Part shown: positions 1-64,000 of the stretch, piece by piece
Numbering within the stretch: the stretch's first letter is position 1
Layout of the letters: every line of letters starts with the position of its first letter
Assembly: GCA_045604965.1 (NCBI GenBank)
Contig: JAZUPB010000035.1
Span: 54,774 to 118,773, forward strand
Length of the DNA: 64,000 nt
From: Acutalibacteraceae bacterium
GTDB taxonomy: Bacteria > Bacillota > Clostridia > Oscillospirales > Acutalibacteraceae
Direction: 5' to 3'
Notes under the pieces: generated by a model
Told to the model about the DNA's origin: nothing
Database searches by the model: none
The model's input: only the letters and a program-made list of their open reading frames with translations
Made by a program: the position numbers and the translations under genes

Positions 1-1223
1 GGATTGATACCGAGCATAATCTTCATTGCATTTGCAAGTGCGCTTTCCATTGCAAGGATCTCACTGACCTTGTCGGTGAACTGCTCAGGAGTCATTTCAA
101 CATTGACCTCGAAGGTGTCGTTATTATTGACTCTGTCAACAACGATCTGATAGTTGGGCTCGTAGCCTTCCTTGAGAAGTACGGTCTCTATCTGGCTGGG
201 GAATACGTTGACGCCGCGAATAATGAGCATATCGTCAGTTCTGCCCATAGGCTTTGCCATCTTTATAAGTGTACGTCCGCAGGAGCACTTCTTTCTGGAG
301 AGCACGCAGATATCACGGGTACGGTAACGAAGGAGGGGGAATGCTTCTTTATCAAGAGAAGTGAATACAAGTTCGCCCTTTTCGCCTTCCGGAAGAACTT
401 CGCCTGTATCAGGATTGATGATCTCAGCAAGGAAGTGGTCTTCATTGATGTGCATACCTGTCTGCTCGCAGCATTCGAAGGAAACACCCGGGCCGGAGGT
501 CTCGGTCAGACCGTAAATATCATATGCCTTTATGCCGAGAGTATCCTGAATGTTCTGGCGCATTTCCTCTGTCCAGGGCTCAGCGCCGAAAATACCTGCC
601 TTGAGGGGAATATCATCAGGACCGTAGCCCTGTTCCTTGAGAGTCTCACCGATGTATGCAGCGTAAGAGGGTGTACAGCAGAGAATTGTTGCACTGAGGT
701 CGGTCATAAACTGGATCTGACGCTCGGTGTTGCCGGAAGACATAGGGAGAGTCAGACAGCCTACCTTATGAGAACCGCCGTTGAGACCGGGGCCGCCGGT
801 GAAAAGGCCGTAGCCATATGCAACCTGGCAGACATCCTTGTTTGAGCCGCCTGCGGCAACGATAGCACGTGCGCAGCAGTCTTCCCAGAGGTTGACATCA
901 TTCTGGGTGTAGAACGCAACAACTCTGCGTCCTGTTGTACCGGAAGTGGACTGGATTCGTACGCAGTCCTCAAGAGGCTTTGCAAGCAGTCCGTAGGGAT
1001 ATGCATCGCGAAGGTCTGCCTTTGTGAGGAAGGGCAGTTTGTGAAGATCTTCGATGCCGTTGATATCCTCGGGCTTTACACCCTTCTCATCCATAAGATT
1101 ACGATAATAAGCGACATTTTCATATACGTGCTTTACCTGCTTGACCAGTTTTTCTGATTGAAGCTTTTTCATTTCTTCAACAGGCATAGTCTCAATTTCT
1201 CTCTGATAATAATTCTGTTCCAT
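1..1223 (-). CDS. phenylacetate-CoA ligase (PaaK/F390-synthetase) family adenylate-forming enzyme; 3' end runs off the left window edge
   Basis: Hand translation of the minus strand from the ATG at 1221-1223 (RBS AAAGGA upstream). The product starts MEQNYYQREIETMPVEEMKKLQSEKLVKQV and carries STSGTTG, LRYRTRD and IIRGVNVFPSQIE motifs typical of PaaK-type ANL enzymes. The frame stays open to position 1, about 407 aa. It is absent from the ORF track because there is no in-window stop. Confidence 0.75.
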   Translation of the reverse strand, partial: MEQNYYQREIETMPVEEMKKLQSEKLVKQVKHVYENVAYYRNLMDEKGVKPEDINGIEDLHKLPFLTKADLRDAYPYGLLAKPLEDCVRIQSTSGTTGRRVVAFYTQNDVNLWEDCCARAIVAAGGSNKDVCQVAYGYGLFTGGPGLNGGSHKVGCLTLPMSSGNTERQIQFMTDLSATILCCTPSYAAYIGETLKEQGYGPDDIPLKAGIFGAEPWTEEMRQNIQDTLGIKAYDIYGLTETSGPGVSFECCEQTGMHINEDHFLAEIINPDTGEVLPEGEKGELVFTSLDKEAFPLLRYRTRDICVLSRKKCSCGRTLIKMAKPMGRTDDMLIIRGVNVFPSQIETVLLKEGYEPNYQIVVDRVNNNDTFEVNVEMTPEQFTDKVSEILAMESALANAMKIMLGIN

Positions 1224-1365
1224 ATTATATCGTCCTTTCTTCTGAGTTTTCTTATTGATCCATTAAAATTTTCTGCTTTTACAATATTTTGATCGTTTGC
1301 TGTTATCAACGTTCATTCAGCATTGATACTCTTTTTTACCTCCTCAAATTTCAGAATTACGGAGA

Positions 1366-1612
1366 TAAAAAAACGCCCTCCGTATTCTGATTAAGAATAC
1401 AGAGGACGAGAAATTCCCGTGGTACCACCTCAGTTTACCGCTTTCTCACAATCACGGCCTTGGAGAGTGTCAATTAACACCCCTGTCCTGTAACGGGAAC
1501 ACCCGTTGCATCCTACTTAAAACCTCGGTTTTGTTCGGTGCACTGCTCACAGGATGAATTCAGTTCCGATCTCCCCATTGCCTCGCACCAAACGGCAACT
1601 CTCTTAAGGTTC
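1366..1612 (-). promoter_or_regulatory. T-box leader RNA (tRNA-sensing transcription attenuator) upstream of the PaaK-family gene
   Basis: The minus-strand transcript begins with a Stem-I-like AAGAGAGUUGCC. It contains the T-box consensus GAGGUGGUACCACGGG (plus coordinates 1417-1430) immediately 5' of an intrinsic terminator hairpin, CGUCCUCUGUAUUCU-UAAUC-AGAAUACGGAGGGCG followed by U7 (about 1366-1407). The T-box sequence can pair alternatively with the 5' arm of the terminator, which is the antiterminator arrangement. Confidence 0.6.
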
Positions 1613-1761
1613 AACACAGACTTACTGGTTCCTGTTCAAACGCATTTATTTTTCTACAATTTATTTTAATGATGTGAAGTGATAAAATCAAGAGTTTTTT
1701 CAGATTTTTTTGAATTTTTTTGTGAACTTTTTTGATATGCGATAAAATAAAATATTTTTAA

Positions 1762-2688
1762 TCAGTCTGCTTCCGTAAGTTCAACCATTGCTGCGGTAAG
1801 GCATTCAATGTTACGTTCAATGAACACCGTATCATTTTTTGTGTGAATACGGTTCATATAAAGACCAATGACCTTGGAACGGTTTAAGGCAGCTACACCT
1901 ATTCCGTGCTTGAAATTAGTCTGATCGGAAGGATAAAATCCCGATGCTCCGAGTTCAGGTGTCATTCCGCAGTCCTTTATATGCTTTTCCATAACCGCTT
2001 TGAATTTCTTTCCGAATTCGCTTTTGTTGTCTTTTCTTGTAAGCTTTGCAAACATATAATCTCCGTCTGAGACACAGTCAAAATTAATAACAGGCTTTTC
2101 CTTAATTGCATTTTTATGCATTTCTTTGAATGCTGCAGAACCCAAAAGTCCGATCTCCTCATTGTCAAACAGCACAAAGCATACTTTCGAACGCTGCTTA
2201 TCATTCATCGACAGCATTATGTTCAGTACGGTTATAACTCCTGAGGTATTGTCGTTTGCAGTGTGTTTGTTTGCAGGGCCTGCCATAATAAGAATGAGTA
2301 TTCCGAACGCAACCGCATAACCTACCAACGGTGCAAATTCTGTTGAAACAAATTTTGCAAATAAAAAACCTGCACCTACGCCTGCTACCATCATCACAGC
2401 AACAATTAAAAACTGATAAAGCACGTATATTACTATGTTTTTGGGTGTTATAAAATTCGGTATAATCATACGTGCGCAGGTATCATAGTGAGCAGTCATT
2501 ACAGTTTCACACTCTTCGATATCTGCACCCATTACAATATTTCTGCTCATATCCTTTTTCTCAACTGTACACTTTATTCCCTTTTCTTCGCATATTCCCT
2601 TTATGTATTCTATAAAGGCAGTCTTCTGCTTTTTGCTTTTGCGCACCTGATACTTTTCAAAAATCGTGTTTTTTATTTCTGTTATCAT
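1762..2688 (-). CDS. M28-family Zn aminopeptidase-like protein with internal TM segments
   Basis: 308-aa ORF with NDNTSGV and DNEEIGLLGS motifs of M28 peptidases and a central hydrophobic stretch. Confidence 0.6.
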   Translation of the reverse strand: MITEIKNTIFEKYQVRKSKKQKTAFIEYIKGICEEKGIKCTVEKKDMSRNIVMGADIEECETVMTAHYDTCARMIIPNFITPKNIVIYVLYQFLIVAVMMVAGVGAGFLFAKFVSTEFAPLVGYAVAFGILILIMAGPANKHTANDNTSGVITVLNIMLSMNDKQRSKVCFVLFDNEEIGLLGSAAFKEMHKNAIKEKPVINFDCVSDGDYMFAKLTRKDNKSEFGKKFKAVMEKHIKDCGMTPELGASGFYPSDQTNFKHGIGVAALNRSKVIGLYMNRIHTKNDTVFIERNIECLTAAMVELTEAD

Positions 2689-2764
2689 ATTTATCCCCCT
2701 CTTTTCTTTTTGAAATTATATCATACTTCTCTGCAATGTCAATAAATATACATAATCTTTGCAT

Positions 2765-2806
2765 GCAAAAACGGCGAACCGTTTTCACATTTTCACGGCT
2801 CGCCGT
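2765..2806 (-). terminator. intrinsic terminator downstream of HD-domain gene
   Basis: ACGGCGAACCG / CGGCTCGCCGT inverted repeat (one mismatch) followed by a U-run on the minus strand. Confidence 0.5.
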
Positions 2807-2812
2807 TTTACC

Positions 2813-3451
2813 CTATTTATCGTCTCCGTTCCATTCCGTATAAAATTCTTTCAAAAACTGCAGCATAAACTTATGGCGTTTCTCTGCGATATTTTTTGCA
2901 GTTTGGGTGTTCATTAGGTCACGCAGAAGAAGAAGTTTTTCATAAAAATGATTTATTGTTGTTCCCTCTTTGCTTCTGTATTCCCCTTCATCCATATGCT
3001 CTCGCGGAGGTACTTCAGGATCGTACATTTTACGCTCCCTGTTTCCACCATATGCAAAGGCACGTGCTATTCCAACTGCACCGATAGCATCCAGCCTGTC
3101 CGCATCCTGAACAATTCTGCCTTCCAGCGAACCAGGAACAGACGAACCGCTCCCTTTAAATGACAATTGACCTATAATATCCAGCACTTTGGTCTGAACT
3201 TCCTCCGAATATCCATATTCATTCATAATGCGTATTGCATTTCGGTCGTTTTCGCTAAATAACTTCACATCATCAACGTCGTGAAGAAGAGCCGCGAGCA
3301 CTGTTACATCAACATTCGCCCCCTCTATTTCTGCAATATATTTTGCCATATCAGCAACTCTTGATATGTGAAAATAATCGTGTCCGGTACAATCATTTTT
3401 CAACAACTTTTTTATTTCATTTACAACTCCCTGTTCTATCATAATGCTCAC
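2813..3451 (-). CDS. HD-domain phosphohydrolase
   Basis: 212-aa ORF with an H..HD…D metal-binding pattern (YFHISRV, LLHDVDD, QDADRLDA). Confidence 0.7.
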   Translation of the reverse strand: MSIMIEQGVVNEIKKLLKNDCTGHDYFHISRVADMAKYIAEIEGANVDVTVLAALLHDVDDVKLFSENDRNAIRIMNEYGYSEEVQTKVLDIIGQLSFKGSGSSVPGSLEGRIVQDADRLDAIGAVGIARAFAYGGNRERKMYDPEVPPREHMDEGEYRSKEGTTINHFYEKLLLLRDLMNTQTAKNIAEKRHKFMLQFLKEFYTEWNGDDK

Positions 3452-3499
3452 CTCTTTTGGTCTATTTTGTCACAACATCAAAACATCTTTCCTCAGTAT

Positions 3500-4114
3500 T
3501 CATTTCCTGACAATTGTCAGTGAAAAATCGCATCTTTCGTTATTCTCCAACGTATATTCCCGTTTAAATTCTATTTTCGAAAGATTGCCAAAGCAATATG
3601 CATCACTGTCACAAAATGTGTGTATGAGTTCAGGACATCCGCATTCTCTGCAATATCTGCAGTAGGGACAGTCAAGGATGTCGAATTTCACTGTATTTTT
3701 CGGTGTCTGATAAAAAGTTTGCTTGAATCCCTTTTTTTCACCGAACTGCTCTTTCGCTGCGAACGAAAATATTCTGAGAAAAACACTTTTCATAAATGGC
3801 AAAGCGGTTATCTTTCTCATCATTTCCCCTGCCTTTTTACCCTCTGAATATATCAGTTTGTCAATCAAAGGCATCGCATCTGAATTCATTTCTTCTTTCA
3901 TAGCGCGATATATTGCAGCTCTTGGGAATATGTACCTGTGAGTATGGTCTCTTTCGCCTTTTGGAACATTTGCAAATTTTACATATAATTTTTCAAGTTC
4001 ATCTTCAGCTTCTTTGAATATTTTCTCCGCTTTGGCTATGCTGTATCGCTCGGCTATCATATTGTAAAGGGTTTTATAGCTTTTATCAATCTTAAAAAAC
4101 TTTGACTTGAACAA
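3500..4114 (-). CDS. hypothetical protein with C-terminal Cys cluster (CPYCRYCRECGCP)
   Basis: 204-aa ORF, last gene of the LytTR operon. A Cys-rich C-terminus suggests metal binding. The family is not assigned. Confidence 0.45.
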   Translation of the reverse strand: MFKSKFFKIDKSYKTLYNMIAERYSIAKAEKIFKEAEDELEKLYVKFANVPKGERDHTHRYIFPRAAIYRAMKEEMNSDAMPLIDKLIYSEGKKAGEMMRKITALPFMKSVFLRIFSFAAKEQFGEKKGFKQTFYQTPKNTVKFDILDCPYCRYCRECGCPELIHTFCDSDAYCFGNLSKIEFKREYTLENNERCDFSLTIVRK

Positions 4115-4128
4115 CTATATTTCACTCC

Positions 4129-4626
4129 TTATAACACAAAATGAATCACAAGCCCGCAGAGGCAGGCTACAGGAATTCCTATGAGCACCCCGAAAAAACC
4201 ATCCTTTATGCCTTTCTTCCAATTGGATGCGTATTCTTTATCCATATCTTCAGTACCGGGTAGTCTTACCTTTTTCCAATGCGCAAATACGCCTATATCA
4301 AGAATCACTGTGTCAAATATGTTTACAACAGTCCAGATAACATAGCTGTATATGGCGCCGATGAGAAAATTTCTTGCTCCTGCAAAATACGCCATTGCAG
4401 ATAGAGCTGCAGTAAACAACAGACACACCAACAATTTTGCAATTATCAGACCTACAGTCTGTTTTGTTTTTTCTTTCGCTTTAAAATTCGGATTTCGTTC
4501 AATAAACCGCTCTCTGACTTCCGGTGCATATTCGTGAATCCACGCTTCCTTATTTGCAAGTGTCGAACCGACTATAGCCATTCCGAAAACTATACAAGCT
4601 GCCACACATTCTATTGCCAGTATCAT
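4129..4626 (-). CDS. small integral membrane protein
   Basis: 165-aa ORF with 4 predicted hydrophobic helices. The 14-nt gap to the neighbouring gene suggests the same operon. Confidence 0.5.
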   Translation of the reverse strand: MILAIECVAACIVFGMAIVGSTLANKEAWIHEYAPEVRERFIERNPNFKAKEKTKQTVGLIIAKLLVCLLFTAALSAMAYFAGARNFLIGAIYSYVIWTVVNIFDTVILDIGVFAHWKKVRLPGTEDMDKEYASNWKKGIKDGFFGVLIGIPVACLCGLVIHFVL

Positions 4627-4639
4627 CTTATCTCTCCTG

Positions 4640-5083
4640 TCAGTTAGTCTTTTTATTTTTGAATTCTTCCAGTTCGCGGTTAAGTTCCTTTGTGCTTACC
4701 GAACGTCTGAAGCTGTACAGCCAATATGTACATCCGTAGCAGCCGATTACAAAAACCAGAAAAGCAGCTGTTATTATTATATTTCTGTCAAACCATCCAA
4801 GCAGCCAGCTCATAAACGTATACACCACTGAGCATAAAACCGCCTTTATTACTGCTTTGAATGTGATACTTTCGGATTCATCAAAATTCTGCAGAAGGAA
4901 AACCTGAACAAATCCCATTGCATATGTCGCTGCTATCATTTCAAGAATTACTATTATATCTGCATCAAAGCTTCCCTTTATTATCTGATAACCCATATAG
5001 AAAAAAAGCATAGAATAAAAATACAGCGCCGCTTTGAATTCTATTCCAATTTCAGCGGCAAAAAATTTTTCTATCTTTTTCAT
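4640..5083 (-). CDS. DUF3021-like membrane protein (LytTR partner)
   Basis: 147-aa polytopic ORF 2 nt downstream of the LytTR gene. This is the common LytTR + DUF3021 arrangement. Confidence 0.55.
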   Translation of the reverse strand: MKKIEKFFAAEIGIEFKAALYFYSMLFFYMGYQIIKGSFDADIIVILEMIAATYAMGFVQVFLLQNFDESESITFKAVIKAVLCSVVYTFMSWLLGWFDRNIIITAAFLVFVIGCYGCTYWLYSFRRSVSTKELNRELEEFKNKKTN

Positions 5084-5085
5084 TA

Positions 5086-5523
5086 TTACTCTCCTTTCAG
5101 TATGCTTCTCAGAGCCTTTACATATCGTCTGGAAATTATTACGTGCTCTCCGTTGTCCATTGTCACGTCTACCCTGTTTCCGGATATACTTTTCAAATAA
5201 GATATATGGTATATATTTATCACCATAGATTTACTGCATCTGAAAAAACCGTCCGAAGAATATGTATTTTCTGCAGCTGCAAGTGTGAGCAGTGTTTTTG
5301 CTACCTTATCCTTCATATATACATAAACAGTATTATCCACGCTCTCAAGATACAGAACATCCTCCGGCGAGATAAGCATTCTTATTCCTTCTGACTCTGC
5401 GTATATCTTGTCTCTGCGCATTTTGATGCTTTGTATTAGCGATTCAATTTCTTCTGTTCTTTCTCTGTAACGTATGATAACTTCATTTTCTCCCTCTGTT
5501 ATCTGCTCAAGAGTGATTTTCAA
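5086..5523 (-). CDS. LytTR-family DNA-binding protein (no receiver domain)
   Basis: 145-aa ORF. The C-terminal half has the LytTR beta-fold signature (…FFRCSKSMVINIYHISYL…). Confidence 0.7.
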   Translation of the reverse strand: MKITLEQITEGENEVIIRYRERTEEIESLIQSIKMRRDKIYAESEGIRMLISPEDVLYLESVDNTVYVYMKDKVAKTLLTLAAAENTYSSDGFFRCSKSMVINIYHISYLKSISGNRVDVTMDNGEHVIISRRYVKALRSILKGE

Positions 5524-5639
5524 TTATATCTCCCCTCTTTTTTACTGTATTTTCAATTTTATATTAATTCTGACAAATTGCAATCTGCTTGCCTGTAAGA
5601 TGCACTTTTCGGTATAGTAAGCGGTTATCTGCAATAAAG

Positions 5640-5690
5640 GCAATATTAAAAGAGCCCGGCATATATTTACACCTGTCGGGCTCTTTAATT
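5640..5690 (-). terminator. intrinsic terminator after anti-sigma gene
   Basis: GAGCCCGGC…CGGGCTC hairpin followed by UUUUAAUAUU on the minus strand. Confidence 0.5.
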
Positions 5691-5701
5691 TTATTTCCGT
5701 T

Positions 5702-7003
5702 TCAGACACATATATCGGTTATCTGTTCAAAAAGCCACTCCGGACCAACGCCCTTTGAGCTTATACTAATTAACATTCCTTCGTACTTTATACAGAATTT
5801 CATTCTCCATCCGTCGCTGTCTCCTGTTTCTCCTGTCTTATACGCTCTGGCATACACAGCCTCCTTCGTAAGCTCCTCGGCCAGAAAAATAGGATCCTCG
5901 ACTATCTCTCTTAATTCTTCCGGTACAGATTGAGCTCGCGGAATCGGATACAATGAAAGGTCATAATTTTCCGTTTTGTCAATATCTGTTATTCTTTTAG
6001 TATCTTCATCTGAAAAAAATGTTATTTTCCAGCTCAGTTCATCGTATCCTCTTGTCCAAAGACCCGATAAATAGTCATTGTTTTGATCTTTATATCTGCG
6101 TATTGATTCTGCTGAAAATCCATTCGGCGGGTTATTGAGCATATATCGCCCGAATAATTTATCCTGCAACGCTTCATCTAACGTTATCTTTCTGTCAAAG
6201 TATTCGGGAATTTCTTTCGGTACAATAAAATCAACATTGGGCTCACCTTCATTGTAGCCTGAAAAACATTGAAGCATTGTACTGAGATCGTTTATTTCTT
6301 CTCCGTTTGAACCACCTGTTGTTTCAACATAAAAAGCAAAATAAAGACCGTTTCTCTCAGTAAATGCATCAAGACATTTCCTGTTTTTACCAATTTTATA
6401 TTCGTAAATAAAAAACTCTTGTCCGTTTACTATTGATTTTACAGGCTCAAACGAAGTCTCATAGCATCGCGATGATTCAGAACGTGAAATATTTACTGTA
6501 ACAGAATCTGGGTATTGGGATAAAACCGCGTCAATAAAAATATCGACAAGCGTCCCTTCCGCATCAAAGCCAGCATATCCAGTACAGCTTATCCCCCAAT
6601 CCGGTCTATGCATTAATCTCTCGATTTGATCTTTACTCAGCTCTTCAGTAAAGTATCCCGGAATATATTTCCGCGCTCCATCCATAAACCCATCTGCTTT
6701 ATTTATGTTTATCTCCGGCGGTTCATCTATCTGGAGGTCTGGAATTATATTCACCGGTGGATATGCATCCGGTTCTTCTGTGCGCTCCATCGTGCCGTTG
6801 GGGCTTGGCACAGGTAGTAACGAAGGCTCTTTATGACCTTTTCCGGATATGGCTGCAAATGCCACTACAGCAAAACACATACAAACTGCAATCCATATCC
6901 ATCTCCACGAAAATGCCTTTGAATTTCTATATTCAATCTCTGCCGTTTCTATGTATTTTGGATCAATAAGCTCCATCTTATCGAGCAACTCATTTCCTCT
7001 CAT
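5702..7003 (-). CDS. anti-sigma factor, single-pass membrane protein with large extracytoplasmic domain
   Basis: 433-aa ORF overlapping the ECF sigma stop by 4 nt (ATGA). It has an N-terminal cytoplasmic segment, then a TM helix (WRWIWIAVCMCFAVVAFAAI), then a roughly 370-aa external domain. Confidence 0.6.
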   Translation of the reverse strand: MRGNELLDKMELIDPKYIETAEIEYRNSKAFSWRWIWIAVCMCFAVVAFAAISGKGHKEPSLLPVPSPNGTMERTEEPDAYPPVNIIPDLQIDEPPEININKADGFMDGARKYIPGYFTEELSKDQIERLMHRPDWGISCTGYAGFDAEGTLVDIFIDAVLSQYPDSVTVNISRSESSRCYETSFEPVKSIVNGQEFFIYEYKIGKNRKCLDAFTERNGLYFAFYVETTGGSNGEEINDLSTMLQCFSGYNEGEPNVDFIVPKEIPEYFDRKITLDEALQDKLFGRYMLNNPPNGFSAESIRRYKDQNNDYLSGLWTRGYDELSWKITFFSDEDTKRITDIDKTENYDLSLYPIPRAQSVPEELREIVEDPIFLAEELTKEAVYARAYKTGETGDSDGWRMKFCIKYEGMLISISSKGVGPEWLFEQITDICV

Positions 7004-7569
7004 AATTCATAGCCCTCCTTCTCAAGAAATTCTCTGAGCTTTTTCCTGCATCGGTACAATTGTGTTTTCACTTTGCTCTGCGATAAACCAAAACGTCTTG
7101 ATATTGACTTTATAGAATCAATATACCAATATCTGCGAATGAATATATTTCTGTTTTCATCATCTAATAAGGCAATGAATTCATTTATCAGTCTGCAAAG
7201 TGTCTGTTCATCCACTTTGCATTCCGTATCGTTCGGTGACGATATACATTGTTCCATTTCTGCACTTAGACAACTTACAAAAGCTTTGCGTTTTAGCTTG
7301 TTTTGTTCACGGCATCGATTTAGGGACACACGACGAACTATACAGGCAAGATACTGATATAAATGCCCTCTGGGTTCGCTCGGCGGTATCGATTCCCACG
7401 CTTTTTCATAGGTATCGTTTTCACATTCTTCTGCAGTACGCAAGTCCTTTACAATACCTAAAGACAAGTCTTTCAGTCTGCTTCCGTATTTCTCCGATGT
7501 CATAACAAGAGCGGATTCGTCGCGCATTAAATACAAGTCGATGATTTTATTATCGTCCAAAGCCTCCAA
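7000..7569 (-). CDS. ECF (sigma-70 family group IV) RNA polymerase sigma factor
   Basis: 189-aa ORF with region 2 (…YEKAWESIP…) and a region 4 helix-turn-helix (…SISRRFGLSQSKVKTQLYRCRKKLREFL). Confidence 0.75.
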   Translation of the reverse strand: MEALDDNKIIDLYLMRDESALVMTSEKYGSRLKDLSLGIVKDLRTAEECENDTYEKAWESIPPSEPRGHLYQYLACIVRRVSLNRCREQNKLKRKAFVSCLSAEMEQCISSPNDTECKVDEQTLCRLINEFIALLDDENRNIFIRRYWYIDSIKSISRRFGLSQSKVKTQLYRCRKKLREFLEKEGYEL

Positions 7570-7654
7570 CTCCTTTCCTTAACATTAAATGCCTTCACTT
7601 ATATAAACACCATTTTTTCTTTTTGGTCACAATAATTTTCCTCTTTTATGATTT

Positions 7655-7695
7655 TAAAAAGGAGCTTTTGCATATACTCTGCAAAAGCTCCCTCT
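7655..7695 (-). terminator. intrinsic terminator after HD-GYP gene
   Basis: GGAGCTTTTGCA / TGCAAAAGCTCC 12-bp inverted repeat followed by a U-run on the minus strand. Confidence 0.55.
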
Positions 7696-7700
7696 GTTTT

Positions 7701-9128
7701 TTATTCTCCGATGGTTATTACATTCTGCTTTATAAGCTTCATAAGATGCTCTATAACTTCCGGATCGAACTGCTTTCCTTTGTTTTCATCCAGTTCTTTG
7801 AGTATCTCATCTCTGTTCATCTGAGGTCTGTAGCATCTGCTGCTGTTCATTGCGTCCAGAGCATCTGCCACGCAGATTATCCTTGCTATAAGCGGGATAT
7901 CTTCACCGCTCAGGCCCTTCGGATATCCATTGCCATCATATCTTTCGTGGTGATAAAGAACTCCGAGATCAATACCCTTGATAGATGTGAAATCTCTGAG
8001 CATCTTTTCGCCGTATGTCGTATGACTCTTTATGATCTCATATTCTTCCTCGGTAAGCTTGCCCGGTTTGCGAAGAATGTTCGCCGGGATCGAAATCTTA
8101 CCGCAGTCGTGCATCAGCGCTATGTAGTATATGCGGTTGCACTCTCTCGGCGAGTATCCCATTTCGACCGCCAACGCATAGGCTATCTTTGCAACTCGCT
8201 CTGAATGACCTTTTGTGCTCGGATCCTTAGCCTCTATAAAGTTGATGAATGTGTTTATCGACTGCTCAATGATCTGTGCGTCGTGCTTCTGCTGCCGCAG
8301 CAATGTCCTTACCCTTATCTGAGATATCAGCATTGCGGTGAGCAAAATAAGCCAAAGTGCATCCAATCCCGCCAGCACTATAAACAGCGGTGAGCCCCAA
8401 GGATTTCTCTGCAGATAATAGCTGAATGTTGCATTCTCAAAATCCACAAGGTAATCAAGCCCCTGATTTGGAATATAGACTATAAATCCCACCAGCGCCT
8501 TGCTTTTTACTTCCGCGCTGTTGCTCGGCGGATCAAGCGGCATTTCGTTGTCCGCTTTGCTTGGGTGGTATATGATGCTGTCGCCTGGATTTAACGGTAT
8601 CATCGGTCCTGTGTGATCAATATAGTAATCGAGAATAATTTCCTTTTTTGTATATTCTCTTAAATCAAGCACCTGAATCAATTCACTGCCGCTCGTGGTC
8701 TGCTTAAACTCCATCGTGCCGTTCCACGCATTGTTTATCCAGACAAACTCCGGCATATACAGTTCCATTTTCCAATCTGTTATCCTTGCTTTGGAGGTAT
8801 TGTCCAAAATCAGTTCGTAAATTATTCCTACACTCGGTCCGTGAAGTTCATTTCCTTCTTCGTCGAGTATGGGATCCTTTAGCCACGCTCCGGAATCTCC
8901 TCCTCGCGGGCCTATCTGTGCGGTAAAATCATCCAGCACATATTTTTCTCCGTCAAAAGCAGTTTCCGACAGCTCTGCGCTGTGCATTATCTTATTGTTA
9001 TACTGAACCCAAATATAGACACCCAGTATGCACAATGATGTGATAACAACAGCGACTGTGAGAATTCCGATTAAAACCTTTTCTTTTGTAATCGCTTTCA
9101 TACTGTTGTCATCACCTACCTTCTTCAT
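7701..9128 (-). CDS. membrane-anchored HD-GYP phosphodiesterase (c-di-GMP signalling) with periplasmic sensor domain
   Basis: 475-aa ORF with TM1, a roughly 230-aa external domain, TM2, then an HD-GYP domain (HDCGK…HHERYDGNGYP). Confidence 0.75.
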   Translation of the reverse strand: MKKVGDDNSMKAITKEKVLIGILTVAVVITSLCILGVYIWVQYNNKIMHSAELSETAFDGEKYVLDDFTAQIGPRGGDSGAWLKDPILDEEGNELHGPSVGIIYELILDNTSKARITDWKMELYMPEFVWINNAWNGTMEFKQTTSGSELIQVLDLREYTKKEIILDYYIDHTGPMIPLNPGDSIIYHPSKADNEMPLDPPSNSAEVKSKALVGFIVYIPNQGLDYLVDFENATFSYYLQRNPWGSPLFIVLAGLDALWLILLTAMLISQIRVRTLLRQQKHDAQIIEQSINTFINFIEAKDPSTKGHSERVAKIAYALAVEMGYSPRECNRIYYIALMHDCGKISIPANILRKPGKLTEEEYEIIKSHTTYGEKMLRDFTSIKGIDLGVLYHHERYDGNGYPKGLSGEDIPLIARIICVADALDAMNSSRCYRPQMNRDEILKELDENKGKQFDPEVIEHLMKLIKQNVITIGE

Positions 9129-9282
9129 AAATTAATATCTTTTATTTACAGTTCATCTCCATTATATTCATTATACATCGCATTCGAACTCTTTGCAATA
9201 TATTACTCAAAAAAGAACTATTCATATGAGTTTTTTGTTAATTTACACAACAAACATACATCCTGTTTTCCTTATTTGACAA

Positions 9283-10005
9283 TCAGCCTTCAAGTCCGCA
9301 GGATATATCGGCATTGTATTCGCTTTCATTCAGATTCAATTTAATGTCTGCCGTTACGCTGTGACAGCCCAGCAGAGATTCTCCGTCGTCTCCGCTTATT
9401 CCTCCTGCCAGGTGAACAAATGACTCGTTTTCATCGCCATATAAATATATATAGCTTACATACATATTTTGCCTTACATAAGACAGTGTGTACATATTTC
9501 CGTCCTTGTCACGTTCATCATAGTTTTTGCAGGCTTCCACTGTATACTTATAGATTTCCTTCAGTATTTTATCTTTATTATCGTATATGTACCCCAGCGT
9601 TTTTACTGCCGCATCGGTTTCCTTTCCGCTCAGCTCTGCATTGAGCGTAAGGTTATGCCTTCCTAACGGCTTCTCTAATTCTGTGTCTTGCGCTTCTGTC
9701 ATATCTTTATTTGAGTCATACTCGAAAACTATTTTACCAAAGCGCTCATCACTGACCTCTATTTTGGTTACATATTTTTCCTTGTATTCCTGCAGTTTCT
9801 TTTCTTCCGCTGCCTTGATTCTTTTTTCGATAGAATGCCGTATCGCTCTTACAACAAGTGTGATTGCCCACCATATTGCAAGCACTATCAGAAGCTTCCA
9901 TTTTCCCCTCAGAATTGCCCGCAAAAAAACAGATATGTTCAGCACTGCACCTGCTATATACCAGATGGCTGCCAATATCCAATAGATATCCTTCAGTTTT
10001 TTCAT
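9283..10005 (-). CDS. hypothetical membrane protein (2 N-terminal TM helices plus soluble domain)
   Basis: 240-aa ORF with no recognisable catalytic motif. Confidence 0.45.
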   Translation of the reverse strand: MKKLKDIYWILAAIWYIAGAVLNISVFLRAILRGKWKLLIVLAIWWAITLVVRAIRHSIEKRIKAAEEKKLQEYKEKYVTKIEVSDERFGKIVFEYDSNKDMTEAQDTELEKPLGRHNLTLNAELSGKETDAAVKTLGYIYDNKDKILKEIYKYTVEACKNYDERDKDGNMYTLSYVRQNMYVSYIYLYGDENESFVHLAGGISGDDGESLLGCHSVTADIKLNLNESEYNADISCGLEG

Positions 10006-10058
10006 AAGCTTATTCCTCCCAAAAATCTCTCATTTAACTTAATCTATCAGAAATTTTC

Positions 10059-12443
10059 TCAATGTCTTATTTTTGATACTCCCTCAACAAATGCACCTAC
10101 GCTTTCTTCACTCGCTTTATCCGGGAATATATCGCAAAGTTTTCTGTTTGAGGTGTACTGATAATTGCTTTCAACTATCTGCCAGTCCCAGCAGTTGTTT
10201 TCCCATAATCTCACAAGCTGCGCCTTAAGTTCCGGATTTTCATAAAGGGTCTTTATTGTGGATTTCAGCCCGTAAGAATACTGATTATGGTTTTTCAGAT
10301 AAACTCTTCTGCGCATTTGTTCATCTTCCGGTGCGGCAGAAAATGCGGCGATAATATCGTATTCGCCCTCTTCAGCCAGCCACTCTCCGTATTCCGGGTC
10401 AAACGACGCAAAGTCACGCTCGCTGAGAGTAAATTCTATCTTCTCACTTTCTCCTGCTCTGAGTTTTATCTTTTTAAAATATTTAAGCTCCTTCACAGGC
10501 TTCGGCAATGTGGATACAAGGTCAGAAACATAGATTTGCACTGTCTCTGCACCATCTCTGTCACCTGTATTTTTCAGTGTAACTCTGCAATGCAGTTCCT
10601 TTTCAAACACATCTTTTTCCAAGGTCATATCGGTTATTTCAAATTTTGTATAGCCAAGTCCGAAGCCGAAATAATATGCAGGGTGTACCTTCTTCTTTTC
10701 ATAATATCTGTATCCCACATATATGCCTTCTCCATAGTTTACTTCCTTTCCTTCGCCGGGGAAATTGAGGAAAGTAGGCGTATCTTCATATCGCTTCGGG
10801 AAGGTTATGGGCAGCTTTCCTGAAGGATATATCTTTCCTGTCATTATATCTCCCAGCGCTCTTGCGCCTTCCATTCCCGGCAGGAAACACACAAACAGTG
10901 CGTCAAGCTCAGCTTCGTATTCTGATATGTCCACAGGTCCGCATACATTGAGCACAAGGGTGAGCGTAAAGCTATGCTCTTTCTTGATTTTGCAAAGCAT
11001 TTCAAGTTCTTTTCGGTCTTCTTCCGACAGATACAGATCTCTTCGATCGTTGCCCTCCATTCCTCCGAGCTTTGCTATGTATATGATATTTAACTCCTCA
11101 GTTTCTTTTATATGAGTAATAGTTTCGTTTGTTTCAGTACAGACAACGATGTCGGATTCGGTCAGCTCATCAGAAAGCGCCTTTGCAAGATCAGATGTGC
11201 GGTCTGTAGTTATTCCTGCGCTGCCGCTTCCGCACTGCATAAGCTCATTCGCACCGCTTCCCGTCATAAGTACTGTTTGTCTTAAATTTTTCAAAGGGTA
11301 CAGGTTATCTTTGTTTTTAAGCATTACAATGCCTGCTGCCGCCGCTTCATACGCGGCTTTTGTCGTCTCTGCCTTGAGATAATCAAGGTCATCTGCAATA
11401 AATTTTCTTTCGTCTGTGCAGAAGGCTATGAGACTTAAAAGACGGTGGACTGCCGTATCGAGAACTACAATATCAAGACTGCCGTTTTTCACTGCATCAA
11501 CTATGGGCTTTCCTGAAATCGGTCCCGGCATTGCAAGATCATTTCCTGCGCTCAGAGCCTCTACGGGATGATACACTGCACCCCAATCAGACACCACTGC
11601 ACCGTCAAAGCCCCATTCATCTCTGAGAGTCTTTGTTAAAAGCCATTTATTTTCACTGCAGGGCGTTCCGTTTATTGCATTATACGCACTCATAACAGTT
11701 TTGACCTTACCTTCTGTTACGCACGCTTTGAACCCGGGAAGATAAATCTCCTGCAGAGCACGGTCGGATATCGTTTCATTGATTCCCACTCGGTTTGTCT
11801 CCTGATTATTGGCCGCAAAGTGTTTGACATTCGCCGCTGTGCCCATATCCTGCACGCCTTTCACAAGCTCGGGAGCAAGCTTTGACACAAGGCAGGGATC
11901 TTCTGAATACCCCTCAAACAACCGTCCATTGAGAGGATCGCGATGAATATTTACATTTGGGCTTCCAAGAAGTATGTTTATCCCAAACAGGCGAGCTTCT
12001 TTTCCCAGCGCTCTGCCCATCGCATAAACTGCATCAGGATCGAAGGTCGCACCCAGCAGTATTCCCGACGGAAAACAGCTGGGAGAATATTCTTCCTTTG
12101 TCAGGTTGAGCAGCTTTCCTCTTATCCATTCGCGTATCTTCTTTTCTTCCCCATTGAGACGTTCCGGATGGTAGTAATCGTCTATTACTCTTGTAAGCGA
12201 TGTCGATCCTACCATACCGTTTGTGCTCTCTGCCGACACCTCTTCCTTTGAATAAAAATCCCCGAAAAGCTGTTCGAAATTTATCCCCGTTCCTCCGTCA
12301 AGCAGCATAAGTGCCGGTATACCCAGCCGCTCGACACCGCTCATTCCAAAGAATGTGGCACCGTTTACCAATGCCGCTTTTTCTTCCAGTGTCATTTCAC
12401 TAACTGTTTTTTTTATATTAATTCTGTCTATTTTTTCAGACAT
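10059..12443 (-). CDS. glycoside hydrolase family 3 beta-glucosidase / beta-xylosidase
   Basis: 794-aa ORF with GH3 N- and C-terminal domain signatures (…VSDWGAV…, KHFAANNQE, C-terminal fibronectin-like region). Confidence 0.85.
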   Translation of the reverse strand: MSEKIDRINIKKTVSEMTLEEKAALVNGATFFGMSGVERLGIPALMLLDGGTGINFEQLFGDFYSKEEVSAESTNGMVGSTSLTRVIDDYYHPERLNGEEKKIREWIRGKLLNLTKEEYSPSCFPSGILLGATFDPDAVYAMGRALGKEARLFGINILLGSPNVNIHRDPLNGRLFEGYSEDPCLVSKLAPELVKGVQDMGTAANVKHFAANNQETNRVGINETISDRALQEIYLPGFKACVTEGKVKTVMSAYNAINGTPCSENKWLLTKTLRDEWGFDGAVVSDWGAVYHPVEALSAGNDLAMPGPISGKPIVDAVKNGSLDIVVLDTAVHRLLSLIAFCTDERKFIADDLDYLKAETTKAAYEAAAAGIVMLKNKDNLYPLKNLRQTVLMTGSGANELMQCGSGSAGITTDRTSDLAKALSDELTESDIVVCTETNETITHIKETEELNIIYIAKLGGMEGNDRRDLYLSEEDRKELEMLCKIKKEHSFTLTLVLNVCGPVDISEYEAELDALFVCFLPGMEGARALGDIMTGKIYPSGKLPITFPKRYEDTPTFLNFPGEGKEVNYGEGIYVGYRYYEKKKVHPAYYFGFGLGYTKFEITDMTLEKDVFEKELHCRVTLKNTGDRDGAETVQIYVSDLVSTLPKPVKELKYFKKIKLRAGESEKIEFTLSERDFASFDPEYGEWLAEEGEYDIIAAFSAAPEDEQMRRRVYLKNHNQYSYGLKSTIKTLYENPELKAQLVRLWENNCWDWQIVESNYQYTSNRKLCDIFPDKASEESVGAFVEGVSKIRH

Positions 12444-12534
12444 CCTTTTATTCTCCTTTTGGTTTATGTATTTATATAATTATATCAACTATTTATCTTC
12501 GTTTCAATAATTGTATTACTGTCTGTTAAATTTG

Positions 12535-12572
12535 TTTTTCATCTTGTGACTGCAGTATGCTTATGATATAAT
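12535..12572 (+). promoter_or_regulatory. sigma-A type promoter for the aldo/keto reductase gene
   Basis: TTGTGA (12544-12549), 17-nt spacer, TATAAT (12567-12572). Confidence 0.5.
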
Positions 12573-12613
12573 TTTTAGTGTATGCTGAAATATAAAGCAA
12601 AGGTGTGTCTTAT

Positions 12614-13534
12614 ATGAAAACAATAAAACTCGGAAAATCCAATTTGCACGTTCCTGCAATAGCACTCGGATGTATGCGTCTTACAGAACTCGATGACGTT
12701 CAGGCAGAGTCGTACCTGAGATCGTGTATTGAAAAAGGCTTGAATTTCTTCGATCACGCCGATATTTACGGAGGCGGAAAATGTGAGGAGATGTTTGCAA
12801 GAGTTCTGCCTCTTACTCCATCCCAGCGCGAAAGCATTATTATACAGTCGAAATGCAGTATTGTACCCGGTGTTATGTACGATTGTTCAAAGGAACACAT
12901 CGTTTCTTCCGTCGATAAAATTCTTAAACGACTAAACATAGAATATCTTGATATTCTGCTTCTCCACAGACCTGATGCTCTTGTCGAACCCGAGGAAGTT
13001 GCCAAAGCTTTTGATGAGCTTGAAAGTGCAGGCAAAGTTCGTAATTTCGGCGTTTCAAATCACCGTCCTATGCAGATCGAGCTTCTGAAAAAGTATGTAA
13101 AACAGGATATTATCGTCGATCAGCTACAGTTTAGCATACCTTTCTCCAGTATGGTCGCATCCGGAATGGAGGTAAATATGACTACCGACGGTGCTGTTGA
13201 CCGTGACGGCAGTGTGCTCGATTACTGCCGCTTAAATGATATTACTATTCAGGCCTGGTCTCCTTTCCAGATGGCAAACTGGCAGGGAACTTTTATTGGC
13301 AGTGACCGTTATGAGGAGCTCAACAAGGTTATGGATGAGCTCTGCGAAAAATACAACGTAGGCAAAACCGGTATTGCCACTGCGTGGATCCTTCGTCATC
13401 CCGCAAATATTCAGATGATCGCAGGCACTATGAACAGTTCAAGACTCGATGATATCATTGCCGCTTCCGACATCACCCTTACAAGGGAAGAATGGTACAG
13501 ACTCTATCTTGCCGCAGGTCATATTCTGCCGTAA
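12614..13534 (+). CDS. aldo/keto reductase family oxidoreductase
   Basis: ORF-track entry 12605..13534. The ATG at 12614 is preferred, with RBS AAAGGTG 7 nt upstream. AKR signatures are present (LGCMRL, hydride-transfer residues). Confidence 0.8.
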   Translation: MKTIKLGKSNLHVPAIALGCMRLTELDDVQAESYLRSCIEKGLNFFDHADIYGGGKCEEMFARVLPLTPSQRESIIIQSKCSIVPGVMYDCSKEHIVSSVDKILKRLNIEYLDILLLHRPDALVEPEEVAKAFDELESAGKVRNFGVSNHRPMQIELLKKYVKQDIIVDQLQFSIPFSSMVASGMEVNMTTDGAVDRDGSVLDYCRLNDITIQAWSPFQMANWQGTFIGSDRYEELNKVMDELCEKYNVGKTGIATAWILRHPANIQMIAGTMNSSRLDDIIAASDITLTREEWYRLYLAAGHILP

Positions 13535-13565
13535 GTATATAATTTGAAATCAAGGAGAAGCATCT

Positions 13566-14273
13566 ATGAGTTCTTCATCAAACAAGGTTGCTGTTATCAC
13601 AGGTGCCGCTCAGGGAATAGGTAAATGTATAGCAGAAGAATTTGAAAAGGCAGGAGTAACAGTCTGCATTATCGATAAGCAAGACAACCCTTATTTTGTC
13701 GGTGATATTTCAGATAAGGAAACCTTGGAAAGGTTCGCATCCAAGGTCATATCAGACTATGGGCATATTGACTATCTTATAAATAATGCCGCACCTCTTT
13801 TCAAGGGTATTTCTTCCTGTTCATTTGAGGAGTTTGGCTATGCTCTGGCTGTCGGTGTTACCGCACCCTATTATCTTACAAAGCTCTTTATGCCGTATTT
13901 CGCACCAGGCGCAAGCATAGTAAATATTTCCTCAAGCCGTGACCGTATGAGTCAGGGTGAATCTGAAAGCTACACTGCCGCGAAAGGCGGTATCCACGCT
14001 CTTACTCACTCTCTGGCGGTAAGCCTTGCCGGAAAGGTTCGTGTTAATTCAATTTCCCCCGGCTGGATAGATAATAGTTTTAAGACATACGAAGGATCTG
14101 ATGCTGTTCAGCATCCTGCAGGCAGAGTAGGAAATCCTTTGGATATAGCGAATATGGTGATGTATCTCTGCTCTGACAAGGCAGGTTTTATCACAGGTGA
14201 AAACATCTGTATCGACGGCGGTATGACAAGACTTATGATATATCACGCCGACAACAACTGGACACTCGGTTAA
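13566..14273 (+). CDS. SDR-family short-chain dehydrogenase/reductase
   Basis: 235-aa ORF with TGAAQGIG Rossmann motif and a YxxxK catalytic pair. RBS AAGGAGA. Confidence 0.8.
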   Translation: MSSSSNKVAVITGAAQGIGKCIAEEFEKAGVTVCIIDKQDNPYFVGDISDKETLERFASKVISDYGHIDYLINNAAPLFKGISSCSFEEFGYALAVGVTAPYYLTKLFMPYFAPGASIVNISSSRDRMSQGESESYTAAKGGIHALTHSLAVSLAGKVRVNSISPGWIDNSFKTYEGSDAVQHPAGRVGNPLDIANMVMYLCSDKAGFITGENICIDGGMTRLMIYHADNNWTLG

Positions 14274-14302
14274 CTAAATTCACATAAGCGAGGTTATATA
14301 TT

Positions 14303-15064
14303 ATGGGACTTTGGACTTATATGCATACTGTTACTGTTATTCCCGCAATCGCTGCAATGATCATTATTGGTTTTATTTTACGCTTTGCTCTCAAGGACAA
14401 GCCCTTGAAAACACGTATGATCCCATTTCAGATTTTAGCCAGCATTGCTATTGCCATTGAGATCGGTAAGCAGGTCGTTTCTCTCTCAAGAGGCTATGAT
14501 CTCTATCATCTGCCTTTCCACTTCTGTTCACTGTTTATCTTTGCCTTACCTGTTATGGCATTCTACAACGGAAAACACAGAAACGCGGTTACTGCAGTAA
14601 CCACCGCCCTGAGTGCTTCGCTGTTTCTCCTGATGCTTATTTATCCAAATCTTATCTACAGCGAAGGCAATATAAGAGAGTTTTTCTGTGAATATATGTC
14701 TTTCCACACCGTAGCATTTCACAACATAGTAATGCTAGAGTTCTTACTTATCATTTTCCTTGAACTTCATACACCTGATATGAATCGCGATTCAAAGCCC
14801 ATATTAATCTCTGTAATATGCTTCTGTATCATATCTGCTTCAATGGCTCAGATACTCAAGACCAACTATGCAAACTACTATACCTGCAATATCCCCGCTT
14901 TTGAAAGTATAAGAACCTCTCTGCAGAACTCTTTGGGCTATGTTCTGACACAATCGATCTATATTATTATCGTTTCTGCTCTTAATGTAATTTTTGTTTT
15001 TCTCTCCTATTGGCTTTACAGACTTGCTGCTCTCTGTTTCAGAAAAAAGTTCTCTGAAAACTGA
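14303..15064 (+). CDS. polytopic integral membrane protein, function unknown
   Basis: 253-aa ORF with about 7 hydrophobic segments. Confidence 0.5.
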   Translation: MGLWTYMHTVTVIPAIAAMIIIGFILRFALKDKPLKTRMIPFQILASIAIAIEIGKQVVSLSRGYDLYHLPFHFCSLFIFALPVMAFYNGKHRNAVTAVTTALSASLFLLMLIYPNLIYSEGNIREFFCEYMSFHTVAFHNIVMLEFLLIIFLELHTPDMNRDSKPILISVICFCIISASMAQILKTNYANYYTCNIPAFESIRTSLQNSLGYVLTQSIYIIIVSALNVIFVFLSYWLYRLAALCFRKKFSEN

Positions 15065-15218
15065 TTTTCTTATTTAACTTGGTTTAGAAATTAAGTGCTT
15101 TTACTATCCTTTTTTATCTGTTATATGCTTGTACACTGTATAGCCTGTATGCTATACTACACATAAAATACGGTATTTTTATCACGTAAAATGTTTAATA
15201 ATGTTCGGAGGTTTTATT

Positions 15219-17984
15219 ATGAACAATTCGGTCCTTTCTCTTGACGGTTTTGCTCAGAAGGCTCGTGAGGTCGTTGCTGAAGGCTGCGTGCTGCTTCGCA
15301 ATGAAAATTGCGCACTGCCCATTCTCCCTCAGAGCCGTGTAGCTGTTTTCGGACGCACTCAGATGAATTATTACAAAAGCGGTCTTGGCTCAGGCGGTCT
15401 TGTAAATGCAAAATATGTTACAGGCATTTACGAAGCACTTGAAAAAAATGAGGATTATATCCTTGATCCTCAGGTTCGTGAAGTTTACGTCAACTGGACA
15501 AAGGAAAACCCCTTTGACAAGGGCGACGGTTGGTCTTTCCACCCCTGGTTTCAGAAGGAAATGCCCCTTGACGAAGCTCTCGTCCGCACTGCCGCAGGAA
15601 ACAATGACGCGGCACTTGTAATTCTCGGACGTACTGCCGGTGAAGATAACGACAACGGACCTCAGGAAGGCAGCTGGAAACTTACAAAAGAAGAAGAAGC
15701 TATGCTCGATATGGTATGCCGTAATTTTGAGCGTTCTGTAGTTATTCTCAATACGGGCAATATAATAGATATGACCTGGGTCGAAAAATATCAGCCATCT
15801 GCTGTAATGTATGTCTGGCAGGGCGGTCAGGAAGGCGGACCCGGTGTTGCAGATGTGCTCTGCGGAAGAGTATCTCCCTGCGGAAAGCTCACCGATACCA
15901 TCGCTGCAAATATCGAAGACTATCCCTCTGACAAAAACTTCGGACACAAGGATAAATGTATATACGCTGAGGACATTTATGTCGGATACCGCTACTTTGA
16001 GACTTTTGCAAAAGACAAAGTACTCTATCCCTTCGGCTTTGGTCTTTCTTATTCCTCATTCTGCTGCAAGCCTGTCTCTCTTGACTGGGATTCAAAGGCT
16101 GCCGTTGTCCGTTGTTCTGTTGAAAACACAGGTGAATATGCCGGAAAGGAAGTAGTCCAGATCTATGCTGAGCTTCCTCAGGGCAAGCTCGGAAAACCCA
16201 GTCTCACGCTTTGCGGTTTTTCCAAAACACGCACTCTTAAGCCCGGTGAAACAGAGGATATTGAGATAACCGTGCCTGTTGACCGCATCTACTCATATGA
16301 CGACAGCGGCGTAACAGGTCACCGTTCCTGCTATGTTCTCGAGGAAGGTATGTATTCCTTCTATGCAGGGAGTAATGTCCGCTGCCTCGAAAAGGTCGGT
16401 TCCTTTGAGATAGATGAAACAAAGGTTATCGCTCAATTTGAGGAATGCTGTGCTCCCGTTGAAAAGTTTGAGAGATTCAAAAACAATAACGGGCAGCTTG
16501 CTTACGAAGATGTTCCCGTTAAGAGCATCAGTTCCGCTCAGCGCAGACTCGACCGTATGCCTAAGGAGATAGCTCCCACAGAGTTCAAAGGACTGCTTCT
16601 CAAGGATGTTGCAGACGGCAAGTGCACTATGGAAGAATTTGTTGCTCAGATGACTGACGACGATCTCTGCTGCATCGTTCGCGGCGAAGGTATGAGTTCA
16701 AGCAGAGTTACCCCCGGCACTGCAGGCTGTATCGGCGGCGTTACCGACAGACTTGTAAATGATTTCGGCATCGCTTCTGCCTGCTGCTCCGACGGTCCCA
16801 GCGGCATACGTATGGACTGCGGAAACACTGCATTTTCAATGCCTAACGGCACCTGTCAGGCCTGTACCTGGAATGAGGAACTAATCGCTGAGCTTTACTA
16901 CTTCGAGGGTCTCGAAATGCGCAAGTATCAGGTTGACAATCTTCTCGGACCCGGTATGAATATTCACCGTCACCCCCTCAACGGCCGTAACTTTGAATAT
17001 TTCTCAGAAGATCCGATTCTTACCGGACGTATGGCTGTTGCTCAGCTCAACGGTATGCATAAGAGCGGCGTAACTGCTACAATCAAGCACTATGCCACCA
17101 ACAATCAGGAATTTAACCGCAGACGTGTTGATTCAATTGTTTCCGAACGAGCACTGCGCGAAATATATCTCAAGGGTTTTGAAATCGCGGTCCGTGAAGG
17201 CAACGCACGTTCTGTTATGACTACATATAACCCTCTCAACAGCTGCTGGACTGCAAGCCATTATGACCTTGTTACCACCATTCTCCACGATGAATGGGGA
17301 TTTGACGGCATCGTTATGACCGACTGGTGGGCAATGGGCTCTGAAGACGGCAAGGAGCCTTCTACCAAGAACGTAGCATCTATGGTTCGCGCTCAGAATG
17401 ACCTGTTTATGGTTAACAACAACCCTGCTGAAAACAGCGGTGATGATGATTCAGCAGAAAGTCTTGCAAAAGGAACTGTTGAAAGAGCTGAGTATCAGCG
17501 CTGCGCTATGAATATCTGCCGCTTCATTCTTGAAACACCTGCTTTCCGCCGCTGTATCGGCCTTGTCAGCGAGGAAGACCGTCAGCTGCAGCAGCTGCGT
17601 GACGACGAAGGTGACGTTGTTCTTCAGGTTCCCGAAATCAATGTTGGTGTTGATGCATTCATCGACGGTTCTGAGATCGACACCTCCGGCGGCCAGGCTA
17701 CTCTCTTCCAGATGAAGCTTGAATCACGCGGTCAGTATGAAATCACCGTAACCTGCCGTGCTTCAGCTTCTGCTCCCGATACCGCTCAGCTGCCTATGTC
17801 TGTTTTTGTTGATTCAGATCTTATCGGCACAAAGGTTCTCAACGGTTCAGAGAAAGAATGGCAGGCTGTTACATTTACAACTCCTGAGATTGAAAGAAGA
17901 CTTATATTCTTTACAAAGTTCTTCTTTGCTGTCGGCGGACTGGAAATCAATGATGTTAAAATCAAGAGAATAAAGACTCTTTAA
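15219..17984 (+). CDS. glycoside hydrolase family 3 protein (beta-glucosidase-like) with C-terminal beta-sandwich domain
   Basis: ORF-track entry 15201..17984. The ATG at 15219 is preferred, with GGAGG 7 nt upstream. GH3 motifs are present (KHYATNNQE, DWWAMG). Confidence 0.85.
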   Translation: MNNSVLSLDGFAQKAREVVAEGCVLLRNENCALPILPQSRVAVFGRTQMNYYKSGLGSGGLVNAKYVTGIYEALEKNEDYILDPQVREVYVNWTKENPFDKGDGWSFHPWFQKEMPLDEALVRTAAGNNDAALVILGRTAGEDNDNGPQEGSWKLTKEEEAMLDMVCRNFERSVVILNTGNIIDMTWVEKYQPSAVMYVWQGGQEGGPGVADVLCGRVSPCGKLTDTIAANIEDYPSDKNFGHKDKCIYAEDIYVGYRYFETFAKDKVLYPFGFGLSYSSFCCKPVSLDWDSKAAVVRCSVENTGEYAGKEVVQIYAELPQGKLGKPSLTLCGFSKTRTLKPGETEDIEITVPVDRIYSYDDSGVTGHRSCYVLEEGMYSFYAGSNVRCLEKVGSFEIDETKVIAQFEECCAPVEKFERFKNNNGQLAYEDVPVKSISSAQRRLDRMPKEIAPTEFKGLLLKDVADGKCTMEEFVAQMTDDDLCCIVRGEGMSSSRVTPGTAGCIGGVTDRLVNDFGIASACCSDGPSGIRMDCGNTAFSMPNGTCQACTWNEELIAELYYFEGLEMRKYQVDNLLGPGMNIHRHPLNGRNFEYFSEDPILTGRMAVAQLNGMHKSGVTATIKHYATNNQEFNRRRVDSIVSERALREIYLKGFEIAVREGNARSVMTTYNPLNSCWTASHYDLVTTILHDEWGFDGIVMTDWWAMGSEDGKEPSTKNVASMVRAQNDLFMVNNNPAENSGDDDSAESLAKGTVERAEYQRCAMNICRFILETPAFRRCIGLVSEEDRQLQQLRDDEGDVVLQVPEINVGVDAFIDGSEIDTSGGQATLFQMKLESRGQYEITVTCRASASAPDTAQLPMSVFVDSDLIGTKVLNGSEKEWQAVTFTTPEIERRLIFFTKFFFAVGGLEINDVKIKRIKTL

Positions 17985-18008
17985 TGCATAAATCGGAGGT
18001 CTGAAATT

Positions 18009-19724
18009 ATGATCAGTCAGAAAATTCGCTCCATTGCACCTGAGCAGGATCCCTTGCGCATGGGTATGGGCTGGACTGTTGACGATCTTGCAAAGCCCCA
18101 GATAATGGTGGAAAGCACATTCGGAGACAGTCACCCCGGAAGCGCACATTTGCTCTCACTTGTTGAGGAAACAGTATCTGCTATAGCCACCTCCGGCGGC
18201 AAAGCCGCAAGATACTTTGCTACCGATATATGCGACGGTATGGCTCAGGGTCACGACGGTATGAACTACTCTCTGGTAAGCCGCGACACTATCGCCAATA
18301 TGATAGAGATTCACGCAGGTGCCACACCCTTTGACGGTGGTGTATTTATCTCCAGCTGTGACAAGGCTGTCCCTGCTCACCTTATGGGTATAGGTCGGGT
18401 AAATATGCCCTCTATTCTCGTTACCGGCGGTGTTATGGATGCAGGTCCCGACCTGCTCACTCTCGAGCAGATAGGTATTTACGCCGCAAAGTGCGCACGC
18501 GGTGAAATAACCTCTGACAAGCTTCAGTGGTACAAGCAGCACGCCTGTCCCAGCTGCGGCGCCTGCTCCTTTATGGGCACTGCATCTACTATGCAGGTTA
18601 TGGGTGAAGCTCTCGGACTTATGCTGCCCGGCACTGCTCTCCTCCCTGCTACCAGCGACATTCTTCTCGAAACCGCCCGCAAGGCAGGCGAGCAGATAAT
18701 GAAGCTTTCTGCTCAGGGTTTGCGTCCACGTGATATTGTAACTGTAAAATCTTTCGAAAACGCTGTTATGGTTCACGCCGCTATTTCCGGTTCGACAAAC
18801 AGCCTTCTTCATATTCCTGCTATTGCCCGTGAATTCGGAATCGAATTTGATGCCGAAATGTTTGACCGTATGCATCGCGGTGCTCATTACCTGCTTGATA
18901 TACGTCCTGCAGGACGCTGGCCCGCACAGTTCTTCACCTATGCGGGCGGTGTTCCAAGAGTTATGGAAGAAATCCGCTCGGTTCTCCATCTTGACGTTAT
19001 GACCGTAACAGGCAAGACTCTCGGCGAAAACCTCGATGAGCTTAAGGCAAACAGTTATTACGACAACTGCGACGAGGCCTGCAGAAAGGTCGGACTTAAA
19101 TGGCAGGATATCATCCGTCCTTACGATGACGCTATCGGAACAGACGGTGCTATCGCCATTCTTAAAGGAAATCTTGCACCCGATGGTGCAGTTATCAAGC
19201 ACACCGCCTGCCCCAAGGAAATGTTCTCCGCTGTGCTTCGCGCTCGTCCTTTTGACTGTGAGGAAGATGCTCAGCAGGCTGTTCTGCGCCACGATATAAA
19301 AGCCGGCGATGCGGTTCTTATCCGTTATGAAGGCCCCAAGGGCTCCGGTATGCCTGAGATGTTCTACACATCAGAGGCAATTTCTTCCGATCCCGAGCTT
19401 GGTCGCAGTATCGCACTCATTACCGACGGCAGATTCTCCGGCGCTTCCACCGGTCCTTCTATCGGTCACGTCTCTCCCGAAGCTGCCGAAGGCGGTCCTA
19501 TCGCTCTGGTTGAGGAAAACGACCTTATATATATTGATATACCCTCAAGAAAGCTTGAAATTGTCGGCATGAACGGCGAAAGAAAAAGCCCTGAAGAAAT
19601 TGCTGCTGTGCTTGCTGAAAGGCGCGAAAAATGGGAAAAACGTCCGCAGAAATATACAGACGGCGTGCTGAAGATCTTCAGCGAGCACGCTCAATCCCCT
19701 ATGAAGGGCGGAAATATGGTTTAA
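18009..19724 (+). CDS. IlvD/EDD-family dehydratase (dihydroxy-acid or sugar-acid dehydratase)
   Basis: 571-aa ORF with family motifs (CDKAVPAHLMG, CPSCGACSFMGTASTM Fe-S Cys ligands). RBS GGAGG. Confidence 0.8.
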   Translation: MISQKIRSIAPEQDPLRMGMGWTVDDLAKPQIMVESTFGDSHPGSAHLLSLVEETVSAIATSGGKAARYFATDICDGMAQGHDGMNYSLVSRDTIANMIEIHAGATPFDGGVFISSCDKAVPAHLMGIGRVNMPSILVTGGVMDAGPDLLTLEQIGIYAAKCARGEITSDKLQWYKQHACPSCGACSFMGTASTMQVMGEALGLMLPGTALLPATSDILLETARKAGEQIMKLSAQGLRPRDIVTVKSFENAVMVHAAISGSTNSLLHIPAIAREFGIEFDAEMFDRMHRGAHYLLDIRPAGRWPAQFFTYAGGVPRVMEEIRSVLHLDVMTVTGKTLGENLDELKANSYYDNCDEACRKVGLKWQDIIRPYDDAIGTDGAIAILKGNLAPDGAVIKHTACPKEMFSAVLRARPFDCEEDAQQAVLRHDIKAGDAVLIRYEGPKGSGMPEMFYTSEAISSDPELGRSIALITDGRFSGASTGPSIGHVSPEAAEGGPIALVEENDLIYIDIPSRKLEIVGMNGERKSPEEIAAVLAERREKWEKRPQKYTDGVLKIFSEHAQSPMKGGNMV

Positions 19725-19732
19725 GTCATATA

Positions 19733-19766
19733 AAAAAACGTGGTGTTTTACACCACGTTTTTTGCT
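19733..19766. terminator. bidirectional intrinsic terminator
   Basis: AACGTGGTGT…ACACCACGTT hairpin flanked by an A-run and a T-run, lying between convergent genes. Confidence 0.65.
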
Positions 19767-19779
19767 TCAGTCGCTTTGT

Positions 19780-21063
19780 TTATTTCCTGTTTGATGGTTT
19801 TTGAGCTGTTCGTTCGATTATCGCTTTTGTTCTGCTCGAATCGCAGAAACCGTCCCAGTACCATTCGACACTGTCATAGCGGTAATCAAAGCCTATGTAC
19901 TCATTCTCTGCTTCTTCCTCTTCATTTTCATACTCAGCGTCTTCATCGTCATTCGTCACCATAAAGCTGAGCGTCTTCTTTTCTTCATCGATTTTAAATC
20001 CGCTGATTATATTGCAATATCCCATTTCAATCTGCTCTGCTTCTTTTTCGGCATCTCCTGCCAAAAACTCGGCATTTCTAAGCACCATAAGTACATTCCA
20101 GTATGTTTTTGAAATATCATCAGAGGCTTCGGCGTTGGTCATATAGATAAACACATCTGAGCCTTTTCGTTCAATTGCAGATGTATCGGAAAAATTCGGT
20201 TTGAGCATAATGCCCTCTTTTGTTTCTGCGTATTCCGCAGTGTCTGTACTTTTCTTTGCCTTGTAAGTATATTTTACATTCACAAGCTCAGTAAATCTTG
20301 TTTTTGAAAGAGAATTGAGCACTGTTCGCAGTGTACTGCCGTTCTTTTCGTTTATATCAAACTGAGAAAACGGTACAAGTATAAGCCTGTCATAATGCTT
20401 CGGATAGTCGAAACCATACTTTTTGCTGAGATATTCTCCTGTTACCTTATAACATTTTACACTCTTTCCAAGAGCATTTTCCTTCTTCAGGAGATTTGCC
20501 ATAAAGGACTTGTCAAGCTCCCAGTATTCTTCGTCATATACGTGAACAAAATCGCCGTACATAGAATCAAGCAGGTCCGAATCTTCTCCGGACATAACCT
20601 CAAAATATTTATCCGTTTTCTTTATTCTGTAAAATGCTCTTAAATTGGCATCGTCACGAACTGCAATCATATAAATCATTATTCCTAAGGTCATCAAAAA
20701 CACGCCGAAAAAATAATAATCAAGAAGATGTACAAACACTATAGGCCATATCGGCATCATAAGAATTATGATTATCCAGTAAACTGAATTGAATTTCGTT
20801 TTGGACATATATTGCAGTGCTATATACCGGACTGCTTCCACAGGGTAATTCTTTTCTTTTTTTCCTTTTACTGCAAGGGCAATTATCCCTGCAACTGCGG
20901 CTATTACAAACATAGCTATACTGCCGATGCCAAGCAGTCCGACTATGGCGTACTGCCAGTCCCACTGAAGGTTTTCCATTACGGAGATTACTCCCGAAAC
21001 ACCCATCATTTCGAACGCTATGAGAAACAATAGAGCTATGGGATGTTTTTTGATTACCTTCAT
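19780..21063 (-). CDS. hypothetical polytopic membrane protein with acidic C-terminal low-complexity tail
   Basis: 427-aa ORF overlapping the upstream esterase gene by 4 nt. Confidence 0.5.
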   Translation of the reverse strand: MKVIKKHPIALLFLIAFEMMGVSGVISVMENLQWDWQYAIVGLLGIGSIAMFVIAAVAGIIALAVKGKKEKNYPVEAVRYIALQYMSKTKFNSVYWIIIILMMPIWPIVFVHLLDYYFFGVFLMTLGIMIYMIAVRDDANLRAFYRIKKTDKYFEVMSGEDSDLLDSMYGDFVHVYDEEYWELDKSFMANLLKKENALGKSVKCYKVTGEYLSKKYGFDYPKHYDRLILVPFSQFDINEKNGSTLRTVLNSLSKTRFTELVNVKYTYKAKKSTDTAEYAETKEGIMLKPNFSDTSAIERKGSDVFIYMTNAEASDDISKTYWNVLMVLRNAEFLAGDAEKEAEQIEMGYCNIISGFKIDEEKKTLSFMVTNDDEDAEYENEEEEAENEYIGFDYRYDSVEWYWDGFCDSSRTKAIIERTAQKPSNRK

Positions 21064-21893
21064 TTTTCTCCCTCCTGATGTGCATAATAATTTTCCATTG
21101 CATATTCGAATCTTTCTTCGAATTTTGCTATTGCTTCTTTGCTTATCTTTTTAAACGGCATAAGCATATCGAAGGCGTGAAAGCCTTTGCGGTAAACATC
21201 GACAGATGCTTCTATTCCTGCTTTATTGAGGTTATCAATATATGTAAGTGTCTCACAGTAAAAAGCGTCGGTATCTCCTACAAAGGTATATGCAGGCGGT
21301 AAATTTGAATAATCGGTCTGCCGTGACGGAGCTGCATAGGCAGGCACATTTTTTTGCCACAAATCTCCGAGATACAGCTTCCAGGCTTTATGGTTTTTCT
21401 TTGTATTCCACGTAAACCCGTGATTATCTTTTGAGGATTCCGTATCGTTGTCGTCTATCATCGGATATATAGGCATCTGGAATGCTATATTTATTTCACC
21501 TTTATCTCTTGCGTACATACAGAGTGCCGCTGTCAGTCCGCCTCCTGCACTCTCGCCGCCCACCATTATCTGACTGCTGTTTATCCCCAGCTCATCCGCG
21601 TGATTCTTGAGATAAATCAAAGCAGCATAGCAGTCTTCCAACGCTGCCGGATACGGTGCTTTGCCTGAAAGTGTATATTCCGGTGTTACTACCACCGCAC
21701 CATACTTTTTCACAAGCGGCAGCGCTCTTGACATATATATCATTCCTGCCATACCTGTTGCGTATCCGCCGCCGTGTATCCATAGCACGCCCGGCGACTT
21801 CTGTTTTGTCTGTTCTTTAGGGCGGAGAATGATTATTTTCATTTTTCGTCCGCCGCTTTTGATGTTAATCTTTTCTGATATATAGTTCTTCAT
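21060..21893 (-). CDS. alpha/beta-hydrolase fold esterase/lipase (Aes-like)
   Basis: HGGGY oxyanion motif and a GESAGG nucleophile elbow. The start is placed at MKNYISEK, with RBS AAAGGA upstream of the ATG at 21893. Confidence 0.75.
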   Translation of the reverse strand: MKNYISEKINIKSGGRKMKIIILRPKEQTKQKSPGVLWIHGGGYATGMAGMIYMSRALPLVKKYGAVVVTPEYTLSGKAPYPAALEDCYAALIYLKNHADELGINSSQIMVGGESAGGGLTAALCMYARDKGEINIAFQMPIYPMIDDNDTESSKDNHGFTWNTKKNHKAWKLYLGDLWQKNVPAYAAPSRQTDYSNLPPAYTFVGDTDAFYCETLTYIDNLNKAGIEASVDVYRKGFHAFDMLMPFKKISKEAIAKFEERFEYAMENYYAHQEGEK

Positions 21894-22002
21894 AATGATT
21901 CCTTTTTGTTTTTTCTCTTTTATTATACTTTTAACTTTTGCTGCAGGCAATATTAAATTCAATATTAATAAAGCTCTCCCCGGAAAACAGGGAGAGCTTC
22001 GA

Positions 22003-23232
22003 TTATTCTTTCGGCAGACTTTGAATATATTTATGCATCGCTTCTGCGACTTTTTTGCTGTGATTTACTGCCTCAACCACATTGCGCGCTCCGTTTACAA
22101 CATCTCCTGACGCAAATATTCCGGGGCGGCTGGTCTGTCCGTTTTCATCTGCCACCAGAAGTCCGCGTGTATTGGTATCGAGCCCTGTGGTGGTTGTGAC
22201 AATAGTATTCTGAGGCCCCTGACTTATTGATATTATTACACTGTCTGCCTTATACAGCTTATCGCTGCCCTCTATATCTGTTATATTCTGATCTTCATCC
22301 TCAAGAAGATCTCGGAATATTACTCCCTCGTCAACTATTTCCACCGGACGCTTGTTGTATTCAAATTTAACACCCTCAAGCTGTGCATATCTGAACTCGT
22401 GTGTGCTTGCGGCAACTTCCTTCCTCAGCGAAAAGCAGGTGATATCCTGCACACCCTTCCTCAGTGCCGTTCTCGCAACATCCATCGCCGCGTTTCCTGC
22501 TCCGATGACGATTACCTTTTCACCAAGCTTGTAACTGTCAGGATTATTAAGATAATTGATACCGAAATGGACATTTCCGAAAGTCTCGCCCTTAATGTGC
22601 AATGCATTGGGCTTCCATATGCCTGTGCCTATGAATATTGCCTTATATCCGTCTCTGAAAAGATCATCAATCCCTATTGCAGTACCGATTCTGGTGTTTG
22701 GGCGTATTTTGATTCCTTTTAGCTCAAGGTGACGGTACTGTATATCATCAAGCACCGATTTCGGCAGCCTGAATTCGGGAATTCCATATCGCAGTATTCC
22801 GCCTATCTTATCGTTGCTCTCAAATATCGTAACCTGATAGCCATAGCGAGCCATAAGAATTGCAATTGTTATACCTGCAGGACCCGATCCAACAATCGCT
22901 ACCTTTATTCCATTTGAGGGATGAGGTCCGTTGGTCATCTTAGGTGCATATGCGCCGGAAACATAACTTTCTATTGTTGAAAAATGAACAGGTGCACCCT
23001 TTTTTCCCAGCACACAATGCCCTTCACACTGTTTTTCGTGGTCGCATATGAGACTGCATACCGTTGTCAAAGGATTGTTTTCAAAAAGCAGCCAACCTGC
23101 CTCATTCAGTTTGTTTTCTTTCAGAAGTCTGATGACTTCAGGTATCGGTGTGTTTATCGGGCAGCCCTTCTGACACTGCGGATTCTTGCAGCCAAGACAG
23201 CGGTTTGCCTCGTCCATAACGTGGAGCGCCAT
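22003..23232 (-). CDS. GltD-like (glutamate synthase small-subunit family) NAD(P)H-dependent Fe-S flavoprotein oxidoreductase
   Basis: 409-aa ORF with N-terminal Cys clusters (CLGCKNPQCQKGCP, C…C…C), then an FAD/NAD dinucleotide-binding GSGPAG motif. Confidence 0.75.
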   Translation of the reverse strand: MALHVMDEANRCLGCKNPQCQKGCPINTPIPEVIRLLKENKLNEAGWLLFENNPLTTVCSLICDHEKQCEGHCVLGKKGAPVHFSTIESYVSGAYAPKMTNGPHPSNGIKVAIVGSGPAGITIAILMARYGYQVTIFESNDKIGGILRYGIPEFRLPKSVLDDIQYRHLELKGIKIRPNTRIGTAIGIDDLFRDGYKAIFIGTGIWKPNALHIKGETFGNVHFGINYLNNPDSYKLGEKVIVIGAGNAAMDVARTALRKGVQDITCFSLRKEVAASTHEFRYAQLEGVKFEYNKRPVEIVDEGVIFRDLLEDEDQNITDIEGSDKLYKADSVIISISQGPQNTIVTTTTGLDTNTRGLLVADENGQTSRPGIFASGDVVNGARNVVEAVNHSKKVAEAMHKYIQSLPKE

Positions 23233-23339
23233 ATTCTTTGCCTCCCAGTATTTTTTACATTGTTATTTTAACCATATTTTTCTCCTCATTCAATGCACAA
23301 TACGGCTGCGCATATTACGTTTCAGTTCTTTTTGCAAGA

Positions 23340-23372
23340 AAACGGAAGGCATTTTACTGCTGCCTTCCGTTT
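23340..23372 (-). terminator. intrinsic terminator closing the methyltransferase operon
   Basis: GGAAGGCA…TGCCTTCC hairpin followed by GUUUU on the minus strand. Confidence 0.55.
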
Positions 23373-23376
23373 TCTG

Positions 23377-24264
23377 TTATCTGATTTTTTCCAGAACATC
23401 TGCAAATTTTTCGTAATTAACCTTAACTCCGTCGTCAAGGTCAATTTCGATTTTCTGCTCTGCAAGGCAAAGCAGTTTTTCATCAAACTGCTTTGCCTCA
23501 TAAAATTGTTCTTCCAGCTTTATCATCTGTTTTTTGGTCTTGTTTTTCTCTGAGCTTGATACATTCTCAACCGAATTACTTTTATTTGCTGCCTGCATAC
23601 TTAAATACGCCAGACGTCTGCAGACATATTCTTTATGCATTCGTTCCGGCAGGTCATTTTTATATCGGTGCATATAAACGAGCGCTTTGAATCCGTTTTT
23701 TCTGCCCGACGAAAACATCCAATATATTGGTCGTTTCTGATATGTTTTAACGTGATCCGCATAAAAGGTGTTCAGAAAATAACAGCGTATCACCTCGCGC
23801 GGTGTCCCTTTTCCTTCCAGCCCGTCAGCGATAAAACTGAGGTTTTCTTCCAGTGTTTCGCTTCCGTAAACTGTCTCGACCCACTTTATAAAGTGTTCTG
23901 TTATATCATTTTCAAAACATTCATCGTCGCATATGGGAATGATATTATCCTTTACAGGAATTACCGTCTTATATCTGCTTATATCCCACTCTCCGCCTGC
24001 ATATATAACCCCTTCTTCGTCAAGGGAATATCTGCCGAATATACAGCCCACTGCATAGGATATCAGCGATTTTATCTCACGCTGAAGATGTGCTCTGCGC
24101 ACAGTGATATATTTATCCTCCACCTCAGGTGCAAGCTCATCTTCCAGTCCGTACAGATCTATAAATATACGGTTGAGTTCTTCTTCATTTTCCTTGAGGC
24201 GCTCGAAACGCTCTTCGCATTGTTTTTCCCATTCTCTGTATTTATCTGCTATCAGCCGTGCCAT
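23377..24264 (-). CDS. stand-alone protein resembling the C-terminal domain of PglX / Type IIG Eco57I-family enzymes
   Basis: 295-aa ORF with its own RBS (GAGGTGA) and ATG. It lies in the same frame as MTase A, separated by TGA followed by a further TAG and two more TGA codons. The central motif RPIYWMFSSGRKNGFKALVYMHRY recalls C-terminal regions of full-length PglX-like proteins. This rests on memory and inference, not a search. Confidence 0.5.
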   Translation of the reverse strand: MARLIADKYREWEKQCEERFERLKENEEELNRIFIDLYGLEDELAPEVEDKYITVRRAHLQREIKSLISYAVGCIFGRYSLDEEGVIYAGGEWDISRYKTVIPVKDNIIPICDDECFENDITEHFIKWVETVYGSETLEENLSFIADGLEGKGTPREVIRCYFLNTFYADHVKTYQKRPIYWMFSSGRKNGFKALVYMHRYKNDLPERMHKEYVCRRLAYLSMQAANKSNSVENVSSSEKNKTKKQMIKLEEQFYEAKQFDEKLLCLAEQKIEIDLDDGVKVNYEKFADVLEKIR

Positions 24265-24288
24265 TCATTCACCTCATTCCTAATTTAG

Positions 24289-26793
24289 TCAGACAAGCGG
24301 ATGCCTTTTGAAATCCCAGGAGGTTTCAAAGAAATCCCAATCTGATTTTGATATTTCTATATTTTCTTCTGTTATTCTGTAAACGGTATCCTTTACATCT
24401 TCATTATACACAACAGGCAGAGATGCTATTTGTCCTCCCTCATAATTGAGAGTGGGAGAAAGTGATGCAGCAACAACCTCCGCTACTGATGAATTCAAAA
24501 AGCCCATCATATATCGCAAATCGTATTTTTGAGCAAAGTAACAGGCTCCTGCTACATCAAAAATACAGCCTGTCTTGTATCTGAAAGAAATTTTTCCTGT
24601 ACTGATCTTTGACCAGGAGGCACAGGGTCTGAAATAATACTCCGTGTTCGGCACAGTGGAACGAATCCGTCCTCTTTCATCTGCAAAATTTTTTATTTCC
24701 TTTCCGCCGTCCTTCCAGTACAGCACATAATCATTATTGCCATACCATTTGCGAAAGGTACCTCCCTTATTGTACGGCACCCAGTATCCCGACCTTGAGT
24801 CAAGATCCTCCTGAGATACAGCGTCAAAGACACATATCTCCTTTTTCACTTCAAACCAGTATCTTACAAACCGCGCATTTTCTCCTGTTGTCATACCGAG
24901 GCGGGTGACTCCTGTATCACTGAGCTTCGGGCATTTTTCAAGTTTTTCCAGTATATTGCCGCTTACCCAATAAGCAACAAGTGAACCGGGGATCTTTGAA
25001 AAATCCGAACATTTTGACACAAATCGTTCTTTGCCTGACAGGAACATTTCCTCTTTGGCTTGCTGAGACGAAGGCTCTGTCAGACGGCAGTAGGTCCCCT
25101 TATAATTTTCAATTTGTGCATTTCTTATTACGAACCCTGCGGTCTGCACAACCTCTCCGCTTATTCCCTCAAATGCTTTTGCTCCGAGGTGAAGCATATT
25201 TACAATTGTTTTCCTCAGTAGCTTGGCTCTCAGCTTTTCGTAGCTGGACAAAAACATCCACGTATGCTGTGTGAGCATCGAGAGATAACCGTTTTCGTCT
25301 GTCATTTCGGCACACCGCTCGATAAACGCGGCAAAAAGATCGCTTTTACTGTCAGGGTAATTCTTTTTTGTGAACCTGCAGAGTTTTGTGCTCATACCGC
25401 CTGCACCCATATACGGCGGATTTGTTATTACAATATGATATTTATCCTCAAGCATTTTTGCCTGTTTCAAAATGTGTCTCAATTCATTGAGCTTCAACTG
25501 ATATTCATTGTCGGGTTCATCATCGATAGTTATCTTTTCCGCAAAATCATAAATCAGTTCGTGATTTATATTCTTTACCCGTATAAGGCATCCGTACTCC
25601 TTTGCCTCGGCAAACGCTTCTGCGATTTTTTCAAGTTCAGATTTTATCCTTTTATTTTTTCCTGCGGCAGAGATGATAAAATTTTTATCAATAAAAGACG
25701 AATCCTTTACGGCAATTATGTTTGTCTGTAATTTTTCACCGAGAATGCTCCGGTCATATTGACAGGCTTTCATCATAACCGAAAAATATGCCAGCTGACC
25801 TGCTCGGTCATCAATGTCCAATCCGTAAAGATTGTTTTCCAGAATCGATCTTACTGCATCCTTCTTTGTCCGCCCTGCTGACAAATATATCTGCATAAGC
25901 ACGTCAAATGCATACGTCAGTATCTGCCCTGAACCTGCACAGGGATCTATAATTTTTATATTTTCCGGCACAAGAGCAGGCATCTTTTCTCGTATTTCTT
26001 CGAGTCTTCTGCACACGGCCGCTTCCTGCTCTGCATTGTCAACATAGTATTTCCATTCCAGTCTGAGCTTGTCGTTGGGGTTATTTTCCAGCCACAGGCA
26101 GCCAAGCGAGTTTTCCACCATATACCGCACTATCCAATCAGGAGTAAAAAGCTGCGTTGCCGACGGAAGCCGTTCTTTACTTATTTTTATGTTTTTCTTA
26201 AGCAGTGCAAATGTCTCATCCTTAAGTTCTGAATTGTAATACTGATAAAGCCATCCTATTATTTGCACCCTGTCAACCCAGTCTTCCTCAGGTATTTCTG
26301 CTGCCATTCGTCCAATTACGCTGTCCTGAATAAGTAGATTATCCGGCATCAGAATCTCAAGCCAGCCGGGGATTTTTTCGAACATATACGGAAGGCTCTC
26401 ATTAAGAGCATTGCATCGGGAAATCAAGTGATATTTGAATAACCTTTCACGTTCTGTTTTCTCTGCCTCTTTCGGAATTTCCGGGTCAAATGCGCCCTTT
26501 TCGTCTGTAAAAAGACGTTTTCCTAATGGAAACAACTCATTTTTTTCCATATACATAAGAGCTGTAAACCGAATAAACCAGGCGCAGGCGGCTTCCTCCA
26601 TCACCTGTGTGTATCCATTGACTGCTATTCTTTCTGCAAGCTGTATGAGCTTTGCATTTTCACCGTCAGAAAATAGCTGTTCATCCGATGCAATATCTTC
26701 AGTTATTCCGTACAGCGCCGCCCTTTGCTTTACTTTGCAAAGCAGCTGACTTCGCGCACGCACTGCAAATTTTTTAATTGCCGCTTTATTCAT
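24289..26793 (-). CDS. PglX / Eco57I-family gamma-class N6-adenine DNA methyltransferase, copy A, lacking the usual C-terminal domain
   Basis: 834-aa ORF. It has an N-terminal MNKAAIKKFAVRAR… helical module and a SAM-binding motif (IIDPCAGSGQIL). The catalytic motif IV is VITNPPYMGAGG. It ends …ETSWDFKRHPLV-stop. Confidence 0.8.
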   Translation of the reverse strand: MNKAAIKKFAVRARSQLLCKVKQRAALYGITEDIASDEQLFSDGENAKLIQLAERIAVNGYTQVMEEAACAWFIRFTALMYMEKNELFPLGKRLFTDEKGAFDPEIPKEAEKTERERLFKYHLISRCNALNESLPYMFEKIPGWLEILMPDNLLIQDSVIGRMAAEIPEEDWVDRVQIIGWLYQYYNSELKDETFALLKKNIKISKERLPSATQLFTPDWIVRYMVENSLGCLWLENNPNDKLRLEWKYYVDNAEQEAAVCRRLEEIREKMPALVPENIKIIDPCAGSGQILTYAFDVLMQIYLSAGRTKKDAVRSILENNLYGLDIDDRAGQLAYFSVMMKACQYDRSILGEKLQTNIIAVKDSSFIDKNFIISAAGKNKRIKSELEKIAEAFAEAKEYGCLIRVKNINHELIYDFAEKITIDDEPDNEYQLKLNELRHILKQAKMLEDKYHIVITNPPYMGAGGMSTKLCRFTKKNYPDSKSDLFAAFIERCAEMTDENGYLSMLTQHTWMFLSSYEKLRAKLLRKTIVNMLHLGAKAFEGISGEVVQTAGFVIRNAQIENYKGTYCRLTEPSSQQAKEEMFLSGKERFVSKCSDFSKIPGSLVAYWVSGNILEKLEKCPKLSDTGVTRLGMTTGENARFVRYWFEVKKEICVFDAVSQEDLDSRSGYWVPYNKGGTFRKWYGNNDYVLYWKDGGKEIKNFADERGRIRSTVPNTEYYFRPCASWSKISTGKISFRYKTGCIFDVAGACYFAQKYDLRYMMGFLNSSVAEVVAASLSPTLNYEGGQIASLPVVYNEDVKDTVYRITEENIEISKSDWDFFETSWDFKRHPLV

Positions 26794-26831
26794 ACATCTT
26801 TACCTTTCTGACGGAATATTTGCTATTCTAC

Positions 26832-29273
26832 CTATATCAGAGGATGCCTCTTGAAATCCCAGGAGGTTTCAAAGCAGTCCCAATCTTCTTTTGACAACTC
26901 TGTGTTTTCTTCTGCAATATGACCTGCCTTTTCCTCACATCCGAAAAGCACAGGCATATTTTTAATGTTTCCTGCCTGAAAATTCATAGTGGGATTCAGC
27001 ATTTCAAGTATGTATCCGCTTACCTTGGATGACAGAAGTGCCAGCAGATAATGCAGATTTTCCCTGTCTGTAAACATCTGCGAGCCGGCAACATCAAAGA
27101 CTGATCCAAATGGCCTGTAACGCACCCCGAAATTTGACGAGCTTATAAATGTCCAGGTTATTCCTTCTCTGAAATAACTGCTGTATCCACCGTTTTCACG
27201 GTATCCCGGTGTTGCCTTCATCTTCGCTCTGCCTTCTTTATCATACCAAACAATCTCTCTGAGATTGCCGTACCAGAGTCTGTAATCTCCGCCTTTATTA
27301 TAAGGAAACCATTTCCCCTCGCTTCTATCAAGACCGCTTACATGGGAAAGTGAAAAGTCGATTTTGTCTTTTTGCACCTCCCACCACCGGCGTACAAACA
27401 CATCATTTTTGCCTGTGCCCATACCGATTTTCACCTCAGCAATATCGCTCAGGCGTTTCTCTTTTCTGAAAACATCCGTAATTTTTTCATTTGCCCAATA
27501 CGCAATAGGACAGCCCGGTATATTCAAAAAGGCACCCTGTCTTATTTCGTAAAGATACGGACAGTTTTTTTCTTTCAGCGCCTGCTTCAGCTTTTGCTCC
27601 TGTGTTTTCATACCGCCTTTGAATTGGGCAAGGCGTATAAACAGGGATTTTTCCGTATGTTTCCCATTGTTCATAACAAACGCACACACAGGAACTGCCG
27701 CGTCCTCAAATGCCGAGTACTCCATCTGGGTAAGAGTAACAATAAATTTATTTTCTATTATGTATCTTCGCAGATTTTCATAGGATTTTATAAACATCCA
27801 CACCATCGGAGTCATAAATCCTGTGTATCCGTTTTCGATGCAAAAATCAAAGCATCTGATCATAAACACACTGAACAGATCGCCGGAAAATTGTCTATAC
27901 TCGGAGCTAATATATTCTCTCAGGCCAGTGTCATATTTATTAAGATACGGGGGATTTGTGCACACTAAGGTATATTTCTGTGACAGGATTTTTGCCTGGT
28001 ATGCCATATGTCTGAGCTTCGGCATAAAATATTCTTTCCATTGTGTGAACTCTTCACTTTCAAAATTACATTCTGCACAATGTTCCAGATAGTTTATAAA
28101 TTCGGTATAATTTCTGTCCTCAATTTTAATCAGTGAACCGATTTCCTTTGCGTTCTCAAATGCTGCTTCCAGGTATTTACCTGTATTATTCAGCGCTTTA
28201 TCCGGCATAAATCCTTCATTCGTCAACGTTTCATCAGTATTGCTTTCCTTTATTGACAGAAGATTTGGCTGTATTTCTTTTTCAAGGAATTTACTGTCCG
28301 CAGCAAGTGCTTTCATCATCACCGCAAAGCAGGCAAGCTGAAAGCATCTGTCATCTATATCAGTGCCGAAAAGATTGTTTTTTACTATCTCGGCTGCGGC
28401 TTCACAAGCACTGTATCCGCACTCTTTGTATATTTCCATAAGCACGTCGAATGCATATACAAGAATATGTCCGCTGCCCATACAGGGATCAAAAAATGTA
28501 AGATTCTTTGGATTTACATCCTCATTCACAAATCGGATATCACCCGATTTCGGTACGGTAAAATAATGAAGCTTTTCTCTCAGTCTGCTTTTCGGATTGC
28601 GCTCTATCCAATATCTTCCGAGCGAGTTATCCACTATATATTTAACTATCCACTCGGGTGTAAAAAGCTGTGTGGCCGCAGGAATATCATCTTTTTTTAC
28701 TGTACCTTTATATATATTTACAATGCTGTTGTGCTCTTGTGAGATGTAGTACTGATAGAGCCAGCCAATGATCTCTACGCCTTCCGTCCAATCTTCCTCT
28801 GCAGTTTCTCTTACTATTCTGCTCGGCATACTGTTTTCTCCAAGGAGATTTTCAGGAATAAGGAGCTCTGTCCAATCAGGTTCTTTCTCAAATATATGCG
28901 GAAGTTTTGCGCCCAGCGCCCTGTATCGGGATATCAGCAGATATTTATACAGTTCTTCGTTATCCTGTTTTCTATCGCCGTCAAACAGTCTCACTTCATT
29001 CGGCAAAAATCCATTTATCTCCATAAAATAAAGAGCGGCAAATCTGATAAACCATATATACGCGGCTTCTTCAACAACTTGGTTATAGCCCTTTTCTTTT
29101 ATTTTGCCGAAAATTTGACTGCGCAATTTTTCTTCCGCTTTTGAAAGGTTTATTTCCGATGTGATATATTCCGCATTTTCAGTTATTCCGCATCTGTATG
29201 CCCTTTTTCTTATATCCTCGGTCATTTGTTGCCGTGCCCGCACGGCAAAGCTTTTTAACGCATTTTTATTCAT
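26832..29273 (-). CDS. PglX / Eco57I-family gamma-class N6-adenine DNA methyltransferase, copy B (paralog of A, roughly 40% identity by eye)
   Basis: 813-aa ORF with the same architecture: MNKNALKSFAVRAR…, FFDPCMGSGHIL, LVCTNPPYLNKYD. It ends …ETSWDFKRHPLI-stop. RBS AGGAAG. Confidence 0.8.
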   Translation of the reverse strand: MNKNALKSFAVRARQQMTEDIRKRAYRCGITENAEYITSEINLSKAEEKLRSQIFGKIKEKGYNQVVEEAAYIWFIRFAALYFMEINGFLPNEVRLFDGDRKQDNEELYKYLLISRYRALGAKLPHIFEKEPDWTELLIPENLLGENSMPSRIVRETAEEDWTEGVEIIGWLYQYYISQEHNSIVNIYKGTVKKDDIPAATQLFTPEWIVKYIVDNSLGRYWIERNPKSRLREKLHYFTVPKSGDIRFVNEDVNPKNLTFFDPCMGSGHILVYAFDVLMEIYKECGYSACEAAAEIVKNNLFGTDIDDRCFQLACFAVMMKALAADSKFLEKEIQPNLLSIKESNTDETLTNEGFMPDKALNNTGKYLEAAFENAKEIGSLIKIEDRNYTEFINYLEHCAECNFESEEFTQWKEYFMPKLRHMAYQAKILSQKYTLVCTNPPYLNKYDTGLREYISSEYRQFSGDLFSVFMIRCFDFCIENGYTGFMTPMVWMFIKSYENLRRYIIENKFIVTLTQMEYSAFEDAAVPVCAFVMNNGKHTEKSLFIRLAQFKGGMKTQEQKLKQALKEKNCPYLYEIRQGAFLNIPGCPIAYWANEKITDVFRKEKRLSDIAEVKIGMGTGKNDVFVRRWWEVQKDKIDFSLSHVSGLDRSEGKWFPYNKGGDYRLWYGNLREIVWYDKEGRAKMKATPGYRENGGYSSYFREGITWTFISSSNFGVRYRPFGSVFDVAGSQMFTDRENLHYLLALLSSKVSGYILEMLNPTMNFQAGNIKNMPVLFGCEEKAGHIAEENTELSKEDWDCFETSWDFKRHPLI

Positions 29274-29302
29274 TATCTGTCTTCCTGTCCCGATACCGGC
29301 AT

Positions 29303-29340
29303 ATTATATCAAAGCTGTTTATCCACACTGAGTTTGTTTT
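29303..29340 (-). promoter_or_regulatory. extended -10 promoter (TGATATAAT) upstream of MTase copy B
   Basis: The reverse complement of 29303-29311 is TGATATAAT, about 30 nt upstream of the copy B start. The -35 element is weak. Confidence 0.4.
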
Positions 29341-29386
29341 TAATCGTATTAAATTATCATACATTAATTTTATTTGTCTTTCAATA

Positions 29387-29416
29387 GCAAAAGCCCGAAG
29401 CAAAAAGCTCCGAGCC
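29387..29416 (-). terminator. intrinsic terminator after yolD-like gene
   Basis: The minus-strand RNA reads GGCUCGGAGC-UUUUU-GCUUCGGGCU (10-bp stem with two G·U pairs) followed by UUUUGCU. Confidence 0.45.
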
Positions 29417-29420
29417 TTAC

Positions 29421-29852
29421 TCAGTTTATTATTCCGAGAAGCATATCGCTCTCAATTTCCAGAATATCATCAACATCTATTTTATCTCCGTTGGTCAAAT
29501 ACATTATTCTCTTATATTCATTTATGCCCTTTAGTTTACCGCTTGCCTTGACATATTCGCCGCCGAACTTCATTTTGTCGTAAACAAAATATGTCACGGA
29601 AATCTGCGGCTGTGCTTCGGGCATTTCCGTGAGAATTCGCAATTTTGAATCCAACAGAGCTTTTGCATCTTCATCAAGCTCTATTTTTCTTGTTGTGAGT
29701 CTTGCTGTTTCATTTATTGCCGCACCGTGCCCTGTAAGTGCCGCAAAGGGCGAAAACTGCGCCGCTCGGTCAATTGGCGCCATTCTCGGATGCCTCTCTG
29801 ACGTATGGTGCGGAAGATTGATTATATCTTCGTACGATTTACTGCTGTTCAT
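29421..29852 (-). CDS. YolD-like protein (UmuD functional analogue partnering Y-family polymerases)
   Basis: 143-aa ORF directly downstream of the Y-family polymerase gene (14-nt gap). Its size and position are typical of the YolD family. Confidence 0.6.
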   Translation of the reverse strand: MNSSKSYEDIINLPHHTSERHPRMAPIDRAAQFSPFAALTGHGAAINETARLTTRKIELDEDAKALLDSKLRILTEMPEAQPQISVTYFVYDKMKFGGEYVKASGKLKGINEYKRIMYLTNGDKIDVDDILEIESDMLLGIIN

Positions 29853-29866
29853 AATATTTTCCTTTT

Positions 29867-31390
29867 CTACGCCTTGTGTCCGCCTATCTGTTTGTTCCTT
29901 TGGGCGGCAGTAGCATCCTCCTGAAGATTCATTCCTTTTAGAATAGAGTTTTTTCCGAAACGTCTTTTTATCGTCAGCATAGCTTTCTGCATATTCTTTT
30001 CTTTTTCAAGAGCAGCTCTTTTCTCTTCTTCCTGTTTTTGCCGTACTTCGTAATCAGTAAACAGATCAAGCTGATGAAACTCTGCAGGCCTTAATGCAGC
30101 AGCTTCGTCCACTACGTTATTTGCAGTAATATTAAGCCTTCTGACAAGAAGCTTCTTATCGGTTATTCTCTCATACAGCTCTGATGCCGCCTTTATTATT
30201 TCCTTTGCTGATGAAGTTTTCCCTTCGAGATTTATCGTCCCGTGTGCATGTTTAGGTATTTTTCTGCCGTAATGATCTGTGGTTATTGCACCTTTGTATT
30301 CGCTCTTTCTCTGAGGATCTGTCAGGTTTTCTATATCGTACCCGATTGTTATTACTATCTGATCCGTTACAAGTCCTTTGTCAACAAGATCCAGGGCAAG
30401 CTGATCTGCCATTTCCCTAATTATCAGATTCGCTTTATCATAGGTGTACGGACACTGCAGTACCTGTCCCGAGCCTATACTGTTTGTGGTCGGTTTATAT
30501 GCTTTTATTTCCGCTATGGTACAGGGCTCCCATCCCCAGGCGTGATCTATTAGAAGCTCTGCATTTACTCCGAACAGTCGGTAAAGAAGTTCTTCGTTAT
30601 AGAATTCATTTGCCTTTCCTATCGAGCAGCGCGCTATATCTCCCATAGTGTACAAGCCGTGTTCCTCAAGCTTCTTTGCATACCCTCTTCCCACTCTCCA
30701 GAAATCGGTCAGCGGTCTGTGTGTCCATAGCGTACGGCGGTAGCTCATTTCATCAAGCTCGGCTATACGCACTCCGTTTTCATCTGCCGGAACGTGTTTT
30801 GCAACTATGTCCATTGCAATCTTACAAAGATACATATTTGTTCCAACTCCTGCAGCTGCGGTTATTCCCGTATGTGCCATAACATCAAGTATCATCTTCA
30901 TTGCAAGCTCACGTCCGGTCAATCCGTAAGTCGCCAGATAATCTGTAGCGTCAATGAACACTTCATCTATAGAGTAGACGTGAATATCTTCCGCTGAAAC
31001 ATATTTTAGATACACCTTATATATAATGGTGCTGTATTCTATGTAGTGTGCCATTCTCGGCGGTGCTGCAATATAGTCTATGGCAAGCTGAGGGTTTGCC
31101 TTGAGCTCTGTGTCACTGCAGGACGACCCTGTAAATACTTTTTCCGGCGCTTTCTGACGACGCTCGGCATTTGCTGCTCTGACTGTCTGTACCACCTCAA
31201 AAAGACGTGCTCTGCCCGATATTCCGTAAGCTTTCAGTGACGGCGACACCGCAAGACATATAGTCTTTTCCGTTCGGCTTTCATCTGCTACAACCAGATT
31301 TGTGGTCATAGGATCAAGTCCTCGATTGATACACTCCACCGAAGCGTAAAATGATTTTAAATCGATCGCAATATACGTTCTGTTTTTCAC
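29867..31390 (-). CDS. Y-family (UmuC/DinB/ImpB-type) translesion DNA polymerase
   Basis: 507-aa ORF with N-terminal IAIDLKSFYASVE and catalytic Asp/Glu palm motifs (SIDEVFID), then little-finger and C-terminal regions. Confidence 0.85.
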   Translation of the reverse strand: MKNRTYIAIDLKSFYASVECINRGLDPMTTNLVVADESRTEKTICLAVSPSLKAYGISGRARLFEVVQTVRAANAERRQKAPEKVFTGSSCSDTELKANPQLAIDYIAAPPRMAHYIEYSTIIYKVYLKYVSAEDIHVYSIDEVFIDATDYLATYGLTGRELAMKMILDVMAHTGITAAAGVGTNMYLCKIAMDIVAKHVPADENGVRIAELDEMSYRRTLWTHRPLTDFWRVGRGYAKKLEEHGLYTMGDIARCSIGKANEFYNEELLYRLFGVNAELLIDHAWGWEPCTIAEIKAYKPTTNSIGSGQVLQCPYTYDKANLIIREMADQLALDLVDKGLVTDQIVITIGYDIENLTDPQRKSEYKGAITTDHYGRKIPKHAHGTINLEGKTSSAKEIIKAASELYERITDKKLLVRRLNITANNVVDEAAALRPAEFHQLDLFTDYEVRQKQEEEKRAALEKEKNMQKAMLTIKRRFGKNSILKGMNLQEDATAAQRNKQIGGHKA

Positions 31391-31451
31391 TCTTCGGCAG
31401 CCTCCTTTATCGATTATTTATAGTGTAACACATCTACATTAATTTGTGAAT

Positions 31452-31465
31452 GGAAAAATCGTACA
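31452..31465 (-). promoter_or_regulatory. LexA (Cheo-type SOS) box upstream of Y-family polymerase operon
   Basis: The minus strand reads CGAACATTTGTACG, against the consensus CGAACRNRYGTTCG (one mismatch). It is palindromic and lies about 62-75 nt upstream of the polymerase ATG. Confidence 0.6.
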
Positions 31466-31586
31466 AATGTTCGCGTTTTTGCTGATTTATTTCCTATAAT
31501 ATTATTCTCTTTGAAACAAACTGATTTTTTGCTATAATATTTTATATCAATACAGGAGCAATGCCGCATTTCTGTTGCGGTCGGTT

Positions 31587-32096
31587 ATGAATATGATAAT
31601 AAATAAAAGCTTTTTTGAAAGAGACAGACTTACAGTTGCTCCGGAATTAGTCGGAAAGCTGTTGGTCTGCCGTACAGAAAACGGGATAATAAGACAACGC
31701 ATCACTGAAACCGAAGCATATGGTACTGAAGAAGATACTGCCTGTCACGCTCACAGAGGCAGGACTCCCAGAAACGAAGTGCTTTATATGGAAGGCGGAC
31801 TTGTATACGTATATCTGTGCTACGGTGTACACTGGCTTCTTAACGTGATAACAGGTGCTCCCGAATCGCCTCAGGGAGTTCTTATACGCGCCTGCGAAGG
31901 TGCTCCCGGTCCCGGAAGACTTACCAAGGCCGCCGGAATAAACGGTTCCTTCAACCGTATGTATTACTGCGAAAAAAGCGGTATATGGTTTGAGGACGAT
32001 GGCTTTGAGTGCGAGGTCGCCACAGGCAAACGCATTGGTATAGGCTACGCCTCTCAGGAAGATCAGAACAAGCCGTGGCGGTTTATTATGAAATAG
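31587..32096 (+). CDS. DNA-3-methyladenine glycosylase (Mpg/AAG family)
   Basis: The ORF track starts at TTG 31575. The ATG at 31587 (MNMIINKSFF) is preferred. Family motifs are present (…ETEAYGTEEDTACHAHRG…GLVYVYLCYG…). Confidence 0.75.
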   Translation: MNMIINKSFFERDRLTVAPELVGKLLVCRTENGIIRQRITETEAYGTEEDTACHAHRGRTPRNEVLYMEGGLVYVYLCYGVHWLLNVITGAPESPQGVLIRACEGAPGPGRLTKAAGINGSFNRMYYCEKSGIWFEDDGFECEVATGKRIGIGYASQEDQNKPWRFIMK

Positions 32097-32186
32097 CAAT
32101 GTATTAAGAACACTTAAGAATTGTGATGAATAGTTGAATTTTTTTCTGATTATGTTAAAATTATTTTGTTTCCGGAGGTGAATGCT

Positions 32187-33125
32187 ATGAAAAAGCTTAT
32201 GCTTGTTATCAACCCCAACGCAGGCAAGAAAAAGATACGTACCCAGCTTTGCCCTCTTGTTGAGCGACTTTACGAAAACGGTTATATTTCAACTGTATAT
32301 ATTACCGATCCCGTTTTTGGCGCTGCCAAAATAATAGATAACTACTCCGATGAATACGATGTAATTGTCTGCAGCGGCGGTGACGGCACCCTCAATCAGG
32401 TCATAAGCAGACTCATTCGAAAAGATAAGCGTCCGCCTATAGGATACATACCTGCCGGAACTGCAAATGATGTTGCAAAAAGTCTGGATCTTTCAACCGA
32501 CATAATAAAGGCTGCTGATGATATTGTTACAGCAGTTCCCACACCCTTTGATGTCGGCACATTCGGAAGCTCCAATTTTATCTATATCGCTTCCTTCGGC
32601 GCTTTTACCGAAGCCTCCTACTCTACTCCTCAGATTCAGAAAAATGCACTGGGGCATTTTGCATACGTATTGCAAGGACTCAAGAGCGTTCAGAATATCA
32701 AGTCATATCACGTGAAAATTGAAACTGAAAACGCTGTTTACGAGGATGACTACGTTTTTGGTGCTATGATCAACTCTTTTTCATTTGCAGGTATGTTCAA
32801 GCTGGATAAAAACGAGGTCGTTTTTGATGACGGTATGTTTGAGGTTATGCTTATAAAAACTCCGCGAACCATAACTCAGCTTCAGAACGCCGCAGTTTCA
32901 CTGCTTTCAAAAAAATATGACGATCAGTATGTTACCTTCTTTCATGCATCAAAGCTTAAGGTAACCTGCAATGAGCCTATTGCGTGGACCACTGACGGAG
33001 AGTTTGGCGATGTTTATAAATCGGTATCTCTTTCAGTCCACAAACAGGCAGTTCAGCTTCTTCTCAAAGACGGCACTTTCCTCGGCGGACTCAAACCATC
33101 CGAGCAGGAATCAATTACCGAATAA
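32187..33125 (+). CDS. diacylglycerol/lipid kinase family protein (DagK/YegS-like)
   Basis: RBS GGAGGTGA precedes the ATG at 32187. Motifs: LVINPNAGKK and CSGGDGTLNQV. Confidence 0.8.
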   Translation: MKKLMLVINPNAGKKKIRTQLCPLVERLYENGYISTVYITDPVFGAAKIIDNYSDEYDVIVCSGGDGTLNQVISRLIRKDKRPPIGYIPAGTANDVAKSLDLSTDIIKAADDIVTAVPTPFDVGTFGSSNFIYIASFGAFTEASYSTPQIQKNALGHFAYVLQGLKSVQNIKSYHVKIETENAVYEDDYVFGAMINSFSFAGMFKLDKNEVVFDDGMFEVMLIKTPRTITQLQNAAVSLLSKKYDDQYVTFFHASKLKVTCNEPIAWTTDGEFGDVYKSVSLSVHKQAVQLLLKDGTFLGGLKPSEQESITE

Positions 33126-33165
33126 CAAAACGGAATGCAGTATCTTTTCTGCGTTCCGTTTTTCT

Positions 33166-33203
33166 TATGAAAAAACGCATCGGAATTATATTCCGATGCG
33201 TTT
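33166..33203. terminator. bidirectional terminator between convergent dagK-like and PBP genes
   Basis: AACGCATCGGAAT / ATTCCGATGCGTT 13-bp perfect inverted repeat flanked by an A-run and a T-run. A second hairpin lies at 33128-33163. Confidence 0.6.
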
Positions 33204-33209
33204 TCTGCG

Positions 33210-36065
33210 TTATTCTGCGTTAGCTCCTGACTCCGGTTCCGGCTCAGCGGCCTTTGTAGTGGTCGTCGTAGTCGTTGTAGTCGTGGGCTTCGTAGTAGTG
33301 GTAGTCGTCGTAGTAGTGGTAGTCGTCGTAGTAGTAGTCGTAGTAGTTGTTGTTGAAGACGTGGTGGATTTAGATGTTGATGAAGTGGTAGACTCCGACG
33401 ATGTTGTTGTCGATGTAGTAGACGATGAGGTAGGAGGCTCTGTTGTTATAACCGGCGGCAGAGTCGTTGACGCTGTTGTCGGTGCTGTTGTGGTCTCGCT
33501 TTCATCCGTTGATTCACTTTCATCCGTTCCAAACGAACTCTTATTCGTCAGGAATCTTGTGTATGCATCGTTTGCCGTACCGCCTCCGTGTACCGGGCAT
33601 ATAGGCATCTTGGAGTTCTTGTGGAAATAGCCTGTCGCCGTTGACGGACAGCTTGCACTTGCAATTCCGCCGGATGTTGCGCAATATTTGCGTGATACAA
33701 TATTTCCGCTCATATTTATAAACTTCTTTGAATCAAGGCCCTTATGAGCAGCATTCATAACAAGCTTCCAAGCCGACAAAGCGTGGTTGGGGCTGGTTAT
33801 TTCAAGCTTTGCAGGTATATCATAGCCAAACCAGCAGGCAGCTACATAATGTGATGTGCCACCGGCAAAGTATCTGTCCTTGTTGTCAGATGTAGTACCT
33901 GTTTTGCCGAATGTCGTATGACCGCTGATCTTTGCTTGACGTCCTGTTCCTATTGAACCGTTTACCGGCATACGGAGCAGATAGTTCATAATTGTTGCGG
34001 AATCCTTTGAGAATGCCTGTGTGGGAACATTCTTAGTGTTGTCTATAAGAATATTTCCGTCTGCGTCATAAACCTTTGAATAGAACATCGGCTCGTAAAG
34101 CTTACCGCCGTTGCCGAATGTTGCGTATGCCGCAGTCATTTCAAGAACTGTGACACCGTCAGTCAATGCGCCGAGACATGTAGACGGGTTCTTATCGCTG
34201 AATACTGTTCCGCCTACAGTTCTGCTGGATACAAGATTCAGTCCGAGTCTTTCCGTCATAAAGTCAAATGCCTTGGAATAGCCGATATAGGTGGATATTC
34301 GTACTGCAACACAGTTTGCAGAAATCTCTATCGCTCTTGCTGTGGGGATATTTTTACCCGTGTAGCTGGAGTAACCTGAGTTTTTAGGCCAGTTCTTTCC
34401 GTTAACCTTAAGTGACGGAGAGTTTGTTACCGGTGTGGAATACTCAAGATATCCCATCTCTACGGCAGGTCCGTAAACAGATACGGGCTTAAATGCAGAA
34501 CCCGGCTGACGCTGTGACTGTGTCGCTCTGTTGAGAACAAGGTCCTGTGACTTTGTTCCTCGACCGCCGCTGAGAGCCTTTACCTCGCCTTCGTAGTTCA
34601 TAACTACTATAGCGCACTGGGGCTGAGTCTTCTTCGGGAACTTTTTGAAATTGCTGGCGTTTGCAAAAAGATCATCGACTTTTTTCTGAAGATCGAGATC
34701 CATACAGGAATATATCTGAAGACCACCGTTATAAACAGCAAGTCTTGCCTCTGTCTCTGTCATTCCTGCCTTCTTCTGAAGGTCTTCTCTGAGTTCATAG
34801 ATGATCTGGTCAACGTACCAGTTGTTGTAGCTCTTTGTTTCAGGATTGTATCTGGCGCCTTCGTTATAGACCATTTCTTCTATCTCGATTTTTGCCTGAT
34901 CATACTCTTCCTGGGTTATAAAGTTATTGTTCAGCATTTCCTGCAGAACCCACTGAGCTCTTTCCTTATTGTTATCAGGCTGATAAAGAGGATTGAACTT
35001 TGACGGGTTCTTTGTTATTCCTGCAATACAGCAGGATTCCGCCAGCGAAAGCTGGGCTGCTTCCTTGTTGAAATAAGTCTTCGCTGCAGCCTGAACACCG
35101 TTACAGCCGTTGCCAAGAGCGATAACATTCATATATGACTCAAGAATGGTCTTCTTAGAATACTGCCGCTCAAGTTCAAGCGCTTTGAATATCTCCTTGA
35201 GCTTACGCTCAATGCTGACTTCATTCTCTTCCGTGACGTTTTTGATAAGCTGTTGGGTTATTGTCGAACCACCCTGTGCGTCATCTGAAAGATGCAGGAA
35301 CATATTACCGAATGCGAATATGGTTCTTCTCCAGTCAACACCCGAATGAGTCCAGTAACGCTTGTCTTCGATAGCAACAAATGCATCTCTGGTGTTTTCG
35401 GGAATATCCTCATAGTTTACCCAGATTCTGTTTTCCGAGCCGTGAAGCTCCTGATAAACATAATAGGTTCCGTCATCATTTTCGACATATATTGAAGACG
35501 TGTAGCTCATCTTGAGGTTATAAAGGTCGAAGTCTATATCCTTATCAAGGAACGCGAGAACATAAATCATCGCTGTTGCTCCGACTATACATCCTGTCAT
35601 TATGCAAATAAGAAGCACTGTTGCTATTGCCTGCATAACAAACTTAAGAATGCCGCCTGTGATCTTCCACCACTTCGGCACATTCTTTTTACGGCGTTTA
35701 TAGTCCTCATCATACTTACTGCGGGTCTGTGACCGCACAGTTTCCCTTCTTTCATCGGGAACATACTGAGCACGCACTGTCTCGTCTATATGGATTTTCG
35801 GTCTCTGCGGCTTCGCTCCTGCAGTTCGTACAGTCTCTTCTCTCCTGTCGTTCCTGCTGCCGCTGTTCTCTACCCATACTCGCGGATAGTGCTGTTCTTC
35901 ATTGCTCTTTACGGAAGGATTTCTTAAGTTTGCAAAAAATACCCTCAGGTCAATTTTAAGATTTTCCCACGTATCAACGCAGGCATTTCCGAAGTTCTGT
36001 GCAAATATCTTGGTCTTTTTCATAAACTTTGAGAAAAATGCCTTCATTTTTTCCGAAAAGCTCAA
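33210..36065 (-). CDS. class A penicillin-binding protein (PBP1A-type transglycosylase-transpeptidase) with Thr/Ser-rich C-terminal tail
   Basis: The maximal ORF runs to 36143, where the codon is TTG. Initiation is more likely at TTG 36065 or ATG 36047, downstream of GGAGG. GT51 motifs (EDKRYWTHSGVD, GGSTITQQL) and transpeptidase SxxK/SxN/KTG motifs are present. The last roughly 120 aa are almost pure T/S. Confidence 0.8.
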   Translation of the reverse strand: MSFSEKMKAFFSKFMKKTKIFAQNFGNACVDTWENLKIDLRVFFANLRNPSVKSNEEQHYPRVWVENSGSRNDRREETVRTAGAKPQRPKIHIDETVRAQYVPDERRETVRSQTRSKYDEDYKRRKKNVPKWWKITGGILKFVMQAIATVLLICIMTGCIVGATAMIYVLAFLDKDIDFDLYNLKMSYTSSIYVENDDGTYYVYQELHGSENRIWVNYEDIPENTRDAFVAIEDKRYWTHSGVDWRRTIFAFGNMFLHLSDDAQGGSTITQQLIKNVTEENEVSIERKLKEIFKALELERQYSKKTILESYMNVIALGNGCNGVQAAAKTYFNKEAAQLSLAESCCIAGITKNPSKFNPLYQPDNNKERAQWVLQEMLNNNFITQEEYDQAKIEIEEMVYNEGARYNPETKSYNNWYVDQIIYELREDLQKKAGMTETEARLAVYNGGLQIYSCMDLDLQKKVDDLFANASNFKKFPKKTQPQCAIVVMNYEGEVKALSGGRGTKSQDLVLNRATQSQRQPGSAFKPVSVYGPAVEMGYLEYSTPVTNSPSLKVNGKNWPKNSGYSSYTGKNIPTARAIEISANCVAVRISTYIGYSKAFDFMTERLGLNLVSSRTVGGTVFSDKNPSTCLGALTDGVTVLEMTAAYATFGNGGKLYEPMFYSKVYDADGNILIDNTKNVPTQAFSKDSATIMNYLLRMPVNGSIGTGRQAKISGHTTFGKTGTTSDNKDRYFAGGTSHYVAACWFGYDIPAKLEITSPNHALSAWKLVMNAAHKGLDSKKFINMSGNIVSRKYCATSGGIASASCPSTATGYFHKNSKMPICPVHGGGTANDAYTRFLTNKSSFGTDESESTDESETTTAPTTASTTLPPVITTEPPTSSSTTSTTTSSESTTSSTSKSTTSSTTTTTTTTTTTTTTTTTTTTTKPTTTTTTTTTTKAAEPEPESGANAE

Positions 36066-36180
36066 TGCAGTTTCGCCTCCTTCAATATCGGATAAGGCTT
36101 TTGTCCATCTTTTCTTTGAATAAAGCCTGTTATGGGGTGTCAAAATAAAATAAATACAAAACAGAAAGGACTGTTAGACT

Positions 36181-36507
36181 TTGAATAACAAATTTTTTCT
36201 CTCAGCCTGTGCAGCACTGATTCTTTCTGCTGTACTGATTTTTATGGCTGCTGTTTTTCCGGGATTTAACGGTACTGCCGCTCAGACATCCGGCAGCATC
36301 CAGGAAGCCGACGCTCCGACTTCATACACTGTAAAATCCTTCGGTGATAAAATAGGCATTTTTACCGGCAGCAGCGACAAACCGATAAAAACCATCAGCA
36401 TTGATCCCGCATCACTCCCCCGTGACGCTCAGATCCTTCTGGAGAAGGGTATAACCGTAAAAAATCACGAGGAGCTTCTTCTCCTCATTGAGGACTATAT
36501 CGGTTGA
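36181..36507 (+). CDS. small secreted/membrane-anchored protein, function unknown
   Basis: 108-aa ORF with an N-terminal signal-anchor. Confidence 0.5.
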   Translation: MNNKFFLSACAALILSAVLIFMAAVFPGFNGTAAQTSGSIQEADAPTSYTVKSFGDKIGIFTGSSDKPIKTISIDPASLPRDAQILLEKGITVKNHEELLLLIEDYIG

Positions 36508-36801
36508 TCCACATACTTCTCTTCTGTATATTATATCTTTTTTCCTTGTAATAATCAACTGCTTAATTTAATGTCTTTTGTCATTATTTCGGTGTTTTTT
36601 TTACAAATTTTTAAACAATTTGATAATCCCACAAAATTCTCTGCAGCTGCCCTTACTTTTTTGGGCAGCTTTTTTCTTCGTAATTTCTCTTTTGGAATGT
36701 TCAAAAAAACTTTAGTTTTTTTGATTTTAATAAAGACAAAAGTACATTTATAGTGTATAATGTTTTTTACATTTCATATTGCTTTGGCTCGGAGGATAAT
36801 T

Positions 36802-38685
36802 ATGGCAAGCAACAAAAAAACTCAGGCTGAATACTATCCAATCAAATCTATGATGAACGGTGTCGCTATGGCTCTGTTTGTCGCTATAACAATATTTTTC
36901 CCTTTTGTCATGAGCACCGAAAAATATTTCAATATTACCAAGACAAAAAAATCCTGGTTTATCGGAATTGCTGTTATCGGGTGCATCGTTGCCCTCTTTG
37001 CTATGCTCCTCAGCTACAGCACAAGAACATCAAAGCCTGTTTATAAGTCACGTAAAATCGTACTTTCTGAAAGACGCGGAATTCCTCAGAATTTACTCGA
37101 GCTTTTTACCGTTATCCGTTATGTTTTTCTTTTCATAGCTTCAGCCTCAACCGCTGTTACTCTTATCGGTCTTTTCATCGGCGGTAAGCTCCTCACTATA
37201 GGAGTTCTGGCTCTCTGTATATCCGGCGCACTGCTTGCAGCCGTTCATATTGTCTGCTGCCTTGGCACCCCACGCCAGGAACAGATCATAGTCAAGTGCG
37301 ACAATGCGTTTACTAACTTCCTGCGAACCTTGACTTTGCCCGATGTTGCTATACTTCTTTACTGGGGTTGCATGCTTATTTCTTCCCTCAGCTCTGACAG
37401 CCCTATTGAAAGTATTATTGGTCTTGAAAAAAGAAATAACGGATTTTTTATTCAGACACTATATATCGCTGTGTACTTTATTATTTCCAGAGGCCTTGTT
37501 TTCAAGAACATCAAGGCTCAGCTTCTTATTTTTAGCGGCACTGCCGTTTCTGTGGTATCAATCCTCCATTATTTCGGCATCGATCTTTATGAAACAAACT
37601 ACGCAATTCCCCGCTGGCAGGTCGAAATGTACGCTTCCAAAACCGCTCGTACAAATGCAGGTACAAACTTCCTCGGCTCCATAGGAAATATCAATCTTCT
37701 CAGCTATGTTATCGTTATATGCTTTGTTGCCGCTGTACTTCTTTATATTGTGAATTCCCAGCCATCCTGGGACAAATACGGTATTGCTACACTCTCCTGC
37801 TGTTTTATTATGGCATTCGGTGAAAGATGCACACGCACAGATGCAGGTATCGTTGCAATAGTTGGCGCAGCATTCTTTGCTGTTGTTGTAACCTGCAATT
37901 CAGTTGACAGACTCAGACGAATCTGTATAAGCTTCGGTATTTCTACTCTCGGATGGTGTCTAAACCTTTTTATTGTAAAACACCATCTCCAGCGAATCTC
38001 TGTGGATACTACAAGTAAGGCACTGTTCTGCGGTGCTGTTATTCTCCTTGCAGCAGGTATAATTATGGCCCTGTTTTCTGATAGACTGAACCGTATAAAT
38101 GGTAAAATTATTCGTTTCAGTGCCTGGGGAATAATGGCTCTCGGTGTTATTTCCGTATGTACCCTTGCCATATCTGCCGCAAAAACCAAAACCTACGGAA
38201 CCTTCTATGAATTCGGTCAGATGCTTCTCGGCAACTTCGAGGAAAACTTCGGCAATTCAAGAGGTAAGATATGGATGAAATCTGTACAGCTTATTGACGA
38301 AAATCCCCTTTTCGGTATTGGCCCCGATAGATTTGCTACAGTATTCAGTGAAAAGCTCGGCGTACTGTTTAAGGGCAAGATACTTGACAAGGCTCACAAC
38401 GAATACCTTGATGTGCTCATATGCAACGGTATTATCGGTCTCGGTCTTTTTATGACATTCCTTGTCGGACTTCTTTTACGTACCATTCGCCGCTCATCAA
38501 AGCTGCCTGCCGCAGGAGCACTTGCTGTTGTTATTTTTGCATATATGACTCACGCTTTCTTCGGCTATCAGCTGCCGCTGCAGTCTCCTGTTGTCTGGGC
38601 AGTCCTCGGACTTGCAGGCTCCGCCTGCTTCGCAGAGTGCGAAGTCTCTGAAGCTTCCGTTTCTCTGAAAGGACAGAACAAATGA
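36802..38685 (+). CDS. O-antigen ligase (Wzy_C/WaaL-like) domain polytopic membrane protein
   Basis: The ORF track starts at 36760. The ATG at 36802 follows GGAGG. The protein has more than 10 TM helices and a NEYLDVL…GIIGL motif typical of O-antigen ligase-like proteins. Confidence 0.6.
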   Translation: MASNKKTQAEYYPIKSMMNGVAMALFVAITIFFPFVMSTEKYFNITKTKKSWFIGIAVIGCIVALFAMLLSYSTRTSKPVYKSRKIVLSERRGIPQNLLELFTVIRYVFLFIASASTAVTLIGLFIGGKLLTIGVLALCISGALLAAVHIVCCLGTPRQEQIIVKCDNAFTNFLRTLTLPDVAILLYWGCMLISSLSSDSPIESIIGLEKRNNGFFIQTLYIAVYFIISRGLVFKNIKAQLLIFSGTAVSVVSILHYFGIDLYETNYAIPRWQVEMYASKTARTNAGTNFLGSIGNINLLSYVIVICFVAAVLLYIVNSQPSWDKYGIATLSCCFIMAFGERCTRTDAGIVAIVGAAFFAVVVTCNSVDRLRRICISFGISTLGWCLNLFIVKHHLQRISVDTTSKALFCGAVILLAAGIIMALFSDRLNRINGKIIRFSAWGIMALGVISVCTLAISAAKTKTYGTFYEFGQMLLGNFEENFGNSRGKIWMKSVQLIDENPLFGIGPDRFATVFSEKLGVLFKGKILDKAHNEYLDVLICNGIIGLGLFMTFLVGLLLRTIRRSSKLPAAGALAVVIFAYMTHAFFGYQLPLQSPVVWAVLGLAGSACFAECEVSEASVSLKGQNK

Positions 38686-39422
38686 GAAATCTTCTGCTTA
38701 CAATAAGTTTTCTCGGCACAGCATATCACGGATGGCAAATTCAGGAAAACGCCATTACCGTTCAGGAAGTTCTGCAGAATGCCCTTAAAACTGTTTTGGG
38801 AGAGCAGCCCGAAATAAAGGGATGTTCCCGTACCGACACCGGCGTTCACGCTTCAAAATTCTGTGTCAGCGTTAAAACAGAAAGCAGAATTCCCTGCGAT
38901 CGTCTGCCTGTTGCGCTGAACGTAAATCTTCCAAAGGACATAGCTGTTCTTTCCTGCGTGGAGGTTTCTTCAGATTTTCACGCCCGATACGACGCAAAAG
39001 GAAAACGCTATCTATATAAAATACTCAACACGCCCCTAAGAGATCCTTTCTATGAGGGGCGTGCACTCCATTATACAAGACCTTTGGATGAAAATCAGCT
39101 CGACAGAGCCTGCAAAAACTATATCGGTACCCACGATTTTTTGTCATTCTGCTCAAGCGGTTCCTCTGTTGAGGATACCGTTCGTACTGTCTCGGATGCA
39201 AGAGTGTACCGCCAAGGCGATCTGGTTGTTTTCAGTGTAAGTGCAGACGGTTTTCTCTATAATATGGTGCGCATTATGGTCGGAACCCTGCTCTCTGTCG
39301 CTGAGAATAAAATTCTTCCCGAGGATATACCTGATATTATAGCTTCCCGTAATCGAAACAATGCCGGTATTACCGCTCCGCCTCACGGGCTTTATCTCGA
39401 TGAGGTTTTTTACGATTTGTGA
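38682..39422 (+). CDS. truA: tRNA pseudouridine(38-40) synthase TruA
   Basis: 246-aa ORF beginning MRNLLLTISFLGTAYHGWQIQ, with the catalytic Asp in RTDTGVHA. Confidence 0.85.
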   Translation: MRNLLLTISFLGTAYHGWQIQENAITVQEVLQNALKTVLGEQPEIKGCSRTDTGVHASKFCVSVKTESRIPCDRLPVALNVNLPKDIAVLSCVEVSSDFHARYDAKGKRYLYKILNTPLRDPFYEGRALHYTRPLDENQLDRACKNYIGTHDFLSFCSSGSSVEDTVRTVSDARVYRQGDLVVFSVSADGFLYNMVRIMVGTLLSVAENKILPEDIPDIIASRNRNNAGITAPPHGLYLDEVFYDL

Positions 39423-39438
39423 AAAATGAGGAATAATT

Positions 39439-40857
39439 ATGGATAAAGAAAAAGAAAGAGTCACTTCTCACAAAACATCCCAAAGCACTGTGCGCAGTTC
39501 ATCTGCCAAATCTTCTTCCGGAAGCAGCAGTGCAAAAAAAGTTGTGTCAAAAAAGGCACAGACAGACTACAGGCCTGCTACCAGTGAACTGAAGCAGCGC
39601 ACGTCTTCTGCCGGAGTTAAACGAACCACTAATTCTGCTACCTCAACACGCAAAAAAACAGGAACAAAAAAGAAGAACACAAAGAAAAAGGAATCCAGAC
39701 TGTCTGCGATATTCAACGGCGTTCCTGCTGCGGCGAGATTTCTTCTTAAGCTTTTTTGCGTCTTTCTTGTTCTTGTAATAATTATTGTATTATGGACCTC
39801 TGCAACCGGCTGGTCTTTCGGCGATCTTTGTACACACAGTGCTCAGACTGTAAAGGACTGGAGCGCGTATAGCGGAACAGGAAGTGACTTTCCCCTGACC
39901 CTCAGCGGCAGCCATTCCTTAAAGCAGGAAAAGATCGGTGGAGGAGTTGCTGTCCTCACTGACACTTCTCTTACCTTCTACAGCAAAAAGGGCAACATGG
40001 CAAGAAGTCAGGCTCATTACATAGCAAACCCTGCACTGGCTGCTGAAAGCAATTATGCTCTTGTATACGATATCGGCGGTGACAGATGGAGATTTGAAAC
40101 TGCTTCGTCCACTCTCTGCTACGGTGAGGCTGATTACACTATCCTTTCAGGAAACGTGTCGCGCAGCGGATACTTCTCTCTTGTATGCTCTGATTCTGAA
40201 CGTCATTCTTCTGTTTATGTATATGACCGCTCGGGCAATAAAGTATTCGGCTGGAAAAGTGCCGACTATTACATCACCGTTTCCGCACTGAGCAGCAGCG
40301 GCGAAACTCTTACCGTTTGTGGATTCAACGCAGAAAACGGACTCATAAAATCTACGGTCATTACCTTTGATGTGTTTAAGAGTAAGGAAATATCAAGAGA
40401 ATTTTTCTCCGATACACTGCTTCTTGATGCTCGATATCTTAAAAGCGGAAAAGCTGTTGTTGTGGGAGAACAGAATATAATCACTGTCTCAAAGGACGGA
40501 AAAGTATTTGAATCTGTTCCTTTGCCAAACGATGTCACAGCCTATGACTTTGATTACAGCAGCGGTCTCGTATACTGCACATCTCCTGTCGAGGGCAGCA
40601 GTATCACCACCCTCACAGCTCTTGACACCAACGCAAATGAGCGTTTTTCTCAAAAGCTTTCCTGCAAGGTAACTGATATCGCAGCTTCTTCCGATTATAT
40701 CTGCGTTCTCTCCCAAGGATTCGCTTCATCTTATACAATCGGCGGTAAGTTTATAAAAGAATTCGACACTGCTGTCGATGCTAAAAAAATTGCTGTTATC
40801 AAAGATGATGCTTATATACTCTGCAACACTGTGCTCAGAAAAGAGCGCATATCATAA
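39439..40857 (+). CDS. hypothetical membrane-anchored protein with disordered basic/Ser-rich N-terminus and large extracytoplasmic domain
   Basis: 472-aa ORF. It has a low-complexity N-terminal region, a single TM helix (FLLKLFCVFLVLVIIIVLW), then a beta-rich domain. Confidence 0.5.
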   Translation: MDKEKERVTSHKTSQSTVRSSSAKSSSGSSSAKKVVSKKAQTDYRPATSELKQRTSSAGVKRTTNSATSTRKKTGTKKKNTKKKESRLSAIFNGVPAAARFLLKLFCVFLVLVIIIVLWTSATGWSFGDLCTHSAQTVKDWSAYSGTGSDFPLTLSGSHSLKQEKIGGGVAVLTDTSLTFYSKKGNMARSQAHYIANPALAAESNYALVYDIGGDRWRFETASSTLCYGEADYTILSGNVSRSGYFSLVCSDSERHSSVYVYDRSGNKVFGWKSADYYITVSALSSSGETLTVCGFNAENGLIKSTVITFDVFKSKEISREFFSDTLLLDARYLKSGKAVVVGEQNIITVSKDGKVFESVPLPNDVTAYDFDYSSGLVYCTSPVEGSSITTLTALDTNANERFSQKLSCKVTDIAASSDYICVLSQGFASSYTIGGKFIKEFDTAVDAKKIAVIKDDAYILCNTVLRKERIS

Positions 40858-40923
40858 TATTTGAATAATTCAAGCGGACATGTTAAAAATACTCTCATAA
40901 AAGATTTATGAAGGGTGTCTGAG

Positions 40924-41301
40924 ATGTCCGCTGTTTCTTTGACCATCGATTGTCTCAAGGCTTTTTTTGTTGGCGGTGCAATTTGTCTTGTAGGTCAGAT
41001 ACTTATAGACAAAACAAAACTTACTCCGGGCCGTATTCTGACCTGCTTTGTTGTTGCAGGCGTTGCACTAACTGCTATCGGGATTTACGACCCGTTGGTT
41101 AAATGGGCCGGTTCCGGTGCTACAGTACCTCTGACCGGATTTGGATATACCCTTGCCCAAGGTGTAAAAAAGGCAATTGACAAAGACGGAGTCATCGGCA
41201 TAATCACCGGCGGTGTGACTGCCGCTGCCGGCGGAATTACTGCTGCTGTAGTCTTCGGATATATTGCCGCTCTTTTATCAAAACCCATTGATAAAAGCTG
41301 A
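40924..41301 (+). CDS. SpoVAC/SpoVAEB-family sporulation membrane protein
   Basis: The ORF track starts at GTG 40915. The ATG at 40924 follows RBS GAAGGGTG. The product is small and glycine-rich with 4 TM helices, typical of SpoVAC/SpoVAEB proteins. Confidence 0.6.
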   Translation: MSAVSLTIDCLKAFFVGGAICLVGQILIDKTKLTPGRILTCFVVAGVALTAIGIYDPLVKWAGSGATVPLTGFGYTLAQGVKKAIDKDGVIGIITGGVTAAAGGITAAVVFGYIAALLSKPIDKS

Positions 41302-41302
41302 A

Positions 41303-41330
41303 AAAGGTGCCCTTTCGGGCACCTTTTTTA
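41303..41330. terminator. bidirectional intrinsic terminator
   Basis: AGGTGCCC-TTTC-GGGCACCT hairpin flanked by AAAAA and TTTTTT. Confidence 0.65.
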
Positions 41331-42095
41331 CTGATAATAGTTTTGCAGATACTGAAGCCATTCGCTGTATATTTCCGATTCTGTCTTTCCAAAGCAGGTT
41401 ATATAATCTTCTTTTTCTATTAGTTTCAGTACATTATCCCAGCCATATTCTTTATCAAGATATTCTATATAGGTTTGGGCAAAAGTGTACCCTCCACATT
41501 CCGAAAATGCTATGGGATTATTTGTCTGTGTTGCTTTATAAGACGGAACGGACATATATTCAAGCATCTCTCTGTAAAACGGTTCTCCGTTGGTAAGGTA
41601 CAGAGCGACACCCTCTGTCAGCCACAGCGATATATTTTCATTCATCACACTTACATATGCGTGGGTTATCTCATGGGGTATTGCGGCTTTTATGCTCTGA
41701 TAACTATGATATTTTCCCGGGTTTGCAGGTGATGTAACGATCACATCTGTTCCTATATTGTCTCCGATATACCAGTCGAGCCCGAGAAGTGGTGCGATAA
41801 AGCCATATTTTTTAGTCTGCATAGTTTTCTGACTGTCATAGATATATATTTTTATATTTTGTTTTTCCGTAAAACCAAGCTTTTCAGCTATACGCTCAGA
41901 TTCACTTTCTGCGAAACAGAATACATCTTCTGCCGCCTCTTTTTCGTTTTCACAGTAAAGTGTTATCCATTCACCTTTTATTTCCTGCATACCGCTCGTT
42001 TCAAGAGACAATGTCGGAATAAAATTCGCAAGGGTCACAAGGACAAGCACAAGGATCACCGATGCTGTGACAATGATAATTTTCTTTGTTTTCAT
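41328..42095 (-). CDS. secreted/lipo-anchored putative zinc metallopeptidase (HExxH)
   Basis: Start at MKTKKIIIV (ATG 42095), with RBS AAAGGAGGA. The product has a signal-anchor and a HEITHAY motif. Confidence 0.55.
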   Translation of the reverse strand: MKTKKIIIVTASVILVLVLVTLANFIPTLSLETSGMQEIKGEWITLYCENEKEAAEDVFCFAESESERIAEKLGFTEKQNIKIYIYDSQKTMQTKKYGFIAPLLGLDWYIGDNIGTDVIVTSPANPGKYHSYQSIKAAIPHEITHAYVSVMNENISLWLTEGVALYLTNGEPFYREMLEYMSVPSYKATQTNNPIAFSECGGYTFAQTYIEYLDKEYGWDNVLKLIEKEDYITCFGKTESEIYSEWLQYLQNYYQ

Positions 42096-42186
42096 TTTTC
42101 TTCCTCCTTTTGTGTGCCGATTATACCCCTCAACACGCATAAAAAAGAAGTAACCGTGGTCATAACTTCATATGACCACGGTCATT

Positions 42187-42999
42187 TTATTCATAAAACC
42201 TGCCGAATTTCAATATAAGCACGTTTCTCTCTCTTATTCCGAGCTTATCATAGATCACAGACACATAATTTTTAACCGTTCCGTTTGAAAGACACAACTT
42301 ATCAGCTATTTGCATATTAGTCAAACCACCGATCATCAGTCTGAAAACAGATCGTTCACGCTCACTGAGCAGAAGAAGGAGTTTTTCAAATTCTTCCCTT
42401 TCTTTGTCTGTTTCTTCATTGCTTTCACTCTTAAATGTCGAAAAAACCGTAAAGAATTTTCGGTATCTTTCACCGACGAGCATCAGCAATACGAAACACC
42501 CTGCATACTGAAGAGCTCTCGGCACTGCTCCGTATCTGATTATATCTTCCATAGTGCGGAAAGGCTCAAGATGCGGTTGATACATTGTAAAGAAAGAAAT
42601 AATATGGGATATAAATATTGCCGCGACAGTTATCGTCCCCGAATAATACATAAGCTTTTTATTCAGATACAGCACTGCTATGACTGACGGTACAACAAAT
42701 ACCAGTACCGCCTGAAATGTAAACAGCACATACGCTGCCGATGCCATAACCGCAGCTGAAGAAACGATAAGAAACTTCATCACATTGTTATAAACGTGCA
42801 TTTTCAGTATAACAAAGGCAGGTATTACCAGAGTCACAAAGGATACTGAAAGCAGTATTACGGTCATTTCAAACTGTATGTCAAATATACCGATCCAGCA
42901 AAACACAGATATCAGTGATATTACACCAAAAACTATAAGCAGTGCTTTTGCAGCCGCTTCGTTTATCTCTGCTTCGTTTTTCTTCAGAAGTGCTTCCAT
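42187..42999 (-). CDS. membrane-bound LuxR-family transcriptional regulator (6 TM + C-terminal HTH)
   Basis: Start at MEALLKK, with RBS AAGGAGAG. The C-terminal LuxR HTH reads …LTNMQIADKLCLSNGTVKNYVSVIYDKLG. Confidence 0.7.
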   Translation of the reverse strand: MEALLKKNEAEINEAAAKALLIVFGVISLISVFCWIGIFDIQFEMTVILLSVSFVTLVIPAFVILKMHVYNNVMKFLIVSSAAVMASAAYVLFTFQAVLVFVVPSVIAVLYLNKKLMYYSGTITVAAIFISHIISFFTMYQPHLEPFRTMEDIIRYGAVPRALQYAGCFVLLMLVGERYRKFFTVFSTFKSESNEETDKEREEFEKLLLLLSERERSVFRLMIGGLTNMQIADKLCLSNGTVKNYVSVIYDKLGIRERNVLILKFGRFYE

Positions 43000-43062
43000 T
43001 TTCCATCTCTCCTTATTATCTGCAAAGAGTACGTTATGCCGAAGCATAACGTACTCTTAAAA

Positions 43063-44520
43063 TTACAGATTTCTGTTCCAGGTTGTTCTGCTCAGCATTG
43101 CAAGGAGCGGGAATATTTCCAGTCTTCCAAGCAGCATATCAGCACTCAGCACAATCTTTGAAAATCCGCTGAAACTTGAAAAATTACCTGTAGCACCGAC
43201 CGTTTCAAAGCCCGGTCCAATATTATTAAAGCAGGCTATTACTGCCGAGAAATTTGTCATCATAGTCTGGTTATCTACGGATATGAGCAAAAAGCTAAGT
43301 GCAATTATTGCAACATATGCCACCAGATACGCGCTTACATTTGTTATTGTCTGCTCATTTATGCGTCTGTTGTCCATCTGAATAACAACAGTTCGGTTCG
43401 GATGAATCGCATTTCGTACGTTTCGGCGAAGTGTTTTTGCAAGAATTATGGTTCGTGACACTTTGATTCCGCCGCCTGTACTTCCTGCGCAGGCTCCGAT
43501 ACACATAAGTGCAAGCAGTATGCCCTTTGCAAATGTAGGCCAAAGTTCAAAATCTGTTGTTGCATATCCTGTCGTCGTCATTATACTGCTCGCCTGGAAC
43601 GCCGAGTGACGCAGCGCTTCTCCCCATGTGTCATACATATTGAGCACACTGCAGAAAATACCTGCAACAGCAAAAACATAGTACAGAATGTAAACTCTCA
43701 GCTCCTGACTTTTTATTGCCGATTTAAACTTTTTCAGAAGCAGAAGATAATAAATATTGAAGTTCACTCCGAAAAGGAACATAAAAATTGTTGTTACGTT
43801 CTGTGCAAATGGAGTATATGATGCCAGACTGTCATTTCTGACTCCGAAACCACCTGTTCCTGCAGTACCAAATGCTATGCATATGCTGTCGAAAAACGGC
43901 ATTTTTCCTATAAGCAGAAATATAAAGCAGAGCACTGTCATTCCTATATATATGAGGTAAAGAATTGTTGCCGTTGATCTCATATGAGGTGTCAGCTTGC
44001 CCACATCGGGACCGGGGCTTTCCGCTCGCAGCAAATGCATATCAGAGCTTTTGCCTTTATTTGCAGCAGGTATTACCGCCATCAGAAACACCAGCACGCC
44101 CATTCCGCCCAGCCAATGGGTAAAGCTGCGCCAGTAAAGCAGACTTCTCGACAACGCTTCCACATCAGTCAGTACACTTGAACCTGTTGTGGTGAATCCT
44201 GATACAGTTTCAAAAAATGCATCAATCAAATTGGGAATCTGTCCGCTTATAAAGAAGGGCAGGCATCCGAACAGTGACATAAATATCCAGGATAAACCCG
44301 TTGCAAGAAAGCCTTCCTGTGCATAAAAATCCTGTTTTCTCTTCTTTGTCAGAAAGAGTACCGCACCGCTGATCGCCCCTATTGCGGCAATAGTATAAAG
44401 AAAACTCAATGCAACATCCGTTTCTTTATCACCTACAGCTATAAACAGCGGCACAAGCATAAAGAATGCCTCTATTATCAGTACATGACTGATTATTCGG
44501 CCTACAAGCTTATAATTCAT
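43063..44520 (-). CDS. trkH: TrkH/KtrB-family K+ transporter membrane subunit
   Basis: 485-aa polytopic ORF with repeated selectivity-filter-like GxG segments (TGGFG, GTGG). Confidence 0.8.
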   Translation of the reverse strand: MNYKLVGRIISHVLIIEAFFMLVPLFIAVGDKETDVALSFLYTIAAIGAISGAVLFLTKKRKQDFYAQEGFLATGLSWIFMSLFGCLPFFISGQIPNLIDAFFETVSGFTTTGSSVLTDVEALSRSLLYWRSFTHWLGGMGVLVFLMAVIPAANKGKSSDMHLLRAESPGPDVGKLTPHMRSTATILYLIYIGMTVLCFIFLLIGKMPFFDSICIAFGTAGTGGFGVRNDSLASYTPFAQNVTTIFMFLFGVNFNIYYLLLLKKFKSAIKSQELRVYILYYVFAVAGIFCSVLNMYDTWGEALRHSAFQASSIMTTTGYATTDFELWPTFAKGILLALMCIGACAGSTGGGIKVSRTIILAKTLRRNVRNAIHPNRTVVIQMDNRRINEQTITNVSAYLVAYVAIIALSFLLISVDNQTMMTNFSAVIACFNNIGPGFETVGATGNFSSFSGFSKIVLSADMLLGRLEIFPLLAMLSRTTWNRNL

Positions 44521-44540
44521 AACAACGCCCTCTCATACCA

Positions 44541-45902
44541 TCATTCGCTGAAAATATCATTGAAATGCAGTATGGATTCCTCCGCACTTGCTGTGACTAC
44601 CACCGAATCCCCTATACCGTAGGATGTGCTTCCGTCAGGAATTATGGATTTGCCCTTATGCAGGATGCAGGATAAAATTACATTTTTTCGTATTGGAACA
44701 TCCTTCAGGGGAGTATCGACGTAATCTGATCCTTCATCAATTATAAATTCCATAGCCTCTGCCTGACCGCCTGCTATCGGGTGCACTGTGAGCGCCGCAC
44801 CGGACTTGTTCGTCATAGCACGGACGTATCGTGCAATATTTTCACCGCTGAGGTGAGTAGAGCTGATTACACTGCCGATATTGAGACTTTCAAGCAGCGC
44901 CGGCGATTCGATCCTGTTTATTTTTGTTATTACCTGATCTACTCCTATAGACGCACCGTACATCGACACGATCATATTGACTTCATCAAGACCTGTCAGG
45001 GTTATAAGTGCATCCATAGTACCACAGCCTTCACGGTCAAGAACATCCTGCGATGATCCGTCACTGCATATTATTGTTGCAGTGGGCATAGCCATAGACA
45101 ACTGTGCACAGCGCTGAGGATCACTTTCGATTATCTTTATATGAATACCCGACTGCATAAGCAGTTTCGCAAGATAAACGCTGATTCTGTCTCCGCCGAC
45201 TATCATTATGTGCTTTATCTTCTTTGTGGTAAGCCCCAGCTTGCGGACAAGCACCGATAATACATCATTGGGTGCGGTCACATATACTCGGTCTCCGCTC
45301 TTTATGACAAAATTACCGTTAGGAATAAACGCTTTGCCGTCACGTACGACGGCGCACACAAGCACCTTGCATCCGATTTTTGACGAAAGGGTGTTTATTG
45401 AGATGTTTTTTATCTTCGAGTCATCTTTTACTTTTATCTGGACAACTTCTACTCTGCCTTTTGCAAAAGTATCGCGCTTTAAAAACGCAGGAAACTGAAG
45501 CTGCAGATAAATCTCTCTTGCAGCATCACGATCAGGGTTAACCACCATTGATATACCAAAATCCTGACGCATTTTTATTGCAATGTCATTGAATTCCGGA
45601 TTTCTTATTCTCGGTATTGTGTGAATACGAGAGTTCAGATTCTTTGCAAGAAGACAGCAAAGAAGGTTTGTTTCATCGGAGCCGGTAAAGGCTATCAGCA
45701 GATCTGCCTGCTCTACCCCTGCCTCCTTGAGTGCATCGTCAGTTATGCAGTTGCCGTTTACTGTCATAACATCATATATATCTGCCGCTCTTGAAAGTGT
45801 CGCAGAATCTTTATCTATAAGGGTGATATTGTGTTCTCCATCTGCCAACTGCTTTATTATAGCATTACCGGCCTTGCCGGTTCCTGCAATAATTATATTC
45901 AT
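44541..45902 (-). CDS. trkA: Trk system K+ uptake protein TrkA (tandem RCK/NAD-binding domains)
   Basis: 453-aa ORF with two Rossmann GxGxxG motifs (IIAGTGKAG; IVGGDRIS). Confidence 0.8.
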   Translation of the reverse strand: MNIIIAGTGKAGNAIIKQLADGEHNITLIDKDSATLSRAADIYDVMTVNGNCITDDALKEAGVEQADLLIAFTGSDETNLLCCLLAKNLNSRIHTIPRIRNPEFNDIAIKMRQDFGISMVVNPDRDAAREIYLQLQFPAFLKRDTFAKGRVEVVQIKVKDDSKIKNISINTLSSKIGCKVLVCAVVRDGKAFIPNGNFVIKSGDRVYVTAPNDVLSVLVRKLGLTTKKIKHIMIVGGDRISVYLAKLLMQSGIHIKIIESDPQRCAQLSMAMPTATIICSDGSSQDVLDREGCGTMDALITLTGLDEVNMIVSMYGASIGVDQVITKINRIESPALLESLNIGSVISSTHLSGENIARYVRAMTNKSGAALTVHPIAGGQAEAMEFIIDEGSDYVDTPLKDVPIRKNVILSCILHKGKSIIPDGSTSYGIGDSVVVTASAEESILHFNDIFSE

Positions 45903-46024
45903 TTTGCAGCACCCTCCTTAATTACGCAGTTTTTGTCATTCTATCACTTTATCAGATAATATGCAATACACAAAACAAGTGGGGAGAAACTCCTTATCAG
46001 AGCCTCTCCCCTTCATTATATGCT

Positions 46025-47419
46025 TTATTCAGCAGCGCCGTCCTGAGGCTTTTCCTCTTCGATCTCCGTTCCCAGAAGTGAAGGAATTTTCATTCCTGCC
46101 ATCTTGAATGTCTCACTGAGGGGAGGAACTGCGCCCATAAGGCCGGAAAGGAAATTTGCGGTGGAAGTCTTTCCGTTTTCGCCCTTGCCGCTGTCCCATA
46201 CGGTGACCTTGTCAATCTTTACGTTCTTGATAGCTTCGACCTGTGTCTTGACAAGCTCTTCGATCTTGTCAGCAATAATGAGCTGTACAGCATCCTCGGG
46301 GTTGCCGCCTGCAGCCTTTACGATCTCTGCAAGACCTGATGCCTGCTTGGTAAGGATCTCTTCCATACCCCTTGCCTGTGCCTGCATTCTTGCATAGATA
46401 GCGTCAGCTTCACCCTGTGCCTGACGGCGGATCTTTTCAGCTTCCGCCTCTGCTTCGATCTCGATTCTCTGCTTCTCGATCTCTGCCTTAACGATGATGT
46501 CTGCCTTCTGTGTTGCAGCTTCTCTTGCAGCACGGGAATTTTCCGCCTGCTGCTCTGCGATGTAGGATTCCTCAAGTGCCTTTGCTCTTGCAACGTTTTC
46601 TGCTGCGGTAGCTCTTCTCTGAGCTTCTGCTTCGCGCTCTCTTCTTGTTGCGTCAGACTGTGCGATCTTTGCCTTTGCCTCGTTTTCACCGTCTACAGCG
46701 GATGCGTTTGCTGCGGAAACGTTGACACGCTCATCTCTCTGTGCGTTTGCTGCACCGATAGAACCGTCTCTGTTCTGCTCGGCAACGCTTCTCTTTGCGT
46801 CATTGATTGCTCTTGCTGCTGCTTCCTTACCGAGAGCCTCGATGTAGCCGGACTCGTCGGTAATATCGGTTACGTTAACGTTGATAAGACGGAGACCGAT
46901 CTTCTTGAGTTCGCTCTCAACGTTATGAGAAACTGCTTCGAGGAACTTATCTCTGTCAGTGTTGATCTCTTCGATCTCCATTGTTGCGATAACAAGACGA
47001 AGCTGACCGAAAATGATATCCTTTGCAAGCTCCTGGATCTCTGCCATGCGAAGGCCGAGAAGTCTTTCTGCCGCATTCTGCATAATTCCGGGCTCTGTGG
47101 AGATACCTACGGTAAATCTTGAGGGAACGTCGATTCGGATGTTCTGTCTGGAAAGTGCATTTGTAAGGTCTACGTTGATGGATATGGGTGTAAGATCAAG
47201 ATACTGGAAATCCTGAACTACAGGCCATATGAATGCCGCACCACCGTGGATACACTTGGATGATGCGCTGGAGCCGTCCTTATTGTTGCCTACCTTACCG
47301 TAGATTACCATAATCTTATCGGACGGACACTTTCTGTATCTCGAAAGCACTACAAGTATCATACTGAATACGAGTACGGCAATTATCACCAATGTGATTG
47401 TCAACGGATTTTCAAACAT
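46025..47419 (-). CDS. flotillin-like SPFH/band-7 protein (FloT/YuaG-type)
   Basis: 464-aa ORF with an N-terminal TM, an SPFH domain, and EA-rich coiled-coil repeats (AEAQRRATAAE…EIEAEAEAEKIRRQAQ). Confidence 0.8.
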   Translation of the reverse strand: MFENPLTITLVIIAVLVFSMILVVLSRYRKCPSDKIMVIYGKVGNNKDGSSASSKCIHGGAAFIWPVVQDFQYLDLTPISINVDLTNALSRQNIRIDVPSRFTVGISTEPGIMQNAAERLLGLRMAEIQELAKDIIFGQLRLVIATMEIEEINTDRDKFLEAVSHNVESELKKIGLRLINVNVTDITDESGYIEALGKEAAARAINDAKRSVAEQNRDGSIGAANAQRDERVNVSAANASAVDGENEAKAKIAQSDATRREREAEAQRRATAAENVARAKALEESYIAEQQAENSRAAREAATQKADIIVKAEIEKQRIEIEAEAEAEKIRRQAQGEADAIYARMQAQARGMEEILTKQASGLAEIVKAAGGNPEDAVQLIIADKIEELVKTQVEAIKNVKIDKVTVWDSGKGENGKTSTANFLSGLMGAVPPLSETFKMAGMKIPSLLGTEIEEEKPQDGAAE

Positions 47420-47434
47420 TTTCTTTTCTCTCCT

Positions 47435-48064
47435 TTATTTATTGGGTTCTACTACAAGTGTATTGTCGCTCAGAGCCTGAGTTACTTTTACACGTTCACC
47501 GAATTTAATGGGCGTATCGCTGTCGGTAACAGCATCGATCTCAACCAGCTGCTGCCCTATAACAATATTTATCTTGCCTTTTGAACTGCGGTTTGCACCT
47601 ATTGTCATATAAACCTCGCCCTCTTTGCCTACAGCTTCAACGGGCTTCATTGTTCCGTCGTGCTGGAGACGCAAAGTCCATTTGATAAAATATGCTACAA
47701 ACAGAAGTGCAAGCGTTCCCATTACGATAGCAATCAGTATTGCAAGCAGCGGATGTGCTCCAAGAGAAATCGCGGTGATTCCCGACCAGGATCCCACTGC
47801 AAAGAAAGCAACCATTCCTCGCACCGTAAATACTCTCAGGCCTGAATCCTGCATTGCTCCGTCAATGTCGTTATCGGCATCATCGGGAATGTCAGGAGCA
47901 TCGCCATCGCCGAGACCTGAGGTATCACTGTCAAGGTCGCTGTCTCCACCTGCGCCTATTCCAAACAACAGGAGTATTGTCTGCAGTATAAGTATTACCG
48001 ATGAAGGTATTGCCAGTATCCACAGCACTGCATATACGGGATCAGAATTATACCAAGCACACAT
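47435..48064 (-). CDS. NfeD-like (YuaF-type) membrane protein, flotillin partner
   Basis: 209-aa ORF with an N-terminal TM, an acidic DSDLDSD linker, TM helices and a C-terminal OB-fold-like beta region. It lies immediately upstream of the flotillin gene. Confidence 0.7.
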   Translation of the reverse strand: MCAWYNSDPVYAVLWILAIPSSVILILQTILLLFGIGAGGDSDLDSDTSGLGDGDAPDIPDDADNDIDGAMQDSGLRVFTVRGMVAFFAVGSWSGITAISLGAHPLLAILIAIVMGTLALLFVAYFIKWTLRLQHDGTMKPVEAVGKEGEVYMTIGANRSSKGKINIVIGQQLVEIDAVTDSDTPIKFGERVKVTQALSDNTLVVEPNK

Positions 48065-48223
48065 AATATCATTCCTTTCTTTAGGTTTATATGATCACCG
48101 GCACAGCCATAATGCATTTTATCCCTAATGTACCCTTATCAAAATAAATATACTCTTATCAAAAACATATGTAAACCCACAATTTTTTGTACATAGCATA
48201 TTTATGGCCGTGCCGGTGTTTTT

Positions 48224-48754
48224 TTATCCGAAAAGCTTTCCGTATTCCTTTTCCGCCCGCATTTTAAGCTTTGCTGAAAGGTAGCCGTAAAGCATCACTC
48301 TGAGTGCTCTTATCAGTTTTTCTCTTGAATCCGGCTGAGGACCTTTATAATCTCCTATCACATCATCAACAATGGATTTTACATTGTCCTCTGACAGAAG
48401 ATTTCCTTTCGCCTCCAGCTGACGTACACCTTTCTGAATAAGCATATACAGCTCACTGTCCGATATTATATCGTCTGATCTGTCGTCAACCTTACCGTTT
48501 ACAAAACTCATAAGTGCCACTATCTTTTCCAGACTCATAATGGATCGAAGCGTATCTATTATCAGTATTCTTGCAACCTGAAGTTCGCCGTAGCGCTTAT
48601 CTACAGGCGCCTCAACCCAGCCGCGTTTGACCCAATTCTGAATCGTGGAGCTTTCCACCTTCGTCACATCACACACCTGCGACAGAAGCAATCCTCCTGT
48701 TGCCGCAAATGCCGGACGAAGCTGCTCAAAATCAATATTTCTGTTTTCTGGCAT
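48224..48754 (-). CDS. DUF1836-like HTH-containing protein
   Basis: The ORF track extends to 48835. Initiation is more likely at MPENRNIDF (ATG 48754), downstream of GAGGTGA. Confidence 0.5.
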   Translation of the reverse strand: MPENRNIDFEQLRPAFAATGGLLLSQVCDVTKVESSTIQNWVKRGWVEAPVDKRYGELQVARILIIDTLRSIMSLEKIVALMSFVNGKVDDRSDDIISDSELYMLIQKGVRQLEAKGNLLSEDNVKSIVDDVIGDYKGPQPDSREKLIRALRVMLYGYLSAKLKMRAEKEYGKLFG

Positions 48755-48916
48755 CAACTCACCTCGTCTCGAAGTATTTTGAACTCGTTTTGTGATGTCA
48801 AGATTATAGCAGAGGTTCATATGACCGTCAATCACATTCTCTCGATTTTATGAGTAACTACATTCATTTATCATATGATTCTCTTTTATTCTCTCGTGTT
48901 TTCTCTTTTTTTCTCA

Positions 48917-50044
48917 CTATTTTGACAATTTATTATGTGTATCCTTCAGCTGCTCTCTTATAGATATATGCTGTGGACACTTGGTTTCGCACAATCCACA
49001 TTCGAGACATGCAGAAGCATTCTTTTTCTTTTCATCCTCTGTTCCGATACGCGCATACTGCTCACGAGAGTAATCGTCAAGTTTATATACTCTGGCGTAG
49101 TTCATAAGTCTAAAAATTTTCGGAATATCGATTCCTGCCGGACAGGGCATGCAATAGTTGCACCCAGTGCAGTAAAGCTCCATAAGCTTGCGGTTCTCTT
49201 CCAGTGCAGCTGATATCTGATCGAGTTCATTTTCACTGAGCTTGTCAGCATTTGAGGCTGTTGCACAGTTTTCCTCGACCATCTGTATACTGCCCATACC
49301 GGAAAGTGCTATATTGACGTTGGGATTCGACATAACAAAACGCAGCGCTATCTCGGGTGAGGATTTTACCTTTCCCGGCAGAAGAGCCGATATGGCCTCT
49401 GACGGCGCACCAAGGCGTCCTCCTCCAACAGGCCCCATTATAACTACACCCATATCCTGCTCGTGAGCAAAAGCTATAGCTTCTTCGTTAGCTCTGTCAA
49501 GAAGATTGTACTGACACAGAAGAGACGCAAAATTGCCCTCTCCCTGTCTGATTATCTCCATCATATTTTCCGGTGTATCGTGGCAGGAAAAGGAGATATT
49601 TCTGATGATGCCCTGTTCGCGAAGTTTCAGCGCACGCTCATAGGGACCGTCTGTTCCTAAAGCATCTTCTTCCCAGCTTTTTCTGCTCATTCCCCAAAAA
49701 TGATAAAAATCTATGTGATCCGTATCAAGGTTCTTAAGCTGTTTTTCTACCCACTGCTGAAGATCATCTCCACTCTTTCCGACGGGATATTTCGTGGAAT
49801 AATACACCTTGTCGCGATGTGGCTTCAGCGCTTTTCCCATTATTTCTTCGCTTTTGTGATCGCAATAATACGGTGCTGTATCGAAATAGTTTACGCCCAG
49901 TGCCACAGAATGTCGAAGCATTTCGACAGTTGCATCAACATCGTATTCTTTTTTGCCATCGATCATTACAGTAGGGTATCTCATACACCCAAAGCCAAGC
50001 TTTGACACCATTGCTTCACTTTTGCCGAATCTTGTGTACTGCAT
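48917..50044 (-). CDS. aldo/keto reductase fused to C-terminal 2x[4Fe-4S] ferredoxin domain
   Basis: Start at MQYTRFGKS, with RBS GGGAGG. An AKR core is followed by CTGCNYCMPCP and CLECGLCETKCP cluster motifs. Confidence 0.75.
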   Translation of the reverse strand: MQYTRFGKSEAMVSKLGFGCMRYPTVMIDGKKEYDVDATVEMLRHSVALGVNYFDTAPYYCDHKSEEIMGKALKPHRDKVYYSTKYPVGKSGDDLQQWVEKQLKNLDTDHIDFYHFWGMSRKSWEEDALGTDGPYERALKLREQGIIRNISFSCHDTPENMMEIIRQGEGNFASLLCQYNLLDRANEEAIAFAHEQDMGVVIMGPVGGGRLGAPSEAISALLPGKVKSSPEIALRFVMSNPNVNIALSGMGSIQMVEENCATASNADKLSENELDQISAALEENRKLMELYCTGCNYCMPCPAGIDIPKIFRLMNYARVYKLDDYSREQYARIGTEDEKKKNASACLECGLCETKCPQHISIREQLKDTHNKLSK

Positions 50045-50229
50045 ATTTTTCCTCCCTTTTTTCATCTTTATATTTAATTATACATATATATACCATTCCA
50101 ATCAAGCACTGAAATCTTACATATGCATTGAGATGATTTTGTTAATTATTTTATAACTGCTTGAAAGAATATCAGGTTTATGATATTATGAAATATGTAT
50201 TTAATGATTCAAATCAACGGAGGAATGTC

Positions 50230-50932
50230 TATGAAGAGATTTTTTGCTGCTGTTTTTTTGTTGCTTGTAATAATGATTTCTCCCATTTCAGCAGCGGCAG
50301 AAGAATCTGTCGAATCCGATAATTTCAATGCGGATTCATTCACTGCATTCAGTAATCTTCAGGCAGCCTGGGCTGATCAGGGGCTTGAAATGTACCCCGA
50401 TTATATCGGCGGTGTATATTTCGGAGCTGACGGTAAGCTCATCGTTGCACTCTCTGATGATACCGATGCAAACCGTGCGGAAATCAAAAGATTGTCCGAA
50501 GTACCCGATGTTATAAATTTCCTGACTGTAAAGCACAGCTACAACGATCTTCAAAAGATTGTCGATGAGATAACATATAACTGCGATAACAACAACTACA
50601 GTTTCCTTGTTAACTTTGCCAACATCATTGAGGAAGAAAACATTGTTGAGGTGCGTGTCGGAAGTTCTGAAATCAATATAGCTAAAAACTATTTTACTCC
50701 TCTTTACGGCGATAAAATAATTATCTCCGGCGGCTACGACACTGTTTCTGACACAGATTTTGTAGAAACCGATGATATCAGCACAAGATCTGAACAAATA
50801 AGTTCAACAAAAAAGCTTCGCCTTTATATAAGTGTTGGCGTAATTGTTGTTCTGATTATTGCTGTTCTGGCTGTTACTTTCCTGTCTCAGAGCAAAAATC
50901 AAACTGCTTCTTCCCCCAGAAGATACAGGTAA
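50230..50932 (+). CDS. hypothetical secreted protein with C-terminal TM anchor
   Basis: ATG at 50230 after GGAGGA. The product has a signal peptide and a C-terminal hydrophobic helix. A terminator follows at 50948-50986. Confidence 0.5.
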
Positions 50933-51256
50933 TAAAAAATTTACAATTTAACAGAGAGCGGTAATAAAAATACCGCTCTCTGTACTTTTATTATTTTGTT
51001 TTATAACTGACGACAAACTTTTGCCGATAATCGGCAATATTGTTCACCCAGTTTTCACATTGACATAATTCTGTCAGCTTTCTTTCTGTTTTTTCTTCGG
51101 AATTTCTGTATTGTAAACTATTTTTCGTAACAATTATGTAACAAATGGAAACCGATTATATATTATAATACACAAAGAATCCGTTTGCTGAATTTATATA
51201 TATCGCGGCGCTTCTAAGTCGCTTAACCATCGGATTAAAAGGAGTGTTAACCCTTA

Positions 51257-51940
51257 ATGATAGAATTTCGTAACGTCTATAAGACCTACGATAACGGCAC
51301 CAAAGCTCTTAAGGATTTCAATCTTTATGTAAACGAGGGCGAATTTGTTTTCATTGTCGGTTCATCCGGCTCGGGCAAATCCACTCTGCTTAAGCTCGTT
51401 ATGCGTGAGGAGCTCCCCTCCTCCGGCGAAATAATCGTCGCTGGTCACAAGCTGTCCACTCTTCGTCACAAGGACCTCCCCTATTACAGACGAACTATGG
51501 GCATCGTTTTTCAGGACTTCCGACTTATTCCCAATATGACAGTTTTTGATAACGTCGCTTTTGCTATGCGCGTTATCGGAATGAGCACAAAGGCTGTAAG
51601 AAAGAAAGTTCCTTATGTGCTCGGCCTCGTCGGTCTCAGCGATAAAGCAAGATGCTACCCTAAAGAGCTTTCAGGCGGCGAACAGCAGCGTGTCGGTCTC
51701 GCCCGTGCTCTTATTAACAATCCTGCACTCATCATCGCCGATGAGCCTACAGGTAACGTTGACCCCCGTATGAGCTTTGAGATAGTTGATATGCTCAACG
51801 AAATCAACCGACGCGGCACCACCATTCTTATGGTTACTCACGAGCACTCTCTGGTCAAGAGATTCCATCGCCGAATAATTGAGATCCAGGAAGGAGAACT
51901 CGTTGCAGACAGCGGTCCGGAGGTGGAATTCTATGCTTAG
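51257..51940 (+). CDS. ftsE: cell-division ABC ATPase FtsE
   Basis: Walker A (GSSGSGKST), ABC signature (LSGGEQQR) and Walker B (IIADEP) motifs. Confidence 0.85.
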
Positions 51941-52847
51941 CAGTTTCAAGTATCTTGTCAAGGAAGGTTTCCGCAATCTTTGGACCAATCGTCTTATGAG
52001 TGTCGCTTCTATGGGCGTTCTCATCTGCTGCCTGCTCCTTATGGGCTGTGCTGCTCTTGTTTCGGTAAATATATCCAATGCTATGGGCTATCTTACCGAT
52101 AAAAACGCTGTTATGGTATTCCTCAATGACGAAATAAGCCCCTCCGATATTCAGGTTGCAAGGGCTCAGCTTGAGGATATCAACAACATAAACAAGCTTG
52201 AGTTTATTTCCAGCGACGATGCTTTTATCAGCATTATGCAGGGTATGAGCGATACTCAGGAAATACTCGATACCAATGTTCTCGGAGAGACCTCCGAATT
52301 TCTCCCCCACGCATTCAAGGTTACATTTAACGATATCTCTCAGTTTGACACAACGATAGAGCTTATCAAGCAGAACAGTTTTGTACAGCACGTAAGTGAC
52401 AAGCGAGAGTTCGTTACAAGACTCAACAACATAAACAAAATCGTCTCTGTTGTCGGTTTTTGGATCGTTGGACTTCTGTTTATTGTTTCTCTTTTTATCA
52501 TTACTAATACCATCAAGCTTACTATGTATGTAAGAAAGCTCGAGATCGGTATTATGAAATCAGTCGGTGCTACTGACTGGTTCATCCGACTGCCCTTCCT
52601 TGTTGAGGGTATGATAATCGGTATCATTTCGGGTCTTGTTTCTTTCGGACTTATTTGGTACGTTTATCAGACTGCAGTCAAAGCCGTTAAGGCTTCTTTC
52701 TCCACTATGGCCATCCTCAGCTTTGGTGACCTTTGGTGGGTCGTTCTTCTCGCTTTCGTCGGTGCAGGAATCCTTGCCGGCGCAGGCGGCAGCCTTATCT
52801 CTATAAGCAAATATCTTAAGCGCGACGGAGGATTAAACAATGACTAA
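51933..52847 (+). CDS. ftsX: cell-division permease-like protein FtsX
   Basis: The start ([16 protein letters not shown]) overlaps the ftsE stop. The product has 4 TM helices with a large extracellular loop. Confidence 0.8.
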   Translation: MLSSFKYLVKEGFRNLWTNRLMSVASMGVLICCLLLMGCAALVSVNISNAMGYLTDKNAVMVFLNDEISPSDIQVARAQLEDINNINKLEFISSDDAFISIMQGMSDTQEILDTNVLGETSEFLPHAFKVTFNDISQFDTTIELIKQNSFVQHVSDKREFVTRLNNINKIVSVVGFWIVGLLFIVSLFIITNTIKLTMYVRKLEIGIMKSVGATDWFIRLPFLVEGMIIGIISGLVSFGLIWYVYQTAVKAVKASFSTMAILSFGDLWWVVLLAFVGAGILAGAGGSLISISKYLKRDGGLNND

Positions 52848-54003
52848 AAAAATTATGGTTGGACTTATCGTTGTCCTTTCATTGATGTCATTCTGCATTT
52901 TCCTTACACCCGAAAAATCCGCTTCCGGTACTGTCACTGTAAGCGCTGCAACTCAGTCAGAGCTTGAAGCAAAGCAGAAATCTCTCGAAAAGCAGCAGGC
53001 AGACATAAAGAGCCGTCTTTCAACTATCCGTGAAAGAGCTGCTTCTGCTCAGGAAGAGCTTGACACTATCAATTCACTTGTCGCTAATCTTCAGTCTCAG
53101 GTAGACACAATCAACGAAAGCATTGAGGCTACCGAAGCTGAGATCTCCGCACTAGAAGCTGAAATCGAGGTTCGTGAGGAAAAGATCGACGAAAACTACT
53201 ACAATTTCAAGCAGAGACTTCGTGCTATGTATATGTCCGGCGATATTACCGGCGGACTCGAGGTTCTCCTCAGCACCGAAAACTATGATGATCTTCTCAC
53301 CCGTATGTATTACATCGAAAAAATGGCTGAACACGATCAGGCTATCGTTGATGCGATAACCATCGACAAGGCAACATTCGAAGATCAGATGTCTACTGTC
53401 GAGGCAAAGCGCACCGCTCTCGATGAACAGAGAGTTACTCTCAACGCAAAAAAGACCGAGCTTGACGACGAAAAGAAAAAGGCAGAGGATCTTCTTGCTG
53501 AGATAGAGAAAGATCAGAAGGCTCTCGAAGAAGAGCAGAAGAAGATCGACCAGAAGATGGTCGTTGCAAAGGCTCAGCTCGATGCTCTTATTGCTGCTGA
53601 ATCTAAAAAGGACGTAGGTTCTTCATATGTCGGCGGCGGCTTCAAATGGCCCACTCCCGGCTATGGTCATATCACCTCTCCCTATGGAATGCGTTGGGGC
53701 AAGCTTCACAAGGGTATCGATATCGGTGCTCCAACAGGCGCTAAGACTGTTGCTTCCAATCAGGGCAAGGTCATTACCAGTGCTTACAACTCCAGTTACG
53801 GTAACTATGTTATCATCAATCACGGCGGCGGATATATGACTGTTTATGCTCACTTCTCAAAGAGACTAGTCAGCGTAGGTCAGTATGTCGCAAAGGGTCA
53901 GACCGTTGGTCTTGTCGGTTCTACCGGTCACTCTACCGGACCTCACCTTCATTTTGAGATTCGTGTAAACGGTAAGGCTGTCAATCCGAGAAAGTACGTC
54001 TGA
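52840..54003 (+). CDS. M23-family peptidoglycan metalloendopeptidase with N-terminal coiled coils (EnvC/PcsB-like FtsEX partner)
   Basis: 387-aa ORF with a signal peptide, long coiled-coil region, and C-terminal M23 motifs (HKGIDI, HLHFE). Confidence 0.8.
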   Translation: MTKKIMVGLIVVLSLMSFCIFLTPEKSASGTVTVSAATQSELEAKQKSLEKQQADIKSRLSTIRERAASAQEELDTINSLVANLQSQVDTINESIEATEAEISALEAEIEVREEKIDENYYNFKQRLRAMYMSGDITGGLEVLLSTENYDDLLTRMYYIEKMAEHDQAIVDAITIDKATFEDQMSTVEAKRTALDEQRVTLNAKKTELDDEKKKAEDLLAEIEKDQKALEEEQKKIDQKMVVAKAQLDALIAAESKKDVGSSYVGGGFKWPTPGYGHITSPYGMRWGKLHKGIDIGAPTGAKTVASNQGKVITSAYNSSYGNYVIINHGGGYMTVYAHFSKRLVSVGQYVAKGQTVGLVGSTGHSTGPHLHFEIRVNGKAVNPRKYV

Positions 54004-54123
54004 TTTTAGCTTAATATGTCGCAGGCCGGCAGAGCACTTGACCTCTGCCGGCCTTTGATGTAAAATGAAGCGGCGGTGAGAATATATCCTCTCGCCTAAT
54101 CTATGAATATCAGGTAGGTATAT

Positions 54124-55416
54124 ATGAATAAAAAAATTTCATTAGGGTTGGCTCTTTCGATAGCACTTATTATCGCTGCTATCGCAGTGTCTGCTACCTA
54201 TACCATCGCAATGAATTCTTTCAATGACCGAATGTCTGCTGTTATTGAAAGACAGTCACTCTACGAAGAACTCAGCGAGCTCGATTCACAGGCTCGTCTC
54301 AAGCTTCTTTACGATATTGACGAGCAGAATCTCAACGAAGCCGTTATGAGCGGTTACGTAAACGGTCTTGGAGATAAGCATGCTGAGTTCCTCAACAAGG
54401 AAGAATACGGCAGATATCTTTCTCACGTTAAAGGTACTGACTACGGTCTCGGTATAGATATCGCTCAGAATTCAGACGGCAATATCGTTGTTAACCGTGT
54501 ACACAGCGATTCTCCCGCTGACGAAAAGGGCGTTCTTAAGGGTGATGTCATCACCAGCATAAACGGCAGCAAAGTTCTTGAGATCGGATACAGTTCCGCT
54601 GTCTCCATGCTTACAACAAATTCAAACTCTACAGTAAAATTTCTTGTCAAACGCGACAGCGGAAATTATCAGTTCTCTGTAAAAAAGGATTACTATACTG
54701 TTTCTTCCGTTGAATTTCGTATGATCTCTGAAGATGTCGGCTGCATAAGAATAGCTGAATTTATCGACAACACTCCCGCTCAGTTTGCTTCTGCATTAAG
54801 CAGTCTCAAGGATCAGAGCATTACCGGTCTTATTCTTGATGTACGCGATAATAAGGGCGGCTCCTACGAAAGCGCCTGCAAAATCCTCGACTCCCTTCTC
54901 CCTGCAGGCAATATTATGCTTGCAATTGATTCCGAGGGTAAATCAAAGCCTATATATGTTTCTGATGTTTCCAGTGAAAATAAAATTGCTCTCGCTGTTA
55001 TCGTCAATGAAAACACTCAGGGTGCAGCAGAATTGTTTGCAAGTACCATTGCTGATTTCAAACGCGGCGATATAATCGGAGTATCCACCGCAGGTCTGTT
55101 CACTGTTCAGGAAGTATTCCCTCTTTCTTCAGGAACTGCTGTAAAGCTTACAACCTCAGGATGGAAATCTGCCAGCGGTTCGGTCGTCTCTGAGGGACGC
55201 ATCGTTCCTACCTTCGAAGTAAAGCTTACAGACTATCAAAATGAGAACCGTTTCCACCTCTCTGATGCTGAGGATCCTCAACTCCAGACCGCACTTGAGC
55301 GTGTTACTGCTCTCCACGCAAGTATGGATGATTATGATTATATCTATGAGGTTTCAGACAGCGACGTTTCGGAAACTGTATCAACCTCTGATGTATCTTC
55401 TTCCGACAATCCATAA
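54124..55416 (+). CDS. S41-family C-terminal processing peptidase (CtpA-like) with PDZ domain
   Basis: 430-aa ORF with an N-terminal TM, a PDZ region and an S41 catalytic region. It has an acidic Ser-rich tail. Confidence 0.75.
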   Translation: MNKKISLGLALSIALIIAAIAVSATYTIAMNSFNDRMSAVIERQSLYEELSELDSQARLKLLYDIDEQNLNEAVMSGYVNGLGDKHAEFLNKEEYGRYLSHVKGTDYGLGIDIAQNSDGNIVVNRVHSDSPADEKGVLKGDVITSINGSKVLEIGYSSAVSMLTTNSNSTVKFLVKRDSGNYQFSVKKDYYTVSSVEFRMISEDVGCIRIAEFIDNTPAQFASALSSLKDQSITGLILDVRDNKGGSYESACKILDSLLPAGNIMLAIDSEGKSKPIYVSDVSSENKIALAVIVNENTQGAAELFASTIADFKRGDIIGVSTAGLFTVQEVFPLSSGTAVKLTTSGWKSASGSVVSEGRIVPTFEVKLTDYQNENRFHLSDAEDPQLQTALERVTALHASMDDYDYIYEVSDSDVSETVSTSDVSSSDNP

Positions 55417-55757
55417 TCATTGTAATTTCTTCTATACACCGCAGCGGAATTTCTCCACTGCGGTGATTTTTTTCGTCCTGTTGTCAGAAGCAATAAATAT
55501 GTGACAATACATACAGCGAATCCAACCGGCTCTGAGACATACTCCATTATATATCCTGCGTACGGAATATGAATTAACACTTTTTCAGAATCTGCACGAT
55601 TTGTATAGACTTCCATACTGCCATTCTCCGTGCAGATACCCTTTATTCCCGTTATTCTGTATATGATCAGAAAATTGGATGACAATCGGCACACAATCGC
55701 AAATGTCAAAGCAACAATAAGCAAAAAAGATAAAAGCTTTGCAAACAGTCTTTTCAT
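55344..55757 (-). CDS. hypothetical small membrane protein; 3' end overlaps the antisense of the ctp gene tail
   Basis: 137-aa ORF with a strong RBS (GGAGG, 8 nt spacing) and a signal/TM N-terminus. The last roughly 24 codons are antisense to the low-complexity ctp tail, so the true C-terminus is uncertain. Confidence 0.35.
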   Translation of the reverse strand: MKRLFAKLLSFLLIVALTFAIVCRLSSNFLIIYRITGIKGICTENGSMEVYTNRADSEKVLIHIPYAGYIMEYVSEPVGFAVCIVTYLLLLTTGRKKSPQWRNSAAVYRRNYNDYGLSEEDTSEVDTVSETSLSETS

Positions 55758-55833
55758 CGATAAACCTCCAAATACATTTTTTAATATGTATTTGAGCGGC
55801 TCGTTAAAAAGAACAATTGCAAAGCTTTATTAT

Positions 55834-56409
55834 TCAGCTGTTTCTTTTCAGCACCTTATCAATAAACACCTGATCCAGTTCGCCTATGGGTTTTACCTGC
55901 CCGGGCTTCATATCCAGTGGCTTTGTCTTCATCGCGAACCATTCGACATCGTGCCATTCTCCGAATTTATATCCTGCATCGGGGAATGCGCCTACATACG
56001 CAAATCCGTACTTCTCGTGAAAGCGGTGGCTCTTTTCGTTTGGCACCGTTACTCCCGAATAGACATTATATATGCCCTGCTCCGAAAGAATTTCAAAAAG
56101 TGCATCATATAGCTTTTTTGCCACTCCTTTTGAGTGATAGCTCTCGTGCACATATACTGACACCTCTACATCGTAGCAATACGCCGCTCGAACAGCATAT
56201 CTTGCAGCATATGCGTATCCTACTATCTTTCCATCCACTTCATACACAACATAGGGATACATCGATGATATATTTCTTATTCTTTCGGCAAATTCTTCCT
56301 CGCTCGGAGTCTGCTTTTCAAAGGATGCGCAGGTGTTTTCCACATAGTATGAATATATGCCGAGAATTTCCTTTGCATCTTCCGGTTTCGCAAGTCTCAT
56401 TATTCTCAC
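55834..56409 (-). CDS. GNAT-family N-acetyltransferase
   Basis: 191-aa ORF with an acetyl-CoA binding motif (…HSKGVAKKLYDAL…). Confidence 0.75.
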   Translation of the reverse strand: MRIMRLAKPEDAKEILGIYSYYVENTCASFEKQTPSEEEFAERIRNISSMYPYVVYEVDGKIVGYAYAARYAVRAAYCYDVEVSVYVHESYHSKGVAKKLYDALFEILSEQGIYNVYSGVTVPNEKSHRFHEKYGFAYVGAFPDAGYKFGEWHDVEWFAMKTKPLDMKPGQVKPIGELDQVFIDKVLKRNS

Positions 56410-56425
56410 AGTATTTATCTCCTTT

Positions 56426-56812
56426 TTATTTGGAAAAAGCAGCCTGAAATTCTTCTATAAACTCATCAGTCTGGGGCACATCATCAACCATCATAGCAAC
56501 AAGCGAAAATGAGCGCAAATCGTCACTCATCATAAACTGCAGTGCAATTTCCGTATCTTCATTATCAATATCGCTTGTTCCGGTGCAATTTACGTAACAG
56601 GTTCCGTCTTTCGCTTGAAAAGCTATCCATTCCGGAGTCATCTGATCGAAAAACTCGGTCATACAGTCGTCTATTGTTTCTCCATCTTCATTGCCGAGGA
56701 AATAACTGTCTCTTACTGAATCTATTACGTCCCACAGTTCTTCGTCAGTCAGCGCGCCCTTTTTATTCGGACTTATTCTGTCGGTTATATCTGCAAATAA
56801 TGTTGCTCCCAT
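56426..56812 (-). CDS. hypothetical acidic cytoplasmic protein
   Basis: Start at MGATLFADI, with RBS AAGGAG. About 128 aa. Confidence 0.45.
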   Translation of the reverse strand: MGATLFADITDRISPNKKGALTDEELWDVIDSVRDSYFLGNEDGETIDDCMTEFFDQMTPEWIAFQAKDGTCYVNCTGTSDIDNEDTEIALQFMMSDDLRSFSLVAMMVDDVPQTDEFIEEFQAAFSK

Positions 56813-56876
56813 TTTTTCACACTCCTTAGTCTGAAAAATTATAACCCGACAATACACTGTGATTGTAAACAGACGG

Positions 56877-57647
56877 TTAATTTTGGTTTTTTCCGGGAAG
56901 CAGGAGCTTTATTCCGTAAGCCCCGATAGCGAGGAAGGTACACAGTATCGCTGCAGCAGATATTATAGGGTACTCTCGCTGCGTGGTAAAGCAGAATGGC
57001 AATCCGCACAAATCTATAACAAAATGGAATAGTGAAACAAGCCACAGGTTTCGTGTCCTTATATAGACAGCACCAAGATATACGCCTAAGCCTATTGCCC
57101 ACACTATTTTGCAGGCTGCAATTATCGGTGACATACCAATTACACCTATAATATGTCCCATTCCGAATATCACCGCTGTTATTATCACTGCAATCAGCTG
57201 AGGATTTTTTCTTTTTCCTAAAATCCGCTCAAGAGAATTTTGCAGCAGACCTCGGCAGAAAAACTCCTCAATTATTCCAACACCAATATAATAAACTATT
57301 CCCTCAATAAGGATTTTCCACATTGACGGCGTATAGTCAAAGGACATAAGACCCACACAGAAAGCCCCGCAAGGTACGGCAAATGCTATTATTGCAGAAA
57401 CACCGTAAGTTTTCAGTCCTGTAATAAAATTGTTTTTCCAAAAACCTATCCTGAATGTCGGTAACAGAATTTTTGTGATAATTGCGCCAACTGCCATTGT
57501 AAATAATATATTTATAAGAAGCGTTATACACACGCTGTCAACATCTGACAATGTGATGTTGACAAATAAGGCACACGGCAGTCCGGATATGTACATTGCA
57601 GCTATAAATGCAGCAATAATCAACGCTTTGATATTCTCTTTATTCAT
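56877..57647 (-). CDS. CPBP-family (CAAX protease-like) intramembrane metalloprotease
   Basis: EEFFCRGLLQ (motif 1) and FGMGHI (motif 3) in a polytopic protein. Confidence 0.75.
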   Translation of the reverse strand: MNKENIKALIIAAFIAAMYISGLPCALFVNITLSDVDSVCITLLINILFTMAVGAIITKILLPTFRIGFWKNNFITGLKTYGVSAIIAFAVPCGAFCVGLMSFDYTPSMWKILIEGIVYYIGVGIIEEFFCRGLLQNSLERILGKRKNPQLIAVIITAVIFGMGHIIGVIGMSPIIAACKIVWAIGLGVYLGAVYIRTRNLWLVSLFHFVIDLCGLPFCFTTQREYPIISAAAILCTFLAIGAYGIKLLLPGKNQN

Positions 57648-57715
57648 TGTAACACCACTCTACTTGTATATAATCACAGAGGGGCATTGGTATCAATGCC
57701 CCTCTTCTACCCTAA

Positions 57716-58213
57716 TTAAGCTCTTTTCAAACATTTGACGATTTCACCCATATATACATAATGATAATCGCCGTTTGAGTAATTTTTCTCTATTGTCGGA
57801 TCGATAAAGCCTTCGGGCTTTATTCTGTCCTTATATATCTTGCGGCAGATAAGAACAGTTTCTGCCTCTTCAAAGTACGGTGCTTTTTCATCCTTTGCAA
57901 CAGTCAATCCTGCATCAGATATCTTGTCTCGATCTCTGCCGCTTACAGTGCCGCAGAGCTTGAGTGCATCTCTCTGACCATCCCCGAAAAAGCAAAGAGA
58001 AAAATACTCCTCATCTTCAACAAATTCAAATGTATATCTCTGAGGACGAATGTAGCAGGTGGCGACCTCTTTGTTCCACATTATGCCGAGACCGCCCCAG
58101 CTTGCGGTCATTGTATTGACCTTTTCGCTGCCTGCTGTTATAAGCATCCACTGCTTGTTTATTGCCTCAAAGGTATTTTCCTTCAGATCATATACTGAAA
58201 TTTCGTTGAACAT
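57716..58213 (-). CDS. flavin reductase-like FMN-binding split-barrel protein
   Basis: 165-aa ORF with a conserved …MTASWGGLG… signature. Confidence 0.6.
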   Translation of the reverse strand: MFNEISVYDLKENTFEAINKQWMLITAGSEKVNTMTASWGGLGIMWNKEVATCYIRPQRYTFEFVEDEEYFSLCFFGDGQRDALKLCGTVSGRDRDKISDAGLTVAKDEKAPYFEEAETVLICRKIYKDRIKPEGFIDPTIEKNYSNGDYHYVYMGEIVKCLKRA

Positions 58214-58269
58214 TTTACCGATCTCCTTTCTGTGTTACCATATTATGATAACACAGAAAGGAATTATAA

Positions 58270-59184
58270 TCAATCGTTATCGATGTTTACCTCTCCCATA
58301 CAATTGGAGATGTCTATCACAGATCCTCCTGCAGTTTCAATTATATCAACATCGAGACCTGCAAGATTGCCGTCGTATTTTACATCAACCTTTGAATCTT
58401 TGCCGATGGTCAGGTCAATATTGCCCATACAGTCGGAAATTTCGCAATTTCTGCTGATGGCTGCATCTGTATCCATCTCTATATCGCCGACACAATCGGT
58501 GATATCAAAACCGGTAAAATAGCCGCCGATATCAATGTCGCCTACAAGATTGTCAAGTTTGATATTGGATATTCTTACATTTTCACCTCTGATTTCGCCA
58601 ACTGCAGATGTGAATGTAATTGCATTTGCACTGATGTTTTCGATATCAATGTCGCCTACGCTGTTCTTGACTATGATCTCGCCCTCAAAGCCGTCAGGAA
58701 TGCTGACTGTCAGATCGCCTGCGATCATATTTACAAATCCGGTTGTAAAATTAAGTCCGCTCTTGCCTTCCATACCGATTGTGAGAATGGAGCTGTCATT
58801 TTCGTCAAGCTTTGCAAAATCGTTCTGATCTACGTTAAGAGGCCACTTGCCATCGTAGTTGACTGCTATCTCGCCTGTGCCCGATTTGAACTTTATACTG
58901 TGGGGAACATCCTCAATTACAATGGTTTTGATGCCTTCTGCTGCAAAGGATTCGGAAACGTTGGTGTCATCACCATACTCGGTAAAATCAACATCTCCTG
59001 TACAGAGTGCAAACAATGTCTCAAAACCGCCGAGGTCAAGCTCCTCAAGCTTTTCGGGCAAATCCATTTCCTTTAATTCCTGTACACCGCCGGCTGCAAT
59101 AGCAATTCCGCCGCATACAAAGCAGGCGATCGCAGCTACAAAAAGCAGTACAAGAGATACTATAAGACCACTCTTACTCTTCAT
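58270..59184 (-). CDS. DUF4097-type beta-helical putative adhesin domain protein with N-terminal TM
   Basis: 304-aa ORF with repeated (V/I)GDI(D/E) beta-helix rungs. It is the third gene of the PadR module. Confidence 0.6.
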   Translation of the reverse strand: MKSKSGLIVSLVLLFVAAIACFVCGGIAIAAGGVQELKEMDLPEKLEELDLGGFETLFALCTGDVDFTEYGDDTNVSESFAAEGIKTIVIEDVPHSIKFKSGTGEIAVNYDGKWPLNVDQNDFAKLDENDSSILTIGMEGKSGLNFTTGFVNMIAGDLTVSIPDGFEGEIIVKNSVGDIDIENISANAITFTSAVGEIRGENVRISNIKLDNLVGDIDIGGYFTGFDITDCVGDIEMDTDAAISRNCEISDCMGNIDLTIGKDSKVDVKYDGNLAGLDVDIIETAGGSVIDISNCMGEVNIDND

Positions 59185-59186
59185 CT

Positions 59187-59855
59187 TTATGCCCTCCCCA
59201 TTATTTTGTTGCTCGTTCTCTTAAATACACCTATGAGTGCCTTCAGACCGCGCATAGAGTATTTAAGTGCATTAATAAACAGGATTGCAAGACAGATAAG
59301 TCCTGCTCCGATCAGAATCATACCCACAAAAAGCAGAATGTTCTTTGTTACAAATATAAAGGAGCATCCGATAAGTGCAGCCGCAGCAACAAAGAATCCG
59401 ATAGTTGCACAAAGCATTCCGACCCACACATAGATAAGGCATATGATCGTGAGAACTGCTGCGATCCAGAACACTACGTTTGCAAATATTCTGCCGCCGC
59501 TGACCCGCTGTACCGAAGGCTGTTCATCTGCCTGTGCTTCATTTGCTTCAGGCGCTCTTGATGCGGTGTATTCGGTTCCCTCTGAACCGTCTGTAAGCTC
59601 AGGAAGTGCCAATGCTGTTGTTTCCTCCTCTATCTGTGCAGGGGCGCCCTTTGCATCTGCAGGCAGATTTTCAAGATACTGCTCTGCAATTGCTGCCGGC
59701 TCACCAAGACTTTCCGATACTTCTTCTTCACTCATTCCCTTTTCTGCTCCTGCGCGGAAGTGTTCCTCGTAATCGAGCAGAATATCGTCTCTGTCAGACT
59801 TGCTCAGTCTGAGAAGAGCACTTTCAAGCTGACATAAGAATTCATTCTTGTTCAT
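59187..59855 (-). CDS. DUF1700-like membrane protein (PadR partner)
   Basis: 222-aa ORF with an N-terminal soluble helical region (LCQLESALLRLSKSDRDDILLDYEEHF), then C-terminal TM helices. It overlaps the PadR stop. Confidence 0.6.
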   Translation of the reverse strand: MNKNEFLCQLESALLRLSKSDRDDILLDYEEHFRAGAEKGMSEEEVSESLGEPAAIAEQYLENLPADAKGAPAQIEEETTALALPELTDGSEGTEYTASRAPEANEAQADEQPSVQRVSGGRIFANVVFWIAAVLTIICLIYVWVGMLCATIGFFVAAAALIGCSFIFVTKNILLFVGMILIGAGLICLAILFINALKYSMRGLKALIGVFKRTSNKIMGRA

Positions 59856-60175
59856 TACTCTAACCCTCCGTTATCTATAATTCCGTTTACCTTGCCGACA
59901 AGTACTTTCCACTCTCCGGTAAGATCGCCGAGTAATTCCTCACCCTGCTTGGTTATTGCGTAATATTTTCTTGGCGGTCCGCCGGATGCTTCCTCGAGAT
60001 AGGATGTTACACATCCATCCTGCTTGAGTCTTCGCAGAACGGGATAAACAGATCCGTCTGCTAGGTCGATGGACTGTGACAGCTTGAATGCTACATCGTA
60101 TCCATAATGATCATTACGACTGAGCATTGAAAGGATGCACAGCTCCAGAACTCCCTTCTTGAACTGAATTGACAT
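59855..60175 (-). CDS. PadR-family transcriptional regulator
   Basis: 106-aa winged HTH (…LSRNDHYGYDVAFKL…GSVYPVLRRLKQDG). Confidence 0.8.
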   Translation of the reverse strand: MSIQFKKGVLELCILSMLSRNDHYGYDVAFKLSQSIDLADGSVYPVLRRLKQDGCVTSYLEEASGGPPRKYYAITKQGEELLGDLTGEWKVLVGKVNGIIDNGGLE

Positions 60176-60299
60176 ACTTAATACCTCCCAATAGTCTTTT
60201 GTTTGAATTACTGGATCGTTTTCACTATTGTTTTAAGAACAATACCAATATAGCATCTGTATTTCTGTTTGTCAATATTTTTTTGAAATTCTTTCAAAA

Positions 60300-60338
60300 A
60301 AATTCTCCACTGCATAAAACAGTGGAGAATCCTTATAT
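60300..60338 (-). terminator. intrinsic terminator after small membrane protein gene
   Basis: TTCTCCACTG…CAGTGGAGAA hairpin followed by U7 on the minus strand. Confidence 0.6.
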
Positions 60339-60347
60339 TTAGTTTTA

Positions 60348-60608
60348 TCAGATATCGCTGTCAGACTCAGCCATATCGCTGTCTGATGCATACAAATCGC
60401 TGTCGCTGGCATCGCTGAAATCATAATCAAGATCATCCGAGGAAAAATCGCTCATCATATCCTCGCCGTCTTCTACATAATCGTATTCTTCATCCTCTAT
60501 AGCTGCTTTCTTGTTTCCGCCCATTGCAAATACAACAATAAGTACTACGGATACGACCGCAAGAAGGGAAAGAACTATTTTCATAATTTTTGCATTTGAC
60601 TCTGTCAT
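60348..60608 (-). CDS. small single-pass membrane protein with highly acidic C-terminal tail
   Basis: 86-aa ORF with an N-terminal TM (IVLSLLAVVSVVLIVVFAM), then a D/E/S-rich tail. Confidence 0.45.
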   Translation of the reverse strand: MTESNAKIMKIVLSLLAVVSVVLIVVFAMGGNKKAAIEDEEYDYVEDGEDMMSDFSSDDLDYDFSDASDSDLYASDSDMAESDSDI

Positions 60609-60699
60609 ATTATTAACCTCCTAATGCATCCTTTTTATCACTTTTGATATTATATCTCAAGAATGTGAACAAATCAAGTATATTGAAAAGAAAGCTGTC

Positions 60700-60728
60700 A
60701 GCTTTCTTCTTGAATATTATTACATATA
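60700..60728 (+). promoter_or_regulatory. sigma-A promoter with extended -10 (TTGAAT-17-TGTTATAAT)
   Basis: -35 TTGAAT at 60700-60705. TGTTATAAT at 60720-60728, about 50 nt upstream of the 60778 ATG. Confidence 0.55.
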
Positions 60729-60777
60729 CTGTTATAATATGTAAGATGTCTCATAATTGTAAAAATGAGGTGACTAT

Positions 60778-61875
60778 ATGTCAAAGGTTAAGGTTGTTTG
60801 CTCCGGGTGCGGTATATGGATTATGACCGACGAAGACCGCTCGTCTATGCTCTGTCCCAAATGCGGAGCTGAAATTGTTATTAAACCCATTATTAATGTA
60901 TCTCAGCCAACTCAGACACCTGTTGTCGCCAGCGGCGCTGAACTTGAATCAAAACTCGCTTATGCTGAGGGACTTCTTACTGCAGAATCTTACGATCGTG
61001 CTGAGAAGGCTTTTAGAAATGCTGCTGTTTTATTCCCCGAAGATTATAGATGCCATTGGGGTATAGTAAGAAGCGGCACCAAAAACTTCACCGATTATAA
61101 CGGCAGTGACTATGCTGTGGATTATGCCAACGCCATCCGCTATGCTGATGAGATTCCTCTGCGTTCTATGAAGGAAAACTATTCAAAATATCTTGATGAG
61201 CGCAGAAAGTCCGAATATGAACGCAAAGTCGGCGGTAAGATCGCTGTATTCGGCGATGAGCCCGCAGAGCCTGCACAGGCAGTTGCTGTTGTAGAAACTC
61301 CTGTTGTCGATCTTTACGAAATTTCCGCACAAAAGGAAGAGGTTGCTCCTGCTCCCCCTGCTCCGGAACCTCCTGCAGAGCCCGCTGTTGACCCCAACGT
61401 CACATTCCTGATTCGCGAACAGCTCACTCAGCGTCTGAATCAGCACAGTGAAGCCTGCAAAAACGCCAGCAAGGAGCTCAATGAACAAATCACCGAGCTT
61501 GAGGAGTGCAGAGAAAAGCGCAAGGGCTATGTTTCCTATCAGGTAAAATCCACCCCACCGATCGTCGAGATCGTCTGGTTCGGTGTTTTTGCTTTCCTTA
61601 CTCTGATTTTTGTCGTACTTCTCATTATCGGCAAGCTCGATTGGCTTATGTGGATATTCATTGCTTTGTTTGGTGTTCTCACCTTGTTTTCTCTTTATAA
61701 CCTGCTCAGTGAACTATCATTTAAAAAGAAAATTACCCAGCGCAGAGTTCAGGATAACGGTGAGTTTGAACGTATGAGCAATTCTTACAAGGCTCGTATT
61801 GAGGAACTTCGTTCTCAGATCGATTATCACAAGGAACAAATGGCTGCTGTTAAAAAACAGCTTGAGGAAACCTAA
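60778..61875 (+). CDS. hypothetical protein: N-terminal zinc ribbon, helical (TPR-like) region, Pro/Ala-rich linker, TM helices, C-terminal coiled coil
   Basis: 365-aa ORF with Cx2C…Cx2C in the first 30 aa, a PAPPAPEPPAEP linker, and two hydrophobic helices. Confidence 0.5.
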   Translation: MSKVKVVCSGCGIWIMTDEDRSSMLCPKCGAEIVIKPIINVSQPTQTPVVASGAELESKLAYAEGLLTAESYDRAEKAFRNAAVLFPEDYRCHWGIVRSGTKNFTDYNGSDYAVDYANAIRYADEIPLRSMKENYSKYLDERRKSEYERKVGGKIAVFGDEPAEPAQAVAVVETPVVDLYEISAQKEEVAPAPPAPEPPAEPAVDPNVTFLIREQLTQRLNQHSEACKNASKELNEQITELEECREKRKGYVSYQVKSTPPIVEIVWFGVFAFLTLIFVVLLIIGKLDWLMWIFIALFGVLTLFSLYNLLSELSFKKKITQRRVQDNGEFERMSNSYKARIEELRSQIDYHKEQMAAVKKQLEET

Positions 61876-61888
61876 TTATATATGGAAA

Positions 61889-61920
61889 AGGAATCCGCTT
61901 ACAGCGGATTCCTTTTCTGG
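61889..61920. terminator. bidirectional intrinsic terminator between convergent genes
   Basis: GGAATCCGCT-TACA-AGCGGATTCC perfect 10-bp hairpin flanked by AAAA and TTTT. Confidence 0.65.
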
Positions 61921-61940
61921 TTTATCTTATATTAAGATTT

Positions 61941-63653
61941 TTACTTAAGGCTGTTCTCGTAGCTCTCGATCATCTTCTTGAAGGTGTGTCCTGTACGACC
62001 TTCGAGAATTGTACCCTCTCCTGCGGCTACACTAAGCCGTTTTTGCAGTCTGTCAAGGAATCTCTGGGACACCTCGCCGGTGAACACCTTGATGTTCAGC
62101 ACCGCCCGTCCGTCATCGTCAATGGTGACGAATATCCTGTCAATATATTCCTCCACAAACTGGCGGGTGATGAGTCCGTTCTGTGCGTCCCGTTCGGCGT
62201 GCTTCAGCACCGAACGCAGCCGCTCGATGTGTTCGCGCAGTTCGCCCCGGGAATCGTTCTCGGCGGTCAGTTCGGCTATGCGCTGCTCGGCGGCGGCGAT
62301 CTCGTCGTTGCACTCGCCGCTCTGGGCAATGAACTGGGCATCGGTTATCATTCCGCTGACATTGTATTCCAGCAGCTTGGAGCGCTTTTTCTGCGCCATA
62401 TCGATGCGCTGCTGCTGTACCGCTATTGCCGCGCTGATGTCGCCGCCCTGATTGAGGCTTCTGTACATCTCCACATACTCGGCGATGAGAGCTTCAGCGC
62501 TTGCCGAGGTGTCTCGGAACACATCCAGCAGAACGGGGATTATCTCCTTTTCGTATATGGGAAATGTGGGGCAGTAATCCTTGCCGTTCTTTATCTTGCC
62601 CGAACACACCCACTTGGAGTTCTTATTGCCCTGCCTATCCACACTGTCGCGGCGATAGAACGCAGTGCCGCAATGGGTACAGAACAGCTTGCCGGTGAGT
62701 AGGTTGCCGTGGTTGCACTGATTCTGCCGCCGCTTTACATCAAGGCTTCGTCTGGCAAGTACGGCATTGGCTTTCTCCCACAGCTCCTCGCTGACGATGG
62801 CAGGCACGATCTCGCCGCTCTCGTCCTTGAACATAACCCATTCCTCCGGCGGCAGGAACTTCTGCTTCTTGGTAAACATATCCACAATCTGTACTTTTCC
62901 GCCCACATAATACCCTTTGTATTTGGGGTTGGCAATGGTATTGCTCATGGTGGAATGGCTGATGCGGTTGCCGTTGTGGTTGCGGTAGCCTCGTTCCCAG
63001 AAGATGTCCTCGATCTGCTTCATGGAGTACTCGTCGGTGGCGTACAGCTCGAACAGTTCGCGCACCATGGGCGCTTCGCTCTCGTCGATAACCAGCCTGC
63101 CGTCCTTTTTTACATAGCCGAAGATGCGGCTGTTGCCCAGCACCACCGACTTTTTGATGGCCTCGGCGTGCCCGAACTTGATTCGGCTGGAAAGTTTTCT
63201 CAGCTCGTCCTGAGCGATACCCGACATGATGGTCAGCCGCAGCTCCGAGTCCTCATCGAGGGTGTTGATGTTGTCATTCTGGAAGAACACACCGACGCCG
63301 CTGGCAAGAAGCCGACGGGTGAACTGTATGGAATCGAGGGTATTTCGGGCAAATCGGCTGATCTCCTTGGTAATAATAAGATCGAACAGACCAGCCTCAG
63401 CATCGTCCACCATGCGGTGAAAATTCTCGCGCTTGGCGGTGGTCATGGCGGAAAGTCCCTCGTCCACATAGCCGTCAACATATGTCCAGTTGGGATTCTT
63501 CTTTATCAGGTCGGTGTAATAGGTGACCTGATTGTCCAGCGAGTTGAGCTGTGCGTCCTTTTCGGTGGACACACGGGCGTAGAAGGTCACTCGCAGAGGA
63601 ATTTCGTAGATGTTTTTCAGCCGCAGTTCACGGCGTATTTCATGGATGTCCAT
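61941..63653 (-). mobile_element. large serine recombinase (resolvase domain + recombinase domain + zinc ribbon) gene, higher G+C than surroundings
   Basis: 570-aa ORF with an N-terminal resolvase catalytic region (YARVSTEKDAQ…SLDNQ), recombinase and Zn-ribbon (C…C…C…C) domains, and a C-terminal coiled coil. The GC is visibly elevated by eye relative to the window. Confidence 0.8.
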
Positions 63654-63903
63654 ATAAATCGCTGCTTTCGCCAGGCGAAAACACTCCTTTCTTCGGAATT
63701 GGGACGTTTTTGATTTATCAAAATTCTCACCCTCGGTGAGAAAGTCACAAAACGGGGTTTGAACGCTTGTCTTTCAAACCTGTTCCTTTCGTAAGTGTCT
63801 GCTGCATCATCACTTTATGATGATATGATAACATTATATTATTTTGTTTTCTAATGGGAAATGTATGCAGCCGGAGCGGTTGATGCCCCGGCTGCCTGTG
63901 TTC

Positions 63904-64000
63904 TTATCGTTCTTTGACGTGTCGCTTTTTCTTCTGTTCGGATTCTCGTTTGAGTATCTTATTCTGCATAGCGCGGTACTCCTGCTCGGTTATCGCTCCC
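63904..64000 (-). CDS. 3' end of an unidentified gene continuing beyond the right edge (likely part of the same mobile element)
   Basis: The minus-strand frame reads …GAITEQEYRAMQNKILKRESEQKKKRHVKER-stop. This was hand-translated and is too short for the ORF track. Confidence 0.35.
   Translation of the reverse strand, partial: GAITEQEYRAMQNKILKRESEQKKKRHVKER

What the first reader, a model, noticed from the sequence alone, without database searches (positions are those of the whole stretch)
23377..29273. Tandem PglX/Eco57I-family m6A methyltransferase paralogs truncated at the same motif, plus a separately encoded C-terminal-domain gene; no nuclease or BREX partners
The sequence shows one minus-strand operon with its own extended -10 promoter and a closing terminator. 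It encodes two diverged gamma-class N6-adenine MTases, B at 29273-26832 and A at 26793-24289. They are roughly 40% identical by eye. Both have the characteristic PglX-type N-terminus (MNK.A.K.FAVRAR…), a SAM motif and NPPY. Both terminate at exactly the same place, …E(E)N.E.SK.DWD.FETSWDFKRHPL-stop. A follows B after a 38-nt gap and has its own RBS. A 295-aa gene at 24264-23377 follows A after a 24-nt spacer. That spacer contains four stop codons (TGA, TAG, TGA, TGA) and a good RBS (GAGGTGA). The 295-aa gene is in the same frame as A and resembles the C-terminal domain that full-length PglX / Type IIG proteins (about 1100-1200 aa) carry fused. So the canonical single polypeptide appears split into an MTase-TRD module and a C-terminal module, with the MTase-TRD module duplicated and diverged. 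Because both copies stop at the same residue and the split gene has its own RBS, this looks like a designed subunit architecture and not a nonsense-mutated pseudogene. One reading is two alternative specificity/catalytic subunits sharing one C-terminal partner. There is no brxA/B/C, pglZ, brxL, restriction endonuclease domain or recombinase in the window. It is therefore neither a BREX locus nor a classical Type IIG enzyme. Two possibilities follow. It could be a minimal or novel defence or epigenetic module. Alternatively, direct-repeat recombination between the conserved 3' ends could switch specificity. Such recombination would delete copy A and place copy B upstream of the C-terminal gene.
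Basis: partly seen in the sequence, partly recalled or inferred. Interest (0 to 1): 0.8.

Follow-up and report, generated by a model that had tools for sequence, protein, structure and literature searches.

The report
Split BREX methyltransferase without BREX partners
This operon encodes a BREX-type DNA adenine methyltransferase (PglX) naturally divided into two alternative catalytic/target-recognition subunits and one shared C-terminal subunit, kept intact by selection at the same chromosomal site in related gut bacteria although the BREX partner proteins this enzyme is thought to need are not encoded nearby.

Summary
B (26832-29273), A (24289-26793) and C (23377-24264) are on the minus strand. 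A and B are 39% identical. On the 1210-position BREX-1 PglX profile, A covers 1-899 and C covers 906-1209.

This is not a pseudogene. In about 18 species every split N-module ends at the same residue (…SWDF..HPL-stop). By homology to solved PglX/BrxX structures, that residue lies between the two "spacer" helices. Most relatives sit inside complete BREX-1 loci, and several of those also have two N-modules and one C.

The window's locus has no BREX partners. The same cassette occupies the same chromosomal site in at least three other species:
- BrxC–N–N–C
- N–C
- N followed by a re-fused N·C, made by a 1-nt deletion in the stop codon

The promoter is conserved and dN/dS is about 0.06-0.15. Paired N-modules differ mainly in the target-recognition domain.

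Best reading: two alternative MTase–TRD subunits share one C-terminal subunit, in a form derived from BREX. Whether it methylates without BrxB, BrxC and PglZ is untested.

A split PglX was reported once before (Brevibacterium casei, PMC9881135). I therefore call this a new variant of a known kind.

The parts
29356..29384 (-). Promoter-like site, -35 TTGAAA, 17 nt, -10 TATGAT; conserved in the syntenic orphan loci
   Evidence: Consensus scan. Alignment of the upstream regions of the window, L086, L090 and L093 shows the TTG(A/C)A.-17-TAT(G/T)AT block in all four, including L093 where the upstream gene differs.
29303..29311 (-).
   Evidence: Read directly from the sequence. Absent from the aligned relatives.
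26832..29273 (-). Gene B: PglX N-module (helical NTD + gamma-class N6-adenine MTase + TRD + first spacer helix), 813 aa. Motif I DPCMGSG at aa 262 (nt 28490-28470); NPPY at aa 440 (nt 27956-27945)
   Evidence: ORF. NCBIfam BREX_1_MTaseX 836.8 bits, cutoff 500, ending at profile position 899. PADLOC PglX 866 bits. Motifs. Orthologues in L086 (58%), L090 and L093 (57%).
26794..26831 (-). 38-nt B-A spacer with a weak RBS (AAAGG) upstream of A's ATG
   Evidence: Sequence read.
24289..26793 (-). Gene A: second, diverged PglX N-module, 834 aa. Motif I DPCAGSG at aa 283 (nt 25947-25927); NPPY at aa 458 (nt 25422-25411)
   Evidence: ORF. NCBIfam 906.7 bits, profile 1-899. Aligns to Salmonella PglX 8C45 residues 5-885, E 4e-162. 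Orthologue L086 N2 is 65% identical, against 39% to B.
24265..24288 (-). 24-nt A-C spacer with three further in-frame stops and the RBS GAGGTGA
   Evidence: Sequence read. A homologous spacer with RBS is present in L086, L090 and L093.
23377..24264 (-). Gene C: standalone PglX C-terminal subunit (second spacer helix + C-terminal globular domain), 295 aa
   Evidence: NCBIfam profile 906-1209, E 1e-107. E. coli BrxX 942-1194, E 1e-54. The AF2 model has a long helix at residues 2-38 (low pLDDT) followed by a confident globular domain. Top database hits are almost all 295-aa proteins, 64-67% identical.
23337..23375 (-). Intrinsic terminator closing the operon (15-bp stem, then UUUUCUUGC)
   Evidence: RNA fold: ΔG -24.2 kcal/mol, z -7.9, 0 of 200 shuffles as stable.
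29410..29424 (-). Terminator-like hairpin of the upstream 143-aa gene; it separates that gene from the PglX operon
   Evidence: Consensus scan.

Best explanation
The locus is a three-gene operon for a naturally split BREX-type-1 PglX N6-adenine DNA methyltransferase.

B and A each carry the helical N-terminal domain, the gamma-class MTase domain, a target-recognition domain (TRD) and the first of PglX's two long "spacer" helices. C carries the second spacer helix and the C-terminal globular domain.

Proposed mechanism: C pairs non-covalently with the tail helix of either N-module and rebuilds the two-helix bundle of single-chain PglX. This would give two holoenzymes, B·C and A·C, with different DNA specificities.

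The cassette descends from BREX-1. In this lineage it has been reduced to the methyltransferase alone, and selection has kept it. I therefore think it most likely works as a stand-alone two-motif m6A modification module. It could alternatively depend on BREX core proteins encoded elsewhere in the genome.

Shown here: the gene anatomy, family membership, position of the break point, conservation of the split and of the orphan cassette, purifying selection, and TRD-focused divergence of paired N-modules.

Inferred: N·C assembly through the helices, sharing of C by both N-modules, distinct motifs, and catalytic activity without BrxB, BrxC and PglZ.
For: 1. **Family and anatomy.** A covers profile positions 1-899 and C covers 906-1209 of BREX_1_MTaseX. 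GxG and NPPY motifs are intact. A aligns to residues 5-885 of Salmonella PglX and C to residues ~890/942-1194 of E. coli BrxX. Published domain maps put two long spacer helices at residues 850-960, said to mimic the dimerised spacers of Type I HsdS (PMC11341690). The break therefore falls between helix 1 and helix 2.
2. **Fixed break point.** All split N-modules in about 18 species end at …ETSWDF..HPL[IVT]-stop with intact motifs. 71 of the top 120 homologues of A are about 820-890 aa, and nearly all top homologues of C are 295 aa.
3. **Split and fused forms interconvert.** The L093 fused gene equals the split spacer with 1 nt deleted from the stop codon (…HPLI-CCTAGEK-MARLIE…), with the RBS and ATG retained.
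4. **N-modules outnumber C in several loci.** This holds for the window, L086, L033, L084 and L095/96, and in L093 and L087 a free N-module sits beside a fused PglX.
5. **Paired N-modules differ mainly in the TRD.** L033: NTD 0.95, MTD 0.84, TRD 0.39. L087: 0.97, 0.75, 0.37. L095: 0.92, 0.53, 0.41. Window: 0.49, 0.38, 0.32, with the tail at 0.63.
6. **The orphan cassette is maintained.** The same site holds it in L086, L090-92 and L093. A↔N2 is 65%, B↔N1 is 58% and A↔B is 39%, so the duplication predates speciation. dN/dS is 0.11, 0.11 and 0.06, and 0.13 for L090_N versus L093_N where dS is 0.92. The promoter is conserved. No BREX remnants are present.
7. **C alone.** Its predicted N-terminal helix (2-38) has low confidence while the rest is confident, as expected if that helix needs a partner.
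Against: - In every type-1 BREX tested, PglX/BrxX alone does not methylate. BrxB, BrxC and PglZ are required (PMC11842806 and PMC13326643). None of these is in the window, so autonomous activity has no precedent in this family.
- N·C assembly was not modelled or measured.
- In L093, C is fused to the A-type module, which leaves the B-type module without an obvious free C unless internal initiation occurs.
- The test for extra similarity of the two tails within a locus was weak (0.65 versus 0.57) and the loci are not independent.
- The rest of the genome could not be searched for a BREX core.
- Two ligands of the CTD metal site are replaced in this subclade (D997V and D1012N, E. coli numbering), with unknown consequence.
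Confidence: 0.55

Rival explanations
1. Extra specificity modules acting in trans. The cassette is catalytically dependent on a BREX-1 core (BrxB, BrxC, PglZ) encoded elsewhere in the genome. It would add one or two extra recognition specificities to that system.
For: All tested PglX enzymes need BrxB, BrxC and PglZ. BREX-1 is very common in this bacterial group. The closest syntenic relative keeps an intact brxC in the same operon (Walker A present, full length). Complete BREX-1 loci with two N-modules and one C exist.
Against: BREX loci are variable islands, whereas the orphan cassette sits at a fixed housekeeping site in four species. Three of the four have no linked BREX gene and no remnants. 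No information on the rest of any of these genomes was obtainable.
Confidence: 0.25
2. Decaying remnant of a BREX-1 locus. The genes are leftover fragments on the way to loss, with no current function.
For: No PglZ, BrxA, BrxB or BrxL in the window. The series L086 (brxC+N+N+C), window (N+N+C), L090 (N+C) looks like stepwise reduction. PglX is inactive alone in model systems. Two metal-site ligands in C are substituted.
Against: Three long ORFs are intact in four species at 56-67% amino-acid identity. dN/dS is 0.06-0.15. The promoter, RBSs and terminator are conserved. Catalytic motifs are intact. True decay in other lineages looks different, with truncated or frameshifted fragments (L034, L041, L045, L055, L071, L080). 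The metal-site variant also occurs in complete BREX-1 loci (L015, L036, L037).
Confidence: 0.1
3. Recombinational specificity switch. Recombination between the conserved 3' ends of B and A deletes A and puts B next to C, or gene conversion shuffles TRDs, giving population heterogeneity.
For: The 3' ends share a 95-nt stretch at 79% identity. L090 has exactly the predicted B-type N + conserved tail + A→C-type spacer + C. Programmed rearrangements of pglX are documented elsewhere (PMC9881135).
Against: The longest exact match is only 24 nt. The copies are direct repeats, so the event is an irreversible deletion. There are no inverted repeats better than 27 nt at 70%, and no recombinase within about 33 kb. 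B does not need to be adjacent to C to be expressed. L090 may equally be the ancestral state.
Confidence: 0.07
4. B does not use C. Only A, the gene next to C, pairs with it. B is an independent C-less methyltransferase or a regulatory or inactive paralogue.
For: In L093, C is fused to the A-type module and the B-type module stands alone. The within-locus tail similarity test was weak.
Against: In L090 the only N-module is B-type and it is directly followed by C. B keeps the same conserved tail helix ending at the same residue. The L093 fusion keeps the RBS and ATG, so it could still yield free C.
Confidence: 0.15

Closest known systems
BREX type 1 PglX/BrxX (E. coli HS BrxX, PDB 9EWZ; Salmonella PglX, PDB 8C45)
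   Same: Same protein family over its full length (A + C covers profile positions 1-1209). Same domain order: NTD, MTase, TRD, spacer helices, CTD. GxG and NPPY motifs are present.
   Different: Encoded as separate polypeptides broken between the two spacer helices. There are two N-modules for one C. No brxA, brxB, brxC, pglZ or brxL is in the neighbourhood. Two of the CTD metal-site ligands are replaced.
Split PglX of the Brevibacterium casei BREX-1 locus (NZ_CP068173.1; Milman et al. 2023, PMC9881135)
   Same: One CDS for the N-terminal and middle parts of PglX and a downstream CDS for the C-terminal part. It was interpreted as splitting the protein where the variable region ends, so that the C-terminus stays constant.
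   Different: There the variation comes from programmed inversions within a complete BREX-1 locus. Here two complete N-modules are co-encoded in the same direction, with no inverted repeats and no invertase, and the BREX core is absent. I did not compare the exact break point of the B. casei gene.
BREX-1 loci of gut Oscillospirales with N-C-N' or N-cargo-C layouts (L033 Ruminococcus sp. XPD3002, L015 R. callidus ATCC 27760, L095/96, L001, L087, L088)
   Same: Same break point, same 295-aa C subunit (60-67% identical), and sometimes two N-modules with one C.
   Different: They are embedded in brxA-brxB-brxC…pglZ-brxL. The order is N-C-N' rather than N-N-C. Small cargo genes often sit between N and C.
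Type I restriction-modification HsdS/HsdM, including half-size HsdS subunits and multiple hsdS genes
   Same: Works alike in principle. Specificity and catalytic functions are assembled from separate subunits held by long coiled-coil spacer helices. The PglX spacer helices were noted to mimic dimerised HsdS spacers (PMC11341690). Alternative specificity subunits can share a common partner.
   Different: No homology to HsdM, HsdS or HsdR was tested or claimed. Here the TRD is on the same chain as the MTase, and the shared subunit is the non-catalytic CTD.
MmeI-type Type IIL/IIG restriction-modification enzymes
   Same: Homologous MTase-TRD core (Pfam MmeI_Mtase and Eco57I hits; PADLOC REase_MTase_IIG model 756-856 bits).
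   Different: No nuclease domain was detected. The N-terminus aligns to the PglX helical bundle. PglX models score higher than Type IIG models.

Membership tests
BREX-1 PglX protein family (NCBIfam NF033452) | Score above the curated cutoff (500 bits) on the PglX profile | tested here: met
   A scores 906.7 bits and B 836.8 bits. C alone scores 361.5 bits, but it covers profile positions 906-1209 contiguously with A's 1-899.
BREX-1 PglX protein family (NCBIfam NF033452) | Gamma-class N6-adenine MTase motifs: motif I GxG and motif IV NPPY | tested here: met
   DPCAGSG and NPPY in A. DPCMGSG and NPPY in B.
BREX-1 PglX protein family (NCBIfam NF033452) | Single polypeptide of about 1150-1225 aa with NTD, MTD, TRD and CTD | tested here: not met
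   It is split into 813/834 aa + 295 aa, with a stop codon and a spacer carrying an RBS. The same split is found in many homologues.
BREX type 1 defence system | pglZ present in the locus | tested here: not met
   No PglZ by Pfam scan of neighbours, by phmmer of all window ORFs of 60 aa or more, or by tblastn.
BREX type 1 defence system | brxC/pglY ATPase present in the locus | tested here: not met
   Absent from the window. Present and intact in the syntenic relative L086.
BREX type 1 defence system | brxA, brxB and brxL present | tested here: not met
   BrxA and BrxB give no hits in the window. No BrxL/Lon-like domain is among the scanned neighbours. The rest of the genome is not testable.
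BREX type 1 defence system | Motif-specific m6A of host DNA and exclusion of unmethylated phage | not testable with these tools
   Needs a methylome and phage assays.
Split, inversion-driven PglX (B. casei type, PMC9881135) | N+middle CDS and a separate downstream C-terminal CDS | tested here: met
.
Split, inversion-driven PglX (B. casei type, PMC9881135) | Inverted repeats or silent inverted cassettes and an adjacent invertase | tested here: not met
   Only weak inverted matches (27 nt or less, 70-94%) scattered over 22000-31500. Both N-modules are in the same orientation. The nearest recombinase is about 33 kb away.
Type IIG/IIL R-M enzyme (MmeI family) | N-terminal endonuclease domain fused to MTase-TRD | tested here: not met
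   Pfam finds only Eco57I, N6_Mtase and MmeI_Mtase domains. Residues 5 onward align to the PglX helical NTD.
DISARM DrmMI | Best match to the DrmMI model and drmA/B/C neighbours | tested here: not met
   The DrmMI model scores 480-645 bits against 866-967 for PglX. Neighbours are housekeeping genes.

The most novel reading that the evidence does not exclude
A BREX-derived PglX has become an autonomous chromosomal epigenetic module. In this reading the split enzyme (B·C and A·C) methylates two different motifs without BrxB, BrxC or PglZ. Separating the C-terminal domain onto its own exchangeable subunit would be what lets several MTase-TRD subunits share it, and might relieve the auto-inhibition proposed for single-chain BrxX.
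Probability: 0.3. Interest if true: 0.75.

Novelty: new variant of a known kind. Interest (0 to 1): 0.6.

Why it matters
PglX/BrxX is the specificity factor of BREX. Two things are unresolved: why it is inactive on its own, and what its C-terminal domain does.

A naturally split PglX with a fixed break point, several N-modules per C subunit, and a lineage that keeps only the methyltransferase part under purifying selection together form a natural dissection of the enzyme. This material allows three direct tests:
- whether the C-terminal domain is a detachable, shareable subunit;
- whether one BREX system can run two specificities at once;
- whether a PglX can work without the BREX core.

It also matters for annotation. 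Such loci are easily called pseudogenes or partial BREX systems, although the split form is common in gut Oscillospirales.

Tried and rejected
- **Source record look-ups failed.** Exact look-ups of the window's own C and A proteins found no contig on record. The cluster look-up gave no names or accessions. I therefore could not identify the source genome or search the rest of it for a BREX core.
- N·C packing therefore rests on homology to solved structures and published domain boundaries.
- **Metal-site loss is not an orphan-specific trait.** I first suspected this for D997V and D1012N. The same substitutions occur in complete BREX-1 loci (L015, L036, L037, L030).
- **Tail co-variation is inconclusive.** Within two-N loci, tail identity is 0.65 versus 0.57 between loci (resampling 0.016). 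The loci share ancestry and the tail is conserved family-wide.
- **Metagenome scan found no further cassettes.** Anchoring on the neighbouring 143-aa gene returned only distant relatives (50-59% identity), and none has a PglX cassette at that position. The number of orphan loci stays at four species-level versions.
- **Programmed read-through or frameshifting rejected.** The window has four in-frame stops, and the C frame differs among relatives.
- **Literature.** Searches found no description of tandem same-direction two-N/one-C PglX or of BREX-less split PglX. The 2026 BREX diversity survey text contains neither "split" nor "orphan". The library lacks most subscription journals.

Full report
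**1. What is in the sequence**

Three minus-strand ORFs lie exactly where the finding says: B at 26832-29273 (813 aa), A at 24289-26793 (834 aa) and C at 23377-24264 (295 aa).

- A and B are 39% identical end to end. Both carry motif I (DPC[AM]GSG) and NPPY.
- Both end at the same point: …SK.DWD.FETSWDFKRHPL[VI]-stop.
- The A/C junction reads GTC TGA CTA AAT TAG GAA TGA GGT GAA TGA ATG. That is A's stop, three more in-frame stops, an RBS (GAGGTGA) and C's start.
- The operon is bounded upstream by the terminator-like hairpin of the preceding gene (29424→29410).
- Two promoter-like sites lie upstream of B: TTGAAA-17-TATGAT at 29384→29356 and TGATATAAT at 29311→29303.
- A strong intrinsic terminator closes the operon at 23375→23337 (ΔG -24.2, z -7.9).

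**2. What the proteins are**

Against NCBIfam's BREX-1 PglX profile (1210 positions), A covers 1-899 (906.7 bits), B ends at 899 (836.8 bits) and C covers 906-1209 (E 1e-107). PADLOC PglX models score higher than the Type IIG and DrmMI models. Pfam finds only MTase-type domains and no nuclease.

A aligns to residues 5-885 of the 1225-aa Salmonella PglX (PDB 8C45, E 4e-162). C aligns to E. coli BrxX (PDB 9EWZ/8ZEK) up to residue 1194.

The published domain map for Salmonella PglX is: helical bundle 1-227, MTase 227-661, TRD 662-849, two long spacer helices 850-960 that mimic dimerised HsdS spacers, and a C-terminal region 961-1225 (PMC11341690). The break at about residue 886 therefore lies between the two spacer helices. 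Each N-module ends with helix 1 and C begins with helix 2.

An AF2 model of C alone gives a long helix at residues 2-38 with low confidence (pLDDT 33-51), followed by a confident globular domain. This is what one expects if that helix needs a partner, but it is not proof.

**3. The split is a conserved architecture**

- The top 120 database relatives of C are almost all standalone 295-aa proteins, 64-67% identical.
- Among the top 120 relatives of A, 71 are about 820-890 aa and 49 are about 1140-1216 aa, by my count.
- I scanned one genome per species with a C alignment and classified 80 loci with my own ORF and phmmer pipeline. In the C alignment built from these loci plus one metagenomic locus (L001), 55 C-parts lie in fused PglX genes and 26 in separate C genes.
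- Every split N-module found ends at the same residue with intact motifs. This covers about 18 species, including Ruminococcus callidus ATCC 27760, Intestinimonas, Pseudoflavonifractor and Gemmiger.
- Nearly all of these loci are canonical BREX-1: brxA-brxB-brxC-pglX…pglZ(-brxL).
- In many BREX-embedded split loci the N…C gap holds one to four unrelated small genes. Examples are a Fic-like HPFREGNGR protein in L008 and DUF559-like proteins in L007 and L050, both identified by eye from motifs. The break point therefore also serves as a cargo insertion site.

**4. More N-modules than C-modules is recurrent**

- Complete BREX-1 loci with N-C-N' occur in L033 (Ruminococcus sp. XPD3002), L084 and L095/L096.
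- L087 has N, a 218-aa gene, C, then a fused PglX.
- Domain-wise identity between the paired N-modules points to alternative specificity:

| Locus | NTD | MTase | TRD |
|---|---|---|---|
| L033 | 0.95 | 0.84 | 0.39 |
| L087 | 0.97 | 0.75 | 0.37 |
| L095 | 0.92 | 0.53 | 0.41 |
| Window | 0.49 | 0.38 | 0.32 |

- The window's pair is older. Its tail is the best-conserved segment, at 0.63 in the last 35 aligned residues.

**5. The window's locus is a conserved cassette without BREX partners**

No BREX partner is present in the 64 kb. The neighbours are housekeeping genes: a Y-family polymerase, a 143-aa gene, a gltD-like oxidoreductase, an esterase, ilvD, GH3 enzymes, MPG, DAGK and PBP1A.

Three further versions occupy the same chromosomal site in other organisms:
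- **L086** (GCA_045536305.1): PolY-143aa-BrxC-N1-N2-C-esterase-429aa-ilvD-GH3.
- **L090-92**: PolY-143aa-N(B-type)-C-gltD-esterase.
- **L093**: SpoIVA-N(B-type)-fused PglX(1077 aa)-gltD-…-esterase.

Evidence that the cassette is maintained:
- Orthology is clear. B↔L086 N1 is 58%, A↔L086 N2 is 65% and C↔C is 67%, against 39-40% across types. The duplication is therefore older than these species. Flanking genes are 80-94% identical.
- Nei-Gojobori dN/dS is 0.11 (A), 0.11 (B) and 0.06 (C). dS is saturated for these three. For L090_N versus L093_N dS is 0.92 and dN/dS is 0.13.
- The promoter block is conserved in all four loci, even where the upstream gene differs.
- BrxC in L086 is full length with a Walker A motif.
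- tblastn finds no BREX remnants in the window, L090 or L093.
- True decay elsewhere looks different, with truncations or frameshifts (L034, L041, L045, L055, L071, L080).

brxC immediately precedes pglX in canonical BREX-1. The simplest history is therefore reduction from a BREX-1 fragment: brxC+pglX first, then pglX only. This ordering is an inference.

**6. Split and fused forms interconvert**

The L093 fused protein reads …HPLI-CCTAGEK-MARLIEDRY…. At the nucleotide level it equals the L090 split spacer with 1 nt deleted from the stop codon, and it retains the RBS and ATG. N and C therefore work as parts of one enzyme. The fused gene at this site is derived from the split form and is not the intact ancestor of a broken gene. 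The reading frame of C relative to the preceding N differs among relatives, and the window has four in-frame stops. Read-through or frameshifting is therefore not the mechanism.

**7. Mechanism proposed**

C binds the tail helix of B or A and rebuilds the two-helix spacer bundle. The resulting B·C and A·C enzymes have different TRDs and so presumably recognise different motifs.

The open question is activity. In all characterised type-1 systems PglX/BrxX alone does not methylate and needs BrxB, BrxC and PglZ (PMC11842806 and PMC13326643). Three readings follow:
- This lineage's enzyme has become autonomous. I favour this, weakly, because of the fixed housekeeping position and the purifying selection in loci with no linked BREX genes.
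- It uses a BREX core encoded elsewhere. I could not test this.
- It has some function other than methylation.

**8. The recombination idea**

The 3' ends of A and B share 95 nt at 79% identity, but only 24 nt match exactly. The repeats are direct, so an exchange would delete A irreversibly. No invertase or meaningful inverted repeat is nearby.

The predicted product does exist as the fixed state in L090: a B-type body, the conserved tail, the A→C-type spacer, then C. This fits a past deletion but equally fits an ancestral single-N state.

**9. Comparison with what is known**

A split PglX was reported once. In Brevibacterium casei, one CDS holds the N-terminal and middle parts and is the target of programmed inversions, and a separate CDS holds the C-terminus. 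The authors read it as splitting the protein where the variable region ends (PMC9881135).

The following were not in the papers I could search:
- the breadth of the split form;
- the universal break point between the spacer helices;
- co-encoded same-direction two-N/one-C sets;
- a conserved BREX-less cassette.

The locus fails the definition of a BREX system because pglZ and brxC are absent. Its proteins nevertheless belong to the BREX-1 PglX family.

**Verdict:** a new variant of a known kind, of moderate to high interest.

Noticed in passing
window 61941-63653 (-): A large serine recombinase (Resolvase + Recombinase + Zn_ribbon_recom domains) sits at the GC-richer end of the window (GC 0.50-0.53 against about 0.42). 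This may be the edge of an integrated element.
   Followed up: no
L001 9388-9966; L008 7735-9997; L007 9642-10013; L050 8723-9109; L012 8659-10013; L020 8971-9991; L087 9344-10000; L088 9660-10001: In BREX-embedded split loci the gap between the PglX N and C genes holds one to four unrelated small genes. They include a Fic-like protein (HPFREGNGR), DUF559-like proteins (ELDGSQHY) and several with no recognisable motif. Some overlap the start of C. The break point acts as a cargo insertion site.
   Followed up: partly
window C residues ~104 and ~121 (nt about 23900-23955); also L086, L090, L093, L006, L015, L030, L036, L037: Two ligands of the BrxX CTD metal site are replaced (E. coli D997→V, D1012→N/Q/T/S/C) in a subclade of C subunits. 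D997 is kept in 53 of 55 fused homologues and D1012 in all 55. The subclade includes complete BREX-1 loci, so the change is not tied to loss of BREX partners.
   Followed up: yes
L141 14863-19764; L148 16446-20395: In two distant relatives of the PolY-143aa gene pair, a full brxA-brxB-brxC begins 4-6 kb downstream. This suggests the neighbourhood may be a recurrent site for BREX.
   Followed up: no
window 19780-21063 (-): The 427-aa protein of unknown function (no Pfam hit, acidic C-terminus) is only 32% identical to its syntenic counterpart in L086, while flanking genes are 80-94% identical. It is evolving unusually fast.
   Followed up: no
P0002 (431 aa, NCBI): A C-subunit homologue contains an internal tandem duplication of about 130 residues (the segment ISYAVGCMFGRYSLD…KRPIYWLFD occurs twice). 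This is either a real duplication or an assembly artefact.
   Followed up: no
L071 7531-10873; L034 9609-10876; L055 9674-10921; L041 8249-16623; L045 5661-6746; L080 8309-10876: These are degraded BREX-1 or PglX loci in other species: a frameshifted PglX at a different position, N-terminally truncated PglX, a BrxA-C chimera and a split PglZ. They make a useful contrast with the clean conserved split.
   Followed up: partly
window 33210-36143 (-) and 32971-33630 (+): The PBP1A homologue ends in a long Thr/Ser-rich low-complexity tail (runs of T). The opposite strand gives a spurious poly-Val ORF.
   Followed up: no
window 22003-23232 (-): The gltD-like oxidoreductase just downstream of C is present in the window, L090 and L093 but absent from L086, where C is followed directly by the esterase. 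The right-hand border of the cassette is therefore variable.
   Followed up: no
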